Shown: positions 1-64,000 of the stretch, piece by piece
Numbering within the stretch: the stretch's first letter is position 1
Layout: the number at the start of each line of letters is the position of its first letter
From: an uncultured Geoanaerobacter sp.
Lineage (GTDB): Bacteria; Desulfobacterota; Desulfuromonadia; Geobacterales; DSM-12255
Assembly: GCA_964528055.1 (NCBI GenBank)
Contig: CAZGQM010000001.1
Span: forward strand, 365,690 to 429,689
Direction of reading: 5' to 3'
Length of the DNA: 64,000 nucleotides
Program-made: the position numbers and the translations under genes
The notes under the pieces: generated by a model
What the model was told of the DNA's origin: nothing
The model's input: the letters and a program-made list of their open reading frames with translations, nothing else
The model's database searches: none

Positions 1-158
1 GCTGAAAGCTGGGTTGGACAATAAGAATTTTACGCTCCAGAGTTTGAGGCGTGCAGGATTATTTGAGATGTCGAGTCACATGTCGTATTATGACATGTGC
101 AAGATTACTGGTCATAGGCCGAGATATTCTTCAACTACAGTGATTCCATGAGAATTCC

Positions 159-719
159 ATGATGGATAAAAACACGATTGTTGCAATGCTGATGATGGTG
201 CTCCTGATATCGGGAGCACCTGTTTTTGCGGCTCCATTGAAGTCGGTTGGGACGACGGATGTGTATTTCTCACCTCGCGGCGGAGCAACAGAGGCGGTTG
301 TCAGGGAGATAGATGGAGCGAAGCGTGAGATTCGGGTACTGGCGTATTCGTTTACGAGCGTGCCGATTGCCAAGTCTCTATTGCAGGCTAATAAGCGCGG
401 AGTGAAGATTGAAGCGGTTCTTGATAAGACCAACAGGAAGAAAAAGGCGGGTAGTAATGGAAAAAGCTACTCAGCGGCAACTTTCCTTGATAACGCTGGG
501 ATACCCGTGTTTATTGATGACGCACATTCAATTCAGCACAACAAAGTAGTCATCGTGGATGGGGAAACACTGATTACCGGGTCATTTAACTTCAGCAAGG
601 CTGCTGAGCAGAATAACGCGGAGAACCTGTTGGTGATTAAGGGGAACAAGGCGTTGGTGGAGCGGTATATTGAGGACTATCGGAAGCATAAGGGGCATGC
701 AGAATCTTACGGCAACTAA
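159..719 (+). CDS. Secreted phospholipase-D-family endonuclease (Nuc-like)
   Basis: 186-aa ORF with an N-terminal signal peptide (MLMMVLLISGAPVFAAP). It has a single complete HxK(x4)D(x6)GSxN motif (HNKVVIVDGETLITGSFN). Size and architecture match plasmid/ICE Nuc nucleases. Confidence 0.85.
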   Translation: MMDKNTIVAMLMMVLLISGAPVFAAPLKSVGTTDVYFSPRGGATEAVVREIDGAKREIRVLAYSFTSVPIAKSLLQANKRGVKIEAVLDKTNRKKKAGSNGKSYSAATFLDNAGIPVFIDDAHSIQHNKVVIVDGETLITGSFNFSKAAEQNNAENLLVIKGNKALVERYIEDYRKHKGHAESYGN

Positions 720-757
720 AAGATACAAGCTCGGCAATATAACTCAATGGTGATTCT

Positions 758-2056
758 TTATGTTAGAGGTACTTCTATTTCAAAATATTTCCTTAACGAT
801 GTTAAAGCAGCTATTTCTACATCACGAAGAGGCGTACTCTTGAAAGTTCTCTTGTAATGGTATAAAGAACTCCATTCTCCAATATGACTTGATGCTCCAT
901 GCATCAGCTCGTTACGCAGATTGAAAAGGAATTCTGCTCTCATTGCCCACTTATTATCGTTAAATACTTTTTCAACTCCATTTTTAATACTTTTTTCAAC
1001 TTTGTTTCTTATTCCAAAAAAAGCATCGAGTGCTATGAAGTAGTATATAAATCGTTCTACCTCACTAGACATCATTGCATATTGTATGAAATGAGCACCT
1101 TTAGTGGCTCTGTGTAATTTATCTGGCTCAGCTTTTACCGATTCAGAATACCATTTCTTGATATTTTCAATGATGTCATCAGTAATCGATATATTATTTA
1201 TGAAAGAGGGGAGAATAGTTCCGGCTTCATTACTTACATAAATTGACCCAACTTTTTCAGGATGCTCAGGGAATAAATATATTCTGCTTTCTGGCCTTAC
1301 AGCATTTGTCATTAAGAGGTATGGCTTATCTATAGCAATAAAAGAGGAGAACACAGCTATAAACTTACGCATTAGATACCCTGACCTGAACGTAGCACCA
1401 TTTTGGGTACCGTCTGCTTCACAGACAAGACATGGATATGCCGGATTCTGAATTATGTTAATCTGGCTATTATTTGGTGATAAAAAAGGACTGTACTTAT
1501 TAACAGCAGTGAATTTATTTTTGTACTTTTCCCATTCTTTATAATCGTTGTTCCCTAATACAGATATACCGTCATAACCAACCGCAAAAGATTTAGTAGA
1601 AATGTTGGTTAGTGGGTACGTTGTAATCCAGTTATCTATAGAACGTTCAAGAATATTACTGATAATACTCCATAGCCTTTCTGCAAATTCTTTCCCGTCA
1701 ATATTAGCTTTAGCTTCAAATAAACTATCAACTGACCGTAGAAATATTTTATCTTCATCATACAACTTACAACTAAAAACAGTCTGCTCTATTATATCCT
1801 GCATTTTGTTTACAAAAAAATCAACGTCCCCATTTTTTAATTTATCACTGTCAGATATTGCCATTTGCGCGATATCTTCTAAAACTTCTCTTGATTTATA
1901 TGTGTAATACCATTCTAACCCAATAGAGCCAATTGGGTTTAAAAAGCTTTTACCTGTTAGAAATTGCTTTTTTGACGCAAACTTGCCGCCAGTATCTCTA
2001 ATCTTTATTTCTTTGGTGAGAAGAATTAGTTTGCCAAGGATTGCTTCAATTTTCAT
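758..2056 (-). CDS. Hypothetical protein with a C-terminal HEPN-like Rx4H motif (candidate RNase effector)
   Basis: 432-aa ORF lying 22 nt downstream of the helicase gene on the same strand. The C-terminus reads ERFIYYFIALDAFFG...LFNLRNELMHG, i.e. R-N-E-L-M-H, the Rx4H signature of HEPN domains. The gene is visibly more AT-rich than the upstream operon genes. Confidence 0.5.
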   Translation of the reverse strand: MKIEAILGKLILLTKEIKIRDTGGKFASKKQFLTGKSFLNPIGSIGLEWYYTYKSREVLEDIAQMAISDSDKLKNGDVDFFVNKMQDIIEQTVFSCKLYDEDKIFLRSVDSLFEAKANIDGKEFAERLWSIISNILERSIDNWITTYPLTNISTKSFAVGYDGISVLGNNDYKEWEKYKNKFTAVNKYSPFLSPNNSQINIIQNPAYPCLVCEADGTQNGATFRSGYLMRKFIAVFSSFIAIDKPYLLMTNAVRPESRIYLFPEHPEKVGSIYVSNEAGTILPSFINNISITDDIIENIKKWYSESVKAEPDKLHRATKGAHFIQYAMMSSEVERFIYYFIALDAFFGIRNKVEKSIKNGVEKVFNDNKWAMRAEFLFNLRNELMHGASSHIGEWSSLYHYKRTFKSTPLRDVEIAALTSLRKYFEIEVPLT

Positions 2057-2078
2057 ATATTTCCACTTTCATACAGCA

Positions 2079-4787
2079 TTACCACGCCTCTGACAGTATA
2101 TCCGTCACATCTTTTCTCGAAAGCACCTTTGAGCACAGCTCCCACCGGTTCACATTAGGGTTGATGCTTGTCTGATATTTCATATCAAAGGCATTCTTTG
2201 CCTGTTCTCGGAGATGGATATAAACGTCCATCTTTTTCTCCATCTCTTCTACGTCATCAATCCATTCGTCATCAATGATATCGGGGATACCGCCGAAAAT
2301 ATCGTGTTTATCTTTTAGTCGCCTTGAGATGACCTTATAGACCTTTTCGTCACGGGTTTCGTTGTAGACAAGATTCAGCATATCCACCGAGTCACGAGCC
2401 TGGCCAAATCGTTTTATCCTTCCCAGCCGTTGTTCGAGACGTGACGGATTCCATGGAAGGTCAATATTGATTAAAGTCCCCAATGTCTGCAGATTCAGAC
2501 CTTCACAGGCAGCATCGGTTGCAACTACAAGGCGGATTCTGCGCTCTTTGACGGCCAACTTAATATCTTCACGTTCGACGGAAGAAAATGACTCTCCAAT
2601 GAAAATACGGCTCTTGCCAAGACCCGCATAAACAGCAATGGTTTCATTTGGTAATAGCTTTGCCAACTCTGATGCTGCCCAATATGCCGTATCGTAATAC
2701 TGGCTGAAAATGATGCAGCCATGTTCAAGCCAGGTCTTACCTTCGGAGCGATACTCCGTAAGAAAATACTTCACGGCGGCAAGTTTAGGGTCTCTGGCTT
2801 CAGGTCTCGATAATTCGTCAACTATGCGTTGCAGGCAAGAAGCTTCCTGTTTGGTCAAGCCTGATAGTAGTCTTTCAAGATGTTGCGTATCTTCCTCATC
2901 ATCCAAAATTTGCCTGTTAAGAAACTTTTGGGCTGTGGACTTTCCTGACGCAAAACTTGAGCATAACCGCTGCAGAAGCATGGATTCGATAAGGCCAGTA
3001 GCACCCTTGCTGTCAGGTCTGCTACCAAGCGCGGTTGTGAAATCCTGTGCAGCCTTATAAGCGAGGTCAAACGGATGGTTGGTCATCAAGCCGGACCCGG
3101 CAAAGGTCATCCCAGGATATGTACTTGATGTGTGGTTCTGGATGGGGTGGACGTTAGCTGCTATCCGTTTCAGAAGGCCAAGCTCTTCCAATGTATCCCT
3201 ACGTCTTAATACGGTATGCCTGACAATGGGATTGTTATTCTTGAAATAATCAGGATAAAGGGTTTGCTGCACAAGTTCCTGCTCAGAATAACCGAGAGAG
3301 CTATATGGCATGTCGCTGAAAAACTGGTTATCACCCAACCCCAGGCCCATTCTCAGGCTGTTAATTGTGGGGCTTTCGTTTGCCGGAGGGACTGGTGTCC
3401 GTAAGAGTTCCCAAGCGTCTTTCCCATCATAGGGCACTTGTTCCCCTTTTATGTACGGTAGTGATTTGTCATGGATAGCCCAGATACTTACTGATTCACG
3501 GCCAAGGACGAAATCGACCCCAGAATTGAGAATCCTCATCAAGTCCCAAAGTTCACAGACCTCTGTCTGAATCGGTGTTGCAGTACCGATAAGAAGGTGT
3601 CTAGTCTTGGGGCCAATATTGACCATGAATTCAAGAAGGTTGTTGTCTTGAAGGTCGCTTTGATTCAATGCACCTTTTTTCCTGGCCTTATGTGCTTCGT
3701 CCAGAATAACGGTGCCATATTTCCGCTTGAGAAGTTCTTCCCGTTCTTCTGTCGGCTGGATAATCATGCCGGTCGATACAATGGCTATCTGGTATGGACA
3801 TCGTAAGACATCCTGTGCTCCGCGAGTCTTGATGATATGTCCATGCGGGTCTTGCCAGCACTTCTTGTTCGAGAGCCAGACGGCACTTGGGATTCCAAGA
3901 CGGTCTTTCAGTTCGGTTTGCCACTGGAAAACCAGCGTTGAAGGGCAAAGAATCAATACTGGGCCATCGCCAAGAATTGCCGAAAGCATGGCACAGGTTG
4001 CAAGAGAAAGGGTTTTGCCTAATCCGACTTCATCGGCCAGAAGCAGACGTACTTTGCCATAAATTTCCCGATGCTCAAGGAAGGTGACAACAAATGAACG
4101 TTGCCATGGCTGGAGTTCTTCGCCAGTTCTGTAGAGTGGAGATTCAGCAGTAACAGCGGCAGGGAGGTCTTTGATGCTTAATTCGTCAAAAGATACTTCA
4201 GCACGTTCAGCAATTCGCTGGACTTCTTCTACTATAGCATCAGGGAGTGGGTAGGCATCCTTCCAGAGGGCTTCGAATTCATTATCGACCCAGTTAATGC
4301 CTTCATCCGAAGTGTCTTCCCAGAGGATTTCATAGTTTTCAGCAAAGGCGCTTCTCGATTCGTTGATGGAACCGAGGAAACAGGTTTTAGTACCATCGGC
4401 AAGTTCGATAATTCCTGCTTTGCCATGGACGAAAACCTTATTTTTAGGAACGACCTTAATTTCAACATTACCAGCAGAAAGTATTTCGTAAAGCTTCCGG
4501 TACCTCTCCCTGTGAAGGAGAGATTCCAGTTCGACCGGAACCTGATTCCAGCGTTCCTTGAGGGCAGTTTCACGAGCTGCTTTGGATATGGCGATATCTT
4601 GGACATCAAGCTCGCTATTGCAGAGAATTCGCACATCAGGGATTTTGGCGATTTCTTCCCCGACAAGCTCGAATATTGAGCTTCTGAAATATCCTGCAAT
4701 CCGCTTATATGAACGTGCGCCCTGAAGCTTTCCTGACAAGAATGCCTTATCAAGTCTTTGCTGCCGGGAAGAAAATCGATTTATCAC
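2079..4787 (-). CDS. PLD-like nuclease domain fused to an SNF2/DEAD-type helicase
   Basis: 902 aa. The N-terminal PLD-like element is VFVHGKAGII...GSINESRS. Helicase motif I is LADEVGLGKT and motif II is ILDEAHKARK. The helicase C region is ATDAACEGLNLQ...DLPWNPSRLEQRLGRIKRFGQ. Confidence 0.9.
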   Translation of the reverse strand: MINRFSSRQQRLDKAFLSGKLQGARSYKRIAGYFRSSIFELVGEEIAKIPDVRILCNSELDVQDIAISKAARETALKERWNQVPVELESLLHRERYRKLYEILSAGNVEIKVVPKNKVFVHGKAGIIELADGTKTCFLGSINESRSAFAENYEILWEDTSDEGINWVDNEFEALWKDAYPLPDAIVEEVQRIAERAEVSFDELSIKDLPAAVTAESPLYRTGEELQPWQRSFVVTFLEHREIYGKVRLLLADEVGLGKTLSLATCAMLSAILGDGPVLILCPSTLVFQWQTELKDRLGIPSAVWLSNKKCWQDPHGHIIKTRGAQDVLRCPYQIAIVSTGMIIQPTEEREELLKRKYGTVILDEAHKARKKGALNQSDLQDNNLLEFMVNIGPKTRHLLIGTATPIQTEVCELWDLMRILNSGVDFVLGRESVSIWAIHDKSLPYIKGEQVPYDGKDAWELLRTPVPPANESPTINSLRMGLGLGDNQFFSDMPYSSLGYSEQELVQQTLYPDYFKNNNPIVRHTVLRRRDTLEELGLLKRIAANVHPIQNHTSSTYPGMTFAGSGLMTNHPFDLAYKAAQDFTTALGSRPDSKGATGLIESMLLQRLCSSFASGKSTAQKFLNRQILDDEEDTQHLERLLSGLTKQEASCLQRIVDELSRPEARDPKLAAVKYFLTEYRSEGKTWLEHGCIIFSQYYDTAYWAASELAKLLPNETIAVYAGLGKSRIFIGESFSSVEREDIKLAVKERRIRLVVATDAACEGLNLQTLGTLINIDLPWNPSRLEQRLGRIKRFGQARDSVDMLNLVYNETRDEKVYKVISRRLKDKHDIFGGIPDIIDDEWIDDVEEMEKKMDVYIHLREQAKNAFDMKYQTSINPNVNRWELCSKVLSRKDVTDILSEAW

Positions 4788-4790
4788 TGG

Positions 4791-7700
4791 TTATCCCATT
4801 TTTTGGTTTCTTACAAGGTCTCGTAATACCCTTGCTGAGCTTGCTTCTTCAGGCCGCATACCTTCAAGTTTTTTTGCAAGGTAATCAGCCAGTTCAACTA
4901 TGATATCCCGCTGGCGATAATAATCAGGGATGTTTTCTCCAAGATGGCTGACAACTTTATCTCCCTCGATATCCTTCTGCAGTTCCCATATACCGTACAG
5001 AACACCACGAAGTACCGTATTGGCAAATTCGGAATCTCCTGACATGTCGGTTTTCCCAAATTCTTCGGAGCTTTTTAGTCTTGCGGCGTTAGCTTTCTCA
5101 CTTGCCATAAATGGTTTGTAGCTTCGAACCTGAAAAGCCTTAGAAAAGTTTTGATAGTTATCTAAGGTTTTTGACCCCTTAGCTTCGAGGTCAAGCATTT
5201 TGAGATAAAAGCGTTCTGCTGGCTGAAGATTATCCCAATGAGATTTTTCAATACCAGGAGGGACTAGACACTGATTTGCAACTCCAACAGCGAATTCAAT
5301 TAAATCATCAACAAAGGTTAATTGTTTCTTGACGCGAGGACGAACTGCTTCCGTTTCCATATCCTTGCCATCTATAATTGAATACTTGGTCAACACACGT
5401 AATGCAGCAGCATACCCAGCCATCTGCAAGTCAGCATCTGAAAAAATGTTTTCATCTCGATATAAGTCTTTTGAGTTTTGGTTAAGACCGGTAAGAGTCT
5501 TAACTTGTTCTTCAACTTCTTCTTGAATTTCCCATGCGAGGTCTCCACGGCTTGTCTTATATGAACCTTGCCGCTTCCTAAGGACTAGAAAAACTGTTCC
5601 TTTGACATAACTACCTTCACGAGGAAGAGTGTCAGTTTCTGTTACTACATACCATGCGGCTGATACATGCAACCCAGAAGCCCATACTATATTTGCCATA
5701 TCAGCCCATATTGTGCCAGATTGATGGGTGAACATGATAACCTGGATACCATTATCAGGCATCATTTCGGTCATGCGCTTATAGGCAGCTACCATGCCAC
5801 GACGAAAACCTTCATCTTCTCCTTTAATAGCAAGTCCCCTACGGGAATCCCATGTCCAATTGGCAAATTCTACGGGTGGATTTTTACGAAGCCATGCAAT
5901 GAAAAATTCTAGTATCTCTTCGTATTTGACTGCATCGCCATAAGGAGGGTCAGTAATATATATGTCGTTCACAGTTGTAAGTTTGTCGGCAGGAGTAGAT
6001 TCAACAACAGCATTAATATTAGGGAATGGAAACCTTTTGTATTCTGGGATAACGGGTCTGATTATGGATTGACTACTTCTTACCCCATAATTTAATAGTG
6101 TATTCAACGCTTGATTATAAAAAGTTTGATGTGTCGTATTTACTCCCGGTGAACCATCCCATGAACTTAGTTTTGAATTCCAATTTGCTGCTTGATTAAC
6201 TCCAAATTTCAGGGCAGCTGAATTCGAAAAACGGTTTATTAGACCATTTACCAATAATTGACGTGGATTGAATAATTGATGCCAATATGTCCAACCACGT
6301 TCCCATATCGGTTGACGAGTATTATAGCCCGTCTCTATTTTCATATCAGGTATCCAGCCATTATTTTGCCAATCATTAATATTTAAGGATAAAAAATCTT
6401 CCACATCTTTTTCACGCTTTAAATCTTCTTCGGTAACTGCACGAAAAGAATAATCAAAGGTTTTCTTCCCTTCTTTGGGGCGCATCCATTGAATGCAATA
6501 TAGCCGTTCCTGAAAAATGTCATCAGGTCTTGGCTTGAAATCCAGCTTTTCCCAAAACCTTAAACGGTTGCCGCTACTTCCATCTTCTTTGCGATAATCC
6601 CCGCGTAATGTTGAAATTTTGGTGCGATATTCAACACCATCTACAGAATGTATCAAGTAAGGGTCTTTTCCACGTCCATCACTACGAACAGTTCCCTGCT
6701 TAGCAGTAATTATTTCAGATTCCGATACATTGCCACACACAATAATATCGTAGCGTTTGTTTATTGAGTCAGGTACCAGCTCAACAATTGTATTGTTGCC
6801 TCGACTAATAATAAATGTTGGCAATAAAGGCACCATCCAGCCCGATTGTGGGCATTTGGTTTCGATACAATACAAAAATGTTTTTGCTTTCCATCCTGCC
6901 CCGTCTGATTCGATACCCAATCTGTCAATTTCTGAATTTAAATTAAGAACGAGTTCTTCTTGTTCTTTTATCAGCCTGTTCCTATTTTGTTCTGTGCCGC
7001 CTATAATATTAAAAACACCCCAAGTCAACATACATGCGATAGGATTTAAGTCTGATGCATAGACATCGCATCCTAATCTTGCTGCTTCAAATGGAATTTA
7101 CCAGAACCACTAAATGTATCGGCTACTCGTGGTTTATGTCCAAAACGCATAATCCCCAGTTGTTCAACTAACTCTTGAGTTGAGTTTGCTGTTGTCCCTA
7201 AATGTGTATTCACCTCTTCCCAAATATGTGAATCAATAACATCGTCACACATTTCGGGACGATTTGCTTTTTCAACAAGTTCTCTATATGAAATTCGTGG
7301 TAACGCGAATGATTCTAGCTTTCGTCTTTCACTATCAGGAATATCTTCACGCCATGTTAATTTTGGAGTCTTTCCATTATCTGAAATAAAATCAGTGACT
7401 TTAAAGGGAGCTTTTGAAGGTAATACCCCTTTGGGTTCAACATAGAAGTATTTTTCGATATCATCTATGTTAATTCGTTCAACAATTTCTGTTGGTTTAA
7501 TACGCCCTAGCCGAACAACAAGTGATTCGTCATCCATTGCCATTAATTTCTCATATAATGCCAAATCTTTTTTGAGGTCATTAGTTGCTGGGAGCAACAC
7601 CCCAAGAATGCAAGCTCTATTCAAGATTAGTGGTTTTCGGCCTTTCCAATAACTTCCAAGTGCAGTCAGGGTTTTCCCAAGATTCGCCATCTGTTCTTTA

Positions 7701-7798
7701 TAAGCTTCAATAGAGAGCTTTTGCGCTGGAAATATCTTTTCAATCAATGCCGGAGCATCCTTCAGTGAAAACGGAACTATTTCTTTTTTATCAGACAT
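4791..7798 (-). pseudogene. DUF1156-type N6-adenine DNA methyltransferase, split by a 1-nt frameshift into ORFs 7073..7798 and 4791..7031
   Basis: The upstream ORF ends ...ADTFSGSGKFHLKQQD* (motif-I-like FSGSG). Reading the other frame from 7097 downward gives IPFEAARLGCDVYASDLNPIACMLTWG, which runs straight into the downstream ORF. The downstream ORF carries DPPYGD (motif IV). The frames switch at about 7098-7100. Confidence 0.8.
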
Positions 7799-8382
7799 TA
7801 CATAACCTCGAATAATGATGGAGTTGAATCTTCTTCACGAACCGGACGGCGGCGTTTAACTGTTTTTTCACCTGTTTTCCCATCGGAAAGAGCAAACATT
7901 AATGCTTTACGCCAACCCCTATCGGAATCTTCAGCAAGACCAGCTTCCGCGACGGTCATGGAAAACAGCCACCAACGTTCTTCTGGACGGAGAGCACTCC
8001 ATTTGCTGCAGATAACCGGAATCTTTTCCGGTTCTGCACGCTCTGCTGCCCACGCAAGGATGCAGAGTTCTTTTCCTAAAAGACGGTCAACTTTGACTGA
8101 TTCCTTGCCAGTACCGACATGCCACCGACCGGTGAGAAGTTTTTTGGCTTTCAATCTTTCGTTGAAGTTCTTACGGGCAGTTTCAGCTATTGCAGACCAT
8201 ACCTGACGGTCAAGTACAACACGCACTTCATCATAGGGAAGTCCGTTTTCGCCACCCTTAAGCCCGAAGTCTTCAATGATGTAAATCTCCCCGTTCCTGG
8301 CTGGGGGAATTTCCACCCTGAAAATATGCGCTCCGTATACTACAGGAGCACCAAAATCAACGTAGGATTGCTTTTCTGTCAC
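7798..8382 (-). CDS. DUF3780-like protein of the DUF499/DUF1156 defence cassette
   Basis: 194 aa. Both its start and its stop overlap the neighbouring genes by 4 nt or less. The sequence (RLLGKELCILAWAAE...PEERWWLF...GWRKAL) matches my recollection of DUF3780, and the gene context is the canonical one. The assignment is from memory, not a search. Confidence 0.55.
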   Translation of the reverse strand: MTEKQSYVDFGAPVVYGAHIFRVEIPPARNGEIYIIEDFGLKGGENGLPYDEVRVVLDRQVWSAIAETARKNFNERLKAKKLLTGRWHVGTGKESVKVDRLLGKELCILAWAAERAEPEKIPVICSKWSALRPEERWWLFSMTVAEAGLAEDSDRGWRKALMFALSDGKTGEKTVKRRRPVREEDSTPSLFEVM

Positions 8383-11300
8383 TGTTCAACTTCCTCTTGC
8401 TTGATATTAATCCCCAGACTTTCGGAGAACTGCCGCAAGTCATGACCGGAATTGAAGTTAGCCTTCTTGAAGGTCATAGTGATTGGGGTATTGTCATCAA
8501 ACTCTTTCAGGATGACGTTCAATATTGATTCTATGTAGTCAGGAGTTACCTGAATATCACCAATGACTGTGGAAACTGATTGGCTACCCTGGCCGATTTC
8601 AAGGCGAATCCCTTCAAAGGTCACACTCTTTTCCTTCGCCTCTTTCAGCCCGTTAAAGGTCTTGGAACGGGAATCCAGCCGCTTGCCACCATATTGATTT
8701 ACGAGCTTGCCGGGTTTTGTGTCGTCAATCTTGATACCGGTATCCCCGATTTCGGCAAAGGTGAAGTTTGATTTTGCTTCGAGGCCATCGGCTTCGGCAA
8801 ACACCATAACTAGCGTTTCCTTGTCTGGAATCTCAAAGGGAGCAGTATACGGTGTGCCATCACGAGGCTCTTTGCCATCGAGCGTGTATTTGAGGTTGCC
8901 TTTCGGAGCAACGAACAATTCGATTTTACGTTTTGGTTTTTCATTATGGAGTTGGTTACGGATTATCAGTTTGTTCGTCCACGTTACTGGGTCTCCTGTT
9001 TCGTATTGACCCGAAGGGTCTACAACGAGTAAATGGACGCGCAATGCATTCGTGAACAGTGTCTGTTCAGTCAGGATAGGGCTGGATTCGGAAACAGAGC
9101 CATCCTCAGCATAGTGGGTTCTGGGTGACGGACCAGCATTAAGCTGGTTGAGTCGAATTCTTACAAAACCCGCATCGTTTGGTTCAGTTTCAGGTACAAC
9201 CTGAACGGATGTCATTTTCTTCTTGGGTTTCTTGGTTATGTAGCCATTGCCAAGGTCTTCCCAATGGCCATGAGAACAGGCAATGGCTTTCAGGGTTTCA
9301 AGACCTTTTGGTGGCAACCATGGCATTCCGGCCTGTTCAGATGCACGGTCACGCATATCTTCCCAACGGGATTCATCCTGACTAACCGGCCAGAGGAGGT
9401 CTTCAGCCTTATCCCGAATAGCATCATAATTTGCATCAATATCGAGATAGAGTTTAAGAGGGTCTTTGGTCAGAGTTTTTTCAATCTGTTCTTCACCACT
9501 GAAGTCTTTCTTCTGGTCACGGGTCATGTCGAGGGGTTTGGCGCGGAGTTCCGGCGATTTCCCTTGACGATGTACCGGGAAGAGAACCTTGTCAAAAATG
9601 TTCAGAACAGTTGAATTATAGTCCTGTTCATAGATTTCAATCTTATCTTCAAGCTCTCCACGTTGAGGATGTTCTTTGTGAATACGCTTTTCAGCCCTCA
9701 TCACGGCATATATTTGCCGAGCGGATTTTTCCAAACTGGCCATCTGGGTCTTATCACCAGTAAGGACACAAAAGTTATTCTTCTCTGTAAGGCTGTCGAA
9801 TTGCTCTTGCAGTCTTTCAGGGGGAATCTTTGAATCGGGGCTTACGATAAGGAGCACACGGTTGCGTCTGATTTTATCCGCAATCTCATCATATTTTGGT
9901 AATGGGAGAACTTCGGTGTAGGCACTGCCGCGTGATGGGGCGAACATGGTCTTGAGTCTTGTGCTGATAAGCTCATCAATTTTATTTTCAGGGGCTTCTA
10001 TTGCAAAGCCTTCCAGCATTTTTGTTAAATTTTCCTGCCGGTCAAAATAAAATTTATCTTCTGGAGTTCGGTGCATGTACCAAGCAATATTCTTGAGAGC
10101 TTCGAATGCGTCAGCATAATCGTTCGGCCCATTCAGCGGATTCACAAGACATTCCAGTATTTCTTCCTTATTCAGACCCTTTATGGCGTTGGTTGCAGTA
10201 GAGAGGCTGGCAGTAAGAACAAGAGTACCAATTTGGGAAGCGAAATCATTACCTGCGTTCATCCCAATAATCTGGGCATGGGAAGATATGTTTGAATCCC
10301 AGAGGTCTTTTGTAATTGCATCGCGCAACCCAGAAATTTCAGTCAATTTGTCACGGACATCATTGATGGACAGGTCGAAATGCTGCGCTCCTATCAGATA
10401 GACATCATTATCCTGCCGTTCCCATACTGACCGTAACAGACGGGAGATAATTTCCATGAGGCCCCGAGTCTGTTTGAACTTCTCATTTTCCTTGAAGAGA
10501 GCAACAAGGTTCTTGAGGGTAGGATGGAATGGATAGGTATTAATAACTTCTTCTGAGATAGATTCAGCGCCACGGTTAACGGCTTTCGATTTTGTTGCCT
10601 CCTCAAGAGCACGGCCAAATCGGGCAGCAATATCTTCTATCTCTTTACGGTCAGGCAACTTCTTAAAAAGTCGTTTACGGAGAATTTCATAGACTTCGTT
10701 GCCGGTCAAATCAACCGGAGTAATGTTGCGCTCCTGACGGCCAATTTCCTGTCGTGCATCCTCAAGTGCCTTGTTGATGAGGCGAGTACCAGACTCGTAT
10801 GAAGCGGCAAGGTCAGATACCACAATGCAGACCTTGGCTTTTTTGCTGGCAGCGGTGAGCATGTTAGCTAAAGCACTAGTTGCTATATCAGCCACGGTTC
10901 CATTGCCTATAGGCTGGGTATCGTAATTGTTGAAATATGGCGGCATCTCATCAAGAAGGATAAGTACCGGTTGTTCTCCCTCGAAGAGGGTAAGCCAAGC
11001 ATTTTCATCAGGGGCTTTGGGGCCATTGGCCCAGAACTTTTTAAATGCTTCAGGTTTACCGAGCTGTTCGGCAATCTCTCCCCAAAAAAAGTGGTCAGGA
11101 TAATTACGACCGGTAAAGGCAGCAACCTTGGCCGTATCGAAAGAATCTGAGTTTGGAATGTCACTGCAATATACTTTACGGAGGGATGGATGCTTTGCCA
11201 GCAGACCAAACCCAACGAGGAGGTGAGTTTTACCGCCGCCCATGGCCTGTTTCAGATGGAAGGATGATTGACTCGATTTTCCAGCCAATCGGGTAATACC

Positions 11301-11465
11301 CTCTTCCATAAGAGTCTTCATGCCTTCGGTGATATGGGTTTTTTCAAAAAACTTGCGTCCGTCTTTTTCGTCGGCAATCAGTTCCTCAAGCTGTTCAATC
11401 TGGTCGCTCACGTGAATATCGAGAGCATTGTCCTGAAGTATGCAGGCGTCACGTACGGTTTTCAT
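8379..11465 (-). CDS. DUF499-type P-loop ATPase (large defence-associated NTPase)
   Basis: 1028 aa. Walker A is MGGGKTHLL and Walker B is PVLILLDEMPPY. It is the first large gene of the operon and overlaps the next gene by 4 nt. Confidence 0.75.
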   Translation of the reverse strand: MKTVRDACILQDNALDIHVSDQIEQLEELIADEKDGRKFFEKTHITEGMKTLMEEGITRLAGKSSQSSFHLKQAMGGGKTHLLVGFGLLAKHPSLRKVYCSDIPNSDSFDTAKVAAFTGRNYPDHFFWGEIAEQLGKPEAFKKFWANGPKAPDENAWLTLFEGEQPVLILLDEMPPYFNNYDTQPIGNGTVADIATSALANMLTAASKKAKVCIVVSDLAASYESGTRLINKALEDARQEIGRQERNITPVDLTGNEVYEILRKRLFKKLPDRKEIEDIAARFGRALEEATKSKAVNRGAESISEEVINTYPFHPTLKNLVALFKENEKFKQTRGLMEIISRLLRSVWERQDNDVYLIGAQHFDLSINDVRDKLTEISGLRDAITKDLWDSNISSHAQIIGMNAGNDFASQIGTLVLTASLSTATNAIKGLNKEEILECLVNPLNGPNDYADAFEALKNIAWYMHRTPEDKFYFDRQENLTKMLEGFAIEAPENKIDELISTRLKTMFAPSRGSAYTEVLPLPKYDEIADKIRRNRVLLIVSPDSKIPPERLQEQFDSLTEKNNFCVLTGDKTQMASLEKSARQIYAVMRAEKRIHKEHPQRGELEDKIEIYEQDYNSTVLNIFDKVLFPVHRQGKSPELRAKPLDMTRDQKKDFSGEEQIEKTLTKDPLKLYLDIDANYDAIRDKAEDLLWPVSQDESRWEDMRDRASEQAGMPWLPPKGLETLKAIACSHGHWEDLGNGYITKKPKKKMTSVQVVPETEPNDAGFVRIRLNQLNAGPSPRTHYAEDGSVSESSPILTEQTLFTNALRVHLLVVDPSGQYETGDPVTWTNKLIIRNQLHNEKPKRKIELFVAPKGNLKYTLDGKEPRDGTPYTAPFEIPDKETLVMVFAEADGLEAKSNFTFAEIGDTGIKIDDTKPGKLVNQYGGKRLDSRSKTFNGLKEAKEKSVTFEGIRLEIGQGSQSVSTVIGDIQVTPDYIESILNVILKEFDDNTPITMTFKKANFNSGHDLRQFSESLGINIKQEEVEQ

Positions 11466-11520
11466 TGCTCGTTCCTTTGTATATGGTTATTTGCTTAAGT
11501 GGTTATTAGCTGTATTGAGA

Positions 11521-11769
11521 TTATTCGCAGTTGATTCCGATATCCGAACATCCGAGTACCCGCAGGCAATTCAGGAAAAAATCGGCACTGAACGTTCCAC
11601 GGGTGAGCTTGTTATCGACTGACGCCCTTGTAACAACCTCGCCATCTTTTGAGAGCATTTCCGCCAGTTGCTGACGGGAAATATTTCTCTTGGCCATTTC
11701 TGCACGCAGAATGTTGGTTGCCGTCTCGTTCTGGCTGTCGATGCTTATGACTACAAGTTCTCTCTTCAT
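11521..11769 (-). CDS. Small helix-turn-helix protein, putative regulator and first gene of the defence operon
   Basis: 82 aa. The HTH-like segment is ISRQQLAEMLSKDGEVVTRASVDNKL. It lies 55 nt upstream of the DUF499 gene on the same strand. Confidence 0.5.
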   Translation of the reverse strand: MKRELVVISIDSQNETATNILRAEMAKRNISRQQLAEMLSKDGEVVTRASVDNKLTRGTFSADFFLNCLRVLGCSDIGINCE

Positions 11770-11825
11770 TGTCTAATCCACGTAAAAAGTACGTCATTTG
11801 CATAAAATTACATAAGTTTGCAGCG

Positions 11826-11854
11826 ATAGTATATAATCAAATATGATTAGTCAA
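11826..11854 (-). promoter_or_regulatory. Candidate sigma70-type promoter for the HTH/defence operon
   Basis: The minus strand reads TTGACT, 17 nt, TACTAT, about 55-85 nt upstream of the ATG at 11769. This is a pattern match only. Confidence 0.3.
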
Positions 11855-11981
11855 GGAGTCAATTCTAAAGGTTTTTAATGTTTTGTTTATTAGTGGGAAA
11901 TCAGACTTTTTGGTATTTGTAAGACGTATGTGGGGTTGCACGGTGGAGCAGGAATAAATTATTTTTTTATGATGAGCGAAT

Positions 11982-12007
11982 AAAAGCCCCCTGCCGGAAC
12001 AGGGGGC
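11982..12007 (-). terminator. Rho-independent terminator after the DUF3606 gene
   Basis: Perfect 8-bp GC-rich stem (gccccctg / cagggggc) with a 6-nt loop. On the minus strand it is followed by TTTT. It sits 8 nt past the stop codon at 12015. Confidence 0.65.
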
Positions 12008-12014
12008 CTGAGAA

Positions 12015-12191
12015 CTACTTTTTCAGTTGTTTTTTTACAGCTGCAGCCGAGGTGCCAACCTGCTGCACCGCCTTCTTAAGTTCTGGTGCGGTACAGCCAA
12101 AGGATTTTGTCCAGCTGCGCACCTCGTTCGGGTCGTTTACATCAACCCTCTTGTTGTCAGGTGGGCCTTTCAGTTTCTTGTTATCTGGCAT
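12015..12191 (-). CDS. DUF3606-like small protein
   Basis: 58-aa ORF, below the ORF-track cutoff, translated by hand: MPDNKKLKGPPDNKRVDVNDPNEVRSWTKSFGCTAPELKKAVQQVGTSAAAVKKQLKK. This matches the DUF3606 pattern (..V.YW...FG.s.eeL..AV..VG.s...V...L). Confidence 0.65.
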   Translation of the reverse strand: MPDNKKLKGPPDNKRVDVNDPNEVRSWTKSFGCTAPELKKAVQQVGTSAAAVKKQLKK

Positions 12192-12193
12192 GA

Positions 12194-12367
12194 CTAACGC
12201 TCCTTCCTCACCCCTTTAAAGGGGGTGCCGTCAGCCTTCTGGTCCATAAACCTGCCAGTATCCGTATCCCGCTTAACCCATGTATCGGTTTTCGGGTTGT
12301 GTACCTGGCTCCTGCCTGTTACCTGCCCATGTCTGTGACCGTCACCGGTCGGTGGATTCTTTGCCAT
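12194..12367 (-). CDS. Small basic hypothetical protein
   Basis: I place the start at MAKNPPTGDG..., preceded by AAGGAG. The gene ends 2 nt before the DUF3606 gene start, so the two are probably co-transcribed. Confidence 0.45.
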   Translation of the reverse strand: MAKNPPTGDGHRHGQVTGRSQVHNPKTDTWVKRDTDTGRFMDQKADGTPFKGVRKER

Positions 12368-12661
12368 TATTTTTTCTCCTTGCAAGGTATGGAGGGGGAT
12401 TGCTCCCCCTCACGGTTGAGTTCTAGGCATCTACCCAGATGGGCCATGCCTTGCGTCCGTATTGACTTGCGTAACGCCGAACACCCTTAATGGTGATGTA
12501 GGCGACGTAAATCAGACGCTTCCCTGGTCTCTCCACAATCATGTGGGGCACCTATCCTTTCCGACAGGCGAATTTTAGACCTTGCAAGGAGGGAGGGAGT
12601 TTGGTATTCTAACTCTCTATAGAGATTCTGTTGCAAGTCCCCAAAGCCTGACTTTTGGGGG

Positions 12662-12691
12662 AAAGCCTTGATGTTAGCGCATCAAGGCTTT
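12662..12691 (-). terminator. Hairpin terminator after the ImmA-like gene
   Basis: Perfect 12-bp stem (aaagccttgatg / catcaaggcttt) with a 6-nt loop, starting 1 nt beyond the stop at 12693. The arms are T/A-rich on both strands. Confidence 0.55.
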
Positions 12692-12692
12692 T

Positions 12693-13304
12693 CTAATTCG
12701 TTATTTTCAAAGCCTTTAGCCTTGTTTTCAAGAACGATATGTTCACCTCGAAAGTATCTGCAATTTCTCCCAGACTGGCCCCATCACGTATCATCATCAG
12801 TAACGGAGCTTCCGGCATAAGTAATGCTCCACCGAATCGCCATGCCTGCCACTCAGGATTGCGATACGTGGGAATGTCGGTCTTACGGTAGAGCTGGATA
12901 CTATCTTCGCCTTTTGCCTGCTTAAACACCTGGGTGCGACTTCGCTGCTGCAGCTGCGGGACATGCAGGTAGCAGTGCCCGCTTTCATGGGCCTGGGTTG
13001 ACCGGAAAAAATTGATACTGTATTCATCCATCGCCAGCTCTTCCTGAAAGATAACCTGCCTGTTGGCACTATCGGTAATACCATAAATTTCAGGCGGCAA
13101 TTCATTCGAGTAAACCGGGGTTACGCCGGTCAGGTCCTCCAGTTTCGTATCTACGAACCGGAGAACATCAAATGCCTTGCCGCCTTTCAGGACTTCTGGC
13201 TGGAACCGGGTAATGATACCAGTGGCAATCTGGTCGATTTGCACACCGCTCATCCCCTGGAAGAGGAAGTTAGGTACGGTCATTCTTGGTGCCCTTCTTT
13301 TCAA
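12693..13304 (-). CDS. ImmA/IrrE-family zinc metallopeptidase
   Basis: HExxH motif in the context TQAHESGHCYLH. It lies directly downstream of and overlaps an XRE repressor gene, like an immR-immA pair. The start may instead be the internal Met at 13283. Confidence 0.8.
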   Translation of the reverse strand: MKRRAPRMTVPNFLFQGMSGVQIDQIATGIITRFQPEVLKGGKAFDVLRFVDTKLEDLTGVTPVYSNELPPEIYGITDSANRQVIFQEELAMDEYSINFFRSTQAHESGHCYLHVPQLQQRSRTQVFKQAKGEDSIQLYRKTDIPTYRNPEWQAWRFGGALLMPEAPLLMMIRDGASLGEIADTFEVNISFLKTRLKALKITN

Positions 13305-13632
13305 TCATTGCATTTATCATTTCAGTCAGTTCCTCTTCGGTGTACAAGTCGGATGCGCGGAGCAGTTGCATGTTCAGTCCAGGACGTTTGCGGAAAATAG
13401 TTGTTGCTTCGGTCTGTAACTTCATTTCCGATTGCGCTGCCCTTACCAGTGTTTCGTCAGTCACGCCAAGGTATGTCTCGATTTTTCTGACAACATCAAG
13501 CGCTGGCGCTTTGCGTCTGTTTTGCTCAATATCGGAGATGTACCCTAACGACAATCCTGCTACCTGACTGACCTCCTTAAGCGTCTTTTCACTCTTCTTT
13601 CGAGCTGCTTTCAGCATTTGCCCGAAATTCAT
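13270..13632 (-). CDS. XRE-family HTH transcriptional regulator
   Basis: MNFGQMLKAARKKSEKTLKEVSQVAGLSLGYISDIEQNRRKAP is a classical Cro/C1 HTH. I chose the start at the Met at 13632 rather than the ORF-track maximum at 13740. Confidence 0.8.
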   Translation of the reverse strand: MNFGQMLKAARKKSEKTLKEVSQVAGLSLGYISDIEQNRRKAPALDVVRKIETYLGVTDETLVRAAQSEMKLQTEATTIFRKRPGLNMQLLRASDLYTEEELTEMINAMIEKKGTKNDRT

Positions 13633-14057
13633 GTCCGCGACCCCCTTTCTCCCCCCCTCAAAAGAGCGGTTAGCATTGCATATCAATTCACGCAAAATCT
13701 GCGTAACTTCAATATACCTTTTCGGGATACTGGTTGTCAATACGATTTACGCAAAAAAAGCGTGACTGCTATTTTATGTCGAGGGGAAGAATTCAGGAAG
13801 CAACTGGAGCGTCATACGCACAAGATGCTGTTGTTTGATTCTCGACAAACACAACATACAGTGCCATTTTTTGATTGTCAATCTTTAACTTTTATAAAAG
13901 GATAGTGATATCAGGTAATTGTATACAGTATCCAGGAAAACCAGTGAAAAGCGGCTATGGGAGAGAGTTTATGTGACGGTTTAGTAAAATATATTTAATG
14001 CAGAGGGTCAATTCTGAGACGAAATACAGCGACAATTGACATACGGAATGCCGGTTG

Positions 14058-14249
14058 TTAATCTGGGGAGCCAGAACTGCGTTTTTCCTCTTCCTCAATT
14101 TTCTGCTCGACCCAGTAGGCTATCTGTTTGCTGAGACTCCTTTTGTTTTTTCCAGCAATTATTTTCACCTTTTCGTAGATAGCGATGTCCAGCACTACTC
14201 CAGCATGAACCCGTTTTTCTTTGTCGATAGGCATATGTTTACCTTTCAC
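14058..14249 (-). CDS. Ribbon-helix-helix (CopG/Arc-like) DNA-binding protein
   Basis: About 58-63 aa. The segment KRVHAGVVLDIAIYEKVKIIAGKNKRSLSKQIAYWV shows a beta-strand then helix-helix pattern. The start is either GTG at 14249 or ATG at 14234. Confidence 0.55.
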   Translation of the reverse strand: MKGKHMPIDKEKRVHAGVVLDIAIYEKVKIIAGKNKRSLSKQIAYWVEQKIEEEEKRSSGSPD

Positions 14250-14393
14250 TATCTAAAATCTCTGGTTGAAAAAAGTGTTACACTTTGATACACTTTATAC
14301 AACCTATTCAAATTGTATTGATAGGTATAAAACCTCTCAAGTAAATATACCAAATCACAAAACAAGTCGATTCCAAAAGTGCGTTAAGTATCC

Positions 14394-14930
14394 ATGACAC
14401 ATGCTGAAAAACCAACATATTCTATTGCCGAGTGCAATATGGACAAGTCGTTCAAATGCTATGAATGCGACTCATTGCAGAAACCTTACATGATTCAGCG
14501 ACTCGGAAGCAGATTTATTGCGCTCTGCAGCGTGCTTTGCGGGATGAAACATTACATTACAAACGACCTGAAAATAGATAACACATACAGATTCAAGGCA
14601 TCAGCTGATTGGATTCAGGCGGAACATGACAGGCAGTTAGATAACGAATCTGGATATATTTACGATGACGGAGACACAGCCATGAACGAGGTAAGAGACC
14701 AGTACCTTAAAAAAAAGATTATCGAAAGTGGAGTTGCCCCGGAAGGAGTAATTGGCCTTGATTTTAGTACGTGGGACGGGTTTGGCTATTTAGTGAAATG
14801 GGCTACACAACAAGATTGGTGGGAAGAGTTTTCCCATGAGGAATTTGAATTCGGTCTGCAATTGAATGCTGTGACTTCCAGAATGCTTGACCCAGAAGTG
14901 ATGTCAGATGAATTATGGAAATTCCTGTAA
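14394..14930 (+). CDS. Hypothetical protein with an N-terminal CX2CX19CX3C (TRASH-like) zinc-ribbon motif
   Basis: 178 aa. CYECDSLQKPYMIQRLGSRFIALCSVLCG fits the C-X2-C-X19-C-X3-C spacing. The rest of the protein is unassigned. Confidence 0.4.
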   Translation: MTHAEKPTYSIAECNMDKSFKCYECDSLQKPYMIQRLGSRFIALCSVLCGMKHYITNDLKIDNTYRFKASADWIQAEHDRQLDNESGYIYDDGDTAMNEVRDQYLKKKIIESGVAPEGVIGLDFSTWDGFGYLVKWATQQDWWEEFSHEEFEFGLQLNAVTSRMLDPEVMSDELWKFL

Positions 14931-15293
14931 CGGTATTGGGTTGACGGGGGTTGTCATGAGATGGCTAGTGGCAGCAATGGTGCGGTATCTGGTGGTCTGT
15001 TTTTTGATATTGATGGTCTGGACAGCTTATTATTCGATGATTCAGTGGATGACGAAAAATTGCTGGTTTATGAAGATTGATATCCAATCGGCTGTGAATA
15101 AAAAATGCTGATAAGCAAAAATATCTTGAGCAGGTTTTTGCTATAAAAACTGGATTTTTTCTTTTACGACAAAGCTAATTCACATTGAAAACCAAAAAAT
15201 AAATCAATAAAATGAACCCCTTGCCCTTATTAAGGATAGTCTGTAATACTTGGAGTCCCGCTATTACAGAAATTCAAATAAGGGTAAAAAATT

Positions 15294-18200
15294 ATGCATA
15301 AAATTATTCTGTCAGCATCACTTTATGTCTTATCTGCAATCCTGTTTTCTTCTAATTCCCAAGCAGCCTGCCTTTCCCAAATCAACAATCTTCGCGGCCC
15401 GGCCCGAGCAAGCGGAACTTGCGCTGCTGGCGACCTTGCCATTGATTACTACCTTGATGGCGCACGGAGAGCATATCTTGCCCCAGTTGGCGGCAATCCT
15501 CCGACTTATACCAGTGACATCGACAACCTCCCCCATGGGACGCATACATGTGAAGTACGATGTACGGCCCCTGGTGGTACTGTCTATTCGCTTGAAACCG
15601 GTTCCATGTTCATTGACCGGTCATCAACTTCAACGATGCAAGTGACAGCTCCAGGCGGTTGTGGGGTGGTCAATGTTACAGGAGCAGCGACGTTTTCTGA
15701 TTCACTTGTCCAATCCATCAAGGGTAGCATCAAGCTCTACTCGAACGGGAATTTATATAACACCATCAGCTGTACCACTAACCCCTGCAGTTATGCATTC
15801 AACAATATAGACCCGGCACAAACCAATACATTCCTGCTGAAGACCATAAGTTACGCTGGTTTTTACGAAGATACTTCAACGGTTGTGCATAATGCCGACT
15901 GGCATGTGGAATTCGATACACAAACACCGATAGGGCCATCATCCAAATGCGAAAAGGTGCGGGCTACCCTAAAGTTTTGCCCTACTCAATCTGCAGCAAA
16001 AGGGTATGTGTACGTTTACTTCGATAACCCCTCAAATCCTTACTATTACCGGATAGCGCCCTGTTATACGGAAACCTGTACTGTTGACGTAGCCTTACCG
16101 ACATTGACCGGTGGGAAACACACACTCATCGTTCGCGGCCTTTCCCCAAATGGTCCTAGTTATTATGACAACAGGGATTTCTATCTGGACGAGATTCCGT
16201 ATAACTTTACAGAACCGGATGCTACGAGCGAGGATTCTTGCGAGAGCCATACATCAGGTGCCAAGAGTATTGCAGTATGTCTCTTCGAAGGCATCTGTCT
16301 GAATTACAATTCACAGGACCAATTCGCAACCAGGAGCGGTACTTGTCCAGGTGCTACATACAAATATCAGCTTAGTCAGGGATGGACGCATTCGCTTGGT
16401 AGGGGACTATTCAAGAATCCCAACGGAAATATTGTCTATAAAGGCGGCGGAATCAGCCCCAAAATGTACACGGTTTCCGGGTCTACGTACGTGACTCCAC
16501 CTGATGATTCTTCAACCCTGGTAAAGAATGCGAACGGGACTTACAAGATTACCTACCGTGACGGTACGGTCGAAAACTTCAATACTGCAGGCACCTTAAC
16601 CAGTACTGTTGACCGGTTCAGCAACACCACGACCATCAGCGGTATTGCCAGTCACGTACAAACGGTTACTGAGCCTACCGGGAAGACCACAACCTTCACG
16701 TACGATTCCACGGATGAAAAAATCACAGCCATTACTGATTCAAACGGGAATACTTATGATTTCCAGTACGATGCGACAAGAGGTCTTCTGACTAAAATCA
16801 TTAACCCGGCTCCTGCTACTGGGCAGCCACGACCGGAATGGAATTTCGTGTATGACACTTCGAATCTGATAAGCCAGGCAACTGACCCGGAGGGGAATGT
16901 AACTGCTTATGGGTATGATGCGAATAACAAGATTTCATCGATAACTGATGCCGAGAGTTTCGCTAAGACGTTCCTGTATGGAACGGGGGTAACTACGGTA
17001 ACTGACAAGAACAGCGGGGTCTGGACATTCGATTATAACACCACGAGCCGTTTAATTACTGCCAAGACAGACCCGTTAGGGAACAAGACGACCTTTACGT
17101 ATGGTACAAACAACAAGGTTGCCACGGAATCCAGGCCGGTGGAGAAGCCGACTGCGCTGACTGAAACCAGGTATGTGACGGCGTACCAGTATGATTCTTA
17201 TAAAAACGTCACAGATGAGCAGGGATATGCCACGTACATAACGTACGACAGCAACGGGAATGTGGTGTCGCAGACCAATGACCCGGTTTCTTACCATATG
17301 GGATATACTTACGATGCCGTGAATTATGACCAGATTGCCACGGCGACTGATTATATGGATAGTCCGGTCACTACTACTTCGTATGTGTATGACACCAATG
17401 GTGGCTACCAGAGGACGACCATCACTGACCCTGAGGGGTTTGTTACCGTTCTGCGGAAAAATGCCGATGGCACTGTTCATGATGTCACGTATGGGAATGG
17501 GACGGTGCAGACGTATGTGTACAACACCGACAAGACGTTGCAGAGTATTACCGGCGCTGACGGAGTGAAACTGGAAGTTGCTACCTATGATGCGAATAAG
17601 AATCCAAAGGAAGTTAAGACTTACGACCGGAATAATTTACTAAAAAAAACCACGAATATTGATTATGACAACCTAAACCGGACTACACAGAGTTCGGTAC
17701 CTGGAAGTCAGTTCAACTATACGAATCAGGCAGGGTACAACAAGAAGAACGATACGATTCTGGCCATTGATGCCGAGGGAAATCCGACCGGGTTCACCTA
17801 TAACTTTCGAGGGCAGGCAACTACTTTCACTGATGCACTGGGAAAAGTTACCTCGATGGAGTATGGGGCAAATAACTGCCCTACCTGCGGAGGAGTGGAT
17901 AAGCTAACGAAACTCACTGATGCTAATGGGAACCAGTCGAAGTGGGAATATGATGCTGCTGGCAGGTTAAGCAAGGAAACCGACTCGTTGAATAATGCGA
18001 TTCGGTACGAATACTATCCGAGTGGGTTGGTATGGAAGAAAATCAAAGATACTGGTGGAGATATCCTGGCAACGTATAGTTACGATGCTTTGGGAAAGAT
18101 GACCGGTGTTTCGTATCTGGATGGCGGTTGGGAATCCTATACATATTATCCGAATGGAATGATGTTGACTGCTGCCAACCAAAACATTTCCTATACGTTT

Positions 18201-19802
18201 GAGTGGTACAAGAATGGCTGGCTGAAAAAAGTGACTGATTCGAATGGCAGAACTGTTGACTACAACCTGTATGACGGGATTGGCCAGCGGAGAACAGTGA
18301 CTCTGCTGGCGGGTACTGCTGACCAGAAGGTGCTTACTTATGTGTACGGCAATAGTGGGAGTAGCAATGGGAAGCTGGTAAGTATCGCGGAGACCGGAGT
18401 TGGTACTTTCGGACTTGGTTATGACGATATGGGTAGGAGGAGTAGTTTAAGTTATCCCAATGGCATTGTTGGCACATACAGTTACCATGCTGAGCAGCCG
18501 GGGTGGTTGGCTGGTATTTCGTATCAAGGGGTGTTGCCGATTACTGCTGTCAGTTATCCATCGTTTGACAGGACCGGCAACAGGACTTCGAAGGATGTCG
18601 ATGGTAGCCTGTTTAGTTATGGGTATGACCTTGTGTACAGGTTATTGAACGTGACCGGAGCAGGAACAGAATCGTTTACCTATGATGATTCGGGGAACCG
18701 GCTGACTGAGGCTGGTCAGATGTACACGGTTGCTGCCGGAAACTCGCTGACGGCAAAACCGGGCAGGATGTTCACGTATGATTATTTCGGTAATAGGACT
18801 GGTGATGGGGAATGGACTTACTCGTGGAACAGTAAGGGTGAATTGACCCAGATGACGAAGACGGGAACTACGGTGACATTCGCCTACGACCCGTTTGGTA
18901 GGAGAGTAAGTAAAACTGCGGTAATTGGAGGAACAACTACTTCGCATGTATATGTCTACGATGCTGAAGATATTGCACTGGAGTATGTCGGGGGCGTGTT
19001 GACTAGTCACTTTGTCCATGGCCCCGGAATCGATGAGCCGTTGGCGTTAGTCAGGAGTGGTGGAACTGGTAGCGGCAACTATTTCTACCATGCTGATGGA
19101 CTTGGCAGCGTGGTGAAAATTACTGATGTTGCTCAAAATATGGTGGAGTCGTATGGATATGATTCATTTGGCAGGGTAACTGCGGTTGGAACCCTTGACC
19201 AGCCATATGGGTACACTGGTCGGGAGTATGATGCTGAAACCGGGAAGCTCTACTACAGGTTAAGGTATTATGACGCTGACAGTGGCAGATTCCTGAGCCG
19301 CGACCCTCTGAGCTTTGCTGCCGGAGATGTAGTTTTGACCAACTATGTTGGTGGGAATCCTATTAATTACGTGGACCCTTGGGGGTTGATTGAAGAAGAA
19401 TATGATACCTATACTAAATCCGGTGGGTCGGCTGCATGGAGAAATAATAATCCTGGTAACATGCAATATGCCTTTTACGCAAAGAGAAATGGTGCTTGTA
19501 GTATTTCATCATTCTGCCGTAAAACAAAATCCTGTTCTTGGGCAAAGTTTCCTACAGAAGAAATGGGGCGTGTTGCATTAGTGGATTTATTGAAAGATAA
19601 ATATGGAAAAATGACGATAAAGGAAATGTTGCCAATATATGCACCACCAAAATCTAACAATTTACCAGCATATTTTGCCTTTTTGAAAAAGAATGGGATA
19701 AATTTAGACGACACAGTGATTAATCAACTTGATTTATTGAGCAAGAAAATGCCAATTCACGAAGGTTGGAAACGTGGTAAAATCGTACCTAAAAACGAAT
19801 AA
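15294..19802 (+). CDS. Rhs/YD-repeat polymorphic toxin with a Sec signal peptide and an unassigned 137-aa C-terminal domain
   Basis: 1502 aa. The signal peptide is MHKIILSASLYVLSAILFSSNSQAA. There are dozens of YD repeats (e.g. TFTYDSTDEKITAITDSNGNTYDFQYD). The Rhs core end is YYRLRYYDADSGRFLSRDP...NPINYVDPWGL, ending at nt 19388, and is followed by the tip domain. Confidence 0.9.
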   Translation: MHKIILSASLYVLSAILFSSNSQAACLSQINNLRGPARASGTCAAGDLAIDYYLDGARRAYLAPVGGNPPTYTSDIDNLPHGTHTCEVRCTAPGGTVYSLETGSMFIDRSSTSTMQVTAPGGCGVVNVTGAATFSDSLVQSIKGSIKLYSNGNLYNTISCTTNPCSYAFNNIDPAQTNTFLLKTISYAGFYEDTSTVVHNADWHVEFDTQTPIGPSSKCEKVRATLKFCPTQSAAKGYVYVYFDNPSNPYYYRIAPCYTETCTVDVALPTLTGGKHTLIVRGLSPNGPSYYDNRDFYLDEIPYNFTEPDATSEDSCESHTSGAKSIAVCLFEGICLNYNSQDQFATRSGTCPGATYKYQLSQGWTHSLGRGLFKNPNGNIVYKGGGISPKMYTVSGSTYVTPPDDSSTLVKNANGTYKITYRDGTVENFNTAGTLTSTVDRFSNTTTISGIASHVQTVTEPTGKTTTFTYDSTDEKITAITDSNGNTYDFQYDATRGLLTKIINPAPATGQPRPEWNFVYDTSNLISQATDPEGNVTAYGYDANNKISSITDAESFAKTFLYGTGVTTVTDKNSGVWTFDYNTTSRLITAKTDPLGNKTTFTYGTNNKVATESRPVEKPTALTETRYVTAYQYDSYKNVTDEQGYATYITYDSNGNVVSQTNDPVSYHMGYTYDAVNYDQIATATDYMDSPVTTTSYVYDTNGGYQRTTITDPEGFVTVLRKNADGTVHDVTYGNGTVQTYVYNTDKTLQSITGADGVKLEVATYDANKNPKEVKTYDRNNLLKKTTNIDYDNLNRTTQSSVPGSQFNYTNQAGYNKKNDTILAIDAEGNPTGFTYNFRGQATTFTDALGKVTSMEYGANNCPTCGGVDKLTKLTDANGNQSKWEYDAAGRLSKETDSLNNAIRYEYYPSGLVWKKIKDTGGDILATYSYDALGKMTGVSYLDGGWESYTYYPNGMMLTAANQNISYTFEWYKNGWLKKVTDSNGRTVDYNLYDGIGQRRTVTLLAGTADQKVLTYVYGNSGSSNGKLVSIAETGVGTFGLGYDDMGRRSSLSYPNGIVGTYSYHAEQPGWLAGISYQGVLPITAVSYPSFDRTGNRTSKDVDGSLFSYGYDLVYRLLNVTGAGTESFTYDDSGNRLTEAGQMYTVAAGNSLTAKPGRMFTYDYFGNRTGDGEWTYSWNSKGELTQMTKTGTTVTFAYDPFGRRVSKTAVIGGTTTSHVYVYDAEDIALEYVGGVLTSHFVHGPGIDEPLALVRSGGTGSGNYFYHADGLGSVVKITDVAQNMVESYGYDSFGRVTAVGTLDQPYGYTGREYDAETGKLYYRLRYYDADSGRFLSRDPLSFAAGDVVLTNYVGGNPINYVDPWGLIEEEYDTYTKSGGSAAWRNNNPGNMQYAFYAKRNGACSISSFCRKTKSCSWAKFPTEEMGRVALVDLLKDKYGKMTIKEMLPIYAPPKSNNLPAYFAFLKKNGINLDDTVINQLDLLSKKMPIHEGWKRGKIVPKNE

Positions 19803-19820
19803 GGATATTGGAGAGTGGCA

Positions 19821-20225
19821 ATGAAAACTATAATATCAATATTAGTGGCAAGCACTATACTGATGTATGCTATCACATCATCTTATGCTGAACTGATAGT
19901 AGATGATAATAATATAGTGAAATTATCTGGTAAATTAATGTTGCGCGGTTACACAAATCCAGATAATAAAATAGAAAATGTGTATATATTGTTGTTACGC
20001 AAAGGAATTGATATTGAAGAACAAAAGGGTGAAGGGCCTGTTAACAATCTAACAAAAATACAAGTAATCTTTATTCCTAGTAAATTTAGTATCAAGTCTA
20101 TAGATAGTAAATATCTTAATAAAAATGTTACGATAATGGGAACTCTATTATATGCGGGTTCTCCGCATCATTACACCCCAGCGCTAATTAACGCTAAAGA
20201 AATACTACTAGATAAAAAACGCTAG
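19821..20225 (+). CDS. Putative secreted immunity protein for the Rhs C-terminal toxin
   Basis: It starts 19 nt after the rhs stop, with GGAGAG 5 nt upstream of the ATG. It has a signal peptide (MKTIISILVASTILMYAITSSYA). It shares the AT-rich composition of the Rhs tip. The immunity role is inferred from position only. Confidence 0.5.
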   Translation: MKTIISILVASTILMYAITSSYAELIVDDNNIVKLSGKLMLRGYTNPDNKIENVYILLLRKGIDIEEQKGEGPVNNLTKIQVIFIPSKFSIKSIDSKYLNKNVTIMGTLLYAGSPHHYTPALINAKEILLDKKR

Positions 20226-20290
20226 TTATGTGGAAAATTAGAAGGGCATCACATTAGTTGAAGTGAGAATAGTTTTCAGCAGAATATGGA

Positions 20291-20311
20291 TGTGCAAAAA
20301 GTAGACTTTTG
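20291..20311. repeat. Candidate serine-recombinase site 1 (imperfect palindrome CAAAAAGT-AG-ACTTTTG)
   Basis: tgtgcaaaaagtagacttttg. This is near-identical, in direct orientation, to site 3 at 21218. Its half-sites are internally palindromic. Confidence 0.4.
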
Positions 20312-20535
20312 TCATTCCTCATCAGAGGCCTCTGGGGTCTTTCTTGTTTCAATTTTCAGCGTAAATACCTAATGCCAAATTCTTAGTGACATTTCAGATT
20401 CAATTTCGGTTTTGGGAATCAAACCCAGGTCCGAAAATAACCACAGATAAACTTAAATTAGCAAATTGGGCGTTTAGACAGTCACAACAGCCTACTTATT
20501 ATATTCGCAATAAAGATATGTAAAGGAGAGAACGT

Positions 20536-21147
20536 ATGAATTACTTCAATTTTGGTTATTTGCGTAAAGCATTCACAATATTTGCAATGATTGCAGTAGC
20601 TGGTTGTATCTCTGCAGATAAAACAGATAATGGTAAACTTATTGCTGAAGGTAATTCTTTACGTCTTATTAAAAACGGTAAACCTGTAGTAATTAAAGTT
20701 TCTAGTTGTTTTAATGGGTTTGGTTGGATAGACGATAATAATATATTTGTTGCTTCTCAACCAGACACTGAATCAGCGGCCCTAGCTGTTATTGAGCTGT
20801 ACGACACTAAGACTAATAAACTATCACCAATTACGGTAGTTGACGGCGGCGAAAGTGTACATTTTGATATAAACAAGAACAATCATATGGTTTTATTCAA
20901 CGCAGAAGGTGTTGATGCATCTGATGTTAAATTAAACTCATCTGGAAATATGGTTTATAATACTCCGCCCTATCAAATTTTATTAGGTAAGATTATCGGT
21001 GATAACTTTAAATACGTTACAATATTTAAATCTGTTAATTCTACAGAAAATGTGAAATGGATTGACGATTATACTTATAGTTATGGCAAGGGTGCAGCTA
21101 GCCAGAAAATACCGCAGAATATTAATTGGGATTCAGTAAAGAATTAA
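20536..21147 (+). CDS. Hypothetical lipoprotein
   Basis: 203 aa with a lipobox (IAVAGC) after a hydrophobic leader. It has a strong RBS (AAGGAGAG). The gene is AT-rich. Confidence 0.6.
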   Translation: MNYFNFGYLRKAFTIFAMIAVAGCISADKTDNGKLIAEGNSLRLIKNGKPVVIKVSSCFNGFGWIDDNNIFVASQPDTESAALAVIELYDTKTNKLSPITVVDGGESVHFDINKNNHMVLFNAEGVDASDVKLNSSGNMVYNTPPYQILLGKIIGDNFKYVTIFKSVNSTENVKWIDDYTYSYGKGAASQKIPQNINWDSVKN

Positions 21148-21187
21148 GTGATATAAACAGAAATTCAACGGTAGGTTCGCAAAGTAT

Positions 21188-21203
21188 CAAAAGTGTACTT
21201 TTG
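21188..21203. repeat. Candidate serine-recombinase site 2 (perfect palindrome CAAAAGT-GT-ACTTTTG)
   Basis: caaaagtgtacttttg lies about 150 nt upstream of the recombinase ATG. Confidence 0.4.
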
Positions 21204-21217
21204 CCCCTACAATCATA

Positions 21218-21237
21218 TGTGCAAAAAGTACACTTTC
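21218..21237. repeat. Candidate serine-recombinase site 3
   Basis: tgtgcaaaaagtacactttc matches site 1 at 17 of its first 18 positions (tgtgcaaaaagta-acttt). It lies 14 nt from site 2. Confidence 0.4.
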
Positions 21238-21350
21238 TATACACCCATTTTTTCTGCGGTTCTTCCCTTGAATAATATCCAAAAACTTGTGCATTAACCT
21301 TGGCAAAAATCTACGTGCAGAAACGACCTTCTCGTGATAAGTTGTTGCAC

Positions 21351-22052
21351 ATGGAAAAGATTTCAAACAGAGTCGGATATGCCAGGGTAAGCTCTACCGG
21401 CCAAAATCTTGATTCGCAGATTGACGCCCTTGAGGCAGCGGGGTGTGTTCGTGTATTTGCGGACAAGGTGACTGGCACGAAGGCGAATCGCCCCGAATGG
21501 AACAAGCTTCTTGATTTTCTCCGCCCCGGAGATGTCCTGGTGGTCACTGAGTTGAGCCGGATGTCGAGAAGTCTGATGCATTTACTTCAACTTGCCAAAG
21601 AATTTTCGGATAAGGGAATCGGTCTGGTATCGCTTCGTGAACACATTGATACCAACACGGCCACGGGCAAAGCCTTCTTTGCTATCATGGGTGCAATCAG
21701 CCAATTGGAACTTGAACTTAAAGCAGAGAGAACGGCAGCAGGGAGAGAAGCAGCAAAGGCGCGTGGGAAGACGGGTGGACGGCCAAAGACAGACTCTGCC
21801 ATTCTTGAACAAGCACGAGTCCTTTATGAAAATTCCGATTCTTCAGCGGCTAAGGTATGCAAGACGTTCAAAATCAGCAGGCGTACTCTTTATAATTACA
21901 TGGCCGAAGTGAAAGAAAAGTCGGCAGAATGTACCGTGAAAGAAGCTCCTGCACCAAAGAGAAAACTTGGTACTGCAAAAGGGAAAATCAAGATTGCTGA
22001 TGACTTTGATGATATGCTGATGTTGAGAGAGGAAAACGTACCATGCAATTGA
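21351..22052 (+). CDS. Small serine recombinase (resolvase/invertase family)
   Basis: The catalytic N-terminus is VGYARVSSTGQNLDSQ, followed by LVVTELSRMSRS. The C-terminal HTH is KISRRTLYNYM. I prefer the ATG at 21351 over the TTG at 21300. Confidence 0.9.
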   Translation: MEKISNRVGYARVSSTGQNLDSQIDALEAAGCVRVFADKVTGTKANRPEWNKLLDFLRPGDVLVVTELSRMSRSLMHLLQLAKEFSDKGIGLVSLREHIDTNTATGKAFFAIMGAISQLELELKAERTAAGREAAKARGKTGGRPKTDSAILEQARVLYENSDSSAAKVCKTFKISRRTLYNYMAEVKEKSAECTVKEAPAPKRKLGTAKGKIKIADDFDDMLMLREENVPCN

Positions 22053-22918
22053 TGTTGAAAAATACCATTTCTCCTTTCGATGAAATGGTTGCTTATGAAA
22101 CTTTGTGGGCATTGCCAAATGAATCCCTGAAATCTATTTCGGAAACATTCAAAAGCAATAAAGTCTTGCCTAGTATGATTCTTGCTCAGAAAAACGACCT
22201 GTTTACCATCCCAAATTTGTCTGAAGAAATCAGAAAATATTTTTCAAATAAATCTGGCTTTTCGGTCTCCATTTGCGGAGACTTTCAATATCCTCACAAA
22301 CTGCAGGATGCACGTTATCCGATTGAGCTGTTCTACTATAAGGGTGATATTGGGTTGCTTGAAAGCAGATGCATATCCGTTGTTGGAGCAAGGAAGTGCT
22401 CTGAGGACGGGAAGAAAAGAACTAAAAGGCTCGTTAAGGGGCTAGTTGAAAACGGCTTTACAATCGTTTCAGGGTTGGCCCTTGGAGTAGATACAGCAGC
22501 CATGACTACTGCCATTGAATGCGGCGGTAAAACAATAGGCGTAATTGGCACACCTATCGACCTTTATTATCCAAAGGAAAACCAGGAGCTGCAGAACAAG
22601 GTAGCAAAGGATTATTTACTAATAAGCCAGGTTCCATTTTATCGTTATGAAAAAGAGCCGTTCAAAACCAAAAGAATATATTTCCCTCAAAGAAACGAAA
22701 CTATGGCTGCTTTGTCCGAGGCGACCATCATCGTTGAAGCTTCTGACACGAGCGGCAGTCTGACTCAAGCTAGAGCTGCTATTTCACAAGGCCGCAAGCT
22801 TTTCATTTTGAATTCCTGTTTTGAAAATACAGCGATAAGCTGGCCAAAAAAGTATGAAGAAAAAGGCGCTATAAGAGTCAATAACTTTGATGACATCTTA
22901 AAAGAGATGTCCATATGA
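22043..22918 (+). CDS. DprA/Smf-like (SLOG superfamily) Rossmann-fold protein
   Basis: ISVVGARKCSEDGKKRTKRLVKGLVENGFTIVSGLALGVDTAAMTTAIECGGKTIGVIGTPIDLYYPKEN matches the DprA core GxRxxS...SGLAxGIDxxAH...GxTIAVLG..D..YP. It overlaps the next gene by 4 nt. Confidence 0.8.
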   Translation: MQLMLKNTISPFDEMVAYETLWALPNESLKSISETFKSNKVLPSMILAQKNDLFTIPNLSEEIRKYFSNKSGFSVSICGDFQYPHKLQDARYPIELFYYKGDIGLLESRCISVVGARKCSEDGKKRTKRLVKGLVENGFTIVSGLALGVDTAAMTTAIECGGKTIGVIGTPIDLYYPKENQELQNKVAKDYLLISQVPFYRYEKEPFKTKRIYFPQRNETMAALSEATIIVEASDTSGSLTQARAAISQGRKLFILNSCFENTAISWPKKYEEKGAIRVNNFDDILKEMSI

Positions 22919-23526
22919 GTGGCTTTTGGAAAAAGATTGAACGAATCGGCCTGCAGAGTTTCCCTTGTCGGCTTGATGATACCGACATTTGCTATTACGC
23001 AAGGGAGTATACTCCAGGAGGCGGATATACTGCTTCTGAAGCTAACGACCTCATTCAAAACTTCAAGAAGCCTATGGATAGAGAAGGAAAGCCGGAATGG
23101 CGGTATAAGGATAACGCAATAAGGCGGTTTGCGTTAGAATTGTCACAGCTCGATTTCACTGGAACAATTGTTACTTGTGTTCCCTCATCAAAATGCAAAA
23201 CAGACCCGCTTTACGATAACAGAATGGAAAAAACTTTTGGGTACCTCAGGCAGCATCAACCTTCAATTGTTATTGAGTATCCCTTTGAATTACGTGCAAC
23301 AATTACCGCAGCTCACCTTGGCGGGCCACGGGATGCAGATTCCTTTTACGGAGGATTGAACTGGGTTGGACTTCAAACGACCCCAGTGAATAATGTTATT
23401 CTCATAGATGATGTTGTTACGACCGGCAGCAAATTTAAGGCTTGTAAACGGATGATTCTTGAACACCACCCGAATGCTTCAGTCTTCGGAGTTTTCTGGG
23501 GAAGAACTGTTTGGCAAGATTTTTGA
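22915..23526 (+). CDS. ComF-like phosphoribosyltransferase-domain protein
   Basis: The PRPP-binding loop is VILIDDVVTTGSKFKAC. It is translationally coupled to the DprA-like gene (ATGA overlap). Confidence 0.8.
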   Translation: MSGFWKKIERIGLQSFPCRLDDTDICYYAREYTPGGGYTASEANDLIQNFKKPMDREGKPEWRYKDNAIRRFALELSQLDFTGTIVTCVPSSKCKTDPLYDNRMEKTFGYLRQHQPSIVIEYPFELRATITAAHLGGPRDADSFYGGLNWVGLQTTPVNNVILIDDVVTTGSKFKACKRMILEHHPNASVFGVFWGRTVWQDF

Positions 23527-23544
23527 TTTTAAAATGAGATTATA

Positions 23545-24177
23545 ATGGATGATTTAATCATCGATGAATCTGAAGAAGCACAGAAGCCATCTCAACCGCC
23601 CACTGCTGATTCTTCAATTAACGAATATAGAAAACATCTCTGGGATGCTCTTAGGGCAGGACAAGAGCAATATGATAAATATCTCCTGACTCTTTCAGGT
23701 GGCGGGCTGGCAATTTCGCTTACCCTTATCAAAGATGTATTCAGCAAAACCCAATTAACGTGTCCTTCCACCCTAATCTTTTCGTGGGCATTTTTCTGCA
23801 TCAGCATTACCTTTACGATTGCATCTTTTATGACAAGCCAGAAGTCCCTGAGAACCCATCTCGATAATTATGAAACATATATTGCCACAGGGAATGACGA
23901 GAAACTGAAAGCCCATAATCCCAATGAGACACTGACCAACTTTTTAAATTATGCGTCAGGTGTATGTTTCTTCATTGCCGTAGTAGCCACGATAGTTTTT
24001 GCGTCCATGAATCTAAACAGAGGTGTTTTTATGTCAAATGAGCATATGGAAGAGCTGAAAAAAGGATACAATGCCCCTTCAGCACCAACTCTTCAGCGAA
24101 TCAATGAAGGCAATCCACCACCAGCGCCAACACAGCAACAGCAGCCTAGTCAACCAGCTCCTACAGAGGGGAAATAG
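23545..24177 (+). CDS. Three-TM membrane protein with a Pro/Gln-rich tail (candidate membrane effector, SLATT-like by context)
   Basis: 210 aa. The hydrophobic segments are LLTLSGGGLAISLTLI, LIFSWAFFCISITFTIASFM and GVCFFIAVVATIVFASM. It lies 18 nt after the PRTase gene. The SLATT assignment is inference only. Confidence 0.4.
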   Translation: MDDLIIDESEEAQKPSQPPTADSSINEYRKHLWDALRAGQEQYDKYLLTLSGGGLAISLTLIKDVFSKTQLTCPSTLIFSWAFFCISITFTIASFMTSQKSLRTHLDNYETYIATGNDEKLKAHNPNETLTNFLNYASGVCFFIAVVATIVFASMNLNRGVFMSNEHMEELKKGYNAPSAPTLQRINEGNPPPAPTQQQQPSQPAPTEGK

Positions 24178-24202
24178 CAGTTCTGTTCACAAAGAGGAAT
24201 AT

Positions 24203-24346
24203 ATGGGAAAAACTCCATCGAATGATATCAATCGGGGATACACGCAACCGCAAGCGCCGAACACGGTAAAACCTGGAGCCGGGTATACTGCTCCGCCACC
24301 ACCAACACAGCAGACTCCAGCACCGCAACCACCTTCACAAAAATAG
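24203..24346 (+). CDS. Small Pro/Gln-rich ORF paralogous to the tail of the preceding protein
   Basis: 47 aa, with an AAGAGGA RBS 6 nt upstream of the ATG. RGYTQPQAP...PPPPTQQTPAPQPPSQK parallels KGYNAPSAP...PPPAPTQQQQPSQPAPTEGK in the upstream gene. Confidence 0.35.
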   Translation: MGKTPSNDINRGYTQPQAPNTVKPGAGYTAPPPPTQQTPAPQPPSQK

Positions 24347-24356
24347 CGAGGGGAGC

Positions 24357-24869
24357 ATGGTTTACATCGGGCATTTTTCTTTTGATGAAATCACCTATGA
24401 AGCCAGGTTCGGCCACTTCACTTGTGTTGTTGAGGCAAAAAGTCCCGAAGAGGCGGAAAAGGGTTTCAGGAAACTCATCAAGGATATGAGGAAGAATAAG
24501 GCTCTGTTCAGCACTACCCCCATAGACATCTATCTTGATTCGTTCACTGAGGTTGGAGAAGTACCAAAGACGGGTTTGGTTTCATGTTTCTCTTCCTTTA
24601 GTGGAGAGAAGCGCGGGAGTATAAGTACATACCTTCCTCACGAAGATAAGGGCACCTGTCAGGGCTTCTTTTACTATTCTGACGATAAACCCGAAATGGC
24701 CGTGCAAATGGATAAGACTGAGCCACAGGAAGTTGAACCATTCATCAGTTTTAAGCCAACGGCAGCACAAGAAAAAGCGATGCTCGCAAGAGAAGAATAT
24801 GAGAGAATGAAATCCCGACCAGTGGTACCTGAGAAGCGAAAACCTTTTACAAGGAAGTCGCATTGGTAA
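24357..24869 (+). CDS. Hypothetical protein (last gene of the DprA-like operon)
   Basis: 170-aa ORF starting 10 nt after the previous stop. I recognise no motifs. Confidence 0.5.
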   Translation: MVYIGHFSFDEITYEARFGHFTCVVEAKSPEEAEKGFRKLIKDMRKNKALFSTTPIDIYLDSFTEVGEVPKTGLVSCFSSFSGEKRGSISTYLPHEDKGTCQGFFYYSDDKPEMAVQMDKTEPQEVEPFISFKPTAAQEKAMLAREEYERMKSRPVVPEKRKPFTRKSHW

Positions 24870-25084
24870 TCAGGCGTTGCCAGAATCCGAAGATATATCT
24901 TCAAACTGTAAATTGAATTGAGATTTTTCCCATGGCTCAAACCCAAAACAAGCTAAATTACTTTCCAGGGTACCATGCGAAAGCGAACACATTAAAGATA
25001 AGTAAAATGATTTTTAACCGCTCTAGGGGTAAGGTGATTAACGGTAATATTGTAACTTTGAGAGGCAATATTGTTATTTCCCAG

Positions 25085-25690
25085 TCCGAATTCAAGAAAA
25101 ATGTCCTCGAAGTCATGCGCCAGCCTCTGGAGGACGGCAGAGTCACCATCTCCCGCGCGCTCACTTCAATAACCTATCCATCGAGATTCATGCTGGTAAC
25201 CGCAATGAACCCCTGTCCCTGCGGTTATCTGGGCGATCCGCAGCACTCCTGCTCTTGCACTCCGGTCATGATCCAGCGTTACCGATCACGCATCTCAGGT
25301 CCATTGCTTGACCGGATCGACCTTCATATCGAAGTCCCTGCCGTAAAATACCGTGACCTGGCAGACCGCGCTGATGGCGAACCATCAGCATCAATTGCTT
25401 CAAGGGTCGAGAGCTGCAGAAATCTTCAGATTGAGCGGTTCAAAGGCACCAAAATTCACTGCAACGCCCAGATGCCGCCACGGTTTATCAAGAAGTTCTG
25501 CGAACCGGACGCTGGCGGCCATAGACTGCTAGAAATAGTAACCGACCGTCTTGGCCTCTCCGCCCGCTCTTACACACGCATTCTGAAAGTGGCGCGAACC
25601 ATTGCCGATCTTGAAGCCTCCGAAAACATCCGGGAGCAGCACCTGGCAGAGGCTATTCAGTACAGGAGCCTGGATCGGAAGACAGGTTGA
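25085..25690 (+). pseudogene. comM: comM (Mg-chelatase-like/YifB competence helicase), 5'-truncated; only the C-terminal ~200 codons are present
   Basis: From S52 of ORF 24932..25690 the sequence is typical ComM: (P)[24 protein letters not shown]...[18 protein letters not shown]...[15 protein letters not shown]...[18 protein letters not shown]. The N-terminal AAA+ half is absent, and residues 1-51 are unrelated read-through. Confidence 0.8.
25467..25690 (+). repeat. Direct repeat, left copy (comM 3' end, 224 bp)
   Basis: It aligns base for base with 61592..61815. There are only 2 mismatches, at 25504 (a vs c) and 25684 (a vs g). Confidence 0.95.
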
Positions 25691-25812
25691 GAGCTGAAAA
25701 GAAGTTCAGCGTCAATCAGGTCGAAAATCTTACTATTATCAGCACGCACGCTACCCGGTACAGCAATTTTAAATACCTCAGAGGTTTATCCATATCCGAT
25801 ATCGTTCCAGCT

Positions 25813-25851
25813 CCGGCGCACTGGTCATTCATGGCCGTGCGCTGGTTTTTT
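25813..25851 (+). terminator. Rho-independent terminator downstream of comM
   Basis: The stem is ccggcgcac / gtgcgctgg with one G:T pair and a 15-nt loop, followed by TTTTTT. Confidence 0.5.
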
Positions 25852-26024
25852 GTATGTTGGTTCTGAGGTAATGATGAGTTGGCCTGGGAGTTAAATATAC
25901 TGTTTGAATGAATAAGTAGGAGTTGAGGTTGAAGCCTCCGGTGGTCTTGATAGCTTGTATGAGCAAGCGGTCTCCAGAATCCCCTGCGTAGTTTCTCATC
26001 CGGAGTTTACGGATGTGAAACTAA

Positions 26025-28076
26025 CTAATGTTCCTCAGGATCGGTGTAATCTGCATACTCCTGAGAGATCCGTAAAAACTCTTCATTACTTGCCATAAAC
26101 GCAGACACGACATCAGGATCAAACATTTTTCCTGAGTTGCCAAGGATGTTTTCTCTGGCCTTTTCGTGAGATAACCCCTCTTTATAGACACGTCGACTGA
26201 CCATCGCATCGTAGGTGTCGGCAAGGGACATCAGACGTCCGGCGAGCGGTATCTCCTCGCCGCGCAGCCCGTGAGGGTAACCGCTGCCATCCCATCGTTC
26301 ATGATGCGATTCGATCATCTGACGGGCATAATGGAGAAAATCATGATGTTCCGGATGTCCGGTGCCGCCGATGGTTCGGGACAGCGCGTCCACCCCGATA
26401 AGAGTGTGACTCTTCATGATGGTATACTCTTCATCCGTCAGATTCCCAGGTTTATGCAGAATGATGTCAGGTATCCCCACTTTTCCGATATCGTGCAGGG
26501 GAGCTGACTTTGCCAGCAGCACAATGCTGGTTTCATCCAGGTAGCTGTGTTTAGGCATGGCAGCCAGTTGGCGGGCGAGAATCTCCACATAGCGTCGGGT
26601 TCGCAGGATATGGCCGCCGGTCTCTTTGTCCCGGGCTTCAGTCAGTGACGACATGCTGATAATGATGGTATCCTGGGCATCGATCAGGTCCAGTGTCCGC
26701 AGCCGGAGCTTGCGAGCTTCAATACCGTATTTCAGCAGGCTGAGAAACGTCATTATGACGATGGGTGTTGCCAGAGGAAGCAGAGGAGAAACGTACAGAC
26801 CATGATGCACAAGAAGCTCTCGTGCTCCCCAGTAACAGCCGACCGTCCCGGTGATAACCGTAGCCAGTGAAAGCATGAATCCGGGACTGCTGAGCAGCCA
26901 GCTTCCCAGAATCCCGAGCAGTACAACTGCAGAAAGCTCCGCACCTCTGGCCCAGCCCGGACGGCTCATAAAGGTGCCGGACAGGATATTGTCAATTATC
27001 GTGGCATGAATTGCCAGACCGCTCAGTGAGTGCCCCGAAGGTACAAGATGCTGATCTCCCAGTCCTTTGGCCCATGGACCCACCAGGACAATTTTCCCGG
27101 CAAGCGGTTCTTTGCCTATGTCACCGGCAATGACGGCCCGGGAGGAATAGTAGGTGAACCCTCTCTTTTCGTCACGAAAATCGAGCAAAAGGTTGCCTTC
27201 TCTATCAAGTGGGATGATTCTTTCTCTCCAGATCAGAGATGATTCCTGGCCATGCCGGACAAGATGCAGCCTACGGTCTTGCGATGTAACAAGAAGGGCC
27301 GCCATCGCCAGGGAAGGATACTCTCTGCCTTTGTAGGAAAGCAGCAGCGGAACACGGCGAAGTGCGCCATCACGGTCGTGTAGGGCATTGGTGAACCCCT
27401 CGGCTCTGGCAGCACGGGTTAGCTCAGGAATACCGCGGATCATTCCGGCAGGTTTTGGCCAGTCAGTATCGCTCCCGGCTCCTTTGAGCAGGATCATACC
27501 GGAGGGGATTGCCGGTGAGTGAGGGATGGCTGATTCAGGGAGAGCAGGGGAGAACGATGCATTGTCAGCGGCAAAGTTGAAATAATAGCCGAGAACCGTT
27601 TCCCCCCTGGCCATTGCAGAAGCAAGACGCATGGAGTTGCTGTCATCAGCTGTATCGGAATAGATTGCCGGAGCGGTTTCTCGATCACGCCGCCTCTCGG
27701 AAATAATAATCTCCGGCGAGGTGCGATCCGCTTCCGGCATCAGAATATCAAGGGCAACGACCCTGGCTCCCAGTTCATGCAGACGCTCGACCAGCCATGC
27801 CAGACGATAACGCGGCCAGGGCCACTGGCCATAGGCCGCAAGACTCTCATCGTCAATGCCTACCAGTACAGGGGCATCGGTCGAAGGGGGGCTAATGCGC
27901 CCGGACCGCATGAGATCGTACAGGCGAAGCTCCGCCTGCTGAAGAAGGAGCGGCGGAAAGACAACGAGAAGCGAAAGCAGGAATGTCAGGGCAAGGCCGA
28001 CGGAAAGCAGCAGGATTCGCCCTTCCCAGAGTGGGTTGAGACGCTTCTGCTGATTGTTGTATGGGGTGGTTGCCAT
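26025..28076 (-). CDS. CHASE2 sensor domain / HD-GYP c-di-GMP phosphodiesterase
   Basis: 683 aa. It has an N-terminal TM segment, a periplasmic domain, then a block of 3-4 TM segments (CHASE2 topology). The C-terminus carries HDIGK and HHERWDGSGYP motifs. Confidence 0.8.
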   Translation of the reverse strand: MATTPYNNQQKRLNPLWEGRILLLSVGLALTFLLSLLVVFPPLLLQQAELRLYDLMRSGRISPPSTDAPVLVGIDDESLAAYGQWPWPRYRLAWLVERLHELGARVVALDILMPEADRTSPEIIISERRRDRETAPAIYSDTADDSNSMRLASAMARGETVLGYYFNFAADNASFSPALPESAIPHSPAIPSGMILLKGAGSDTDWPKPAGMIRGIPELTRAARAEGFTNALHDRDGALRRVPLLLSYKGREYPSLAMAALLVTSQDRRLHLVRHGQESSLIWRERIIPLDREGNLLLDFRDEKRGFTYYSSRAVIAGDIGKEPLAGKIVLVGPWAKGLGDQHLVPSGHSLSGLAIHATIIDNILSGTFMSRPGWARGAELSAVVLLGILGSWLLSSPGFMLSLATVITGTVGCYWGARELLVHHGLYVSPLLPLATPIVIMTFLSLLKYGIEARKLRLRTLDLIDAQDTIIISMSSLTEARDKETGGHILRTRRYVEILARQLAAMPKHSYLDETSIVLLAKSAPLHDIGKVGIPDIILHKPGNLTDEEYTIMKSHTLIGVDALSRTIGGTGHPEHHDFLHYARQMIESHHERWDGSGYPHGLRGEEIPLAGRLMSLADTYDAMVSRRVYKEGLSHEKARENILGNSGKMFDPDVVSAFMASNEEFLRISQEYADYTDPEEH

Positions 28077-28089
28077 GGTTTCCGGAATG

Positions 28090-28806
28090 TTACCGTAAAA
28101 TTATTTCAACCCGCCGGTTTCTTGGTTCAGCAATACCGTCAGGGGTGGGGATAAGAGGATTGCCCTTGCCGTGTGAGGAAACGGACATCTGATCGGCGGG
28201 CACCCCGATCTGGAGCAGCAGTCGTTCCACAAAAGTTGATCGGTCACGAGCCAGCTTGTTGTTGTACTCGTCCGATCCGACGGTATCTGTATGACCGCTG
28301 ACGCGAATGGTGATCGCCTGCCGTCTCTTAATGGCGGCAATTACCTCTTCCAGGGCCTGGCGGGATTTAGTGGTAAGCTTTGTGGTTCCGGTCTCGAAGT
28401 ACAGAATGAATTTTTCGGAAGGGAGCGGTTCAACGGCCAGGACATCGGCAAACGTAGCAGCGATGAACTTCTGGTCTGCCTCGGTAACAGAGGGTGCTAC
28501 CTCTGACACCCCTTTGACGGTGATCATATCTCCCGGTTTTTCCAGAAGGCTTGTGCCGCCGGTTGTCCTCACGTCAGCTTTTCCGATCTGTCCGTTCGGG
28601 TCGGGCACAAGGATAATCGTCGTCTTCGGAGCGCTGTCCACAACAATGGTCTGCTTGGGAGCACAGCCGGCAACAAGGCACAGCAGCAAGGGAAAAACAG
28701 CTAATGCCGGCAGTTTGAGCCGATTTTGGCGGAGTGTCGAGATAATCCCTGGCACGAACAATCTCCTGGATTGCAACCAGAGGAATTTATACCAATTCCA
28801 TATCAA
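28090..28806 (-). CDS. OmpA-family lipoprotein
   Basis: The lipobox is LLCLVAGC. The OmpA C-terminal domain motifs are VSGHTDTVGSDEYNNKLARDRS and NRRVEI. Confidence 0.85.
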   Translation of the reverse strand: MIWNWYKFLWLQSRRLFVPGIISTLRQNRLKLPALAVFPLLLCLVAGCAPKQTIVVDSAPKTTIILVPDPNGQIGKADVRTTGGTSLLEKPGDMITVKGVSEVAPSVTEADQKFIAATFADVLAVEPLPSEKFILYFETGTTKLTTKSRQALEEVIAAIKRRQAITIRVSGHTDTVGSDEYNNKLARDRSTFVERLLLQIGVPADQMSVSSHGKGNPLIPTPDGIAEPRNRRVEIILR

Positions 28807-28908
28807 GGCCCTATCTTTGTGACTCTTCTTCGGGTGCTCAACGTACTGATATGGCAGACTCGCAGCCTCAATCCTCGCCTTGATATCATCCTTGATCTGG
28901 GATTGGCA

Positions 28909-29352
28909 TTACTCCTCAATGGTGATCAGCAACTTTGTCCCTCGCACAGCAATGGTGGCATCGGGAACGATCAGTTGTACTGCATTTGGCGCGAGTTTTC
29001 CGATCATGCCGGAAAGATAGGAGAATGTGCCCTTGACCATCCGGGTAACAAGAGAGAATTTTCCCTCCTTCGGATCAAAGACAACATCGGTCAGTGAGAG
29101 TTCGCTGTTGGGACCCAGCGAGATTGTCGTATCATCGGTCAGGACAATACCCACAGCTCCAGGTTTGGCTGTCCGGACCAGATCCCCCTTGTACAGCAGC
29201 GTGCCTATCTGGAGCGGGATTATGCGGCTCTCGCGGAGAACAGAAGCGGTCCCCTGCAAGGTCTGGATTTTTCCGATGGGACCTGAAGGGAGTGCGAATG
29301 CCGAAGATGCAATCATACTAAAGAAAAACAGTGAATAAATCAGGTCTCTCAT
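28909..29352 (-). CDS. FecR-domain periplasmic protein
   Basis: I place the start at MRDLIYSLFFFSMIASSAFA (signal peptide). G.V..L.G.A.V...PLQIGTLLYKGDLVRT...GIVLTDDTTISLGPNSEL fits the FecR pattern. Confidence 0.7.
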   Translation of the reverse strand: MRDLIYSLFFFSMIASSAFALPSGPIGKIQTLQGTASVLRESRIIPLQIGTLLYKGDLVRTAKPGAVGIVLTDDTTISLGPNSELSLTDVVFDPKEGKFSLVTRMVKGTFSYLSGMIGKLAPNAVQLIVPDATIAVRGTKLLITIEE

Positions 29353-29435
29353 GTTGCCACCAATAATTTGATAATAACATTTTAATAAATAATAGCTTCT
29401 CAATCGTTTCCGTCAATCAGAAGAATCAACCCCAT

Positions 29436-30422
29436 CTAGTTTAAAATCAGCCAGTTCACAAGCTGCAGAACTAGCGGGATGGTCAGCAAGCCGCCGAGCG
29501 TACCGACAGTGAGCATTGCGGAAGCTTTCTCGGGACAACTGTCGAATTTAACGTTAAGCAGATATGCCATGATAGGCCCCGGCATTGCAGAGTTGAGAAC
29601 TATGACCGCCTCAGTTGTCCTGTGGTCGAGATGCACAAGAACATCAGCTGCTGCATCGTGCGGCATCACGCCGGTCTTGCGGAACAGGAACACAAGCAGA
29701 AAAGCAGTGGCAGGGCCGCCGATTGTCCTGAGCAAACCGCCGATAGCGCCGTCGGGCAGGTCTGATAGCTTTGATTCGTTAAGTGAGTAGCCGAAGGTGA
29801 TGATCAGAAGCGGAATAGCGCCGTAGCCGATAACATCTATTGCCTTTTCCACAACGCCGAACAGCAGGGCAAACGTGCTGTCTCCGATGCCGACGGAGAG
29901 TTTTGCCGTGAGGATCCCCAGCACCATGGCCCACAGGGCGGGAATTTTTAAAATCTGCAGCAGGTTGGCTTTGCCGCTTACCAGGAACACCCCGAACGAA
30001 TACATGAAGAGGATGTTGACCATATGGAATATGACCGCCTTGGCAAGTCCCTCATTGCCGTAGAGAAGAAGGGAGATCGGGAGCGAAAGCGTGCCGGTAC
30101 TCATGAAGATGATCGGCAGGTAGTAACCGTTCTCCTCAACGCCTGCCCGCTTTTTGCAAAACCAGGCAAAAGGAAACATTATGGCTATCAGGAAGATCAC
30201 TGCTCCGCCAATGATGACCATTTCCCTGGGGTCAAAGATCCGTTTGTGCATGGAGGCGTAGATCAGTGCCGGAGAAAAGACATAATAGATCAGGTTGGAA
30301 ACTGTTTTCTGATGGACCGACTTGTCCCAGCGCCCCAGCAGATAGCCGATAAAGGCAATTGCAAATGAGGGGATGATCGCTTTAAGGACGAGCAGCAGTT
30401 CCGGAGATATCAACGTATGCAT
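29436..30422 (-). CDS. AEC-family (auxin efflux carrier-type) permease
   Basis: 328-aa polytopic membrane protein of about 10 TM segments. It is a paralogue of the adjacent gene. Confidence 0.65.
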   Translation of the reverse strand: MHTLISPELLLVLKAIIPSFAIAFIGYLLGRWDKSVHQKTVSNLIYYVFSPALIYASMHKRIFDPREMVIIGGAVIFLIAIMFPFAWFCKKRAGVEENGYYLPIIFMSTGTLSLPISLLLYGNEGLAKAVIFHMVNILFMYSFGVFLVSGKANLLQILKIPALWAMVLGILTAKLSVGIGDSTFALLFGVVEKAIDVIGYGAIPLLIITFGYSLNESKLSDLPDGAIGGLLRTIGGPATAFLLVFLFRKTGVMPHDAAADVLVHLDHRTTEAVIVLNSAMPGPIMAYLLNVKFDSCPEKASAMLTVGTLGGLLTIPLVLQLVNWLILN

Positions 30423-30438
30423 GTAGAGGCACGACTCC

Positions 30439-31440
30439 TCAATCAGTAAAAATCAGCACATTTGTCAGGAGCATTACGACCGGTATCGAAACAACGCCGA
30501 TTGCTGCGCCGACAGCAAGCATGGACAAGGTTTCGGCAACATGCGAACCTCGCCACTTGTTGGAGAGATAGCATGACATGGCACCAGGCATGGCGCTCCC
30601 CAGAATGATAACCGCTTCCGTAGTTCGCATGTCTATATAAAACAGCAGATTATACCCTTTGTCCATCGGCAGAAAGTTTAACTTACGCGACAGGAAGACA
30701 AGAATAAAGGCTAAAAATGGTCCGGCAATCATTCTGGTCAATCCGCCTGAAATCCCCAACGGAATATCGCTGCACCTGAGCCTGCTGAGAGGATAGCCAT
30801 AACTGATTAACAGCACAGGCAGTGCACCTATGCAGATGATATCAATCCCTTTTTCGGTAAGGATCAGGAATTCAGAGAGAAAGTAGGGGGGGCGCACTGA
30901 CGGACTGGCTGATATCATGCCGAAAGCAGCCGCTATAAACGAGGGGCTTCGGAAAAAACGCCTGAGACGGGTGTGACCGTCAGTCAACCAGCATCCGACC
31001 GAATAAAAGAGAAATGATGAAAAAAGGTGAAACATCACAGCCTTGGCCAGTCCTTCGCTGCCGAACAGCAGATACGAAAGCGGCAGCAGGACCGTGCCGG
31101 AACTCATGAAAAGCATTGACAGGATATATCCGTTGTCTGCTGAGCCAGCCCTTTTCCCGATGAATAAGGCAAAAGGGAGCAATCCTGCCATGAGCAGAAA
31201 TGTTGAGGCTCCGATTGCAGCTGTTTCCAGCGGGATAAAGGGGTGCCTGTGCAATGCAGAAAAGACCAGAGCCGGAGAAAATACAAAATAGATAAGGCTG
31301 GAGAGGGTATTTTCATTTCTGGACTGGTCAAATCTGCCGACCAGATACCCTACAGCGATTATGGCCAGGCAGGGGATAACGGCCCTGATGATCATGAGTG
31401 TTTCGATGGAAGAGATGAGGGAAAGCAGAGGGCCGGGCAT
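30439..31440 (-). CDS. AEC-family permease (tandem paralogue)
   Basis: 333 aa with the same layout as 29436..30422. Shared segments include GYLVGRFD.., SSLIYFVFSPALVF and LLFGSEGLAKAV. Confidence 0.65.
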   Translation of the reverse strand: MPGPLLSLISSIETLMIIRAVIPCLAIIAVGYLVGRFDQSRNENTLSSLIYFVFSPALVFSALHRHPFIPLETAAIGASTFLLMAGLLPFALFIGKRAGSADNGYILSMLFMSSGTVLLPLSYLLFGSEGLAKAVMFHLFSSFLFYSVGCWLTDGHTRLRRFFRSPSFIAAAFGMISASPSVRPPYFLSEFLILTEKGIDIICIGALPVLLISYGYPLSRLRCSDIPLGISGGLTRMIAGPFLAFILVFLSRKLNFLPMDKGYNLLFYIDMRTTEAVIILGSAMPGAMSCYLSNKWRGSHVAETLSMLAVGAAIGVVSIPVVMLLTNVLIFTD

Positions 31441-32441
31441 TATCGTATAACCTCGGACAGACGCAGCAGCTGAATTGGAAAAGTGGCCCCCAACCGGTCG
31501 GCAGTTCGCAGATTGATAGTGATATTCAGCTGTGCAACCCTCTTTACCGGGATATCGGTCGGTTTTTTCCCGTTCAATATTTCCAGGGCATTTTCCGCAG
31601 CCAGCCTTCCCAGCGTATAATAATCCGGTCCAAGGGCAATAAGCGCACCATTCTCCTTAACCATCTCGGGAATGATCACAATGGAGGGGATCTTGTGCTT
31701 GTTAAGGGTTGAGATGATCCTGTGGGCATTGGCCTTTATGAGAGAGTCCGAAGGGAACATCACCGCATCCGGTTTCAGATCAAGCATAGATTTGAGAGTC
31801 TGTGGGATCGTCTCCCTGTTCTGAATGGGCAGATCAAATTTTATGAAGCCTGACCGGGTCTGCAGCTCCTCAAGGTCAACTTTCTGATACAGGGATGAGG
31901 GATCATTGACGTAATACATGAACCCGAGCTTGTGGATATGCATGACAAGTTTTAATGTCTTCAGGGCGCTTTCCATGGAGACGTAGTTGGAAGCCCCGGT
32001 AACATTATTGCCGGAGTGTTCCCACGCTTTGACGATTCCCCCCTCGACAGGGCGCTGCACAATGTTGAATACGATCGGGGTGTCCCTGACTTTTTTCATG
32101 ACCTTCTGGGTGACCGTTGTGCCGAAAGTGTAGATGAGCCGGTATTCCGCCGGGTTCAGGGTTTCTAGGAGCCGGTCAAGTTGTGCAGCATTCTGGTTTA
32201 CATCGAAAATGGTCAGTTTTACATCAAATTGCGGAGATTTTTGCAGGGTCTCGATGAACCCCTTTTCTGCAGGAGTCTCACCCCGGAACAGGATCATCGC
32301 TACCTTGACCTGTTCCCTGGCGTATGAAGGAAGGCTTGCTGCGTGAATGAAGCAACTGGCCAGCAGAGCATATATCACCGTTATCCGGAGAAAACGGTGC
32401 AGTGCGCGGAGGAAACAGTACATTCTTATCCAATGCCCCAT
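31440..32441 (-). CDS. Periplasmic solute-binding protein (ABC_sub_bind/PF04392-like)
   Basis: TPIVFNIVQRPVEGGIVKAWEHSGNNVTGASN and the LNGKKPTDIPV...LNITINLRTADRLGATFP pattern are typical of this family. Its stop overlaps the permease start. The start codon is uncertain. Confidence 0.6.
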   Translation of the reverse strand: MGHWIRMYCFLRALHRFLRITVIYALLASCFIHAASLPSYAREQVKVAMILFRGETPAEKGFIETLQKSPQFDVKLTIFDVNQNAAQLDRLLETLNPAEYRLIYTFGTTVTQKVMKKVRDTPIVFNIVQRPVEGGIVKAWEHSGNNVTGASNYVSMESALKTLKLVMHIHKLGFMYYVNDPSSLYQKVDLEELQTRSGFIKFDLPIQNRETIPQTLKSMLDLKPDAVMFPSDSLIKANAHRIISTLNKHKIPSIVIIPEMVKENGALIALGPDYYTLGRLAAENALEILNGKKPTDIPVKRVAQLNITINLRTADRLGATFPIQLLRLSEVIR

Positions 32442-32666
32442 GAAATGTGCCTGATATGAATATTTTGTGAATTCTGCCAGCTGTTCCTACACTTGTCCAA
32501 TAATTAATGATAATCTGTTGTGATCCCACTTTGAAGCGAATCTTGCCAGACGCTCCAGCACGGAATCTTCTCTGCAAAAAGTTATTGTATCAGCATGTTA
32601 TGGTGCTACTATAAATAATCTTTGACGAGGAGTAATGCATCTTCAGACGTGCAGGTGATTAATTAA

Positions 32667-35288
32667 ATGCAGATCATAAAACCTGACAATCTCGGCCTTC
32701 TCTTTACCCCGGTTATGACCGGTGACAACTGCTGCATATCCGTGGCGGCAATGGCCTGTTTTACCCTTGAAACTGACCTGCCGGAGAGGCTGCAGCCAGA
32801 AGCCGAAATCTGGCAGAGCGCGGCAGCCGAACTGGGAGAAGGCGAGGCGTTTGACATGGGGCTGCCCAAGCAGCGGGGTGAATTCCTGGTCTATGGCAGC
32901 TGCCACGCGCCCCAGACCGCAGAGGGTATGCAGGTGAGCGTAACGGTTTCCCATATCTCCAAGACCCTGAATGTAACGGGACCAAGATCCTGGAACGCGG
33001 CTGGTCTGCCGCCTGAACCTGAACCCTTTAAGGAGATGCGGGTCACCTGGGCCAATGCCTTTGGTGGCGAGGGGTGGGAGCCGAACCCCCTTGGAGTCGG
33101 CATTGCGCCCGGCCCGGACGGCAGGGTACCGATTCCTGCAATCACAGAGCCGCGCCATCACCTGACATCAATCAAAGACCGCCCTGAACCGGCGGGTTTC
33201 AGAGCCATGAATCCCTTCTGGCCGCAAAGGAAGCACTATCTGGGCGCATTCGACGATAAGTGGTTGAAAAGCCGCTGGCCGCATTACCCCCTTGATACCG
33301 ATCCGGAGTATTTCAACACCGCTCCCATGGATCAGCGCCTGACAGGGTTCTTCACAGGTGACGAGCCAGTGCGTCTTCTGAACATGCATCCGGAGAAACC
33401 GGAAATCCGCTCGACTCTACCGGGGGTGCGGGCCCGTCTGTTCATCAACCGGATGGTCGACGGCAGGGAATCTTTTATTGAGATTTCTGCTCATGCCGAG
33501 ACACTATGGCTATTCCCGGGAAACGACTGCGGCGTGCTTCTTTTCAGGGGATTGTCAAAAGTGACTGACGAGACCATGGATGATGTGACCCACCTGATGG
33601 CCGAATGGGAGCCGCTGAACACACAACCGGAATCGTTCGAGTACTACCACCGGAAATTCAGGGAAAGCGTATCACCCGCTTCCGCCGAACCGGAAGAACC
33701 GCCACCTGCAGTCGTTCCTGCCGGGAATGCCCCCACCCCTCAGCCAGAAACGGCAGTTTCAGCGCCTAAGCCGCCTGAACCGCCCCCTCTCTCGCCCGAG
33801 GAGGAAAAGCTGATGGCCGAAATGAATGCCATGACAGCCAAACTTGAGGGCGAGATCGATGGGATCTTTGCCAAAATGGGTATGACCAGGGAAGAGGCGA
33901 TGGCCAGGTTTGTCCCCAAACCGGCGCCGGAACCATCACCAGTCGAACTTGACCGGATGATGGCGGACATGGAGAAACAGATTGAATCACTCTTCAAGAA
34001 GATGGGGACGACCAGAGAGGAGGTGACGCGTAAATATCTCTCCCAGCAGGCACCTCCCGCTGACCCGCATGCGGAGATCCAAAAACTGACTACCGCACTC
34101 CAGCAGATGCAGGCAAATCTCAAAAAGTCGGGGATCAGTCAGGAAGAACTGGCAAAGATGGTACCGGGTACCGATCCCGCCATGTTCGATTTTGACGCAG
34201 TCATCGACGGCCTTGCCTTTCTGGCAGCCGAAATCCCCACCACACCCGCTCCGGAAGAGCCTAAACCGACTGTTGAGCCGCCACCTGAAGCGAAACCGGA
34301 AAAACCGGAACTCGCTGAAACGATTGAGGACCGTATTGCCGGGGGGAAAAACTTGGCTGGGCTGGACCTGACGGGAATGGATTTCTCCGGCCGCGACTTA
34401 TCCAATTCCGATTTTTCCGGGGCGATCCTGGCTGAAGCGCTTTTTGTCAGTGCGTTGCTGGAAGGTGCGATCTTTACCGGGGCGCTGCTTCCGGGTGCCG
34501 ATTTCAGCGGGGCGACGATGGCAAAGTCGCGTCTGGCAGGTGTTTCCGCAGTTGGTGCAAAATTCCCCATGACCGACCTGAAATGTGCCGACCTCTCGGG
34601 GAGTGATTTTAACGGCTCTGATTTCAGCGGGGCAGATCTGTCTGGAGCAACTCTTTCCGGCTCGCTCTTTGCCGACGCATCGCTTCGTGATATCAGGGGA
34701 GCCGGGGTGGAGGCCGTAAAATCCAGCTTTACCTCTGCCGACCTCTCGGGAGCAGATCTGCGCCGGGCAGATCTGAAGACTGCCGATTTTTCACATACGA
34801 ATCTCACAAAAACCTGTTTCAGTGAAGCAGAAGCCTCGCAGGCGGCTTTTTATGGCGCCCATGGAACAGGCACCGATTTCAGCAATGCGAAAATGTCCGG
34901 TTCTCTTGCAGAAATCGGAACCGAGTTCATTGATGCACTGTTTTCCGGTGCGGACATGACCCGTTCCTGCTGGGACAGTGTTCGTTTTACCGGCGTCCGC
35001 ATGGACCGGGCGGTGCTGGATCATGCCGATTTCAGCCGGAGCGTTTTTGAACGGGCGTACATGGTGAATGCCACTGCCCGGGAGGCTGATTTCATGAAGA
35101 TTGCCATGACACGCTGCGACCTTCAGGGGGTAAATTTTTTCAAGGCGTCGTTCCGCCATGCCCGGCTTACGGAGTGTGACCTGAAGCAGTCCAGTATGTT
35201 CGGCACGGATCTTTACAAAGCAAGGATTGTGGAAAGCGATACCCGGGGGACCGTGTTCACGAGAGCGCAGGCTATGCCTGTGGGATAG
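32667..35288 (+). CDS. DUF2169-domain protein fused to a Pro-rich linker and C-terminal pentapeptide repeats (T6SS-associated)
   Basis: 873 aa. The N-terminus MQIIKPDNLGLLFTP... is typical of DUF2169. The C-terminal ~300 aa are A(D/N)LSG-type pentapeptide repeats (DFSGADLSGATLSGSLF...). It lies immediately upstream of vgrG. Confidence 0.75.
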   Translation: MQIIKPDNLGLLFTPVMTGDNCCISVAAMACFTLETDLPERLQPEAEIWQSAAAELGEGEAFDMGLPKQRGEFLVYGSCHAPQTAEGMQVSVTVSHISKTLNVTGPRSWNAAGLPPEPEPFKEMRVTWANAFGGEGWEPNPLGVGIAPGPDGRVPIPAITEPRHHLTSIKDRPEPAGFRAMNPFWPQRKHYLGAFDDKWLKSRWPHYPLDTDPEYFNTAPMDQRLTGFFTGDEPVRLLNMHPEKPEIRSTLPGVRARLFINRMVDGRESFIEISAHAETLWLFPGNDCGVLLFRGLSKVTDETMDDVTHLMAEWEPLNTQPESFEYYHRKFRESVSPASAEPEEPPPAVVPAGNAPTPQPETAVSAPKPPEPPPLSPEEEKLMAEMNAMTAKLEGEIDGIFAKMGMTREEAMARFVPKPAPEPSPVELDRMMADMEKQIESLFKKMGTTREEVTRKYLSQQAPPADPHAEIQKLTTALQQMQANLKKSGISQEELAKMVPGTDPAMFDFDAVIDGLAFLAAEIPTTPAPEEPKPTVEPPPEAKPEKPELAETIEDRIAGGKNLAGLDLTGMDFSGRDLSNSDFSGAILAEALFVSALLEGAIFTGALLPGADFSGATMAKSRLAGVSAVGAKFPMTDLKCADLSGSDFNGSDFSGADLSGATLSGSLFADASLRDIRGAGVEAVKSSFTSADLSGADLRRADLKTADFSHTNLTKTCFSEAEASQAAFYGAHGTGTDFSNAKMSGSLAEIGTEFIDALFSGADMTRSCWDSVRFTGVRMDRAVLDHADFSRSVFERAYMVNATAREADFMKIAMTRCDLQGVNFFKASFRHARLTECDLKQSSMFGTDLYKARIVESDTRGTVFTRAQAMPVG

Positions 35289-35317
35289 GGTTTAGTTAAT
35301 CAAATGGAGGCTGCATA

Positions 35318-37948
35318 ATGACCTCGATCAAGAAAAAACTCAGTTTCAGATCATCGGCTCTTGCGGACGATACCTTCGAAGTGGTGAGTTTCTCCGGTAC
35401 CGAAGGACTTTCACGACTGTACATCTTCGATATTTCGTTGGTAGCAGACAGTGACGAGATCGAACTGGAAAGCGTGATTCAGTCGCGGGCCAAACTGACG
35501 ATTCTCCGTGATGATGTTAATATCGTCTTTCACGGTATCCTCTCTGTATTTGAACAGATGGAGACCGCCCAGGGGCGCACCCGCTACCGCGCCGTCCTGA
35601 CCCCGGCCTTCTGGCGTCAGACCCTGACGCACCACAACCAGATCTTTCTTGACAAAACCTATCCGGAGATTATCGAAGCTGCTTTGAAAGACGGCGGGCT
35701 GACCAGCCTTGACTACCGTTTCAACCTGACCGGCACCTACGAGCTCCATGAATATATCTGCCAGTACAACGAGAGCCACTTCAACTTCATCTCGCGCCTG
35801 ATGGAGCGGGAGGGGATCTATTTCTACTTCGAGCAAGGAGCTGACAGCGAAAAACTCATTATAACCGATTCCTCTCAACTCCATTCGGTCATGGATGCCG
35901 GGATGAAGATGTATTATTCGCAGATATCAGGGCTGGACGAAACATCCCGCGAAGAGGTGATCAAGTCGCTCATCTGCAGCCAGAAAATACTTCCGGCGAG
36001 GGTACTGCTGAAGGATTACAACTACCGCAAACCTTTGCTGGATCTTGCAGTGGAAGCACCGGTTTCCGAACGGGGTCTTGGAGACGTTTTCATCTACGGA
36101 GAGCATTTCTCGACGCCGGAAGAGGGGAACCGTCTGGCCAGGGTGCGGGCCGAGGAGCTGAAATGCCGGGGCCGGGTTTACCTGGGGGAGAGCCTGATCC
36201 CGTACCTGCGGCCGGGGTACATCTTCGAGCTTGCCGGCCACAACCGCAACGATTTCAACATTTCGTACCTAACCACTGACATTTCGCACAACGGTGACCA
36301 GAGCTTCATGCTAACCGCCGGACTCGATGAGACAGCCACCGCCAGGGAGCTGTCACCGTATTACCGCAACAGCTTTACCGCCATCAACTCCGCCAGCCAG
36401 TTCCGCCCGGAACGGACCACCGGCAAGCCTCGCATTTCCGGCACTATCAACGCCCAGATAGACTCCGAAGGGAGCGGACAGTATGCCGAGATCGACAGGG
36501 AAGGGCGCTACAAGGTGCGTCTGCCGTTTGATCTGAGCGGCAGCAAAGAGGGGAAGGCGTCATCCTGGCTGCGCATGGCACAGCCCTATGCAGCGGCTGG
36601 CAACGAAACCGGCATGCACTTCCCGCTGCACAAGGGAACCGAGGTGCTGCTCACCTTTATCGACGGCGACCCGGACCGCCCCATCATCTCGGCGGCAGTG
36701 CCGAATCCGCAGTTCCCCAGCCCGATCAACGAGAACAACAGCTCGCAAAGCCGCATCAAGACCGCCGGCAACAACCTGTTCCATATGGAGGACCAGCAGG
36801 GGGGAGAACGGATACTGCTGCATACGCCAAAGGCCAACAGCTGGATCAGGTTGGGGACACCCAGTGACCAGCCAACCTTGGATCAAAGGGTAGCCAGCCT
36901 GGAGCAGAATGTTACGAATATCGGAGCTAAAATTTTTTCCAACGGAGGTTTTTCGGTTGAAGCTGCCTGGGAGAACAAGCTGCTTTACGGACAACAATTT
37001 CAGTTTTTGCTAGGATCGCGTAACGATGTGCTCCTGGGTACGGAACTGGCGGCAAAATTAGCCGCTAGCTTCAATATTTGCTTTGGAGTCGCAGCTGAGT
37101 TAGTTTTTCAAAACAAGATATTATTCAGTAAAGGCAGTAGTATTACACATACCAAAACCAATGATCTTGTCGCATCTGACTCTGTGGAGATTAAGGTAGG
37201 CACCGATCCCAAGGACATAAAGGAAATGGCAAAATGGTTCTGGAAAGGGCCAATCGTTGCTGGTCTAACTGCTCATTTTGTAACCTTAGTCGAAGGGATT
37301 ATTTCAGCTGAGAGTGAAGATCACAGAACAGGAGGTGCCATAGCCGCTGCAGCTCTAGCGTCACTGGCGGCAATTATGACGCAAATCCCTTTGCGAGGTT
37401 CTTGGAAGGAAAAAGATTTTTTTAATTTTGATGATACATCACCGTATCTATCCAGAGTGACTTTAAAGAAGGAATTTATAGATTTGAACTCACCAACTAT
37501 AAGGGTTGTAGCGGGAGAACTTAAACAAGGGGAAGGTGAACCCAAACTCGAACACGGCACAGCAGAGATTCGAGCTGACAGATCTCTCACTTTATCATCC
37601 TCGATTGTTTTAATTGAGGCTGAAGATGATCCCATCCTCCCGACAACGACGGTTTATGAGGGGGGTGTGTTGCTCAGAGCATCCAAGAAAATCAATGTCA
37701 TTTCTTATGATGATGATGTGAATATAACATCTGGCAAAAATAAAAAAGTAAATATCCAAGCTCCTGATGGTATAGCTTCCATAAAATCATCAAAAAATAC
37801 CGGACTAATAGCCGATAAAAACGATGTTACGTTGCAAGGAGAGACAGTTTTATTGGATGCTCAAAATATTAATCTGAATGCAAGAGAAGAAGTGAATATT
37901 TTTGGGAATAGTGTAAAAGTTAATGGAAAATTTATAAAACTTGCATAA
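35318..37948 (+). CDS. vgrG: T6SS spike protein VgrG (TssI) with an AT-rich ~350-aa C-terminal extension
   Basis: 876 aa. The gp27/gp5-like core includes FEVVSFSGTEGLSRLYIFDISL and GMHFPLHKGTEVLLTFIDGDPDRPII. The extension begins at about nt 36890. Confidence 0.9.
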   Translation: MTSIKKKLSFRSSALADDTFEVVSFSGTEGLSRLYIFDISLVADSDEIELESVIQSRAKLTILRDDVNIVFHGILSVFEQMETAQGRTRYRAVLTPAFWRQTLTHHNQIFLDKTYPEIIEAALKDGGLTSLDYRFNLTGTYELHEYICQYNESHFNFISRLMEREGIYFYFEQGADSEKLIITDSSQLHSVMDAGMKMYYSQISGLDETSREEVIKSLICSQKILPARVLLKDYNYRKPLLDLAVEAPVSERGLGDVFIYGEHFSTPEEGNRLARVRAEELKCRGRVYLGESLIPYLRPGYIFELAGHNRNDFNISYLTTDISHNGDQSFMLTAGLDETATARELSPYYRNSFTAINSASQFRPERTTGKPRISGTINAQIDSEGSGQYAEIDREGRYKVRLPFDLSGSKEGKASSWLRMAQPYAAAGNETGMHFPLHKGTEVLLTFIDGDPDRPIISAAVPNPQFPSPINENNSSQSRIKTAGNNLFHMEDQQGGERILLHTPKANSWIRLGTPSDQPTLDQRVASLEQNVTNIGAKIFSNGGFSVEAAWENKLLYGQQFQFLLGSRNDVLLGTELAAKLAASFNICFGVAAELVFQNKILFSKGSSITHTKTNDLVASDSVEIKVGTDPKDIKEMAKWFWKGPIVAGLTAHFVTLVEGIISAESEDHRTGGAIAAAALASLAAIMTQIPLRGSWKEKDFFNFDDTSPYLSRVTLKKEFIDLNSPTIRVVAGELKQGEGEPKLEHGTAEIRADRSLTLSSSIVLIEAEDDPILPTTTVYEGGVLLRASKKINVISYDDDVNITSGKNKKVNIQAPDGIASIKSSKNTGLIADKNDVTLQGETVLLDAQNINLNAREEVNIFGNSVKVNGKFIKLA

Positions 37949-38009
37949 GATTACACTGTTCTGAACTTTTTAGCGTCTCCTTACGCATATTCAGAAGAAA
38001 CGATTTGTC

Positions 38010-38945
38010 ATGATTGAACCCATTGAAATCTTGAATTCCGGGCAGTCCATCGAAGATGTTGATATGTCGGGCAGTTCCCTGTCCGGGCTCGAATTTACCG
38101 ACAGGGTCTTCGAGCGGGTATCCTTCCGCGAGTCCGATCTGTCCGGTTCAGTATTTGTCAGCTGCCAGTTCAGGGATACCGATTTCAGCAATGCAAACCT
38201 GAACGAAGTCGACTTCAGCCGCTCCGGCCTTTCGAACTGCCGGTTCAATGGTGCTTCTCTTTTCAACGCCACTCTGTCCGACTGCATCACCGGCAGGCTC
38301 GATTTCAGCAACGCCAACCTGGAGCGGTTCACCGTGATTGAAACCGCTCTGACCGGTGCGATCTTCAATAACACCAATTTGAAATATGCAATCTTTATCG
38401 GCATTGACCTGAACCGCGTGAAATTCCCCGACTGCAACTGCACCCTGGCGGTGTTCGACAAGGCTTCATTGCAGGAGGCCGATTTTTCCGGGGCTGACCT
38501 GTCGAAATGCGGCTTCAATGGGGCGATCCTTAACAATGCACGATTTGGCGGCGCCAAGGGGAAGTACGCGGTATTTTTTGAAATCCAGGGGGAGCGGGCG
38601 GATTTCAGCGTAGCTCAATTGCCGATGTCGAATTTTTCCAGAGCAAAACTGGATGGCGCTCTGTTTGGCGGCGCATCTATGGAGAAAGCGCTGTTTGTGG
38701 CAGCATCGCTGAAGAGTGCCGTCTTCAGCGGGGCGAAGCTGCCCTATGCCGATTTTTCCCGGGCGATCGTGACCGGCGCCGATTTTGCCAATGCCGATCT
38801 GTCAATGGCCAACATCCACCGGGCGAATTTTAACGACGCAAGGCTCACAGGAGCAAACACCAAAGGTATCCGGGAGACGGACAGGGTGCTGGCCGAAGGG
38901 GAGATGTGGGTTTCACCGATCAAACAGGAGAGAAATAATGGCTGA
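38010..38945 (+). CDS. Pentapeptide-repeat protein
   Basis: 311 aa, almost entirely A(D/N)(L/F)xx pentapeptide units (DLSGSVFVSCQFRDTDFSNANLNEVDFSRSGLSNCRF...). Confidence 0.85.
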   Translation: MIEPIEILNSGQSIEDVDMSGSSLSGLEFTDRVFERVSFRESDLSGSVFVSCQFRDTDFSNANLNEVDFSRSGLSNCRFNGASLFNATLSDCITGRLDFSNANLERFTVIETALTGAIFNNTNLKYAIFIGIDLNRVKFPDCNCTLAVFDKASLQEADFSGADLSKCGFNGAILNNARFGGAKGKYAVFFEIQGERADFSVAQLPMSNFSRAKLDGALFGGASMEKALFVAASLKSAVFSGAKLPYADFSRAIVTGADFANADLSMANIHRANFNDARLTGANTKGIRETDRVLAEGEMWVSPIKQERNNG

Positions 38946-39594
38946 TATACGCGATATAAATCTTTACCGGCGGCGTGAGGCAGCGGATACGATAATTCCC
39001 GGCGCAATCATGGATACGGCCCGTGTGGTGAAGCGCGAAGACGGCGGATTCCTGCTGGTGACCCCCGACACCCTGGCGCTGCGCGGCAGAAAAGCTGCCG
39101 GCTGCCTGCTGGAGCCGGAGGAGAACGATACGGTGCTGATCGCCCGCAACACTTCCAGCGGGGTGTACATTCTGACCGTGCTGGAACGGGGTGAATCTCC
39201 TGGCCGAATCGTACTGCCGACCGATACTACCATGGCAACTTCGGGCGGCAGCCTGAAGCTGGCAGGGGCACAAGCGACCGTTATCGAGTCGCCGCAGGTC
39301 ACACTTAGCGGAGCCCGTGGCGATCTGACTTTTGCAGAACTGGAGCTGACCGCAGGCACCACCAGGGCCAGAAGCGGTCGGCTGTCGCTGGTGGCAGCCA
39401 CCATCGATACTGTGGCTGAGCGGATTACCCAGCGGGTGAGGGACTGTTTCCGCCGGGTGAGCAGGATGGATTCCACAAAGGCGGGCCAGGTCAGGATCAG
39501 CGCGGAGAGCCGCTTCAGCGTGACAGCCGGAGATGCCGCTCTGACCGCACAGAGGGATGTGAAAATTGACGGTGACAAGATCAGGCTGGGCTGA
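38938..39594 (+). CDS. DUF3540-like protein (T6SS spike-module component)
   Basis: I chose the start at MADIRDINLYRR, which overlaps the preceding stop by 8 nt. Its position between the pentapeptide and DUF4150 genes is the canonical context. The family call is from memory. Confidence 0.55.
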   Translation: MADIRDINLYRRREAADTIIPGAIMDTARVVKREDGGFLLVTPDTLALRGRKAAGCLLEPEENDTVLIARNTSSGVYILTVLERGESPGRIVLPTDTTMATSGGSLKLAGAQATVIESPQVTLSGARGDLTFAELELTAGTTRARSGRLSLVAATIDTVAERITQRVRDCFRRVSRMDSTKAGQVRISAESRFSVTAGDAALTAQRDVKIDGDKIRLG

Positions 39595-39612
39595 TCGAGA
39601 GGAGAGAACACC

Positions 39613-40014
39613 ATGTTTGCCGCAACCAAAAAAGGGGGTATGGCCAACATAACCGCCCCTGATGTCTGCAAAACCACTGTCGGACCGGCTGTGGTCCCTA
39701 TCCCGTACCCGAATATAGCCCAGTTGCCAATGGCTGTCCCCACTGCCACCAAAGTGTTCATCGACGGGGCGCTTGCCCTTACCAAGGAATCGAAAATACC
39801 AAGTTCCAACGGTGACGAAGCTGGCGCTTCAGGAGGTGGAGGAGTGGTGTCCGCCAAGGTCATGGGCCCCACCCAGTTCGTCATGTCCAGCCAGAAGGTC
39901 AAGATCGAGGGGAAGCCGGCAGTGCGCTTGAATGACCTGTGCAAGCTTAACGATGGCAACACGGTGGGGATGCACGCTGCGCCTTCGCAATTAAAGGTCA
40001 TGATCATGAGCTGA
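39613..40014 (+). CDS. PAAR-like spike-tip protein (DUF4150 type)
   Basis: 133 aa. ITAPDVCKTTVGPAVVPIPYPNIA...KVFIDGALALTKESKIPSSNGDEAG...KVKIEGKPAVRLND fits the DUF4150 pattern. Confidence 0.7.
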   Translation: MFAATKKGGMANITAPDVCKTTVGPAVVPIPYPNIAQLPMAVPTATKVFIDGALALTKESKIPSSNGDEAGASGGGGVVSAKVMGPTQFVMSSQKVKIEGKPAVRLNDLCKLNDGNTVGMHAAPSQLKVMIMS

Positions 40015-40027
40015 CAAGGAGATTCTG

Positions 40028-40804
40028 ATGAACAAGCAACTCTGGCTTACCTCGCTGGCACCCGACCGGGCTATACCGTCTGCGGTGAGCGCCAAACTGC
40101 GCCCCTACGGATTCGACGTTGCGGGCTCAATCTGGAATGACGATATCGAGAGGATGGGGTGGCAGGAACCGCTACAAATGCTTGTCAATCCTTCCCTGGC
40201 TGGATGGCTGATTCTCACCACACCGGAAGAGCTGTTCAAGCCAACCGTACGCTACGGTCTTTCGCTACTTGCCATTTCAGTTGCCGCTTCCCGCCGATCC
40301 CTGCCGACATTTATCATCTCCTGCGCCGGTGCGCCGCCTGCGGTGAGCGAACTTCCGTCGCCATTTTTGACATCTATTCCGATTGCCATCACCGAACCGG
40401 CCCTGTGCGCCAGGATCGTGGCAAACACAAGCGTTCCTTCTGTCCCAGGGTCAAGCGACTACCGTATCGACATTATCGGTGATCAGCAGGTTGGACAATG
40501 GTTTGAAATAAGCGCTGCCAAGGGGTCATGGAACGGCGGCCTGTTAGGTGTCTGCGGCGGCGAGATCAATTTCCAGGCAGTAGGTCCCTCAGGGGCACTC
40601 CCTAAGGATACGGTGCTCAACTATCCGGTTCGGGGGATGCGACTTGCCACCGGAGACAGTGAGTTCATCGCCTGGGGGGTGCAGAACGGACTGCCTGAAG
40701 GGACCTCCTGTTTTACCCGCGTCAAGGGTATGCCTGCAGCGATAATGTTCGGGCAATTTCCAGAAGGGGACGAACCGGAACTGTACACGCTGAAGCTGAT
40801 CTAG
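40028..40804 (+). CDS. Hypothetical T6SS-linked protein (no recognisable motif, no signal peptide or TM segment)
   Basis: 258-aa ORF starting 13 nt after the PAAR-like gene, with a GGAG RBS. Confidence 0.5.
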   Translation: MNKQLWLTSLAPDRAIPSAVSAKLRPYGFDVAGSIWNDDIERMGWQEPLQMLVNPSLAGWLILTTPEELFKPTVRYGLSLLAISVAASRRSLPTFIISCAGAPPAVSELPSPFLTSIPIAITEPALCARIVANTSVPSVPGSSDYRIDIIGDQQVGQWFEISAAKGSWNGGLLGVCGGEINFQAVGPSGALPKDTVLNYPVRGMRLATGDSEFIAWGVQNGLPEGTSCFTRVKGMPAAIMFGQFPEGDEPELYTLKLI

Positions 40805-40812
40805 GAGGTCAT

Positions 40813-42255
40813 TTGCAGATACCGGCCACCCCTTTTCAGATAATCGCCTTTGCCCCTTTCCTCCCATCGGAAAGCGTCGGGAACTGCGGAACGTTCCAGC
40901 CGCTGGCGGTTCGGTCTGCGGACCATGGGCTGGCTGCGCTGCATCCTTCGCTCTACATCCCGCTCCCCAGATCCCTTTCCCCTGAGGGTGGCATTAGCCT
41001 GGAGTTCAGCGCCCTTGACGATTTCGAGCCGGCTTCGATCATCAGCCGTACTCCGTGGTTGAAGGCGCTGCGGGATATAAAAGACGAAAGAACCACAAAG
41101 GTTGAATCAGCCGGTACTGAGACATCTCTCGACAGTATCCTCAGCATGGTCGAGCTCCCCGGAACGGTAAAGGGGGGTGAAAAGCATTCCGTGGATGAGT
41201 CGAACGAGGCAGACATTATTCTCTCCGGGGTTTTGAACCGGATTTGTGATGATGAAGATTTCAGGAGGATGCTGGCGGCATGGCAGGGTGTCGCCTTTCT
41301 GTTCGAAAAGGGGGGTGCTGAACGGCTTCGACTTTACATTGTCCCGGTTGCAAGGGAAACCGCTGTTGATCTTCTCGAATCATGCGCCAGTTTTCTGGAC
41401 AATGACCCTCCTGACCTGATTCTTCTGGATGTCCCGTTTGACTCCACTCCGATCGGCATAAGGTTGCTGGAGTCAGCTTCACGCCTGGCGGAACGGTTGA
41501 TCTCTCCGGTAATCTGCTGGTGCGGCCCGGATTTCCTGCAACTGGACGATTGGTCGGGGATGAAGAATCTCCCCTATCTCCCGAATCACCTCGACGGTTT
41601 TACCTATGCCGGATGGAATGCTCAGAAGGGGCGGCCTGCGGCATTCTGGACCATTGCCGCCTGCAACCGTTTCCAGCCGAACCGTGTAGATTACGATGCA
41701 TCGCCAGCGGGAAAAACTGTCGGATGCAGCCACATCTATCTGGCACCGGTCTGGGCTGTAGCCGCACTGACTCTGCAGGCGTTTGCGCGGACCGGCAGCC
41801 CGACAGCTGTTTCCAGACAGATCCTGCATTTCAGGGATACCTCAGCCGAACCGTTTGCAATGCTTGAAACATCCTTTAGCGATGACCGTTCCCATCAACT
41901 GGTGAAGTGCGGCCTGCTACCCCTGATGCCGATTTCGGGAGGGGATGGCATCCGCCTGGCGTCAGCCGTAACTATCAATGGCGAACCGTTCCTCTCCCCC
42001 CTTACCCTTTCTACGATTATTCACACCCTAATCGGATTACGGCAAAACCATGGGCCTTGCGACAACCCGGAGAGTCTTGCCGCGAGCCTGCACGAAGCCT
42101 TTTCGAGTCATCCGCGACTCAAGGGGGCGGTTCACGACGGTACCATCGAATTCAGGGGCTCCGGACCCGATTCGGAAGACCGTGTAAGAATCGAGATAAC
42201 GGTTGATAACCGGAAATTCGGCGCTAGGATTATAAATTTTACATTTGATTGGTAA
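40813..42255 (+). CDS. Divergent fused TssB-like/TssC-like (sheath-like) protein
   Basis: 480 aa with a TTG start 4 nt after AGGAGG. The N-terminus parallels the in-window TssB (PFQIIAFAPF vs PLKLLVVGDF; ISLEFSALDDFEPASIISRTPWLKAL vs VNLKFDSLKDFDPDSIVQQVPDLKKM). The remainder parallels the in-window TssC (DEDFRRMLAAWQGVAFLFEK vs NADFQKMESSWRSLKFLVDR; LLESASRLAERLISPVICWCGPDFLQLDDWSGMKNLP vs LLQDLASVSAMSHAPFIASASARMFGLDDFSKLPDLK; YAGWNAQKG vs YAKWKAFRD). Confidence 0.55.
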   Translation: MQIPATPFQIIAFAPFLPSESVGNCGTFQPLAVRSADHGLAALHPSLYIPLPRSLSPEGGISLEFSALDDFEPASIISRTPWLKALRDIKDERTTKVESAGTETSLDSILSMVELPGTVKGGEKHSVDESNEADIILSGVLNRICDDEDFRRMLAAWQGVAFLFEKGGAERLRLYIVPVARETAVDLLESCASFLDNDPPDLILLDVPFDSTPIGIRLLESASRLAERLISPVICWCGPDFLQLDDWSGMKNLPYLPNHLDGFTYAGWNAQKGRPAAFWTIAACNRFQPNRVDYDASPAGKTVGCSHIYLAPVWAVAALTLQAFARTGSPTAVSRQILHFRDTSAEPFAMLETSFSDDRSHQLVKCGLLPLMPISGGDGIRLASAVTINGEPFLSPLTLSTIIHTLIGLRQNHGPCDNPESLAASLHEAFSSHPRLKGAVHDGTIEFRGSGPDSEDRVRIEITVDNRKFGARIINFTFDW

Positions 42256-42276
42256 TACGGTATATTCCCGGGCTCT

Positions 42277-44598
42277 ATGTATCGAATATTCTTGCTCATA
42301 CCGGCTTTTCTCCTGCTGTTGTCATGCTCAGCAGAAAAGGTGGTCCGCGGCCAGGATTCGGTGGCGATTTTCTCCCCTGCATTTAATTATGAAACCAACA
42401 AGATCATAGCGCTCCTCCCCTTTTCAAATTCCGGAAGAGGCGGCCTCAATTACCCGATCACCGAACGTTTTGCCGCAAATCTGATCTGGGCCGGTTTTAC
42501 GGTGACAGACCGGTCACAACTTGAGCAGACGGCTGCCAAAGAGAATATTAACCTTTCGGAAACGCCGCCCCGCGACCAACTGGCTGAACTGGGTAGGAGG
42601 CTTGGCGTTGGCATTATCGTGGTAGGGTCTTGCATCTACCGTCAGGAGGGGCGGCCAGATGATGAGGGGACCATTTCCATGATCTCCGCCCGATTTCTGG
42701 ATACCGCAAGCGGCGAGACCCTCTTGCACGCAACTACCCGACCTGACGGCATCATGCCGGTCACACGCGCCCTGGCTGCAGTGATTCGTAACAGTCTTCT
42801 GAATGACCTTTTCCGCAAAGGGAATGCAAGCTATGACATCAAAAAGTATTCCGAGGCCATTGACCATTTCACCGCATTGACAGGGCTGGAACCTTCGCTT
42901 GTCGAGGCATATCAGAACCGCGGGGCGGCGTATTCAAAAAACGGAGACAACATCAAGGCGCTGGCTGACTACGACCGGGCCATAGCACTGTACGAGTCGA
43001 AGAACCCACTTCCGCAAAGGCTTCTGAACTTTATCCAGGGACCGGTCAAGCAGCCTGAAAAAGGTGAACTGTATCTGAACCGGGGGATTATTCTTCTTAA
43101 ATCCGGAAAAACCCAGGCAGCCATCTCCGATTTCAACCGGGCGCTTGAGGCGGGAGGGGATCCGGCAACTGCTCATGCAAATCTCGGATACGCCCGTTTC
43201 AGGCTGAAAGAGCTCAAAAACTCGGTCATGGAGTATGACAAGGCGGTCAAGGCTGATCCGTCCCGGGCAGAGTTTTATTACCAGAGGGGCATTGTGCTTG
43301 AAGAGATCAATGTTCCGGACGCCATCAGGAACTATTCTCAGGCAATCAGCCTGGACCGCCGTTTCGCCCCTCCGCTTGCTGCACGCGCACGAGCCAACCT
43401 GAAACTCGGTTACTTTTATGACGCAATAAGGGATTACACACAGGCACTGGAGATTGAACCCGGAAACTCAGAATACCTTACCGGCAGAGGTGGAGCTTAT
43501 TTTCAGGCAAGGGATCATGAACGTGCCATTTCAGATTATTCCAGCGCCATCAAGGCAACCCCTGCAAACTGCCAAGCTTATATGGGGAGGGGTATCAGTT
43601 ACGCCGCGAATGGCGATACCATACAAGCGCGGGAAGATTTCGATCATCTGCTTTCTACAGGAACGTCCATGGCAGGAACTGTCTACCTGGAAAAAGGGAT
43701 ACTGATGGCAAAGTCAGGAAACTACAGTGAGGCTGTTGAAAACTTCAGCAAGGCGCTGGAAATTTCCGGCAACAATGCAGATGGTTATGCCCACCGCGGT
43801 ATGGCGTTTGAACGGATGGCGGAATACAGGAGTTCGGTGCTGGATTTCTCCCGAGCCCTTGAACTGAGGGCTGAGAAACCTCAGGATCTGTTCAACCGCG
43901 GATATTCAAGCATGCAGAGCGGGAAATATCGCCAGGCAATTGATGATTTCAGCAGGGCAGCCTCCCTTGATCCTGCCAATTCAGCGGTTTTCTCCAACAG
44001 GGGTTATGCTTACCGGCAGACCGGCAATTACAGCCAGTCAATAAACGATTACAGCCGTGCCCTTGCCCTGCTTCCCGGGGAGACCGACTCTCCGTATCAG
44101 CGGAACTATCCCGATGCCCGACTGAACCAGGTGGTTAAAGAGTTTCACCCTTATTCCATCTATTACAATCGCGGCTTGTCCTATCTGGCAACCGGCAGCT
44201 ACCGACCGGCAATTTCCGACTTTACCAAGGCGATCGAACTTTTTCCCGCCAGCGCCGATGCTTATACCCGACGAGGCATTGCGCTCCAGCAGTCGGGAGA
44301 GATGGACCGGGCGCTTTCAGACTATAACCGTGCCATAGAGCTGGATTCACGTCTTGCCGACGCTTACTTCGGCCGGGGAAGCTGGAGTGAACAGTCCGGC
44401 AGGTTTTCCGATGCGATTGCGGACTACACCAGGGCCATTGATATAATGCCTGATTTTTCCAGGGCATATTTCAGCCGGGGTCTGCTGAGGGTTCAGATGA
44501 ACCTTGAAGAGCCAGGTATTACCGATATTAGAGCAGCCGCTCGAATGAACCTTAAACAGGCAAGAGATTACCTGATGACCAGGGGGGCAGAGTGGTGA
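42277..44598 (+). CDS. Large TPR-repeat lipoprotein with a CsgG/LpoB-like N-terminal domain
   Basis: 773 aa. The lipobox is LLLLSC. The N-terminal region (IIALLPFSNSG...ITERFAANLIWAGFTVTDRSQLEQ...LGVGIIVVGS) resembles CsgG/LpoB-type lipoprotein domains. It is followed by about 15 TPR units (A..Y.RG.AY...G....AI.DY..A..L.P). Confidence 0.65.
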   Translation: MYRIFLLIPAFLLLLSCSAEKVVRGQDSVAIFSPAFNYETNKIIALLPFSNSGRGGLNYPITERFAANLIWAGFTVTDRSQLEQTAAKENINLSETPPRDQLAELGRRLGVGIIVVGSCIYRQEGRPDDEGTISMISARFLDTASGETLLHATTRPDGIMPVTRALAAVIRNSLLNDLFRKGNASYDIKKYSEAIDHFTALTGLEPSLVEAYQNRGAAYSKNGDNIKALADYDRAIALYESKNPLPQRLLNFIQGPVKQPEKGELYLNRGIILLKSGKTQAAISDFNRALEAGGDPATAHANLGYARFRLKELKNSVMEYDKAVKADPSRAEFYYQRGIVLEEINVPDAIRNYSQAISLDRRFAPPLAARARANLKLGYFYDAIRDYTQALEIEPGNSEYLTGRGGAYFQARDHERAISDYSSAIKATPANCQAYMGRGISYAANGDTIQAREDFDHLLSTGTSMAGTVYLEKGILMAKSGNYSEAVENFSKALEISGNNADGYAHRGMAFERMAEYRSSVLDFSRALELRAEKPQDLFNRGYSSMQSGKYRQAIDDFSRAASLDPANSAVFSNRGYAYRQTGNYSQSINDYSRALALLPGETDSPYQRNYPDARLNQVVKEFHPYSIYYNRGLSYLATGSYRPAISDFTKAIELFPASADAYTRRGIALQQSGEMDRALSDYNRAIELDSRLADAYFGRGSWSEQSGRFSDAIADYTRAIDIMPDFSRAYFSRGLLRVQMNLEEPGITDIRAAARMNLKQARDYLMTRGAEW

Positions 44599-44626
44599 TG
44601 CCGCCTCAGAATGACAGGAAAACATT

Positions 44627-44878
44627 ATGAAGATATTGTTTGCTGTTTCAGCTTTTCTCATGATTCACCTTTTTGCCGGATGCTCCCACAGGATAACCGG
44701 CCCCGGTCCGATCGACATTTCCACCATGCGAAAGGTTGAAGAGGGGTGCGCATGGTATATACTCGGTATCGGTCCTTTCGGAGAGGCGACTCTCATGCAG
44801 AAGCCCGACACAATCCAGTACACCGTTCACAACTATTTTTTCTACAGCTCTTTCTGTACTGCCGGGTATAACAGGTAA
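44627..44878 (+). CDS. Small lipoprotein (possibly TRL-like)
   Basis: 83 aa with lipobox LFAGC. The ILGIGPFGEA motif is reminiscent of TRL-type small lipoproteins (weak recollection). Confidence 0.45.
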   Translation: MKILFAVSAFLMIHLFAGCSHRITGPGPIDISTMRKVEEGCAWYILGIGPFGEATLMQKPDTIQYTVHNYFFYSSFCTAGYNR

Positions 44879-44879
44879 C

Positions 44880-45494
44880 GTGAGACAACTATCCTTCTTC
44901 ATATTTGTTCTGCTGCTGACTGCAACCGGCTGCTCAATGTTCTCCTCAAAGCCTCCCCCTCCCACCCCTTTGGAAGCTGCGAAGGAGGCGGCTGAGAAAG
45001 CCAGGGTTGCCAATGAGGTGCTGAAAAGGAACTATGCCGTGCCGCAGGTTAGGTGGACTTTCTCCGCCAAGGCGATCGAGATCCGTTTCAAGGCGGACGC
45101 CGGTCTGAACTATCATGACGATGAGCCGCATACTCTTGCGGTTGCGGTTTATCAGCTGAGCGATCCGAATGTCTTTACAAGTTATCGCGCCAGTCGCGAA
45201 AAACTGTCCGAAATCATGGACGCAAGGCGCTTTGATACCTCTGTAACCGCATTTGACCAGATCTTTATCCAGCCTGGAGAAGAACGTATCATCCGGTTGG
45301 ATCGAATGGAAAACAGCCGCTTTGTCGGAATTGTCGCAGGTTACTACCAGTCAGACCCGGACCAGGTTACCCGGCTCTTCGAGATTCCAGTTGTCATAGT
45401 CCCGGGCCAGCAGGAGCTGCTCTCCTCGCCTGGTTCGCTGAATGTCAATATCTTTGCAGGGAAGAACATGATTCAACAGTACGGGAGCAACTGA
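44880..45494 (+). CDS. tssJ: T6SS outer-membrane lipoprotein TssJ
   Basis: A GTG start gives VRQLSFFIFVLLLTATGCS (lipobox). LAVAVYQLSDPNVF...IFIQPGEE...RFVGIVAGYY fits the TssJ/SciN pattern. It lies directly upstream of tssK-L-M. Confidence 0.75.
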   Translation: MRQLSFFIFVLLLTATGCSMFSSKPPPPTPLEAAKEAAEKARVANEVLKRNYAVPQVRWTFSAKAIEIRFKADAGLNYHDDEPHTLAVAVYQLSDPNVFTSYRASREKLSEIMDARRFDTSVTAFDQIFIQPGEERIIRLDRMENSRFVGIVAGYYQSDPDQVTRLFEIPVVIVPGQQELLSSPGSLNVNIFAGKNMIQQYGSN

Positions 45495-45495
45495 A

Positions 45496-46884
45496 ATGGA
45501 ATTTTCACGGCCATTATTATGGCGACACGGACTTTTTCTGCAACCCCAGCATCTCCAGCTCAACGATCAGTTTCTGCAATCGCGCCTAGTTCCTTTATGG
45601 GAATATCTGAAGCCCTATTTCTGGGGCATTGCTGAGGTGAGCATTCAGGAGTCGGCTCTTGCCACAATGTCATTCGAGATTCTCAACGGGAAATTCCTTT
45701 TCCCGGGCGGGGTATATGCCATTTTTCCGGGTAATGCGATGGTGGAACGTCGCTCTTTCGATGAAGCATGGGAAAACCGGGACAAGCCCCTCACTGTCTA
45801 TCTGGGGCTGCGCAAGATGAGTCAGCTGGAGCCCAACGTTACCGTCGTGGATGAGATGAAGGGGCTTGCCGGCATTACGACCCGTTATATCGCATCATCA
45901 ACAGCTGAGGAGGTAAGGGATCTCTACCTGAACGGGCAGACCGGACAGGTACAGGGGATGCTGTATCATCTCCGGCTGTTCTGGGAAACCGAGAAGGAGA
46001 TGCTGGACAACTATGAGATCATTCCGATTGCCCGGCTTGAGAGGTTGACTGAGAGGGTGCGCCTGCTCCCCGGCTTCATACCTCCGGTTCTGTCGTTACG
46101 TTCATCAGACCGTCTCTCCTCAATCCTCAGGGATATCCGTGACAGGCTTGCCGCACGGGGACGACAGCTGGAAGGGTACAAGAGGCTGAAAAACCTGGAG
46201 ACAGGAGATACGGAATCACGTTACACCTCATACATCATGGCGCTCTCCTGCCTGAACCGGCACATACCGGTTCTGTCTCAGATGTGCGAATCAGGTGCCA
46301 TTAATCCTTATGAAGCATATCAGGCGTTGAGACTGCTGATAGGAGAACTCTCGACCTTCTCCACGAGCATAGACGTCATGGGTGAATCGCTGGATGGGGA
46401 TACTTTGCCCCCGTACAGTCACACCTCGCTCTGTGAGTGCTTCACCGGTCTCCAGAATGCCATAGAGACAGCCCTGGCGGATTTTGTCACAGGCCCCGAA
46501 TACATAATTCAGCTGGAAAGGGATGGCGATACCTTTATCGCGGAAAAACTCAGCAGCGACATCTTTCAACCTCGCAATCATTATTATCTGGTACTCTGGA
46601 CATTGCTTGACCAGAAACAGATTCTCGACGCCCTGACCCGTCTGGCAAAGGTTACTTCCGGTTCGTATCTGCAGACAATCGTAAAACGTGCACTGGCAGG
46701 CATTGAACTCAGCTATCTGGCTCAACCTCCGCGTGAGGCTCCCGGCCGTTCCAACTGCTATTTCTTCCGGCTGAACGATAACGAAAAGCAGTGGGAATCG
46801 GTTGTAAGCGACCAGAGCATTGCTATGCACTGGGATGGCGCTCCTGAAGAACTCAAGGTTGAACTGATGGTTATCCGGAGATAG
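45496..46884 (+). CDS. tssK: T6SS baseplate protein TssK
   Basis: The N-terminus PLLWRHGLFLQPQHLQ is the TssK hallmark. It is 462 aa. Confidence 0.9.
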   Translation: MEFSRPLLWRHGLFLQPQHLQLNDQFLQSRLVPLWEYLKPYFWGIAEVSIQESALATMSFEILNGKFLFPGGVYAIFPGNAMVERRSFDEAWENRDKPLTVYLGLRKMSQLEPNVTVVDEMKGLAGITTRYIASSTAEEVRDLYLNGQTGQVQGMLYHLRLFWETEKEMLDNYEIIPIARLERLTERVRLLPGFIPPVLSLRSSDRLSSILRDIRDRLAARGRQLEGYKRLKNLETGDTESRYTSYIMALSCLNRHIPVLSQMCESGAINPYEAYQALRLLIGELSTFSTSIDVMGESLDGDTLPPYSHTSLCECFTGLQNAIETALADFVTGPEYIIQLERDGDTFIAEKLSSDIFQPRNHYYLVLWTLLDQKQILDALTRLAKVTSGSYLQTIVKRALAGIELSYLAQPPREAPGRSNCYFFRLNDNEKQWESVVSDQSIAMHWDGAPEELKVELMVIRR

Positions 46885-46885
46885 C

Positions 46886-47566
46886 ATGCGGCTATTTGAC
46901 TGTTTCGTCAAACCCCTGGCATATACAGCGTACGTTGTGGGGATAAGCGCAGATAATCCTGTACCGATTTCCCGGGTAACAACAGTCATCCGCAACCTGC
47001 TGGATGAAAGCAATAACATGGCGCTCCAGAACGGATTTTCACAACAGGAGTTCGAAGAGGCCCGTTTCGCGGTCTGCGCCTGGATTGATGAGGCGATTCT
47101 ATGCTCCGACTTGCCGGATTCCAGTCAATGGATGGGTGAATTGCTGCAACGTAAACTTTATGCGACCACAAGGGCCGGTGACGAGTTTTTTCAGAGAATG
47201 GCCGGACTCCATGATACCGACCGCCAGGTTCGGGATGTTTATTATCACTGTCTGGCCCTCGAATTCAAGGGACGCTACTTCTCACCTGACATGAAAGAGG
47301 GTCTAGAATTAATCAAAAAACGTGAATATTCAACCCTTGCAAATGGGGACAGCATGCTTGTGAAAAGCAAACTCATGGGCTTTTTCCCCGAAGCATATCC
47401 CCCTAATTCAGTGCCGCGTATCCGGAGGTTGTTCCTTTCCCGGATATCCTATGTTACCCTGCTCTCGTTGCTTCTACCCCTCATCTTGGCTGTTCTGACC
47501 TATATATCCTACAGTAGACACCTTGGCGGCATGGTTGAAAACCTGATCCGGCTGGAGCTCAAATAA
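46886..47566 (+). CDS. tssL: T6SS membrane-complex protein TssL (DotU family), with no peptidoglycan-binding extension
   Basis: 226 aa. ARFAVCAWIDEAIL...LQRKLYATTRAGDEFF is followed by a single C-terminal TM segment. Confidence 0.85.
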   Translation: MRLFDCFVKPLAYTAYVVGISADNPVPISRVTTVIRNLLDESNNMALQNGFSQQEFEEARFAVCAWIDEAILCSDLPDSSQWMGELLQRKLYATTRAGDEFFQRMAGLHDTDRQVRDVYYHCLALEFKGRYFSPDMKEGLELIKKREYSTLANGDSMLVKSKLMGFFPEAYPPNSVPRIRRLFLSRISYVTLLSLLLPLILAVLTYISYSRHLGGMVENLIRLELK

Positions 47567-47567
47567 G

Positions 47568-50500
47568 ATGAAGCTTCTGCTTAAACTGCTCAAAATCATC
47601 TTTATTATCAGTGTTGTAACCGGCACGATTTTCGGCGCCTTCTGGATGATTTACATAAAGAATTGGCCTTATTGGACCGGAGTATCCCTCTTCCTTATTG
47701 TCATATCCCTTGCGGTTGGCTGGCATATCCTCAAAAAAATATTGCTGCGCCGCAGGGAGCAGCAGTATGTCAAGCAGGTTATCGAACAGTATAAACCTCT
47801 TGAAGAGGTCACTGACAATAAGTCCGAGCAGCAGATCCTAAGCCTTGAAAGGCAATGGGCGGATTCTCTAGATATTCTCAAACAATCGCATTTGAAAAAA
47901 CAGGGGGACCCCCTGTATCTGCTCCCCTGGTACCTGGTTCTCGGGGCAACCGGCTGTGGAAAGACATCTGCGCTCCGTAGCGCACGCCTGTCATCTCCGT
48001 TTCCCGAAGCGCCACGCCCCGCCGGCTCAGGAACCCGGTTCTGCGACTGGTGGTACACCGAACATGCCATAATTCTGGATACTGCCGGTAAATATTCGAA
48101 TCCTCTCATGGAACCTGCCGAGCGAGATGAATGGCAGCGCCTCCTCTCCCTGCTTCTGGCTGCTCGAAAAAAGGAGCCTCTCAATGGTCTGGTCGTTGCA
48201 GTAGCCGCAGACCAGCTTCTGAAGAGTGATCGGGACAGCCTTGGGGAAGAGGGGAGGGCTATCCGGCTGAGAATTGATGAAATGATGCAGGTAATGGGCG
48301 CAAAAATTCCGGTATATCTCCTGATAACAAAATGCGACCAGGTATACGGCATTGATCAGCTTGCCAGGAATCTGCCGGAATCGTTCTTCAAGCAGCCCAT
48401 GGGGGTCGTAAATGACGACCTGGAAAAGCCGATTAGTGATTTCATCGATTTCACGCTGGACAGAATCAGCGAGCGTCTCAAAGATTTGAGATTCATGCTG
48501 CTCGACAAGGCCCAGGGTGACAAAACCGGTCTCATGCTCCTCGCCGAGGAGATTCGAACACTGCAGCCCGGACTAGAGAGCTTCATGCTTGGCGTATTCC
48601 GGGCAAATCCTTACCAGGAATCGCCGATAATGCGCGGGATTTTTTTCTCCAGCGCCCAACAGAGCGGAACACCGGTTTCCCGCTATCTTCAGCGGCTTGA
48701 TTATGCCGGAGACTCTCCCCCCCCTGGGGGGGGGAATGATATTCTGCTCGCATCATCAGGTACTGCAGCTGTTCCTTCGATACGGAATGCGGCTACAGAT
48801 ATCACTTTCATGAATATTCTTCCAGGAACAAGTCAGGGACTTTTTCTGTTCGATTTTTTCGACTGGGTTCTTACTTCAGACCGCTGGTTATTCCGGCCGC
48901 TAAAGTCTGAGGTACGGCGTTTTCGCTTCAGCTGGGGAACAGGGATGATATCCTGGATGACGCTGCTCGTCGGTCTGCTTGGACTTGTCAGTACTTCATA
49001 CATGCTTAACAAGCATGTAATCAGTGAATATAATGCCGAATTCAAGCAGCCGACGTATCTGACCGAAAACCTGCTGGACGATATCATAATTCTGGACCGT
49101 TTTCGCACGGTCATACTCAAGATGGAAGAGCGCAACAAAGGGTGGTGGGTGCCCCGATTTGGACTTGATCAGAGTGAACAACTGGTAATCAAGTTGAAGA
49201 AGGATTACTGCGCACTTCTCAGAAAGTACATTTTCAGCGGGATGAACCGGAAGCTTGATGAGGGTGCCGCTGGAATAACATCCGAGACTCCGGGGGGGGA
49301 ACGGGGCGCATATGTGGCTAATATTGTAAGCCGGCTGCAGTTTATGAATGCCAGACTGGAAGGGAAAGATCTGGAATTCATGAAAACTCTTCCACCTCCG
49401 TCGGGTGCCTTCCTCATGTTGATAGACAGCAATATAACCCCTGAAGTAGCGAAGCAGTACCAGGAATGCTACCTTTATTATTCGGCCTGGCAGGAGGACA
49501 ACACCCCGATAGTCGTTGCCAAACAGAAACTGACCATGCTTCTGGGGAAGATTCTTGTCGGTCCTAAAGGGAATTATGACTTCAACTGGACTCTGAACTG
49601 GATAAACTCAACGGAAATAGATAAACGCATAACATTGCGCGATTTCTGGGATGGCAGCGAAGAGACCGAATATGAGTATATAGAGCCATGCTTCACCCTG
49701 GAGGGGAAAAAAAAGCTGGATTATTTCCTGACCCAGATTTCCCGGGTTGCCGACAGCAGTTCAACGCTTGATGAACGGATCAAGCGTTTCATGAACGATT
49801 ACGAAAAGCAGTACATATCGGCCTGGGAGGAGTTCGCCACCGCTTTTACAAGGGGGGAGAACGCCTTTAAGTCCAGCCGCGATATGCTCAACCAGGCTGC
49901 CAATATCGGAATTGGGAAAATCCCGGCTGAACTCTTCATCGAAAGAATGGTTAAAGAACTTGAACCATTTTCCCGGAATGCAAATACCCCCCAATGGCTG
50001 AAGCTTGCGATTGCGCATGACAAGATTCACCGGCAGGCGCATGAAACGGAATTCTTAAAGCAAGCCTCCGGTTTAAGCAAGATGACCGGTGGTGTTCTTG
50101 AATCAGGCAAGCAACTTTTGAATGAGATAAAATCAAAAAAGGTTGAACTGCCGGACAGAAGCAAGCCCCAGAAACAGCTGGATCTGGTCAAGGCTTATGC
50201 GGAATTCAGTAAATCGCTTCAGGATATGGCCAGGGGGATAACTACCAACGGTGCTGCCATGCGCCTTGCCACCGAAATATTTTCAGGGGGAGGGGCGCCA
50301 CAGGCGGCCCAGGCAGGAGATTCTGCCGGAACTGCGAAGCCATCCCCGTTTTCCAGGGTGCAGGAAACTTACAAATCTTTTCAGGCTCAGATGCGAGATG
50401 TGGGGGATGATAAAATCTATTGGGACCTGATCAATTCGTCACTCAGGTTTTTTGCCATGACAGCCGCAAGAGAAGCGGAATGTTCATTACAGGAAAAATG

Positions 50501-51194
50501 GCAATCACAGGTGTTGGCTGAGACCAGTGCTGCCTCTGAATCCAGCTTGCAGGATCTGCTGTTCGGCCCCCAGGGGACGGTCTGGAGTTTTGTCAAAGGA
50601 ACTGCCTCGCCATTTCTCAAGGGGGGTGCCCAGGGGTACACGTCGACTTCGGTAATGGGGCAGCAGGTACGCTTCAGGCAGGATTTCATTGAATTCATTA
50701 CAAAGGGAAATGTCGGCCGCCAGAAGATCAAGGATAGTTATACTGTCAGAATCAAGGCTTATCCTGTTCATGTAAACAGGGAGGCAAAACCGAAACCCCA
50801 GGCGGCATATCTATCGCTTGCATGTGGCGATGATCTCCAATCGCTCAATAATATGAATTTCCAGGCTCAAAAGTCTTTCAAGTGGGGGGTTAAGAATTGC
50901 GGTGACACCATATTGCGGATAAAATTCGGATCTGTGACTCTGGAACGGAACTATTCCGGCGCGCGTGGGTTCATCAATTTCCTTACAGACTTCAAACGCG
51001 GTGAACGTACCTTCACACCTGAAGATTTCCCGGAACATGAAAATGATCTCAAAGCGATGAGCGTGCAGCAGATACGGATTAAATATCTTTTTGAAGGGGA
51101 GCGTGATCTGCTGAACCTGCCCGATTATGCCCCGCATGCTGCACCACCGGTAATATCCTCATGCCAGCAACGAGGTCATAATGATAATCCGTGA
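47568..51194 (+). CDS. tssM: T6SS membrane-complex protein TssM (IcmF family)
   Basis: 1208 aa with N-terminal TM segments, Walker A LGATGCGKTSAL and an IcmF-like periplasmic C-terminus. Confidence 0.9.
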   Translation: MKLLLKLLKIIFIISVVTGTIFGAFWMIYIKNWPYWTGVSLFLIVISLAVGWHILKKILLRRREQQYVKQVIEQYKPLEEVTDNKSEQQILSLERQWADSLDILKQSHLKKQGDPLYLLPWYLVLGATGCGKTSALRSARLSSPFPEAPRPAGSGTRFCDWWYTEHAIILDTAGKYSNPLMEPAERDEWQRLLSLLLAARKKEPLNGLVVAVAADQLLKSDRDSLGEEGRAIRLRIDEMMQVMGAKIPVYLLITKCDQVYGIDQLARNLPESFFKQPMGVVNDDLEKPISDFIDFTLDRISERLKDLRFMLLDKAQGDKTGLMLLAEEIRTLQPGLESFMLGVFRANPYQESPIMRGIFFSSAQQSGTPVSRYLQRLDYAGDSPPPGGGNDILLASSGTAAVPSIRNAATDITFMNILPGTSQGLFLFDFFDWVLTSDRWLFRPLKSEVRRFRFSWGTGMISWMTLLVGLLGLVSTSYMLNKHVISEYNAEFKQPTYLTENLLDDIIILDRFRTVILKMEERNKGWWVPRFGLDQSEQLVIKLKKDYCALLRKYIFSGMNRKLDEGAAGITSETPGGERGAYVANIVSRLQFMNARLEGKDLEFMKTLPPPSGAFLMLIDSNITPEVAKQYQECYLYYSAWQEDNTPIVVAKQKLTMLLGKILVGPKGNYDFNWTLNWINSTEIDKRITLRDFWDGSEETEYEYIEPCFTLEGKKKLDYFLTQISRVADSSSTLDERIKRFMNDYEKQYISAWEEFATAFTRGENAFKSSRDMLNQAANIGIGKIPAELFIERMVKELEPFSRNANTPQWLKLAIAHDKIHRQAHETEFLKQASGLSKMTGGVLESGKQLLNEIKSKKVELPDRSKPQKQLDLVKAYAEFSKSLQDMARGITTNGAAMRLATEIFSGGGAPQAAQAGDSAGTAKPSPFSRVQETYKSFQAQMRDVGDDKIYWDLINSSLRFFAMTAAREAECSLQEKWQSQVLAETSAASESSLQDLLFGPQGTVWSFVKGTASPFLKGGAQGYTSTSVMGQQVRFRQDFIEFITKGNVGRQKIKDSYTVRIKAYPVHVNREAKPKPQAAYLSLACGDDLQSLNNMNFQAQKSFKWGVKNCGDTILRIKFGSVTLERNYSGARGFINFLTDFKRGERTFTPEDFPEHENDLKAMSVQQIRIKYLFEGERDLLNLPDYAPHAAPPVISSCQQRGHNDNP

Positions 51195-52779
51195 GCTGGG
51201 GAGAAACCCGATACACACTACGAACCCGACCGGAGACGATATCCGCTATGACCCTCTTTTCGATACTCTGCAATCGGAGATAGACGCCAAACCTTCAGCC
51301 GGTTCCAGCGGCACCAGTTGGGGAAAAGTGGTCGAAGTTGCTTCGAATATTCTGGAGACAAAATCAAAAGATATTCTGGTGGCCTGCTATCTGGCGGTCG
51401 GTCTGCTGCACGTCGAGGGGGTGCCGCATGGTCTGTTGAACGGCGCGACTCTCCTCAAGGAGATGATCGAGTCATTCTGGGATACCATGTACCCGCCGGT
51501 CAAAAGGATGAGGGGGCGTACCCAGGCGATAGGATGGTGGGTGGAGCGGACTGAGAACTGTCTGGAAAAAATTGACGAGACTGCGGAGATTTCGGCAGTA
51601 GTTGCGGAAGAGCTCATATCCACTGTCGAGGCACTTTATGACCTGGTTTCCGAGCAATGTCCCGAGGCCCCCTCACTCCGACGGATACTCGAGTTTGCCA
51701 GGGCGATCCCTGTTGAAGCACCGGAAAAGCCTGAAGCCCCACAGGACGTTCCGGAGTCGCCGCCCCCGGCCTCTCCTTCGTCCGTGTCCACGGAGAAACT
51801 CCAGCCTGCCGATATCCCCCGGCAACAACCGCAATCAAATGGAGGCCCAGTTTTTTCGCAGTCAACCCTTGCCACTCAGGATGACGCCAACAGGCTTCTT
51901 GCATCGATTGTAGAAAACAATTACCTTCTTGTTGATTTCATGCTTGATCTTCCTACAGCAGAACCATCCTGGTACCGTCTGAACTTCTTCACAGCATGGT
52001 TTGAAATCAGGAGAACTCCTCCGGCAAGCGACAGCAGAACACTCATCCCTCCTCCGGACCGGCAGATAATGAATTCGCTTGCTGCCATGAAAGGTGCCGA
52101 AAACTGGGGGGGAGTGGTCAAAAGCGCAAGCTATACAATCCGTCGCTACCCTTTCTGGCTTGATATGAACCGATTTGTGGCAGAGGCTCTGAGCATGATG
52201 GGTGAACAGTACCATCAGGCCAGAAAGGCTGTTGAAGAGGAATCTGCCCGTTTTGTTATGCGGATTCCCGGGATCGAAGACTTTACCTTCAGTGACGGTA
52301 CTCCGTTTGCCGATGGTCAGACCAAGGGGTGGCTCCGTTCACTGGATGGCGGCGGTTCGGCACAGCAGGGCATTACTGTCAGTGGCGATGATCTCGCGGC
52401 AAAGGTTTCGGAGGAATTCTCGAACTGTCGGGAGTTGTTAAACAGCGGCAAGCAGGGAGAAGGGCTCTCGTTAATGCAGAATCATCTGCAATCCAGCAGG
52501 TCCGGGCGAGAGCGCTACCTGTGGAGGCTGTCGCTCGTACAGCTTCTCACGATTTCCGGAATGGAGAAACTGGCTGTGCCTCATATCAGCGAGCTGATGA
52601 AGGATTATGATGCGTTTCGGCTGGAGGAATGGGATCCGGATATGGCGCTTCATGCTTTAAAGACGGTCTGGAATGTTCTTCGCACGCTGAACGATACCGA
52701 ATCAAAGCGTAAAGCGGACGACATTATGGCACGCATATCCATGCTCTCCCCTTCAGACGCATTCAACCTGTCAAAATGA
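51181..52779 (+). CDS. tssA: T6SS protein TssA (ImpA N-terminal domain)
   Basis: NPTGDDIRYDPLFDTLQSEID is the ImpA_N signature. It is 532 aa and overlaps tssM by 14 nt. Confidence 0.85.
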   Translation: MIIRELGRNPIHTTNPTGDDIRYDPLFDTLQSEIDAKPSAGSSGTSWGKVVEVASNILETKSKDILVACYLAVGLLHVEGVPHGLLNGATLLKEMIESFWDTMYPPVKRMRGRTQAIGWWVERTENCLEKIDETAEISAVVAEELISTVEALYDLVSEQCPEAPSLRRILEFARAIPVEAPEKPEAPQDVPESPPPASPSSVSTEKLQPADIPRQQPQSNGGPVFSQSTLATQDDANRLLASIVENNYLLVDFMLDLPTAEPSWYRLNFFTAWFEIRRTPPASDSRTLIPPPDRQIMNSLAAMKGAENWGGVVKSASYTIRRYPFWLDMNRFVAEALSMMGEQYHQARKAVEEESARFVMRIPGIEDFTFSDGTPFADGQTKGWLRSLDGGGSAQQGITVSGDDLAAKVSEEFSNCRELLNSGKQGEGLSLMQNHLQSSRSGRERYLWRLSLVQLLTISGMEKLAVPHISELMKDYDAFRLEEWDPDMALHALKTVWNVLRTLNDTESKRKADDIMARISMLSPSDAFNLSK

Positions 52780-52972
52780 ACAGGGTTGTGAATCAGCTTT
52801 ACTCTTGGAATAACTCGCGTTCAGGAGTTGCTTTCGTCGTTTTATAGGCTATTATTTCAATGATTTTCAAGTATAGGTGTTAAATTTTAATATTTGATCT
52901 GGACTTGGTGTATTTATCAATTGTGTGCCGGATTGCTGCAGTTTCTAATATCACATGTCAGGAGGGTCTTGT

Positions 52973-53470
52973 ATGAAGGAAGGTTCAGTTGCACCAAAAG
53001 AACGGGTAAATATTACCTATCGACCAGCTACCGGTGATGCCAAGGAAGAGCTTGAACTGCCATTGAAACTCCTGGTGGTTGGGGATTTCACTCTGGCGAA
53101 GGATGACCGGAGCGTTGAGGAACGTGATCCGATCAACATTGACAAGGACAACTTCAACGATGTCCTCAAGGCACAGAATCTCTCCCTGGATCTGAATATA
53201 CGAAACTCGCTCAGCGACAAGCCTGATGAAAAGCTCGCAGTAAACCTGAAATTTGATTCCCTGAAAGACTTTGATCCTGACTCCATAGTGCAGCAGGTTC
53301 CGGATCTCAAAAAAATGATGGAACTGCGCGAGGCGATCAAGGGGATGAAAGGGCCGTTGGGTAATGTTCCTGAGTTCAGAAAGAAGATTCAGTCCATTAT
53401 CGATGATCCCTCCTTGCGCGACAGGATACTCAAGGAGATGGGCATCGGCGATAAAAAGGGGGATGAATAA
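52973..53470 (+). CDS. tssB: T6SS sheath small subunit TssB (VipA)
   Basis: The start is at MKEGSVAPKERVNITY, with GGAGGG 6 nt upstream. LELPLKLLVVGDFT is typical of the family. Confidence 0.9.
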   Translation: MKEGSVAPKERVNITYRPATGDAKEELELPLKLLVVGDFTLAKDDRSVEERDPINIDKDNFNDVLKAQNLSLDLNIRNSLSDKPDEKLAVNLKFDSLKDFDPDSIVQQVPDLKKMMELREAIKGMKGPLGNVPEFRKKIQSIIDDPSLRDRILKEMGIGDKKGDE

Positions 53471-53472
53471 CA

Positions 53473-54951
53473 ATGGCTGAAGAACAGAAACTTGAACAGA
53501 AGAGTACTGAGAGCACTGAAAGCGTATCGCTGATAGACGATATCCTTTCGGCTACAAAACTGACACCGGATAACGATGCCTATTCAGTTGCCAAAAAGGG
53601 TGTGGAAGCGTTGATTGCCCAGATTTTCCAGCCCGGCAAAGGGGTGGAGAAGGTAAATGCCCTGATTTGCGATGAAATGATTGCCGAGCTGGACAAAAAA
53701 ATGAGCCGTCAGCTTGATGAGATCATGCACAACGCTGATTTCCAGAAGATGGAATCATCCTGGCGCTCGCTGAAATTTCTCGTTGACAGAACAAATTTCA
53801 GGGAAAACGTCAAGCTCGAGATCCTGAACCTGAGCAAACAGGATCTGCTCGACGATTTTGCAGATGCACCGGAAGTGGCGCAGTCCGGCCTCTACAAGAT
53901 TGCATACTCCAGAGAGTACGGGCAGTTCGGGGGTCAACCCTATGCAGCCATTATCGGCAGCTACGAATTTGATTCCGGGCCTCAGGATATCAAACTGCTG
54001 CAGGACCTGGCTTCGGTTTCCGCAATGTCGCACGCCCCGTTCATAGCCTCAGCGAGCGCAAGGATGTTCGGGCTTGACGACTTTTCCAAACTCCCGGATC
54101 TCAAGGATCTCAAATCGATTTTCGAAGGGCCGCAATATGCCAAATGGAAAGCTTTCCGCGATTCCGAAGATTCCAGGTATGTCGGTCTGACGGTGCCGCA
54201 TTTTCTGCTCCGCCTCCCCTATGGACCCTCTTCCAACCCGACCAAAAGCTTTACCTACGAAGAGAGCGTGTCAGAAAAAAATGACCGTTTCCTATGGGGG
54301 AATGCAGCTTTTGCTTTCGCCACCAGGCTGACCGAAAGTTTTGCCAACTACCGCTGGTGCGCCAATATTATCGGGCCACAGGGGGGGGGGACGGTTGAAA
54401 ATCTGGAACTGTACCAGTTCGAGTCCATGGGTGCGGTCCAGACCAAGATCCCGACAGAAATCGTCATCACGGACCGTAAGGAGTTCGAACTGGCCGAAGA
54501 GGGTTTTATTGCCCTGACCATGCGAAAAGGGAGCAACAACGCTGCCTTCTTTTCAGCTCAATCATGCCAGAAACCGAAAAATTTCGGCATGAGCAAAGAG
54601 GCGAAAGAGTCTGAGCTCAACTACAAGCTTGGTACGCAACTCCCCTATATGTTCGTGGTCAACCGCCTGGCGCATTACATCAAGGTCATCCAGCGGGAAA
54701 ACATCGGTTCGTTCAAGGAGCGGAGCGAACTGCAGGATGAACTGAACAAATGGATCGGTCAGTACGTGGTGGAGATGGATAACCCGACAGCGAGCACAAG
54801 GGCAAAGAAACCACTCCGTTCAGCCCAGATCAACGTTGAGGATGTTGAAGGAGAGCCTGGCTGGTACCGGGTTTCGATGATGGTCAAACCGCATTTCAAG
54901 TATATGGGTTCATCGTTCACGCTGTCCCTGGTTGGCAAGTTAGACAAGTAG
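53473..54951 (+). CDS. tssC: T6SS sheath large subunit TssC (VipB)
   Basis: 492 aa with typical VipB sequence throughout (HNADFQKMESSWRSLKFLV, GQPYAAIIGSYEF, PHFLLRLPYG). Confidence 0.92.
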   Translation: MAEEQKLEQKSTESTESVSLIDDILSATKLTPDNDAYSVAKKGVEALIAQIFQPGKGVEKVNALICDEMIAELDKKMSRQLDEIMHNADFQKMESSWRSLKFLVDRTNFRENVKLEILNLSKQDLLDDFADAPEVAQSGLYKIAYSREYGQFGGQPYAAIIGSYEFDSGPQDIKLLQDLASVSAMSHAPFIASASARMFGLDDFSKLPDLKDLKSIFEGPQYAKWKAFRDSEDSRYVGLTVPHFLLRLPYGPSSNPTKSFTYEESVSEKNDRFLWGNAAFAFATRLTESFANYRWCANIIGPQGGGTVENLELYQFESMGAVQTKIPTEIVITDRKEFELAEEGFIALTMRKGSNNAAFFSAQSCQKPKNFGMSKEAKESELNYKLGTQLPYMFVVNRLAHYIKVIQRENIGSFKERSELQDELNKWIGQYVVEMDNPTASTRAKKPLRSAQINVEDVEGEPGWYRVSMMVKPHFKYMGSSFTLSLVGKLDK

Positions 54952-55015
54952 ACAACAGCAGTTGTTATGATGGAGACCGCTGGTCTCGACTAACCCGATA
55001 AAAGGAGAGGATAGT

Positions 55016-55516
55016 ATGGCAAATACCAGTTATTTGACGTTAACCGGCGCCAAGCAGAGCGATATCAAGGGTGATTGTACTCAGGAAGCTTACAAGGATT
55101 CAATTCTGGTGTATGGCATGGATCACCAGGTGCACATCCCACGCGATACCCATACAGGTCTTGCAACCGGGCAACGAGTGCATGGCCCTTTCACAATTAT
55201 CAAGCACAAGGACTTATCTTCCCCCAAACTCTATCAGGCGCTGACTTCAGGAGAGCAGATAACAAAGTGGGAACTGAAGTACACCGCCATTGGCACAAGC
55301 GGTAACGAATATGTCTATTTCAAGGTTCAGCTGGAATCGGCTATCATTGTATCAGTCAAGGCATACAAGCCATTGACATTCCTCAAGGAGAACGAACCGT
55401 ATCATGATATGGAAGAGGTCATGTTCACATACGGCAAGATCACCTGGATTTCCCTGGATGAAAAGGGTTCAACTCTGGCCCAGACCGATGACGACTGGAA
55501 AAAGCCGAAAGCTTAA
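55016..55516 (+). CDS. hcp: T6SS inner tube protein Hcp (TssD)
   Basis: 166 aa. YLTLTGAKQSDIKGDCT...HQVHIPRDTHTGLATGQRVHGPFTIIKHKDLSSPKL is the classical Hcp pattern. Confidence 0.92.
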   Translation: MANTSYLTLTGAKQSDIKGDCTQEAYKDSILVYGMDHQVHIPRDTHTGLATGQRVHGPFTIIKHKDLSSPKLYQALTSGEQITKWELKYTAIGTSGNEYVYFKVQLESAIIVSVKAYKPLTFLKENEPYHDMEEVMFTYGKITWISLDEKGSTLAQTDDDWKKPKA

Positions 55517-55536
55517 AACCAGACAGTTATCCCGCT

Positions 55537-55573
55537 CCCTCTTCATGCACCCATGGAGAGGGCGTTTATTTCT
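55537..55573 (+). terminator. Hairpin plus T-rich tract after hcp (possible attenuator/terminator)
   Basis: The stem is ccctcttc / ggagaggg (8 bp, one G:U) with a 10-nt loop, followed by cgTTTaTTTcT. Confidence 0.45.
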
Positions 55574-55600
55574 CCCTGAGTTCACCAGAATACCCATGAT

Positions 55601-56026
55601 ATGCAGATAATAAAAAAAGAACGGTTGCTTGAACGGATACGTTTAATGGAAGAAAATCCCGAAGGGCGACTGGATGTCGTTTCTTCCACGGATATTACTT
55701 CTGTCATTGAGCACCTTATAAGGGTGCTTAACACAAAAAAGGGGTCGGTTGACATCGACCCGGAATTTGGTGTTCCTGACCTGAGCAACCTGTCAAGTTC
55801 ATTTTCGTCCGAGGCTATCCCTGAGCTCGAATTTGCTATTAGAAACGTGATTCAGAACTATGAACCTCGTCTTAAAGATGTAGCGGTTAAATGCCTTGCT
55901 CAACAGGATGATCTTTTGGCATTAAGGTTTTCCATATCAGCAAGACTGGTCATGGACGACAAGGGGAATCAGATTGTTTTTGAAACTATCGTTGATTCTG
56001 ACGGTCAGGTGAAAGTTCGCTCTTAA
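55601..56026 (+). CDS. tssE: T6SS baseplate protein TssE (gp25-like)
   Basis: 141 aa. VIEHLIRVLNTKKGSVDIDPEFGVPDL...IRNVIQNYEPRL fits the GPW/gp25 family. Confidence 0.88.
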   Translation: MQIIKKERLLERIRLMEENPEGRLDVVSSTDITSVIEHLIRVLNTKKGSVDIDPEFGVPDLSNLSSSFSSEAIPELEFAIRNVIQNYEPRLKDVAVKCLAQQDDLLALRFSISARLVMDDKGNQIVFETIVDSDGQVKVRS

Positions 56027-56038
56027 GGGACGGTCTAC

Positions 56039-57769
56039 ATGTTCAACCGATACTACCAGGAAGAACTTGCCTTGCTGAAAGAGCTGGGTGCCGAGTTTTC
56101 CCGTGCGCATCCGGCCCTTGCCCCCATGTTGAGCGGGCAGACCTCAGATCCTGACGTCGAGCGGCTCCTAGAGGGTACGGCTTTCCTGACCGGCCTAATT
56201 CGTCACAAACTGGACGACGAATTTCCGGAGTTGCTGCATGGGGTTATGAACCTGTTGTTCCCCCATTACCTGCGTCCAATCCCTTCCGCATCAATCCTTG
56301 CGTTCACCCCCCGCCCAACCCTGCGTGAGCCATTACATATTCCAGCCGGAACCGAAGTTGCATCCCCGCCGCTGGAGGGGACCACATGCATCTTCAGAAC
56401 CTGTTTCGATATCCAGGCGCTTCCGCTCAGAATCAAAGACGCTCAGATGGAGCATTCCGCCGGCTCTCCCCCCAGAATAACCATAAACCTGGAGCTCTCT
56501 GGCATCCCCCTTGCCGGCTGGAGTCATAAACGGATCAGGTTTTATCTTGCAGGCGGAATCCCCCAAGGGAGCAACCTGTATTATCACCTGATGACAAACG
56601 TTGCTTCCGTGACGTTGTCGAGCCCGGACGGTACACAATGCATTCTTCCGTCAGCAGTCATAAAACCTGTAGGATTCGGTGAAGATGACAAACTTCTTCA
56701 TTACCCATCCCACTCCTTTCCGGCGTACCGTATCCTACAGGAATACTTCATGCTTCCTGAAAAGTTCCTCTTCGTTGATATTGACGGTATCGATCGCTGG
56801 ACCGGCAGGGGCCGAGGGCACGGCTTCACCATATCATTTCAGCTGAAAAAGGAGCCATCGGTTCCGATTACGATAAAGAAGGATTCATTCATCCTGTTTG
56901 CAACGCCGATCATTAACATGTTCAACCACGATGCCGAGCCGATCCGTTACGATCATCGCAAAAGCCGTTACATCATTCGTCCTTCTGGGGCTAATTCGAA
57001 GCATTACCAGATCATATGGGTACAGAAGGTCTCCGGATTCCTGCGAGGGACTTCGCAGGAAAAGTCATATGTATCCTTTCAGCAGTTTTCACCCCAATAT
57101 GATGCGCAGGCTGTTTACAACATAAGTATCGGCAAATCGGTAATAGATGAAAGCTTTGAAACATACATTTCTGTTGCCTACCCTGGATCCGCAACAGTCC
57201 CTGTTGAAGAGGTGCTCTCACTCAAACTTCTCTGTACCAATGCCTCTTTGCCGGAGAATCTCGGTCTTGGTGACATTTCGCGGCACACGTCGACTTCTCC
57301 CGAACTGATGGAATTCAGTAACATCCGGCCGGTCTCCATGAATATTCAGCCGCCTCTTGGCTCAAATATTCTGTGGCGCCTCCTTTCCCATGCATCCATA
57401 AACCTTCTCACCATAAAAAACCCCGAAGCTCTGAAGACCATTCTCGACCTCTACGTTTTCATCGAAGGTCGCGACAAGGTGGCTATCCTGGCAAATAAAA
57501 AACGTATTGCAGGGATAGACGGTTTTGAAACACGGGACATGAATCGACTTATGAAGGGGATCATGGCCCGTGGTGTTGCAGTGACTTTAAACCTGAAACA
57601 GGACCATTTTGCCGGAATTGGTGACATGTATCTGTTCGGATCGGTACTTGACCGTTTTCTGGGATGGAATTCAACTATCAACTCTTTCACTTCGCTTGCA
57701 GTCAGAGAGGTGAATTCCGGAGAAATGTACAAATGGCCGGTGCGAAATGGGGAGCATTCTTTGATTTAG
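56039..57769 (+). CDS. tssF: T6SS baseplate protein TssF
   Basis: The N-terminus is YYQEELALLKELGAEFSRAHPALAPML...DPDVERLLEGTAFL. It is 576 aa. Confidence 0.9.
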   Translation: MFNRYYQEELALLKELGAEFSRAHPALAPMLSGQTSDPDVERLLEGTAFLTGLIRHKLDDEFPELLHGVMNLLFPHYLRPIPSASILAFTPRPTLREPLHIPAGTEVASPPLEGTTCIFRTCFDIQALPLRIKDAQMEHSAGSPPRITINLELSGIPLAGWSHKRIRFYLAGGIPQGSNLYYHLMTNVASVTLSSPDGTQCILPSAVIKPVGFGEDDKLLHYPSHSFPAYRILQEYFMLPEKFLFVDIDGIDRWTGRGRGHGFTISFQLKKEPSVPITIKKDSFILFATPIINMFNHDAEPIRYDHRKSRYIIRPSGANSKHYQIIWVQKVSGFLRGTSQEKSYVSFQQFSPQYDAQAVYNISIGKSVIDESFETYISVAYPGSATVPVEEVLSLKLLCTNASLPENLGLGDISRHTSTSPELMEFSNIRPVSMNIQPPLGSNILWRLLSHASINLLTIKNPEALKTILDLYVFIEGRDKVAILANKKRIAGIDGFETRDMNRLMKGIMARGVAVTLNLKQDHFAGIGDMYLFGSVLDRFLGWNSTINSFTSLAVREVNSGEMYKWPVRNGEHSLI

Positions 57770-58803
57770 AGGAAAGCCTGCTTAGGGAAGGGCCATCTTA
57801 CTCGTTCTTCCAGGCTGTCAGGCTCATCCGGCTGATGCTCCGCAGAAGGGAGGATCACGGCATAAGGGATGCCGCATCCCTAGAGAGCCGTTTCCTGCGG
57901 ATCCGCCCGGAGTTGACCCTTGGATTCCCCAGCGCGGATATTGCCCGCATTGAGGAAACCGATCTCGAAGACCATGAGCGCCGCTTTATTGTCTATGCCA
58001 CTTTCCTCGGGCTTTACGGCACATCATCCCCTCTCCCCTCCTTCTATACCGAGGATCTGCTGCATGAGGCAGGGGATGACAAATCGGTCACCCGTGATTT
58101 CATAGACATCATCAATTATAAGATTTTCCCTCTTTTCATCAGGTCGCTACTCAAATACAACCTGTTCCTTCAGATATGTGAGGAGAACAACATTGAGTAC
58201 CTGGAACGGATCTTCTGCCTCGTAGGGTTGAATAACACCCCCTGGAGCGGTGAAAGCTCAGATTCGTCAAGGCGTCTGTTGCGCTATTCCGGAATAATGT
58301 GTCAGCATCCCCGTTCCGCCTACGGCCTGAAGACCATGTTGAGCGACTCCTTTCCGGGCATTCCGGTCCATATCAGCGAATTCATCCCCAGAGTAGTCCC
58401 CATTCCGCAAGAACAGACGGCATTGCTGGGTATTGCGAATGTTTCTCTGGGAGATGATCTGCATCTGGGGAGTGAAATACCCGAATGCATGGGGAAATTC
58501 CGCATCTTTCTCGGTCCTGTTAAGCCGGAAATGGCTTCGTCATGTTTTCCTGGGGGGGAGGTTCTGAAACAGGCTGTATTACTTGTTGAAAATTATTTGG
58601 ACAGTCCGCTCGATTACGATTTTGAACTGCTTTTTGATCCTGCAGGAATACCGGCATTCGAGCTGGGAGTAGAGTCATCTGCAATTATGGGGGTTAACAG
58701 CTGGCTCCCTGCCGCTTCTTCGGACGGGTATGTAACAACCCGGTTCGGTGCAACCTCATCTGATGACAAACTTTCTACAATGTATTGGAGGAATTCATGC
58801 TGA
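57733..58803 (+). CDS. tssG: T6SS baseplate protein TssG
   Basis: I chose the start at MAGAKWGAFFD. YSFFQAVRLI and TFLGLYGTSSPLPSFYTE are TssG hallmarks. It overlaps tssF. Confidence 0.85.
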   Translation: MAGAKWGAFFDLEESLLREGPSYSFFQAVRLIRLMLRRREDHGIRDAASLESRFLRIRPELTLGFPSADIARIEETDLEDHERRFIVYATFLGLYGTSSPLPSFYTEDLLHEAGDDKSVTRDFIDIINYKIFPLFIRSLLKYNLFLQICEENNIEYLERIFCLVGLNNTPWSGESSDSSRRLLRYSGIMCQHPRSAYGLKTMLSDSFPGIPVHISEFIPRVVPIPQEQTALLGIANVSLGDDLHLGSEIPECMGKFRIFLGPVKPEMASSCFPGGEVLKQAVLLVENYLDSPLDYDFELLFDPAGIPAFELGVESSAIMGVNSWLPAASSDGYVTTRFGATSSDDKLSTMYWRNSC

Positions 58804-61430
58804 GTGTAGAGATCAAGCCGCTCCTGAAACGTCTTAATCCGTTCTGCACACGTTCGCTTGAAGGAGCTGCGGGATTATGCGTGTCACGCTCCCATTATGA
58901 GGTGACCGTAGAACACCTGGTATCCCGCCTGATTGATGAAACCGGGGCAGACTGGTACCTGATCCTGAAACAGTTCGGTATACATGGAGCATCTCTTCGC
59001 AAAAGCATTGACCGGACTCTTGAAGATATGCGTTCCGGCAATGCCGGCAAGCCGGCATTCTCACCGATATTGCTCCAATGGATACAGGATGCGTGGCTGC
59101 TTGCTTCGGTGAATCTTGGTGAGGGGAGCATCCGCTCCGGGTCACTTCTTCTTGCGTTGCTGGCTAAACCGGCAATTTACTCAGGAGGCGCTTATACCGA
59201 TCTTCTTGAGCCGATAAGCCGGGAGGGGCTGGAGGGGCAGTTCTTCAAGATCCTGGCGAACTCCATTGAGACGGTTGAAACTGCATCTGCCGGAACCGGT
59301 CCGGAGACAGCTACTGCTACGGGCGGCGCCCTGTCCAGGTATTGCGAAGATTTCACCCAGAAGGCACGTGATGGCAAGATAGATGCTGTATTTGGCCGGG
59401 ACAACGAGATCCGCCAGATTATCGACATTCTGGGGCGTCGTCGGAAAAACAACCCCATAGCCGTTGGAGAGGCCGGAGTTGGCAAAACCGCTGTCATAGA
59501 GGGGCTGGCTCTGAAAGTAGTTCAGGGTGACGTGCCGGACAGCCTGAAGGATGTATCAATTCTGGGCCTTGACATGGCGCTTCTGCAGGCCGGGGCTGGT
59601 GTCAAAGGGGAGTTTGAAAACCGTCTCAAATCGGTAATCAATGAAGTAAAGTCATCTCCAAAACCGATAATCCTTTTCATCGACGAGGCTCACACCCTGA
59701 TCGGAGCCGGCGGGGCGGCTGGCAGCGGAGATGCCGCCAACCTGCTCAAACCGGCAATGGCCCGTGGCGAGCTGAAAACCCTGGCTGCGACCACCTATTC
59801 CGAATACAAGAAATATATCGAGAAGGATCCGGCTCTGGCCAGACGATTCCAGCCGGTCAAGCTTGACGAACCGACGGTTGAGACTTCAATCCTCATCCTA
59901 CGAGGATGCAAGCTGGCCTATGAAAAGTCGCACAACGTCAATGTGCGGGACGACGCAGTAATCGCGGCAGCGGAGCTCTCCAGCCGCTATATTACCGGGC
60001 GATACCTGCCGGACAAGGCCATTGACCTGATTGATACCTGTTGCGCCCGTGTCAAGATCAGCATGGCATCCAAACCGCCAAGGCTCGAAGACCTCGAACA
60101 TTCCATTCAGGCGATTGAACGGGAGAAGGTGGCGCGGCTTCGTGACCGGGAATACGGTGTTCACATCGATGACGAGCGGCTGGCCGCGATTGATGCCGAG
60201 CTTGCAGAGCTGAGCAGCAATGCCCGGCAGGTAACTGACCGCTGGCAGTTGGAGAAGGGTGCAGTTGACAAGGTCGTAGCTCTGAGGAACAGCCTGGCAG
60301 AATTGAAGAAACAAGAAGCAAATGGAACAGAAGGAGAGACTGCTCGGAATCTCGAAGCCGAGCTGGCTGCGGCAACAGCGGAACTGGCCGAAATCCAGAA
60401 AGACGAACCGATGGTAAAGTATGAGGTTGACCCTGATGTGGTTGCCCTTGTCATCTCTGATTGGACCGGAATCCCTCTCGGCAAGGTATTGCGTGATCAG
60501 GCGCAGAGCGTGCTCAGGATGGAGGAGGAGCTGCAGGCCCGCATCAAAGGTCAGGATCATGCCCTGCACATTGTCAGCGAGGTGATGAAGTCAAGCAAGT
60601 CAGGAATTGCCGACCCGAATCAGCCTATGGGGGTATTCCTGTTTGTAGGCCCTAGTGGCGTTGGAAAGACCGAAACCGCACTTACGGTTGCAGACATGAT
60701 GTTTGGGGGTGAACAGTACACCGTTACGGTCAATATGAGCGAATTTCAGGAGAAACATACAGTAAGCCGGCTTATAGGCTCTCCGCCGGGATATGTGGGG
60801 TATGGCGAAGGGGGGATGCTCACGGAGGCGGTTCGAAACAGGCCATACTGCGTGGTGCTTCTTGACGAGGTGGAAAAGGCACATCCTGATGTCCTGAACC
60901 TGTTTTACCAGGTCTTTGACAAGGGGGTAATGGGGGACGGGGAAGGTCGCGATATCAATTTCCGTAACACAATACTGTTCCTGACCAGCAACCTGGCGAC
61001 TGATATCATAACCGAAATGACCCGTGACGGGCAGCGTCCCGGGATGGACGTACTGATTCCTGCCATTCGTCCGATCCTCTCGAACTGGTTCAAGCCTGCA
61101 CTTCTGGCGCGAATGAACATAATACCCTTTTTGGCCCTCGATGCATCTGCCATGTCCGGTATCGTGCGATTGAAACTGGACAAGATGGGGAGACAGCTGA
61201 TGAGCAGCAACAAGATGAAATTCAGCTACACTGAAGCGGTGATAGAGACAATCGCCTCCAGATGCACCGAGGTCGAAACCGGTGCCCGAAACATTGACTA
61301 CATTGTCCGTGGCACAATCATGCCGCAACTTTCCCAGGAGATACTCTCCAACATAACTACTGGAGGGATGCCGGCAGCGGTATGCCTTGACATCGGCGAA
61401 GATGGTAATTTCAGCATGACTTTTTCGTGA
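58797..61430 (+). CDS. clpV: T6SS AAA+ unfoldase ClpV (TssH)
   Basis: It has two AAA+ modules (GEAGVGKTA / ILFIDEAH and GPSGVGKTE / [11 protein letters not shown]) and a Clp N-domain. GGAGG lies 5 nt upstream of the ATG. Confidence 0.92.
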
Positions 61431-61563
61431 AAGGCAGTCGTCACCGGACCGTATCTGCGATATCATGGTGCGAAAAGACTGGATGAAGGTCAATAAACAG
61501 TTCCTGGAAGAATCCCCCTTCGCAACCGCTATGGCTTGGTTCCCCACTCAACCAGTCCGATAG

Positions 61564-61815
61564 TTGTTAAGGATCACGGCCCATTGCCTCACCCAGATGC
61601 CGCCACGGTTTATCAAGAAGTTCTGCGCACCGGACGCTGGCGGCCATAGACTGCTAGAAATAGTAACCGACCGTCTTGGCCTCTCCGCCCGCTCTTACAC
61701 ACGCATTCTGAAAGTGGCGCGAACCATTGCCGATCTTGAAGCCTCCGAAAACATCCGGGAGCAGCACCTGGCAGAGGCTATTCAGTACAGGAGCCTGGAT
61801 CGGAAGACGGGTTGA
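61564..61815 (+). pseudogene. comM: Orphan comM 3' fragment (last ~75-83 codons)
   Basis: The sequence ...[73 protein letters not shown] is identical to the end of the 25085..25690 gene except for 1 aa. Confidence 0.85.
61592..61815 (+). repeat. Direct repeat, right copy (comM 3' end, 224 bp)
   Basis: 222/224 identical to 25467..25690. Confidence 0.95.
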
Positions 61816-61951
61816 AGGCAATTTTTACTTCGTTAAGTCACAAATCCAGTGATGACGGCTGGGAGAGTTTGGGAAAAACCATTGCGACTTTCTGTGAAGG
61901 ATTTTTCGGATCTGAGAATCGATAAATATAAATAAGCAGAAGGGAGAGAAC

Positions 61952-62866
61952 ATGGACAAACCGGGTGTAGTGGCATTTTGTGAAGGTAATTCATTAGCTT
62001 CAATCGGCATAATCATCTTGTTGGTATCATCTGTCAGCATAGTGCAGGCTGAAACCGTGGCCATAAAGGACGCGAATCAGGCAATATCCCATGCTGATCC
62101 GGCTGGTGACTTTCAAGAAGACACGGCAAAGCGATGGAGATTCAGGGTCGGAGCTGGTGCTTTGTATGCCCCTGCCTTTGCAGGGTCTAAAGATTACCAA
62201 ATTATTGCATTTCCAAATGTGAAAGTTGAATTCAAAGACCTTTTTTTTGCGTCGATGAAGGAGGGAGTTGGCTACAATGTCATTCATTCTAATGGTTGGC
62301 GTGTCGGACCATTAGTAAAGTACAAATTTGAGCGCAAAGAGGACGGTAGCAATCCTTTCCGGGTAGGGGGAAATAAATCGACTGCGCTAAAGGGTCTCGG
62401 CAATGTTGATGCGACTCTGGAATGTGGAGGTTTTGTAGAATACAGTTACGAGCCATTCTCCTATTCAGTTGAACTGCGTCAAGGCATAGATGGGCATAAA
62501 GGGATGATTGGTGATGCCAACATTAACTATTCAGGTGCAATCAAGCGTTTCGGGCCTACAATTTTCTATGCAGTTGGCCCGCGCGCAACATTTTCAGATT
62601 CTGAATACACAAATGCCTATTTCGGGATTAACCAAACACAATCAGTGAGTTCCGGACTAAACCGCTACAATGCCGGAGGTGGATTAGTGTCCTATGGGCT
62701 CGGCGGTTTTATGTCGATGCCACTTATTGATCAGGTTTCGGTTTCTTTATTTGGTGGATATGACCGTTTGGGAGATGAGGTCGCTGATTCACCGCTTATC
62801 AAGCAACGCGGCAGTGAGAACCAATTTGCAATCGGTTTGAGTGTTACCTACAAATTCGACTTGTGA
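61952..62866 (+). CDS. MipA/OmpV-family outer-membrane protein
   Basis: 304 aa with a signal peptide. RFRVGAGALYAPAFAGSKDY...FPNVKVEF...GWRVGPLVKYKFERKE and the C-terminal ...GLSVTYKF are typical of this beta-barrel family. Confidence 0.75.
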   Translation: MDKPGVVAFCEGNSLASIGIIILLVSSVSIVQAETVAIKDANQAISHADPAGDFQEDTAKRWRFRVGAGALYAPAFAGSKDYQIIAFPNVKVEFKDLFFASMKEGVGYNVIHSNGWRVGPLVKYKFERKEDGSNPFRVGGNKSTALKGLGNVDATLECGGFVEYSYEPFSYSVELRQGIDGHKGMIGDANINYSGAIKRFGPTIFYAVGPRATFSDSEYTNAYFGINQTQSVSSGLNRYNAGGGLVSYGLGGFMSMPLIDQVSVSLFGGYDRLGDEVADSPLIKQRGSENQFAIGLSVTYKFDL

Positions 62867-62927
62867 ATAGTTTTCACGGGTGAGGTGCAGGGCTGAACCA
62901 GCAATAGGGAGGGAAAACTGAGGAGAT

Positions 62928-63230
62928 ATGAACAGACGGACTTTACTCAAAATTGCGGGCGGCGGCACAATCCTGTCGGCAACCGCCGGGATCGCAGGGT
63001 GCACGTTAGAAATGCCCGCAGAGGCGATTGCGGTATGGCAGGGAGCGGGGGCTGAACCGGAGGTCCGCAGCTGGATACTGAGGTACGCCATTCAGGCACC
63101 GCATTCCCACAATCTTCGGTCATGGCTCGTTGATCTGAAAACACCGGGAGAAATCATTCTCTCCTGCGACACCACCAGGTTCCTGCCGGCGACTGATCCT
63201 AACTTTAGCCAGATATCTACTTCATGGTGA
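62928..63230 (+). pseudogene. Truncated TAT-signal nitroreductase-like (Acg-type) oxidoreductase; only the first ~100 codons are present
   Basis: The TAT leader is MNRRTLLKIAGGGTILSATAGIAGC. YAIQAPHSHNLRSWLVDL...CDTTRFLPATDP matches the N-terminus of proteins of about 330 aa or more. The ORF stops at 63230 and overlaps the next gene. Confidence 0.45.
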
Positions 63231-63616
63231 AGATCATCTGCTTTTATATTCTCGTTGCGTCCTGCGAAACATTGAACGGTATTGCCCGAACGGTCTATCT
63301 CAATAAGCGCCTTGGGGTACTGACTGCGAAAAGGGTTTCCATGGTGCCGGCGCTGCTTCTTTGCCTGGCGGCCTGTTATTTTTACGTACCCGTTCTCGGG
63401 ATCACAACCGATACAGGGCTTGTAGTGCTTGGTGTGTCATTATCATTGTTCATGCTTATGTTTGACATTGTTATGGGGCGGTTTGTCGCAAAAGTTCCAT
63501 GGGGAGTGATTCTTGATGAACTTAATATTTTCAAGGGTAATCTGTTGGGATTGGGAATGGTCGTAATGTCCTTTTGTCCACTGCTGTCTTCAAAAATACC
63601 GCGTTTACTTTTCTGA
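63224..63616 (+). CDS. Small integral membrane protein (4 predicted TM segments)
   Basis: 130-aa hydrophobic ORF with no recognised family. Confidence 0.45.
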   Translation: MVKIICFYILVASCETLNGIARTVYLNKRLGVLTAKRVSMVPALLLCLAACYFYVPVLGITTDTGLVVLGVSLSLFMLMFDIVMGRFVAKVPWGVILDELNIFKGNLLGLGMVVMSFCPLLSSKIPRLLF

Positions 63617-63707
63617 TCTGCGGTTTGAACTATTTGACAATGATCCAACCGATTCAATCACGTTGGGTGTTCTAATCACTGTCTGCATAGTATCCTCCCT
63701 GGCAGAA

Positions 63708-64000
63708 TCACCTATCACCTGAAGTTACCGGAATCAGGATTTCGTTGCGACGCATAAACCAGAGAGTAAAAGGTGGGTTATAACGAGCCCAGACCGGTTC
63801 ACCGGTAACGCTATAGCGGTTATCTGTAATCCATTTTTCCAGTTTTTCTTTGTGGAGCAGATACTTCTCCTCGCTCCAGAAACCTGAATAGCGAACGGCA
63901 GCGACACGGCGGGCAGGAACCTGCCGAAGCTTAATGTTTTGATCATCGGGAACCGGCAGGGTTTCCATAGTGTACGAAACCGGCATCATAAAGCTGACAG
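63708..64000 (-). CDS. SOUL/HEBP-family heme-binding-like protein, partial (5' end beyond the window)
   Basis: The C-terminal sequence RRVAAVRYSGFWSEEKY..KL..W.......GEPVWARYNPPFTLWFMRRNEILIPV is characteristic. The reading frame stays open to the window edge. Confidence 0.6.
   Translation of the reverse strand, partial: VSFMMPVSYTMETLPVPDDQNIKLRQVPARRVAAVRYSGFWSEEKYLLHKEKLEKWITDNRYSVTGEPVWARYNPPFTLWFMRRNEILIPVTSGDR

Follow-up and report, generated by a model that had tools for sequence, protein, structure and literature searches.

A T6SS cluster in the window (the whole stretch of DNA analysed, 64,000 nucleotides) encodes, besides its canonical TssB and TssC, a protein of 480 amino acids which, judged from its sequence, is almost certainly a genuine diverged paralogue, in a single chain, of the T6SS sheath protomer, with a TssB core followed by TssC. 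This fused protein belongs to a large, conserved family without a name of its own, which occurs as an accessory in complete T6SS clusters, alongside the TssB/TssC pair that these retain. It probably governs the start or the dismantling of the sheath, and not its building. The preliminary description had recognised, from alignment by eye, a compact and highly diverged protein that joins a TssB-like and a TssC-like part in one chain and is additional to the canonical pair, and Pfam, hhalign and Foldseek all support that view. New here are the family, a partner protein of 258 amino acids, the absence of one donor arm, a linker motif and the genetic wiring to FHA and clpV genes.

The open reading frame was confirmed by reading of the sequence. 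It starts with a TTG codon, and the AGGAGG that precedes it shares bases with the upstream gene's stop codon. The window holds no further in-frame start codon upstream of position 40813, which rules out a hidden N-terminal extension, and the N-termini of relatives (MQIP...) begin at the same position as the TTG start. Orthologues with 38–58% identity are found in identical synteny. The PAAR-like gene, the partner gene and the fused gene follow one another in this order, separated by gaps of 13 and 8 nt (Table 1).

Table 1. Position of the fused gene, its parts and the surrounding T6SS genes within the window.
Feature	Position	Strand	Basis or remark
Spike module: DUF2169-pentapeptide protein, VgrG, pentapeptide protein, DUF3540	32667..39594	+	Pfam
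PAAR-like (DUF4150) spike-tip gene	39613..40014	+	Pfam Tox-PAAR-like, E 1e-37; directly 5' of partner gene
258-aa partner gene	40028..40804	+	Homologues adjoin distant members of the fused family
Shine-Dalgarno AGGAGG	40803..40808	+	Sequence reading; spacing of 4 nt to the TTG start at 40813
Single-chain TssB-TssC paralogue gene (fused gene)	40813..42255	+	480-aa ORF; Pfam, hhalign, Foldseek, synteny of orthologues
TssB-like segment, aa 1–97, two strands and a helix	40813..41103	+	hhalign to TssB and ImpB
Predicted disordered linker, aa 95–130	41095..41202	+	AlphaFold2 pLDDT <50
Conserved linear motif SLDSILSMVELPG	41125..41163	+	Consensus across the family VDDILSMVAxP; collinear with the N-terminal TssC helix that binds ClpV
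TssC-like body, aa 130–480	41200..42252	+	hhalign, Foldseek, phmmer; deletions shorten the body relative to TssC
C-terminal strand GARIINFTFDW	42220..42252	+	Aligned to TssC '...SSFTLSLVG', equivalent of the TssC C-terminal donor strand
773-aa TPR protein, directly 3' of fused gene	42277..44598	+	Pfam TPR families
TssJ, TssK, TssL, TssM, TssA	44736..52779	+	Pfam, NCBIfam
Canonical TssB	52955–53470	+	NCBIfam TIGR03358, 175 bits, above cutoff
Canonical TssC	53473–54951	+	NCBIfam TIGR03355, 702 bits, above cutoff
Hcp, TssE (55601–56026), TssF, TssG, ClpV (58785–61430)	55016..61430	+	Pfam

Family models were used to examine the relationship to the sheath proteins. Pfam VipB (PF05943) matched the fused protein with 48.9 bits (E 6e-13, gathering score 27), its best stretch covering only profile positions 92–168 of 301, and VipA (PF05591), at 22.9 bits (E 8e-5), just missed its gathering score of 24. 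One relative passes the VipA score at 30.1 bits and others carry a precomputed PF05591 match. The fused protein lies far below the NCBIfam equivalog cutoffs (TIGR03355, TIGR03358), reaching 35.4 bits with the TssC equivalog TIGR03355 (cutoff 271.5) against 701.8 bits for the TssC of the window.

Profile alignments with hhalign placed residues 130–466 of the fused protein on residues 70–473 of the window TssC (probability 98.5%, E 1.8e-15) and residues 5–97 on residues 34–133 of the window TssB (92%, E 6e-7), in agreement with the earlier proposal that residues ~5–95 track TssB and residues ~140–330 the N-terminal and middle regions of TssC. A broader family profile gave E 9.6e-36 against 12 canonical TssC sequences (residues 84–479 on TssC 6–489) and E 2.6e-11 against the Rhizobium TssB, ImpB (residues 1–94 on ImpB 28–128). 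The resemblance of the C-terminus to the end of TssC, noted before by eye, reappeared in the family alignment with TssC, as did every other by-eye pairing that the profile alignments print. Identity to TssC amounts to ~15–20% of aligned residues, and phmmer against the PDB matched the TssC-like body to TssC1/VipB. The single chain is shorter than TssB and TssC together (171 + 492 = 663 aa) by the ~180 residues estimated at the outset.

The fold was examined with an AlphaFold2 model (pLDDT 74.6, pTM 0.76). Foldseek ranked VipB/TssC chains first (3j9g, 5n8n_B, 5urw; E ~5e-13, TM ~0.5), with phage and eCIS sheaths following at E of about 1e-5.

In the hhalign alignments the TssB-like segment opens directly at the strand PFQIIAFAPF, without an N-terminal donor strand or linker. 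By eye, most of the listed family N-termini reach a hydrophobic strand within ~15–25 residues, and a strict regular expression located it at positions 6–15 in 57 of 131. As far as the sequences indicate, the N-terminal donor arm of TssB is absent across the family. Also deleted, according to hhalign, are ~70 residues of TssC loops and the helix at TssC 33–57, which is probably the domain-3 helix that packs protomers vertically; the sub-lineage of the window protein furthermore lacks the C-terminal segment of TssB. Loss of the whole TssC N-terminus (residues 1–69) was considered and rejected, the family alignment reaching TssC residue 6 and the deletion being internal.

The fused protein retains the β-strands that accept the arms of neighbours in the sheath ‘handshake’, and GARIINFTFDW is, by alignment, the counterpart of the TssC C-terminal donor strand, donation itself being a prediction. 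Tryptophan is the last residue in 42 of 43 family tails, the other tail having WS at its end, and the alignment column of W480 is invariant. The handshake has two donors, of which the TssB N-terminal strand is one (PMC5807055), and alteration of the VipA N-terminal linker abolishes contraction (PMC5797969). With both the N-terminal donor arm and the helix missing, the fused protein would therefore not propagate a normal, doubly cross-linked, contractile lattice; it could plug into the TssBC lattice and is probably unable to build a normal sheath.

The linker between the two parts carries the sequence DDILSMV, invariant in the narrow family alignment and kept in every context class. In the family alignment with TssC this motif sits on TssC ‘SLLDEIVxAT’, and TssC's N-terminal helix is the binding target of ClpV-N (PMC5048182). 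In a stand-alone comparison with the helix, the linker motif scored 17.2 (P 0.004), better than 30 of 30 column shuffles, but a reversed control came nearly as high at 16.3; taken by itself, the similarity to the ClpV-binding helix is weak. Co-variation of the motif with the TssC helix of the same cluster was looked for and none was seen; likewise, no Thr conserved only among FHA-linked members was seen in the linker. The motif could instead bind the 258-aa partner, a point against its being a handle for ClpV.

An exhaustive HMM search returned 3693 matches at E<=1e-3; at E<=1e-30 there were 241 clusters (50% identity), whose proteins are mostly full-length at 480–530 aa. We defined the family as single chains of 450–560 aa that start at the TssB strand, carry the linker motif [LVI]D[DSN]IL[SDN]MV, end in ...phi-x-phi-x-W and have canonical TssBC alongside; the window protein falls within this definition and adjoins the partner gene. 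A word-index homology search with the broad family alignment returned the same 27 close relatives and none that were new, while a tblastn search of 72,556 plasmids with a family member gave no full-length member, only canonical tssB/tssC at about 22% identity. The family matched no model of its own in Pfam, NCBIfam or PADLOC and no paper on it was found in the full-text literature, in line with the earlier remark that a described role was not known. Members now carry one of four labels, of which ‘contractile sheath large subunit’ and ‘ImpC’ overstate what they are; the other two are ‘sheath domain-containing protein’ and ‘hypothetical protein’. A defence-system reading was unsupported, PADLOC being blank for the fused gene, the partner, and the double-FHA and fused proteins of a relative.

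Genomic context was sampled at 77 distinct loci found through the narrow alignment. The sample is skewed toward members carrying the DDILSMV or EAAWRG motifs, because the broader alignments had no conserved stretch usable for a locus search. The fused gene and canonical TssB/TssC are both visible in the window and in 11 loci, and the fused gene was never seen in place of TssB/TssC among the 77. The typical order is TssA-B-C-Hcp-F-G-ClpV-fused gene-(partner)-VgrG-DUF2169-PAAR-like, with clpV directly 5' of the fused gene in 12 loci. At 11 loci a double-FHA gene lies immediately 5', and a Ser/Thr kinase and/or PP2C gene is present in the flanks of 9 of the 77; it is these neighbours at other loci that connect the fused gene with initiation. 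The window itself has no FHA, kinase or PP2C gene. Several members sit amid housekeeping genes with no T6SS gene inside 10 kb. The TPR gene accompanies the fused gene at 10 of the 77 loci (L003–L013, L083), within the sample only in Desulfobulbus-type and Geobacteraceae-type clusters, and the TPR protein gave only weak, generic TPR-model matches in PADLOC.

The 258-aa partner looks obligate. Its gene is present at 42 of the 77 loci, and at 23 of the 31 that have at least 3 kb on both sides; the partner encoded in the window is 36–39% identical to the products of genes adjoining distant members of the fused family. Of 36 partner genes, 14 have a PAAR or PAAR-like gene as their immediate upstream neighbour and 11 have the fused gene, and this position behind PAAR genes, together with the order of PAAR-like, partner and fused gene, links the fused gene to spike and baseplate. 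There are 302 homologues, nearly all listed at 256–263 aa and labelled ‘hypothetical protein’ wherever named. The partner has no Pfam match and no PDB sequence match. Its AlphaFold2 model (pLDDT 91.8) consists of an N-terminal α/β domain and a C-terminal β-sandwich, for which the Foldseek matches, TIR-like and CheY-like, were all weak. In view of this fold the partner was rejected as a tube-like or gp25-like component.

It is poorly understood how a T6SS decides on sheath start, stop and dismantling, and how these decisions depend on spike or effector loading and on the Fha/kinase pathway. Of the roles suggested in the preliminary description, sheath initiator or cap, regulator of sheath polymerisation and ClpV decoy, the evidence here sharpens all three and decides for none. 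Our tentative reading, which we rate somewhat below an even chance, is that the fused protein is a low-copy sheath-end or initiator subunit addressable by ClpV, a few copies acting at one end of the sheath. Its most likely place would be the first layer, where, together with the 258-aa partner, it would serve as a ‘sheath initiator’ or checkpoint of assembly set between the first TssBC ring and the loaded spike with the baseplate. The disordered linker would display a copy of the TssC helix recognised by ClpV, so that ClpV could bind or remove the protein at any time. In lineages with the double-FHA gene, the Ser/Thr kinase and PP2C, the step of sheath start may be under phosphorylation control, which would not apply to the system of the window, since these genes are lacking there. 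In canonical T6SSs TssE alone initiates the sheath; as TssE alone suffices there, and is present in the window, an additional initiator layer is not required in principle. Homology, architecture, family size and synteny are what the analysis shows; how the protein docks, where in the machine it sits, its binding by ClpV and its control by phosphorylation are inferred. The ring nearer the baseplate receives both arms of a protomer, and TssE has been proposed as their acceptor (PMC5813253); in another contractile machine, Pvc4 has been described as a sheath initiator layer between the gp25-like adaptor and the main sheath (PMC12546770); and Fha proteins scaffold early T6SS assembly according to a preprint (10.1101/2023.12.21.572528). 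The fullest form of the proposal, which we regard as possible but doubtful, is that the one-armed single-chain paralogue and its partner form a specialised terminal sheath layer of a kind never described for a T6SS, and that in some lineages its insertion or removal is the step that Ser/Thr phosphorylation (via FHA) and ClpV control. The strands kept by the fused protein could equally serve a role at the distal end, which counts against an initiator.

At that distal end the fused protein might be a cap or terminator, its single C-terminal arm docking where the growing ring offers free acceptor sites, and slowing or stopping elongation, because it cannot give the lateral N-terminal link; jointly with this stop, its always-exposed ClpV-binding helix would pre-position ClpV for dismantling of the sheath. 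We consider this reading rather unlikely. New subunits do join the distal end through their arms, because both donor arms point to the baseplate-side ring, and a density at the distal end in V. cholerae has no assigned composition yet (PMC5813253). Moreover, only the C-terminal one of the two arms is kept, and the ClpV-helix-like motif occurs in a protein whose gene stands directly behind clpV at the 12 loci mentioned above. However, with the acceptor strands kept, nothing obvious would stop further addition above the fused protein, the linkage to PAAR-like and FHA genes favours initiation over termination, and the clusters already have a long TssA, a protein that in E. coli has been localised to the sheath's distal end during growth of the sheath (PMC5813253). 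A soluble regulator or decoy, never incorporated, would be a monomeric sheath mimic that binds ClpV-N by way of the linker motif, or else free TssB/TssC arms or the FHA protein, and so sets the threshold for polymerisation or disassembly. To this we likewise assign a low probability. It would account for a conserved ClpV-helix-like motif within a disordered linker, for the operons shared with double-FHA, kinase and PP2C genes in other lineages and for orphan copies far from any T6SS gene, and ClpV has been described as preventing non-productive tubule formation (Kapitein et al., 2013, as cited in PMC5807055). A simple peptide decoy, in contrast, needs no conserved C-terminal donor strand, terminal Trp or acceptor strands, and here the entire 480-aa fold is conserved family-wide at 25–58% identity.

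It is very unlikely that the fused protein forms a second bulk sheath, contractile or non-contractile, by polymerising alone or throughout with TssBC. It does have the sheath fold by Foldseek, phage and eCIS sheaths are single-chain as a rule among the PDB matches, and a second TssC paralogue of Agrobacterium and Rhizobium, TssC40/ImpD, is essential and non-redundant (PMC3702570). Yet the N-terminal donor arm is missing family-wide, the domain-3 helix and the TssC loops are gone, identity to TssC is low, replacement of TssB/TssC was never seen, and the fused family lies outside the ImpD lineage. A spike-associated adaptor or cargo that, with the 258-aa protein, loads or rides the VgrG/PAAR-like tip seems to us highly improbable, even though PAAR-like, VgrG and DUF2169 modules adjoin the fused gene in many loci and the N-terminal fold of the partner is weakly TIR-like: no toxin or immunity signature was found, both proteins are uniform in length and well conserved, in which polymorphic effectors differ, the sheath fold has no known cargo role, and the fused gene stands behind clpV or FHA in many loci. 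Only the low identity to TssB/TssC speaks for chance similarity or a decaying, functionless duplicate, to which we give practically no credence. This reading is refuted by the size of the family, with hundreds of full-length homologues that share invariant residues and conserved synteny, by the fold match in Foldseek and by profile E-values down to ~1e-35; the start is, in addition, preceded by a strong ribosome-binding site.

An accessory protein that derives from the sheath, is widespread and is missing just one of the two arms for cross-linking is a concrete and testable candidate control point, which keeps a possible ClpV handle and has genetic ties to PAAR-like, clpV and FHA/kinase genes. 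If the fullest form of the proposal is correct, the fused protein would be the physical checkpoint joining spike loading to sheath polymerisation, and T6SSs, like extracellular injection systems, could employ specialised sheath paralogues.

Among known proteins, TssB/TssC (VipA/VipB, HsiB1/HsiC1) share with the fused protein the order of the parts and the fold, with homology along nearly all of it. It keeps from them an ExxWRG-type motif, the strands that accept handshake arms, the donor strand at the C-terminus and, where TssC has the ClpV-binding helix, a motif. In contrast to the heterodimer, it is one chain with no separate small subunit, is encoded besides the canonical pair, ends in an invariant Trp, and is without the N-terminal donor strand of TssB and its linker, the TssC 33–57 helix and several loops. 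In other members the gene shares an operon with that of an FHA protein and has genes for a Hanks-type kinase and a PP2C phosphatase nearby, a neighbourhood that recalls the threonine-phosphorylation control of T6SS by PpkA/PppA/Fha1-TagH; the family-linked FHA protein differs in having two FHA domains and in scoring 66–82 bits against a TagH cutoff of 120, and the window, for its part, carries none of these genes.

TssC40/ImpD of Agrobacterium and Rhizobium is likewise an extra sheath-like gene within a T6SS cluster (locus L101). TssC40 is essential for Hcp secretion and is non-redundant with the main TssC, the paper defining no structural role for it (PMC3702570). ImpD differs from the fused protein in being TssC-only, with 36% identity to ImpC, and in lacking both the N-terminal ~55 residues and any TssB part. 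Nor is the fused family nearer to ImpD (hhalign E 1e-16) than to ImpC (5e-26); by their sequences the two are separate lineages. We know of no T6SS for which an initiator layer built from a sheath paralogue has been described. The nearest likeness is with Pvc4/Afp4, a diverged sheath paralogue that makes up one layer with the same β-strand handshakes (PMC12546770), the layer of the fused protein being proposed by analogy. Foldseek matched the model of the fused protein to chains of the PVC, AFP and Streptomyces CIS reconstructions at E of about 2e-5. Unlike Pvc4/Afp4, the fused protein is of T6SS (TssB/TssC) descent and does not derive from an eCIS sheath, and the resemblance would be a functional analogy only.

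The fused TssB-TssC gene was found at exactly the coordinates, strand and length assigned in the preliminary description (see table). No in-frame start codon lies 5' of its TTG, and orthologues start MQIP... at the same position. Pfam searches matched TssB and then TssC along the protein, with VipB (TssC) over its gathering score (48.9 bits, E 6e-13) and VipA (TssB) slightly under (22.9 bits, E 8e-5); against the NCBIfam equivalogs it reached 35 bits for TssC (cutoff 271) and 15 bits for TssB (cutoff 97). Aligned profile to profile with TssC of the window, the family gave a probability of 98.5% (E 1.8e-15); with TssB of the window, the probability was 92% (E 6e-7). A broader family profile matched 12 canonical TssC at E 9.6e-36 (fused residues 84-479 on TssC 6-489) and Rhizobium TssB at E 2.6e-11. 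For the AlphaFold2 model (pLDDT 74.6, pTM 0.76, residues 95-130 disordered), Foldseek ranked the VipB/TssC chains of four T6SS sheath structures best (E about 5e-13), followed by phage and eCIS sheaths (E about 1e-5). The residue pairings originally made by eye were reproduced wherever the profile alignments print them, confirming the observation; its structural interpretation, a single chain, TssB-like then TssC-like, encoded beside the canonical pair, is supported by the Pfam order, the profile-profile E-values and Foldseek.

Two donor strands, one from the C-terminus of a neighbouring TssC and one from the N-terminus of a neighbouring TssB, are taken up by two strands of TssC in the sheath of P. 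aeruginosa (PMC5807055). Both arms bind the ring nearer the baseplate, TssE being the proposed acceptor for the first ring (PMC5813253), and contraction is lost when two residues are added to the N-terminal linker of VipA (PMC5797969). The fused protein begins at the strand after the TssB linker, PFQIIAFAPF corresponding to TssB ELPLKLLVVGDF and residue 5 falling on TssB residue 34; the N-termini listed for other family members follow the same immediate-strand pattern, so the N-terminal donor arm of TssB is absent. The C-terminal region aligns with the last strands of TssC in the family-level alignment, and an alternating strand ending in a terminal Trp is present in 42 of 43 aligned members, the remaining one ending WS. 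About 23 residues (TssC 33-57), probably the helix packing on the protomer below (domain 3 of TssC1), are deleted in the same alignment and the segment preceding them is kept. Plain loss of the TssC N-terminus is contradicted by this alignment. The Desulfobulbus sub-lineage lacks about 35 further residues (the 'WPxLP' segment), compared with the 520-530 aa majority, and these may correspond to the C-terminal region of TssB. The TPR gene after the fused gene is confined to Desulfobulbus-type and Geobacteraceae-type clusters (10 of 77 sampled loci), and its presence and the loss of 'WPxLP' in the same sub-lineage may be connected.

The disordered linker carries the motif SLDSILSMVELPG (aa 105-117), with family consensus VDDILSMVAxP and with DDILSMV invariant in A4, the narrow alignment used for locus retrieval. 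The family alignment sets this motif on the TssC helix 'SLLDEIVxAT', which is bound by the ClpV N-domain in E. coli (PMC5048182) and, by citation in that paper, in V. cholerae. Compared on its own with the helix, the motif scored 17.2, over 30 of 30 column shuffles, with the reversed control at 16.3; taken alone, the match to the ClpV-binding helix is only suggestive. No co-variation of the motif with the TssC helix of the same cluster was seen.

With 1.84 billion representatives searched exhaustively by HMM, the family counts 3693 matches at E<=1e-3 and, at the stricter E<=1e-30, 241, most of them full-length (480-530 aa). Existing labels are few and generic ('contractile sheath large subunit', 'sheath domain-containing protein', 'ImpC', 'hypothetical protein'). 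Desulfobulbus, Desulfobulbaceae, Desulfobulbales and one Geobacteraceae MAG contribute the close orthologues (467-487 aa, 38-58% identical), which share an identical gene order: DUF2169-pentapeptide, VgrG, pentapeptide, DUF3540, PAAR-like, 258-aa, fused, TPR (about 775 aa), TssJ-K-L-M-A. A further 80 metagenome loci were added, and all loci were scored with HMMs of the window's T6SS proteins and of previously seen neighbours. T6SS core genes flank the fused gene in 45 of the 77 distinct loci, the 258-aa partner in 42 (23 of 31 where at least 3 kb was available on each side) and a PAAR-like gene in 32. Where at least 1.5 kb was available upstream, the recognised gene directly upstream was clpV (12), double-FHA (11), the partner (10) or PAAR-like (7). 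Canonical TssB or TssC occurs in the flanks of 11 loci besides the window, the usual order being TssA-B-C-Hcp-F-G-ClpV-fused-(258-aa)-VgrG-DUF2169-PAAR-like, and in none of the 77 was the fused gene seen substituting for them. Among plasmid-borne TssC of cultured hosts, those most like the window's are from Caballeronia (64%), Proteus (57%) and Campylobacter (52%); a full-length fused family member is absent from all plasmids of the same collection, and the gene is therefore an accessory, not a core, component of this T6SS type.

A minority of fused copies have no T6SS gene within 10 kb (L016 and L020; also L034, L040, L065-L067 and L071-L074). L016 and L020 share an envelope-signalling set of a Pkinase-PEGA kinase, PP2C, an AhpC-TPR protein with a C-terminal FlgT_C or CsgG-type domain, and a double-FHA gene, with a separate CsgG-like gene additionally in L020; the others sit amid housekeeping genes.

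The 258-aa partner has no sequence match in Pfam, NCBIfam, PADLOC or PDB. It is 36-39% identical to the neighbours of fused members that themselves share just about 28% identity with the window's fused protein, and its 302 homologues, mostly from Desulfobacterota MAGs, are nearly all 256-263 aa among those listed and, where named, all 'hypothetical'. In the confident AlphaFold2 model (pLDDT 91.8), an alpha/beta domain of five strands at the N-terminus is followed by a beta-sandwich at the C-terminus, an architecture that ruled out a tube-like or gp25-like component. Foldseek gave weak TIR-like and CheY-like matches at most (best E 8e-4), and the predicted alpha/beta domain may be described as TIR-, CheY- or flavodoxin-like. 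Of 36 partner genes, 14 directly follow a PAAR or PAAR-like gene and 11 the fused gene; spike tip, partner and fused sheath paralogue are therefore joined in a three-way genetic link.

Features of the window
Feature	Position	Strand	Remarks
PLD_Helicase, DUF1156 methyltransferase, DUF3780, DUF499 (candidate defence or DNA-modification set)	2079-11465	-	full-length PADLOC matches
1502-aa RHS-repeat protein, serine resolvase, DprA-like (DNA_processg_A), truncated-looking Mg-chelatase/ComM-like ORF	15294-25690		
CHASE2-HD signalling, OmpA-family and FecR-domain proteins	26025-29403	-	
DUF3540 gene, mechanical ORF	38785-39594		269 aa, TTG start, overlaps end of pentapeptide gene
258-aa partner gene	40028-40804		upstream of fused gene
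AGGAGG ribosome-binding site	40803-40808	+	precedes TTG start, overlaps stop codon of upstream gene
Fused TssB-TssC gene	40813..42255	+	480 aa ORF
TPR protein gene	42277-44598		773 aa, directly after fused gene
Canonical TssB	52955-53470		easily over NCBIfam equivalog cutoff
Canonical TssC	53473-54951		easily over NCBIfam equivalog cutoff

Elsewhere in the window, the DUF1156 methyltransferase is split over two ORFs, 7073-7798 (profile 2-177) and 4791-7031 (profile 199-944), a possible sign of a frameshift or an interruption. The RHS-resolvase region, some 13 kb upstream of the cluster, could be a mobile island that carries a T6SS-type toxin. The CHASE2-HD/OmpA/FecR genes, 3-6 kb upstream of the cluster with three transporter-type genes between, could be a candidate sensory input. 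Pfam matches the window's DUF3540 ORF from residue 81 onwards, and its homologues measure 218-228 aa, so the true start is probably near 38945.

Gene neighbourhoods link the fused gene to the spike tip (PAAR-like and partner) and to clpV and, in other lineages, to a double-FHA gene that has a Hanks-type kinase and a PP2C nearby; the double-FHA proteins are most like TagH, yet fall under the TagH cutoff. Fha proteins are reported in a preprint to scaffold early T6SS assembly (10.1101/2023.12.21.572528), and in eCIS a specialised sheath paralogue, Pvc4, forms the first 'sheath initiator' layer (PMC12546770). Because acceptor strands and one donor arm are kept, the fused protein could enter the handshake network; a normal doubly linked contractile lattice would be beyond it. 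The kept strands, the occurrence in addition to TssB/TssC, the spike-tip, clpV and FHA ties and the Fha and Pvc4 precedents therefore lead us to favour, tentatively and at somewhat less than even confidence, a low-copy, baseplate-proximal sheath-end subunit or assembly checkpoint. Such a subunit could be addressed by ClpV. No FHA, kinase or PP2C gene is present in the window, and any phospho-control would therefore concern members elsewhere in the family and not this locus.

Apart from this sheath-end reading, the protein might be a distal cap recruiting ClpV, or else a soluble regulator or decoy, and we regard either as unlikely. A second bulk sheath is highly improbable, the missing donor arm and the deletions both standing against it. 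That the protein serves as a spike adaptor or cargo seems very improbable, and chance similarity or gene decay is refuted.

The fused protein is homologous to TssB and TssC but falls under both equivalog thresholds, and it has neither the separate small subunit nor the N-terminal donor arm that define TssB. A separate class of fused TssB-TssC proteins, 570-650 aa long and with far stronger VipA and VipB scores, was encountered at L090 (7968-11812), L086, L088, L089, L093 and L099. L090 has two tandem copies after TPR-TssK-TssL-TssM, with no canonical TssB/TssC seen in 21 kb, and in L093 a single copy precedes FHA-SLT, PP2C and kinase genes. Proteins of this class may be genuine single-chain sheaths belonging to a divergent or reduced T6SS. 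No paper on a fused TssB-TssC accessory protein was found in full-text searches of largely non-subscription literature, and an earlier description may exist. The only described 'second sheath gene' found was TssC40/ImpD of Agrobacterium and Rhizobium, which is essential and not redundant with TssC41 (PMC3702570). In the Rhizobium locus ImpD shares 36% identity with ImpC and is a paralogue of TssC alone, lacking a TssB part; the fused family is no nearer ImpD than ImpC. Judged from these sequence comparisons, the fused family and ImpD are independent inventions, the former being a widespread T6SS accessory family that descends from the sheath, carries no separate name, is accompanied by a conserved partner and has a one-armed architecture.
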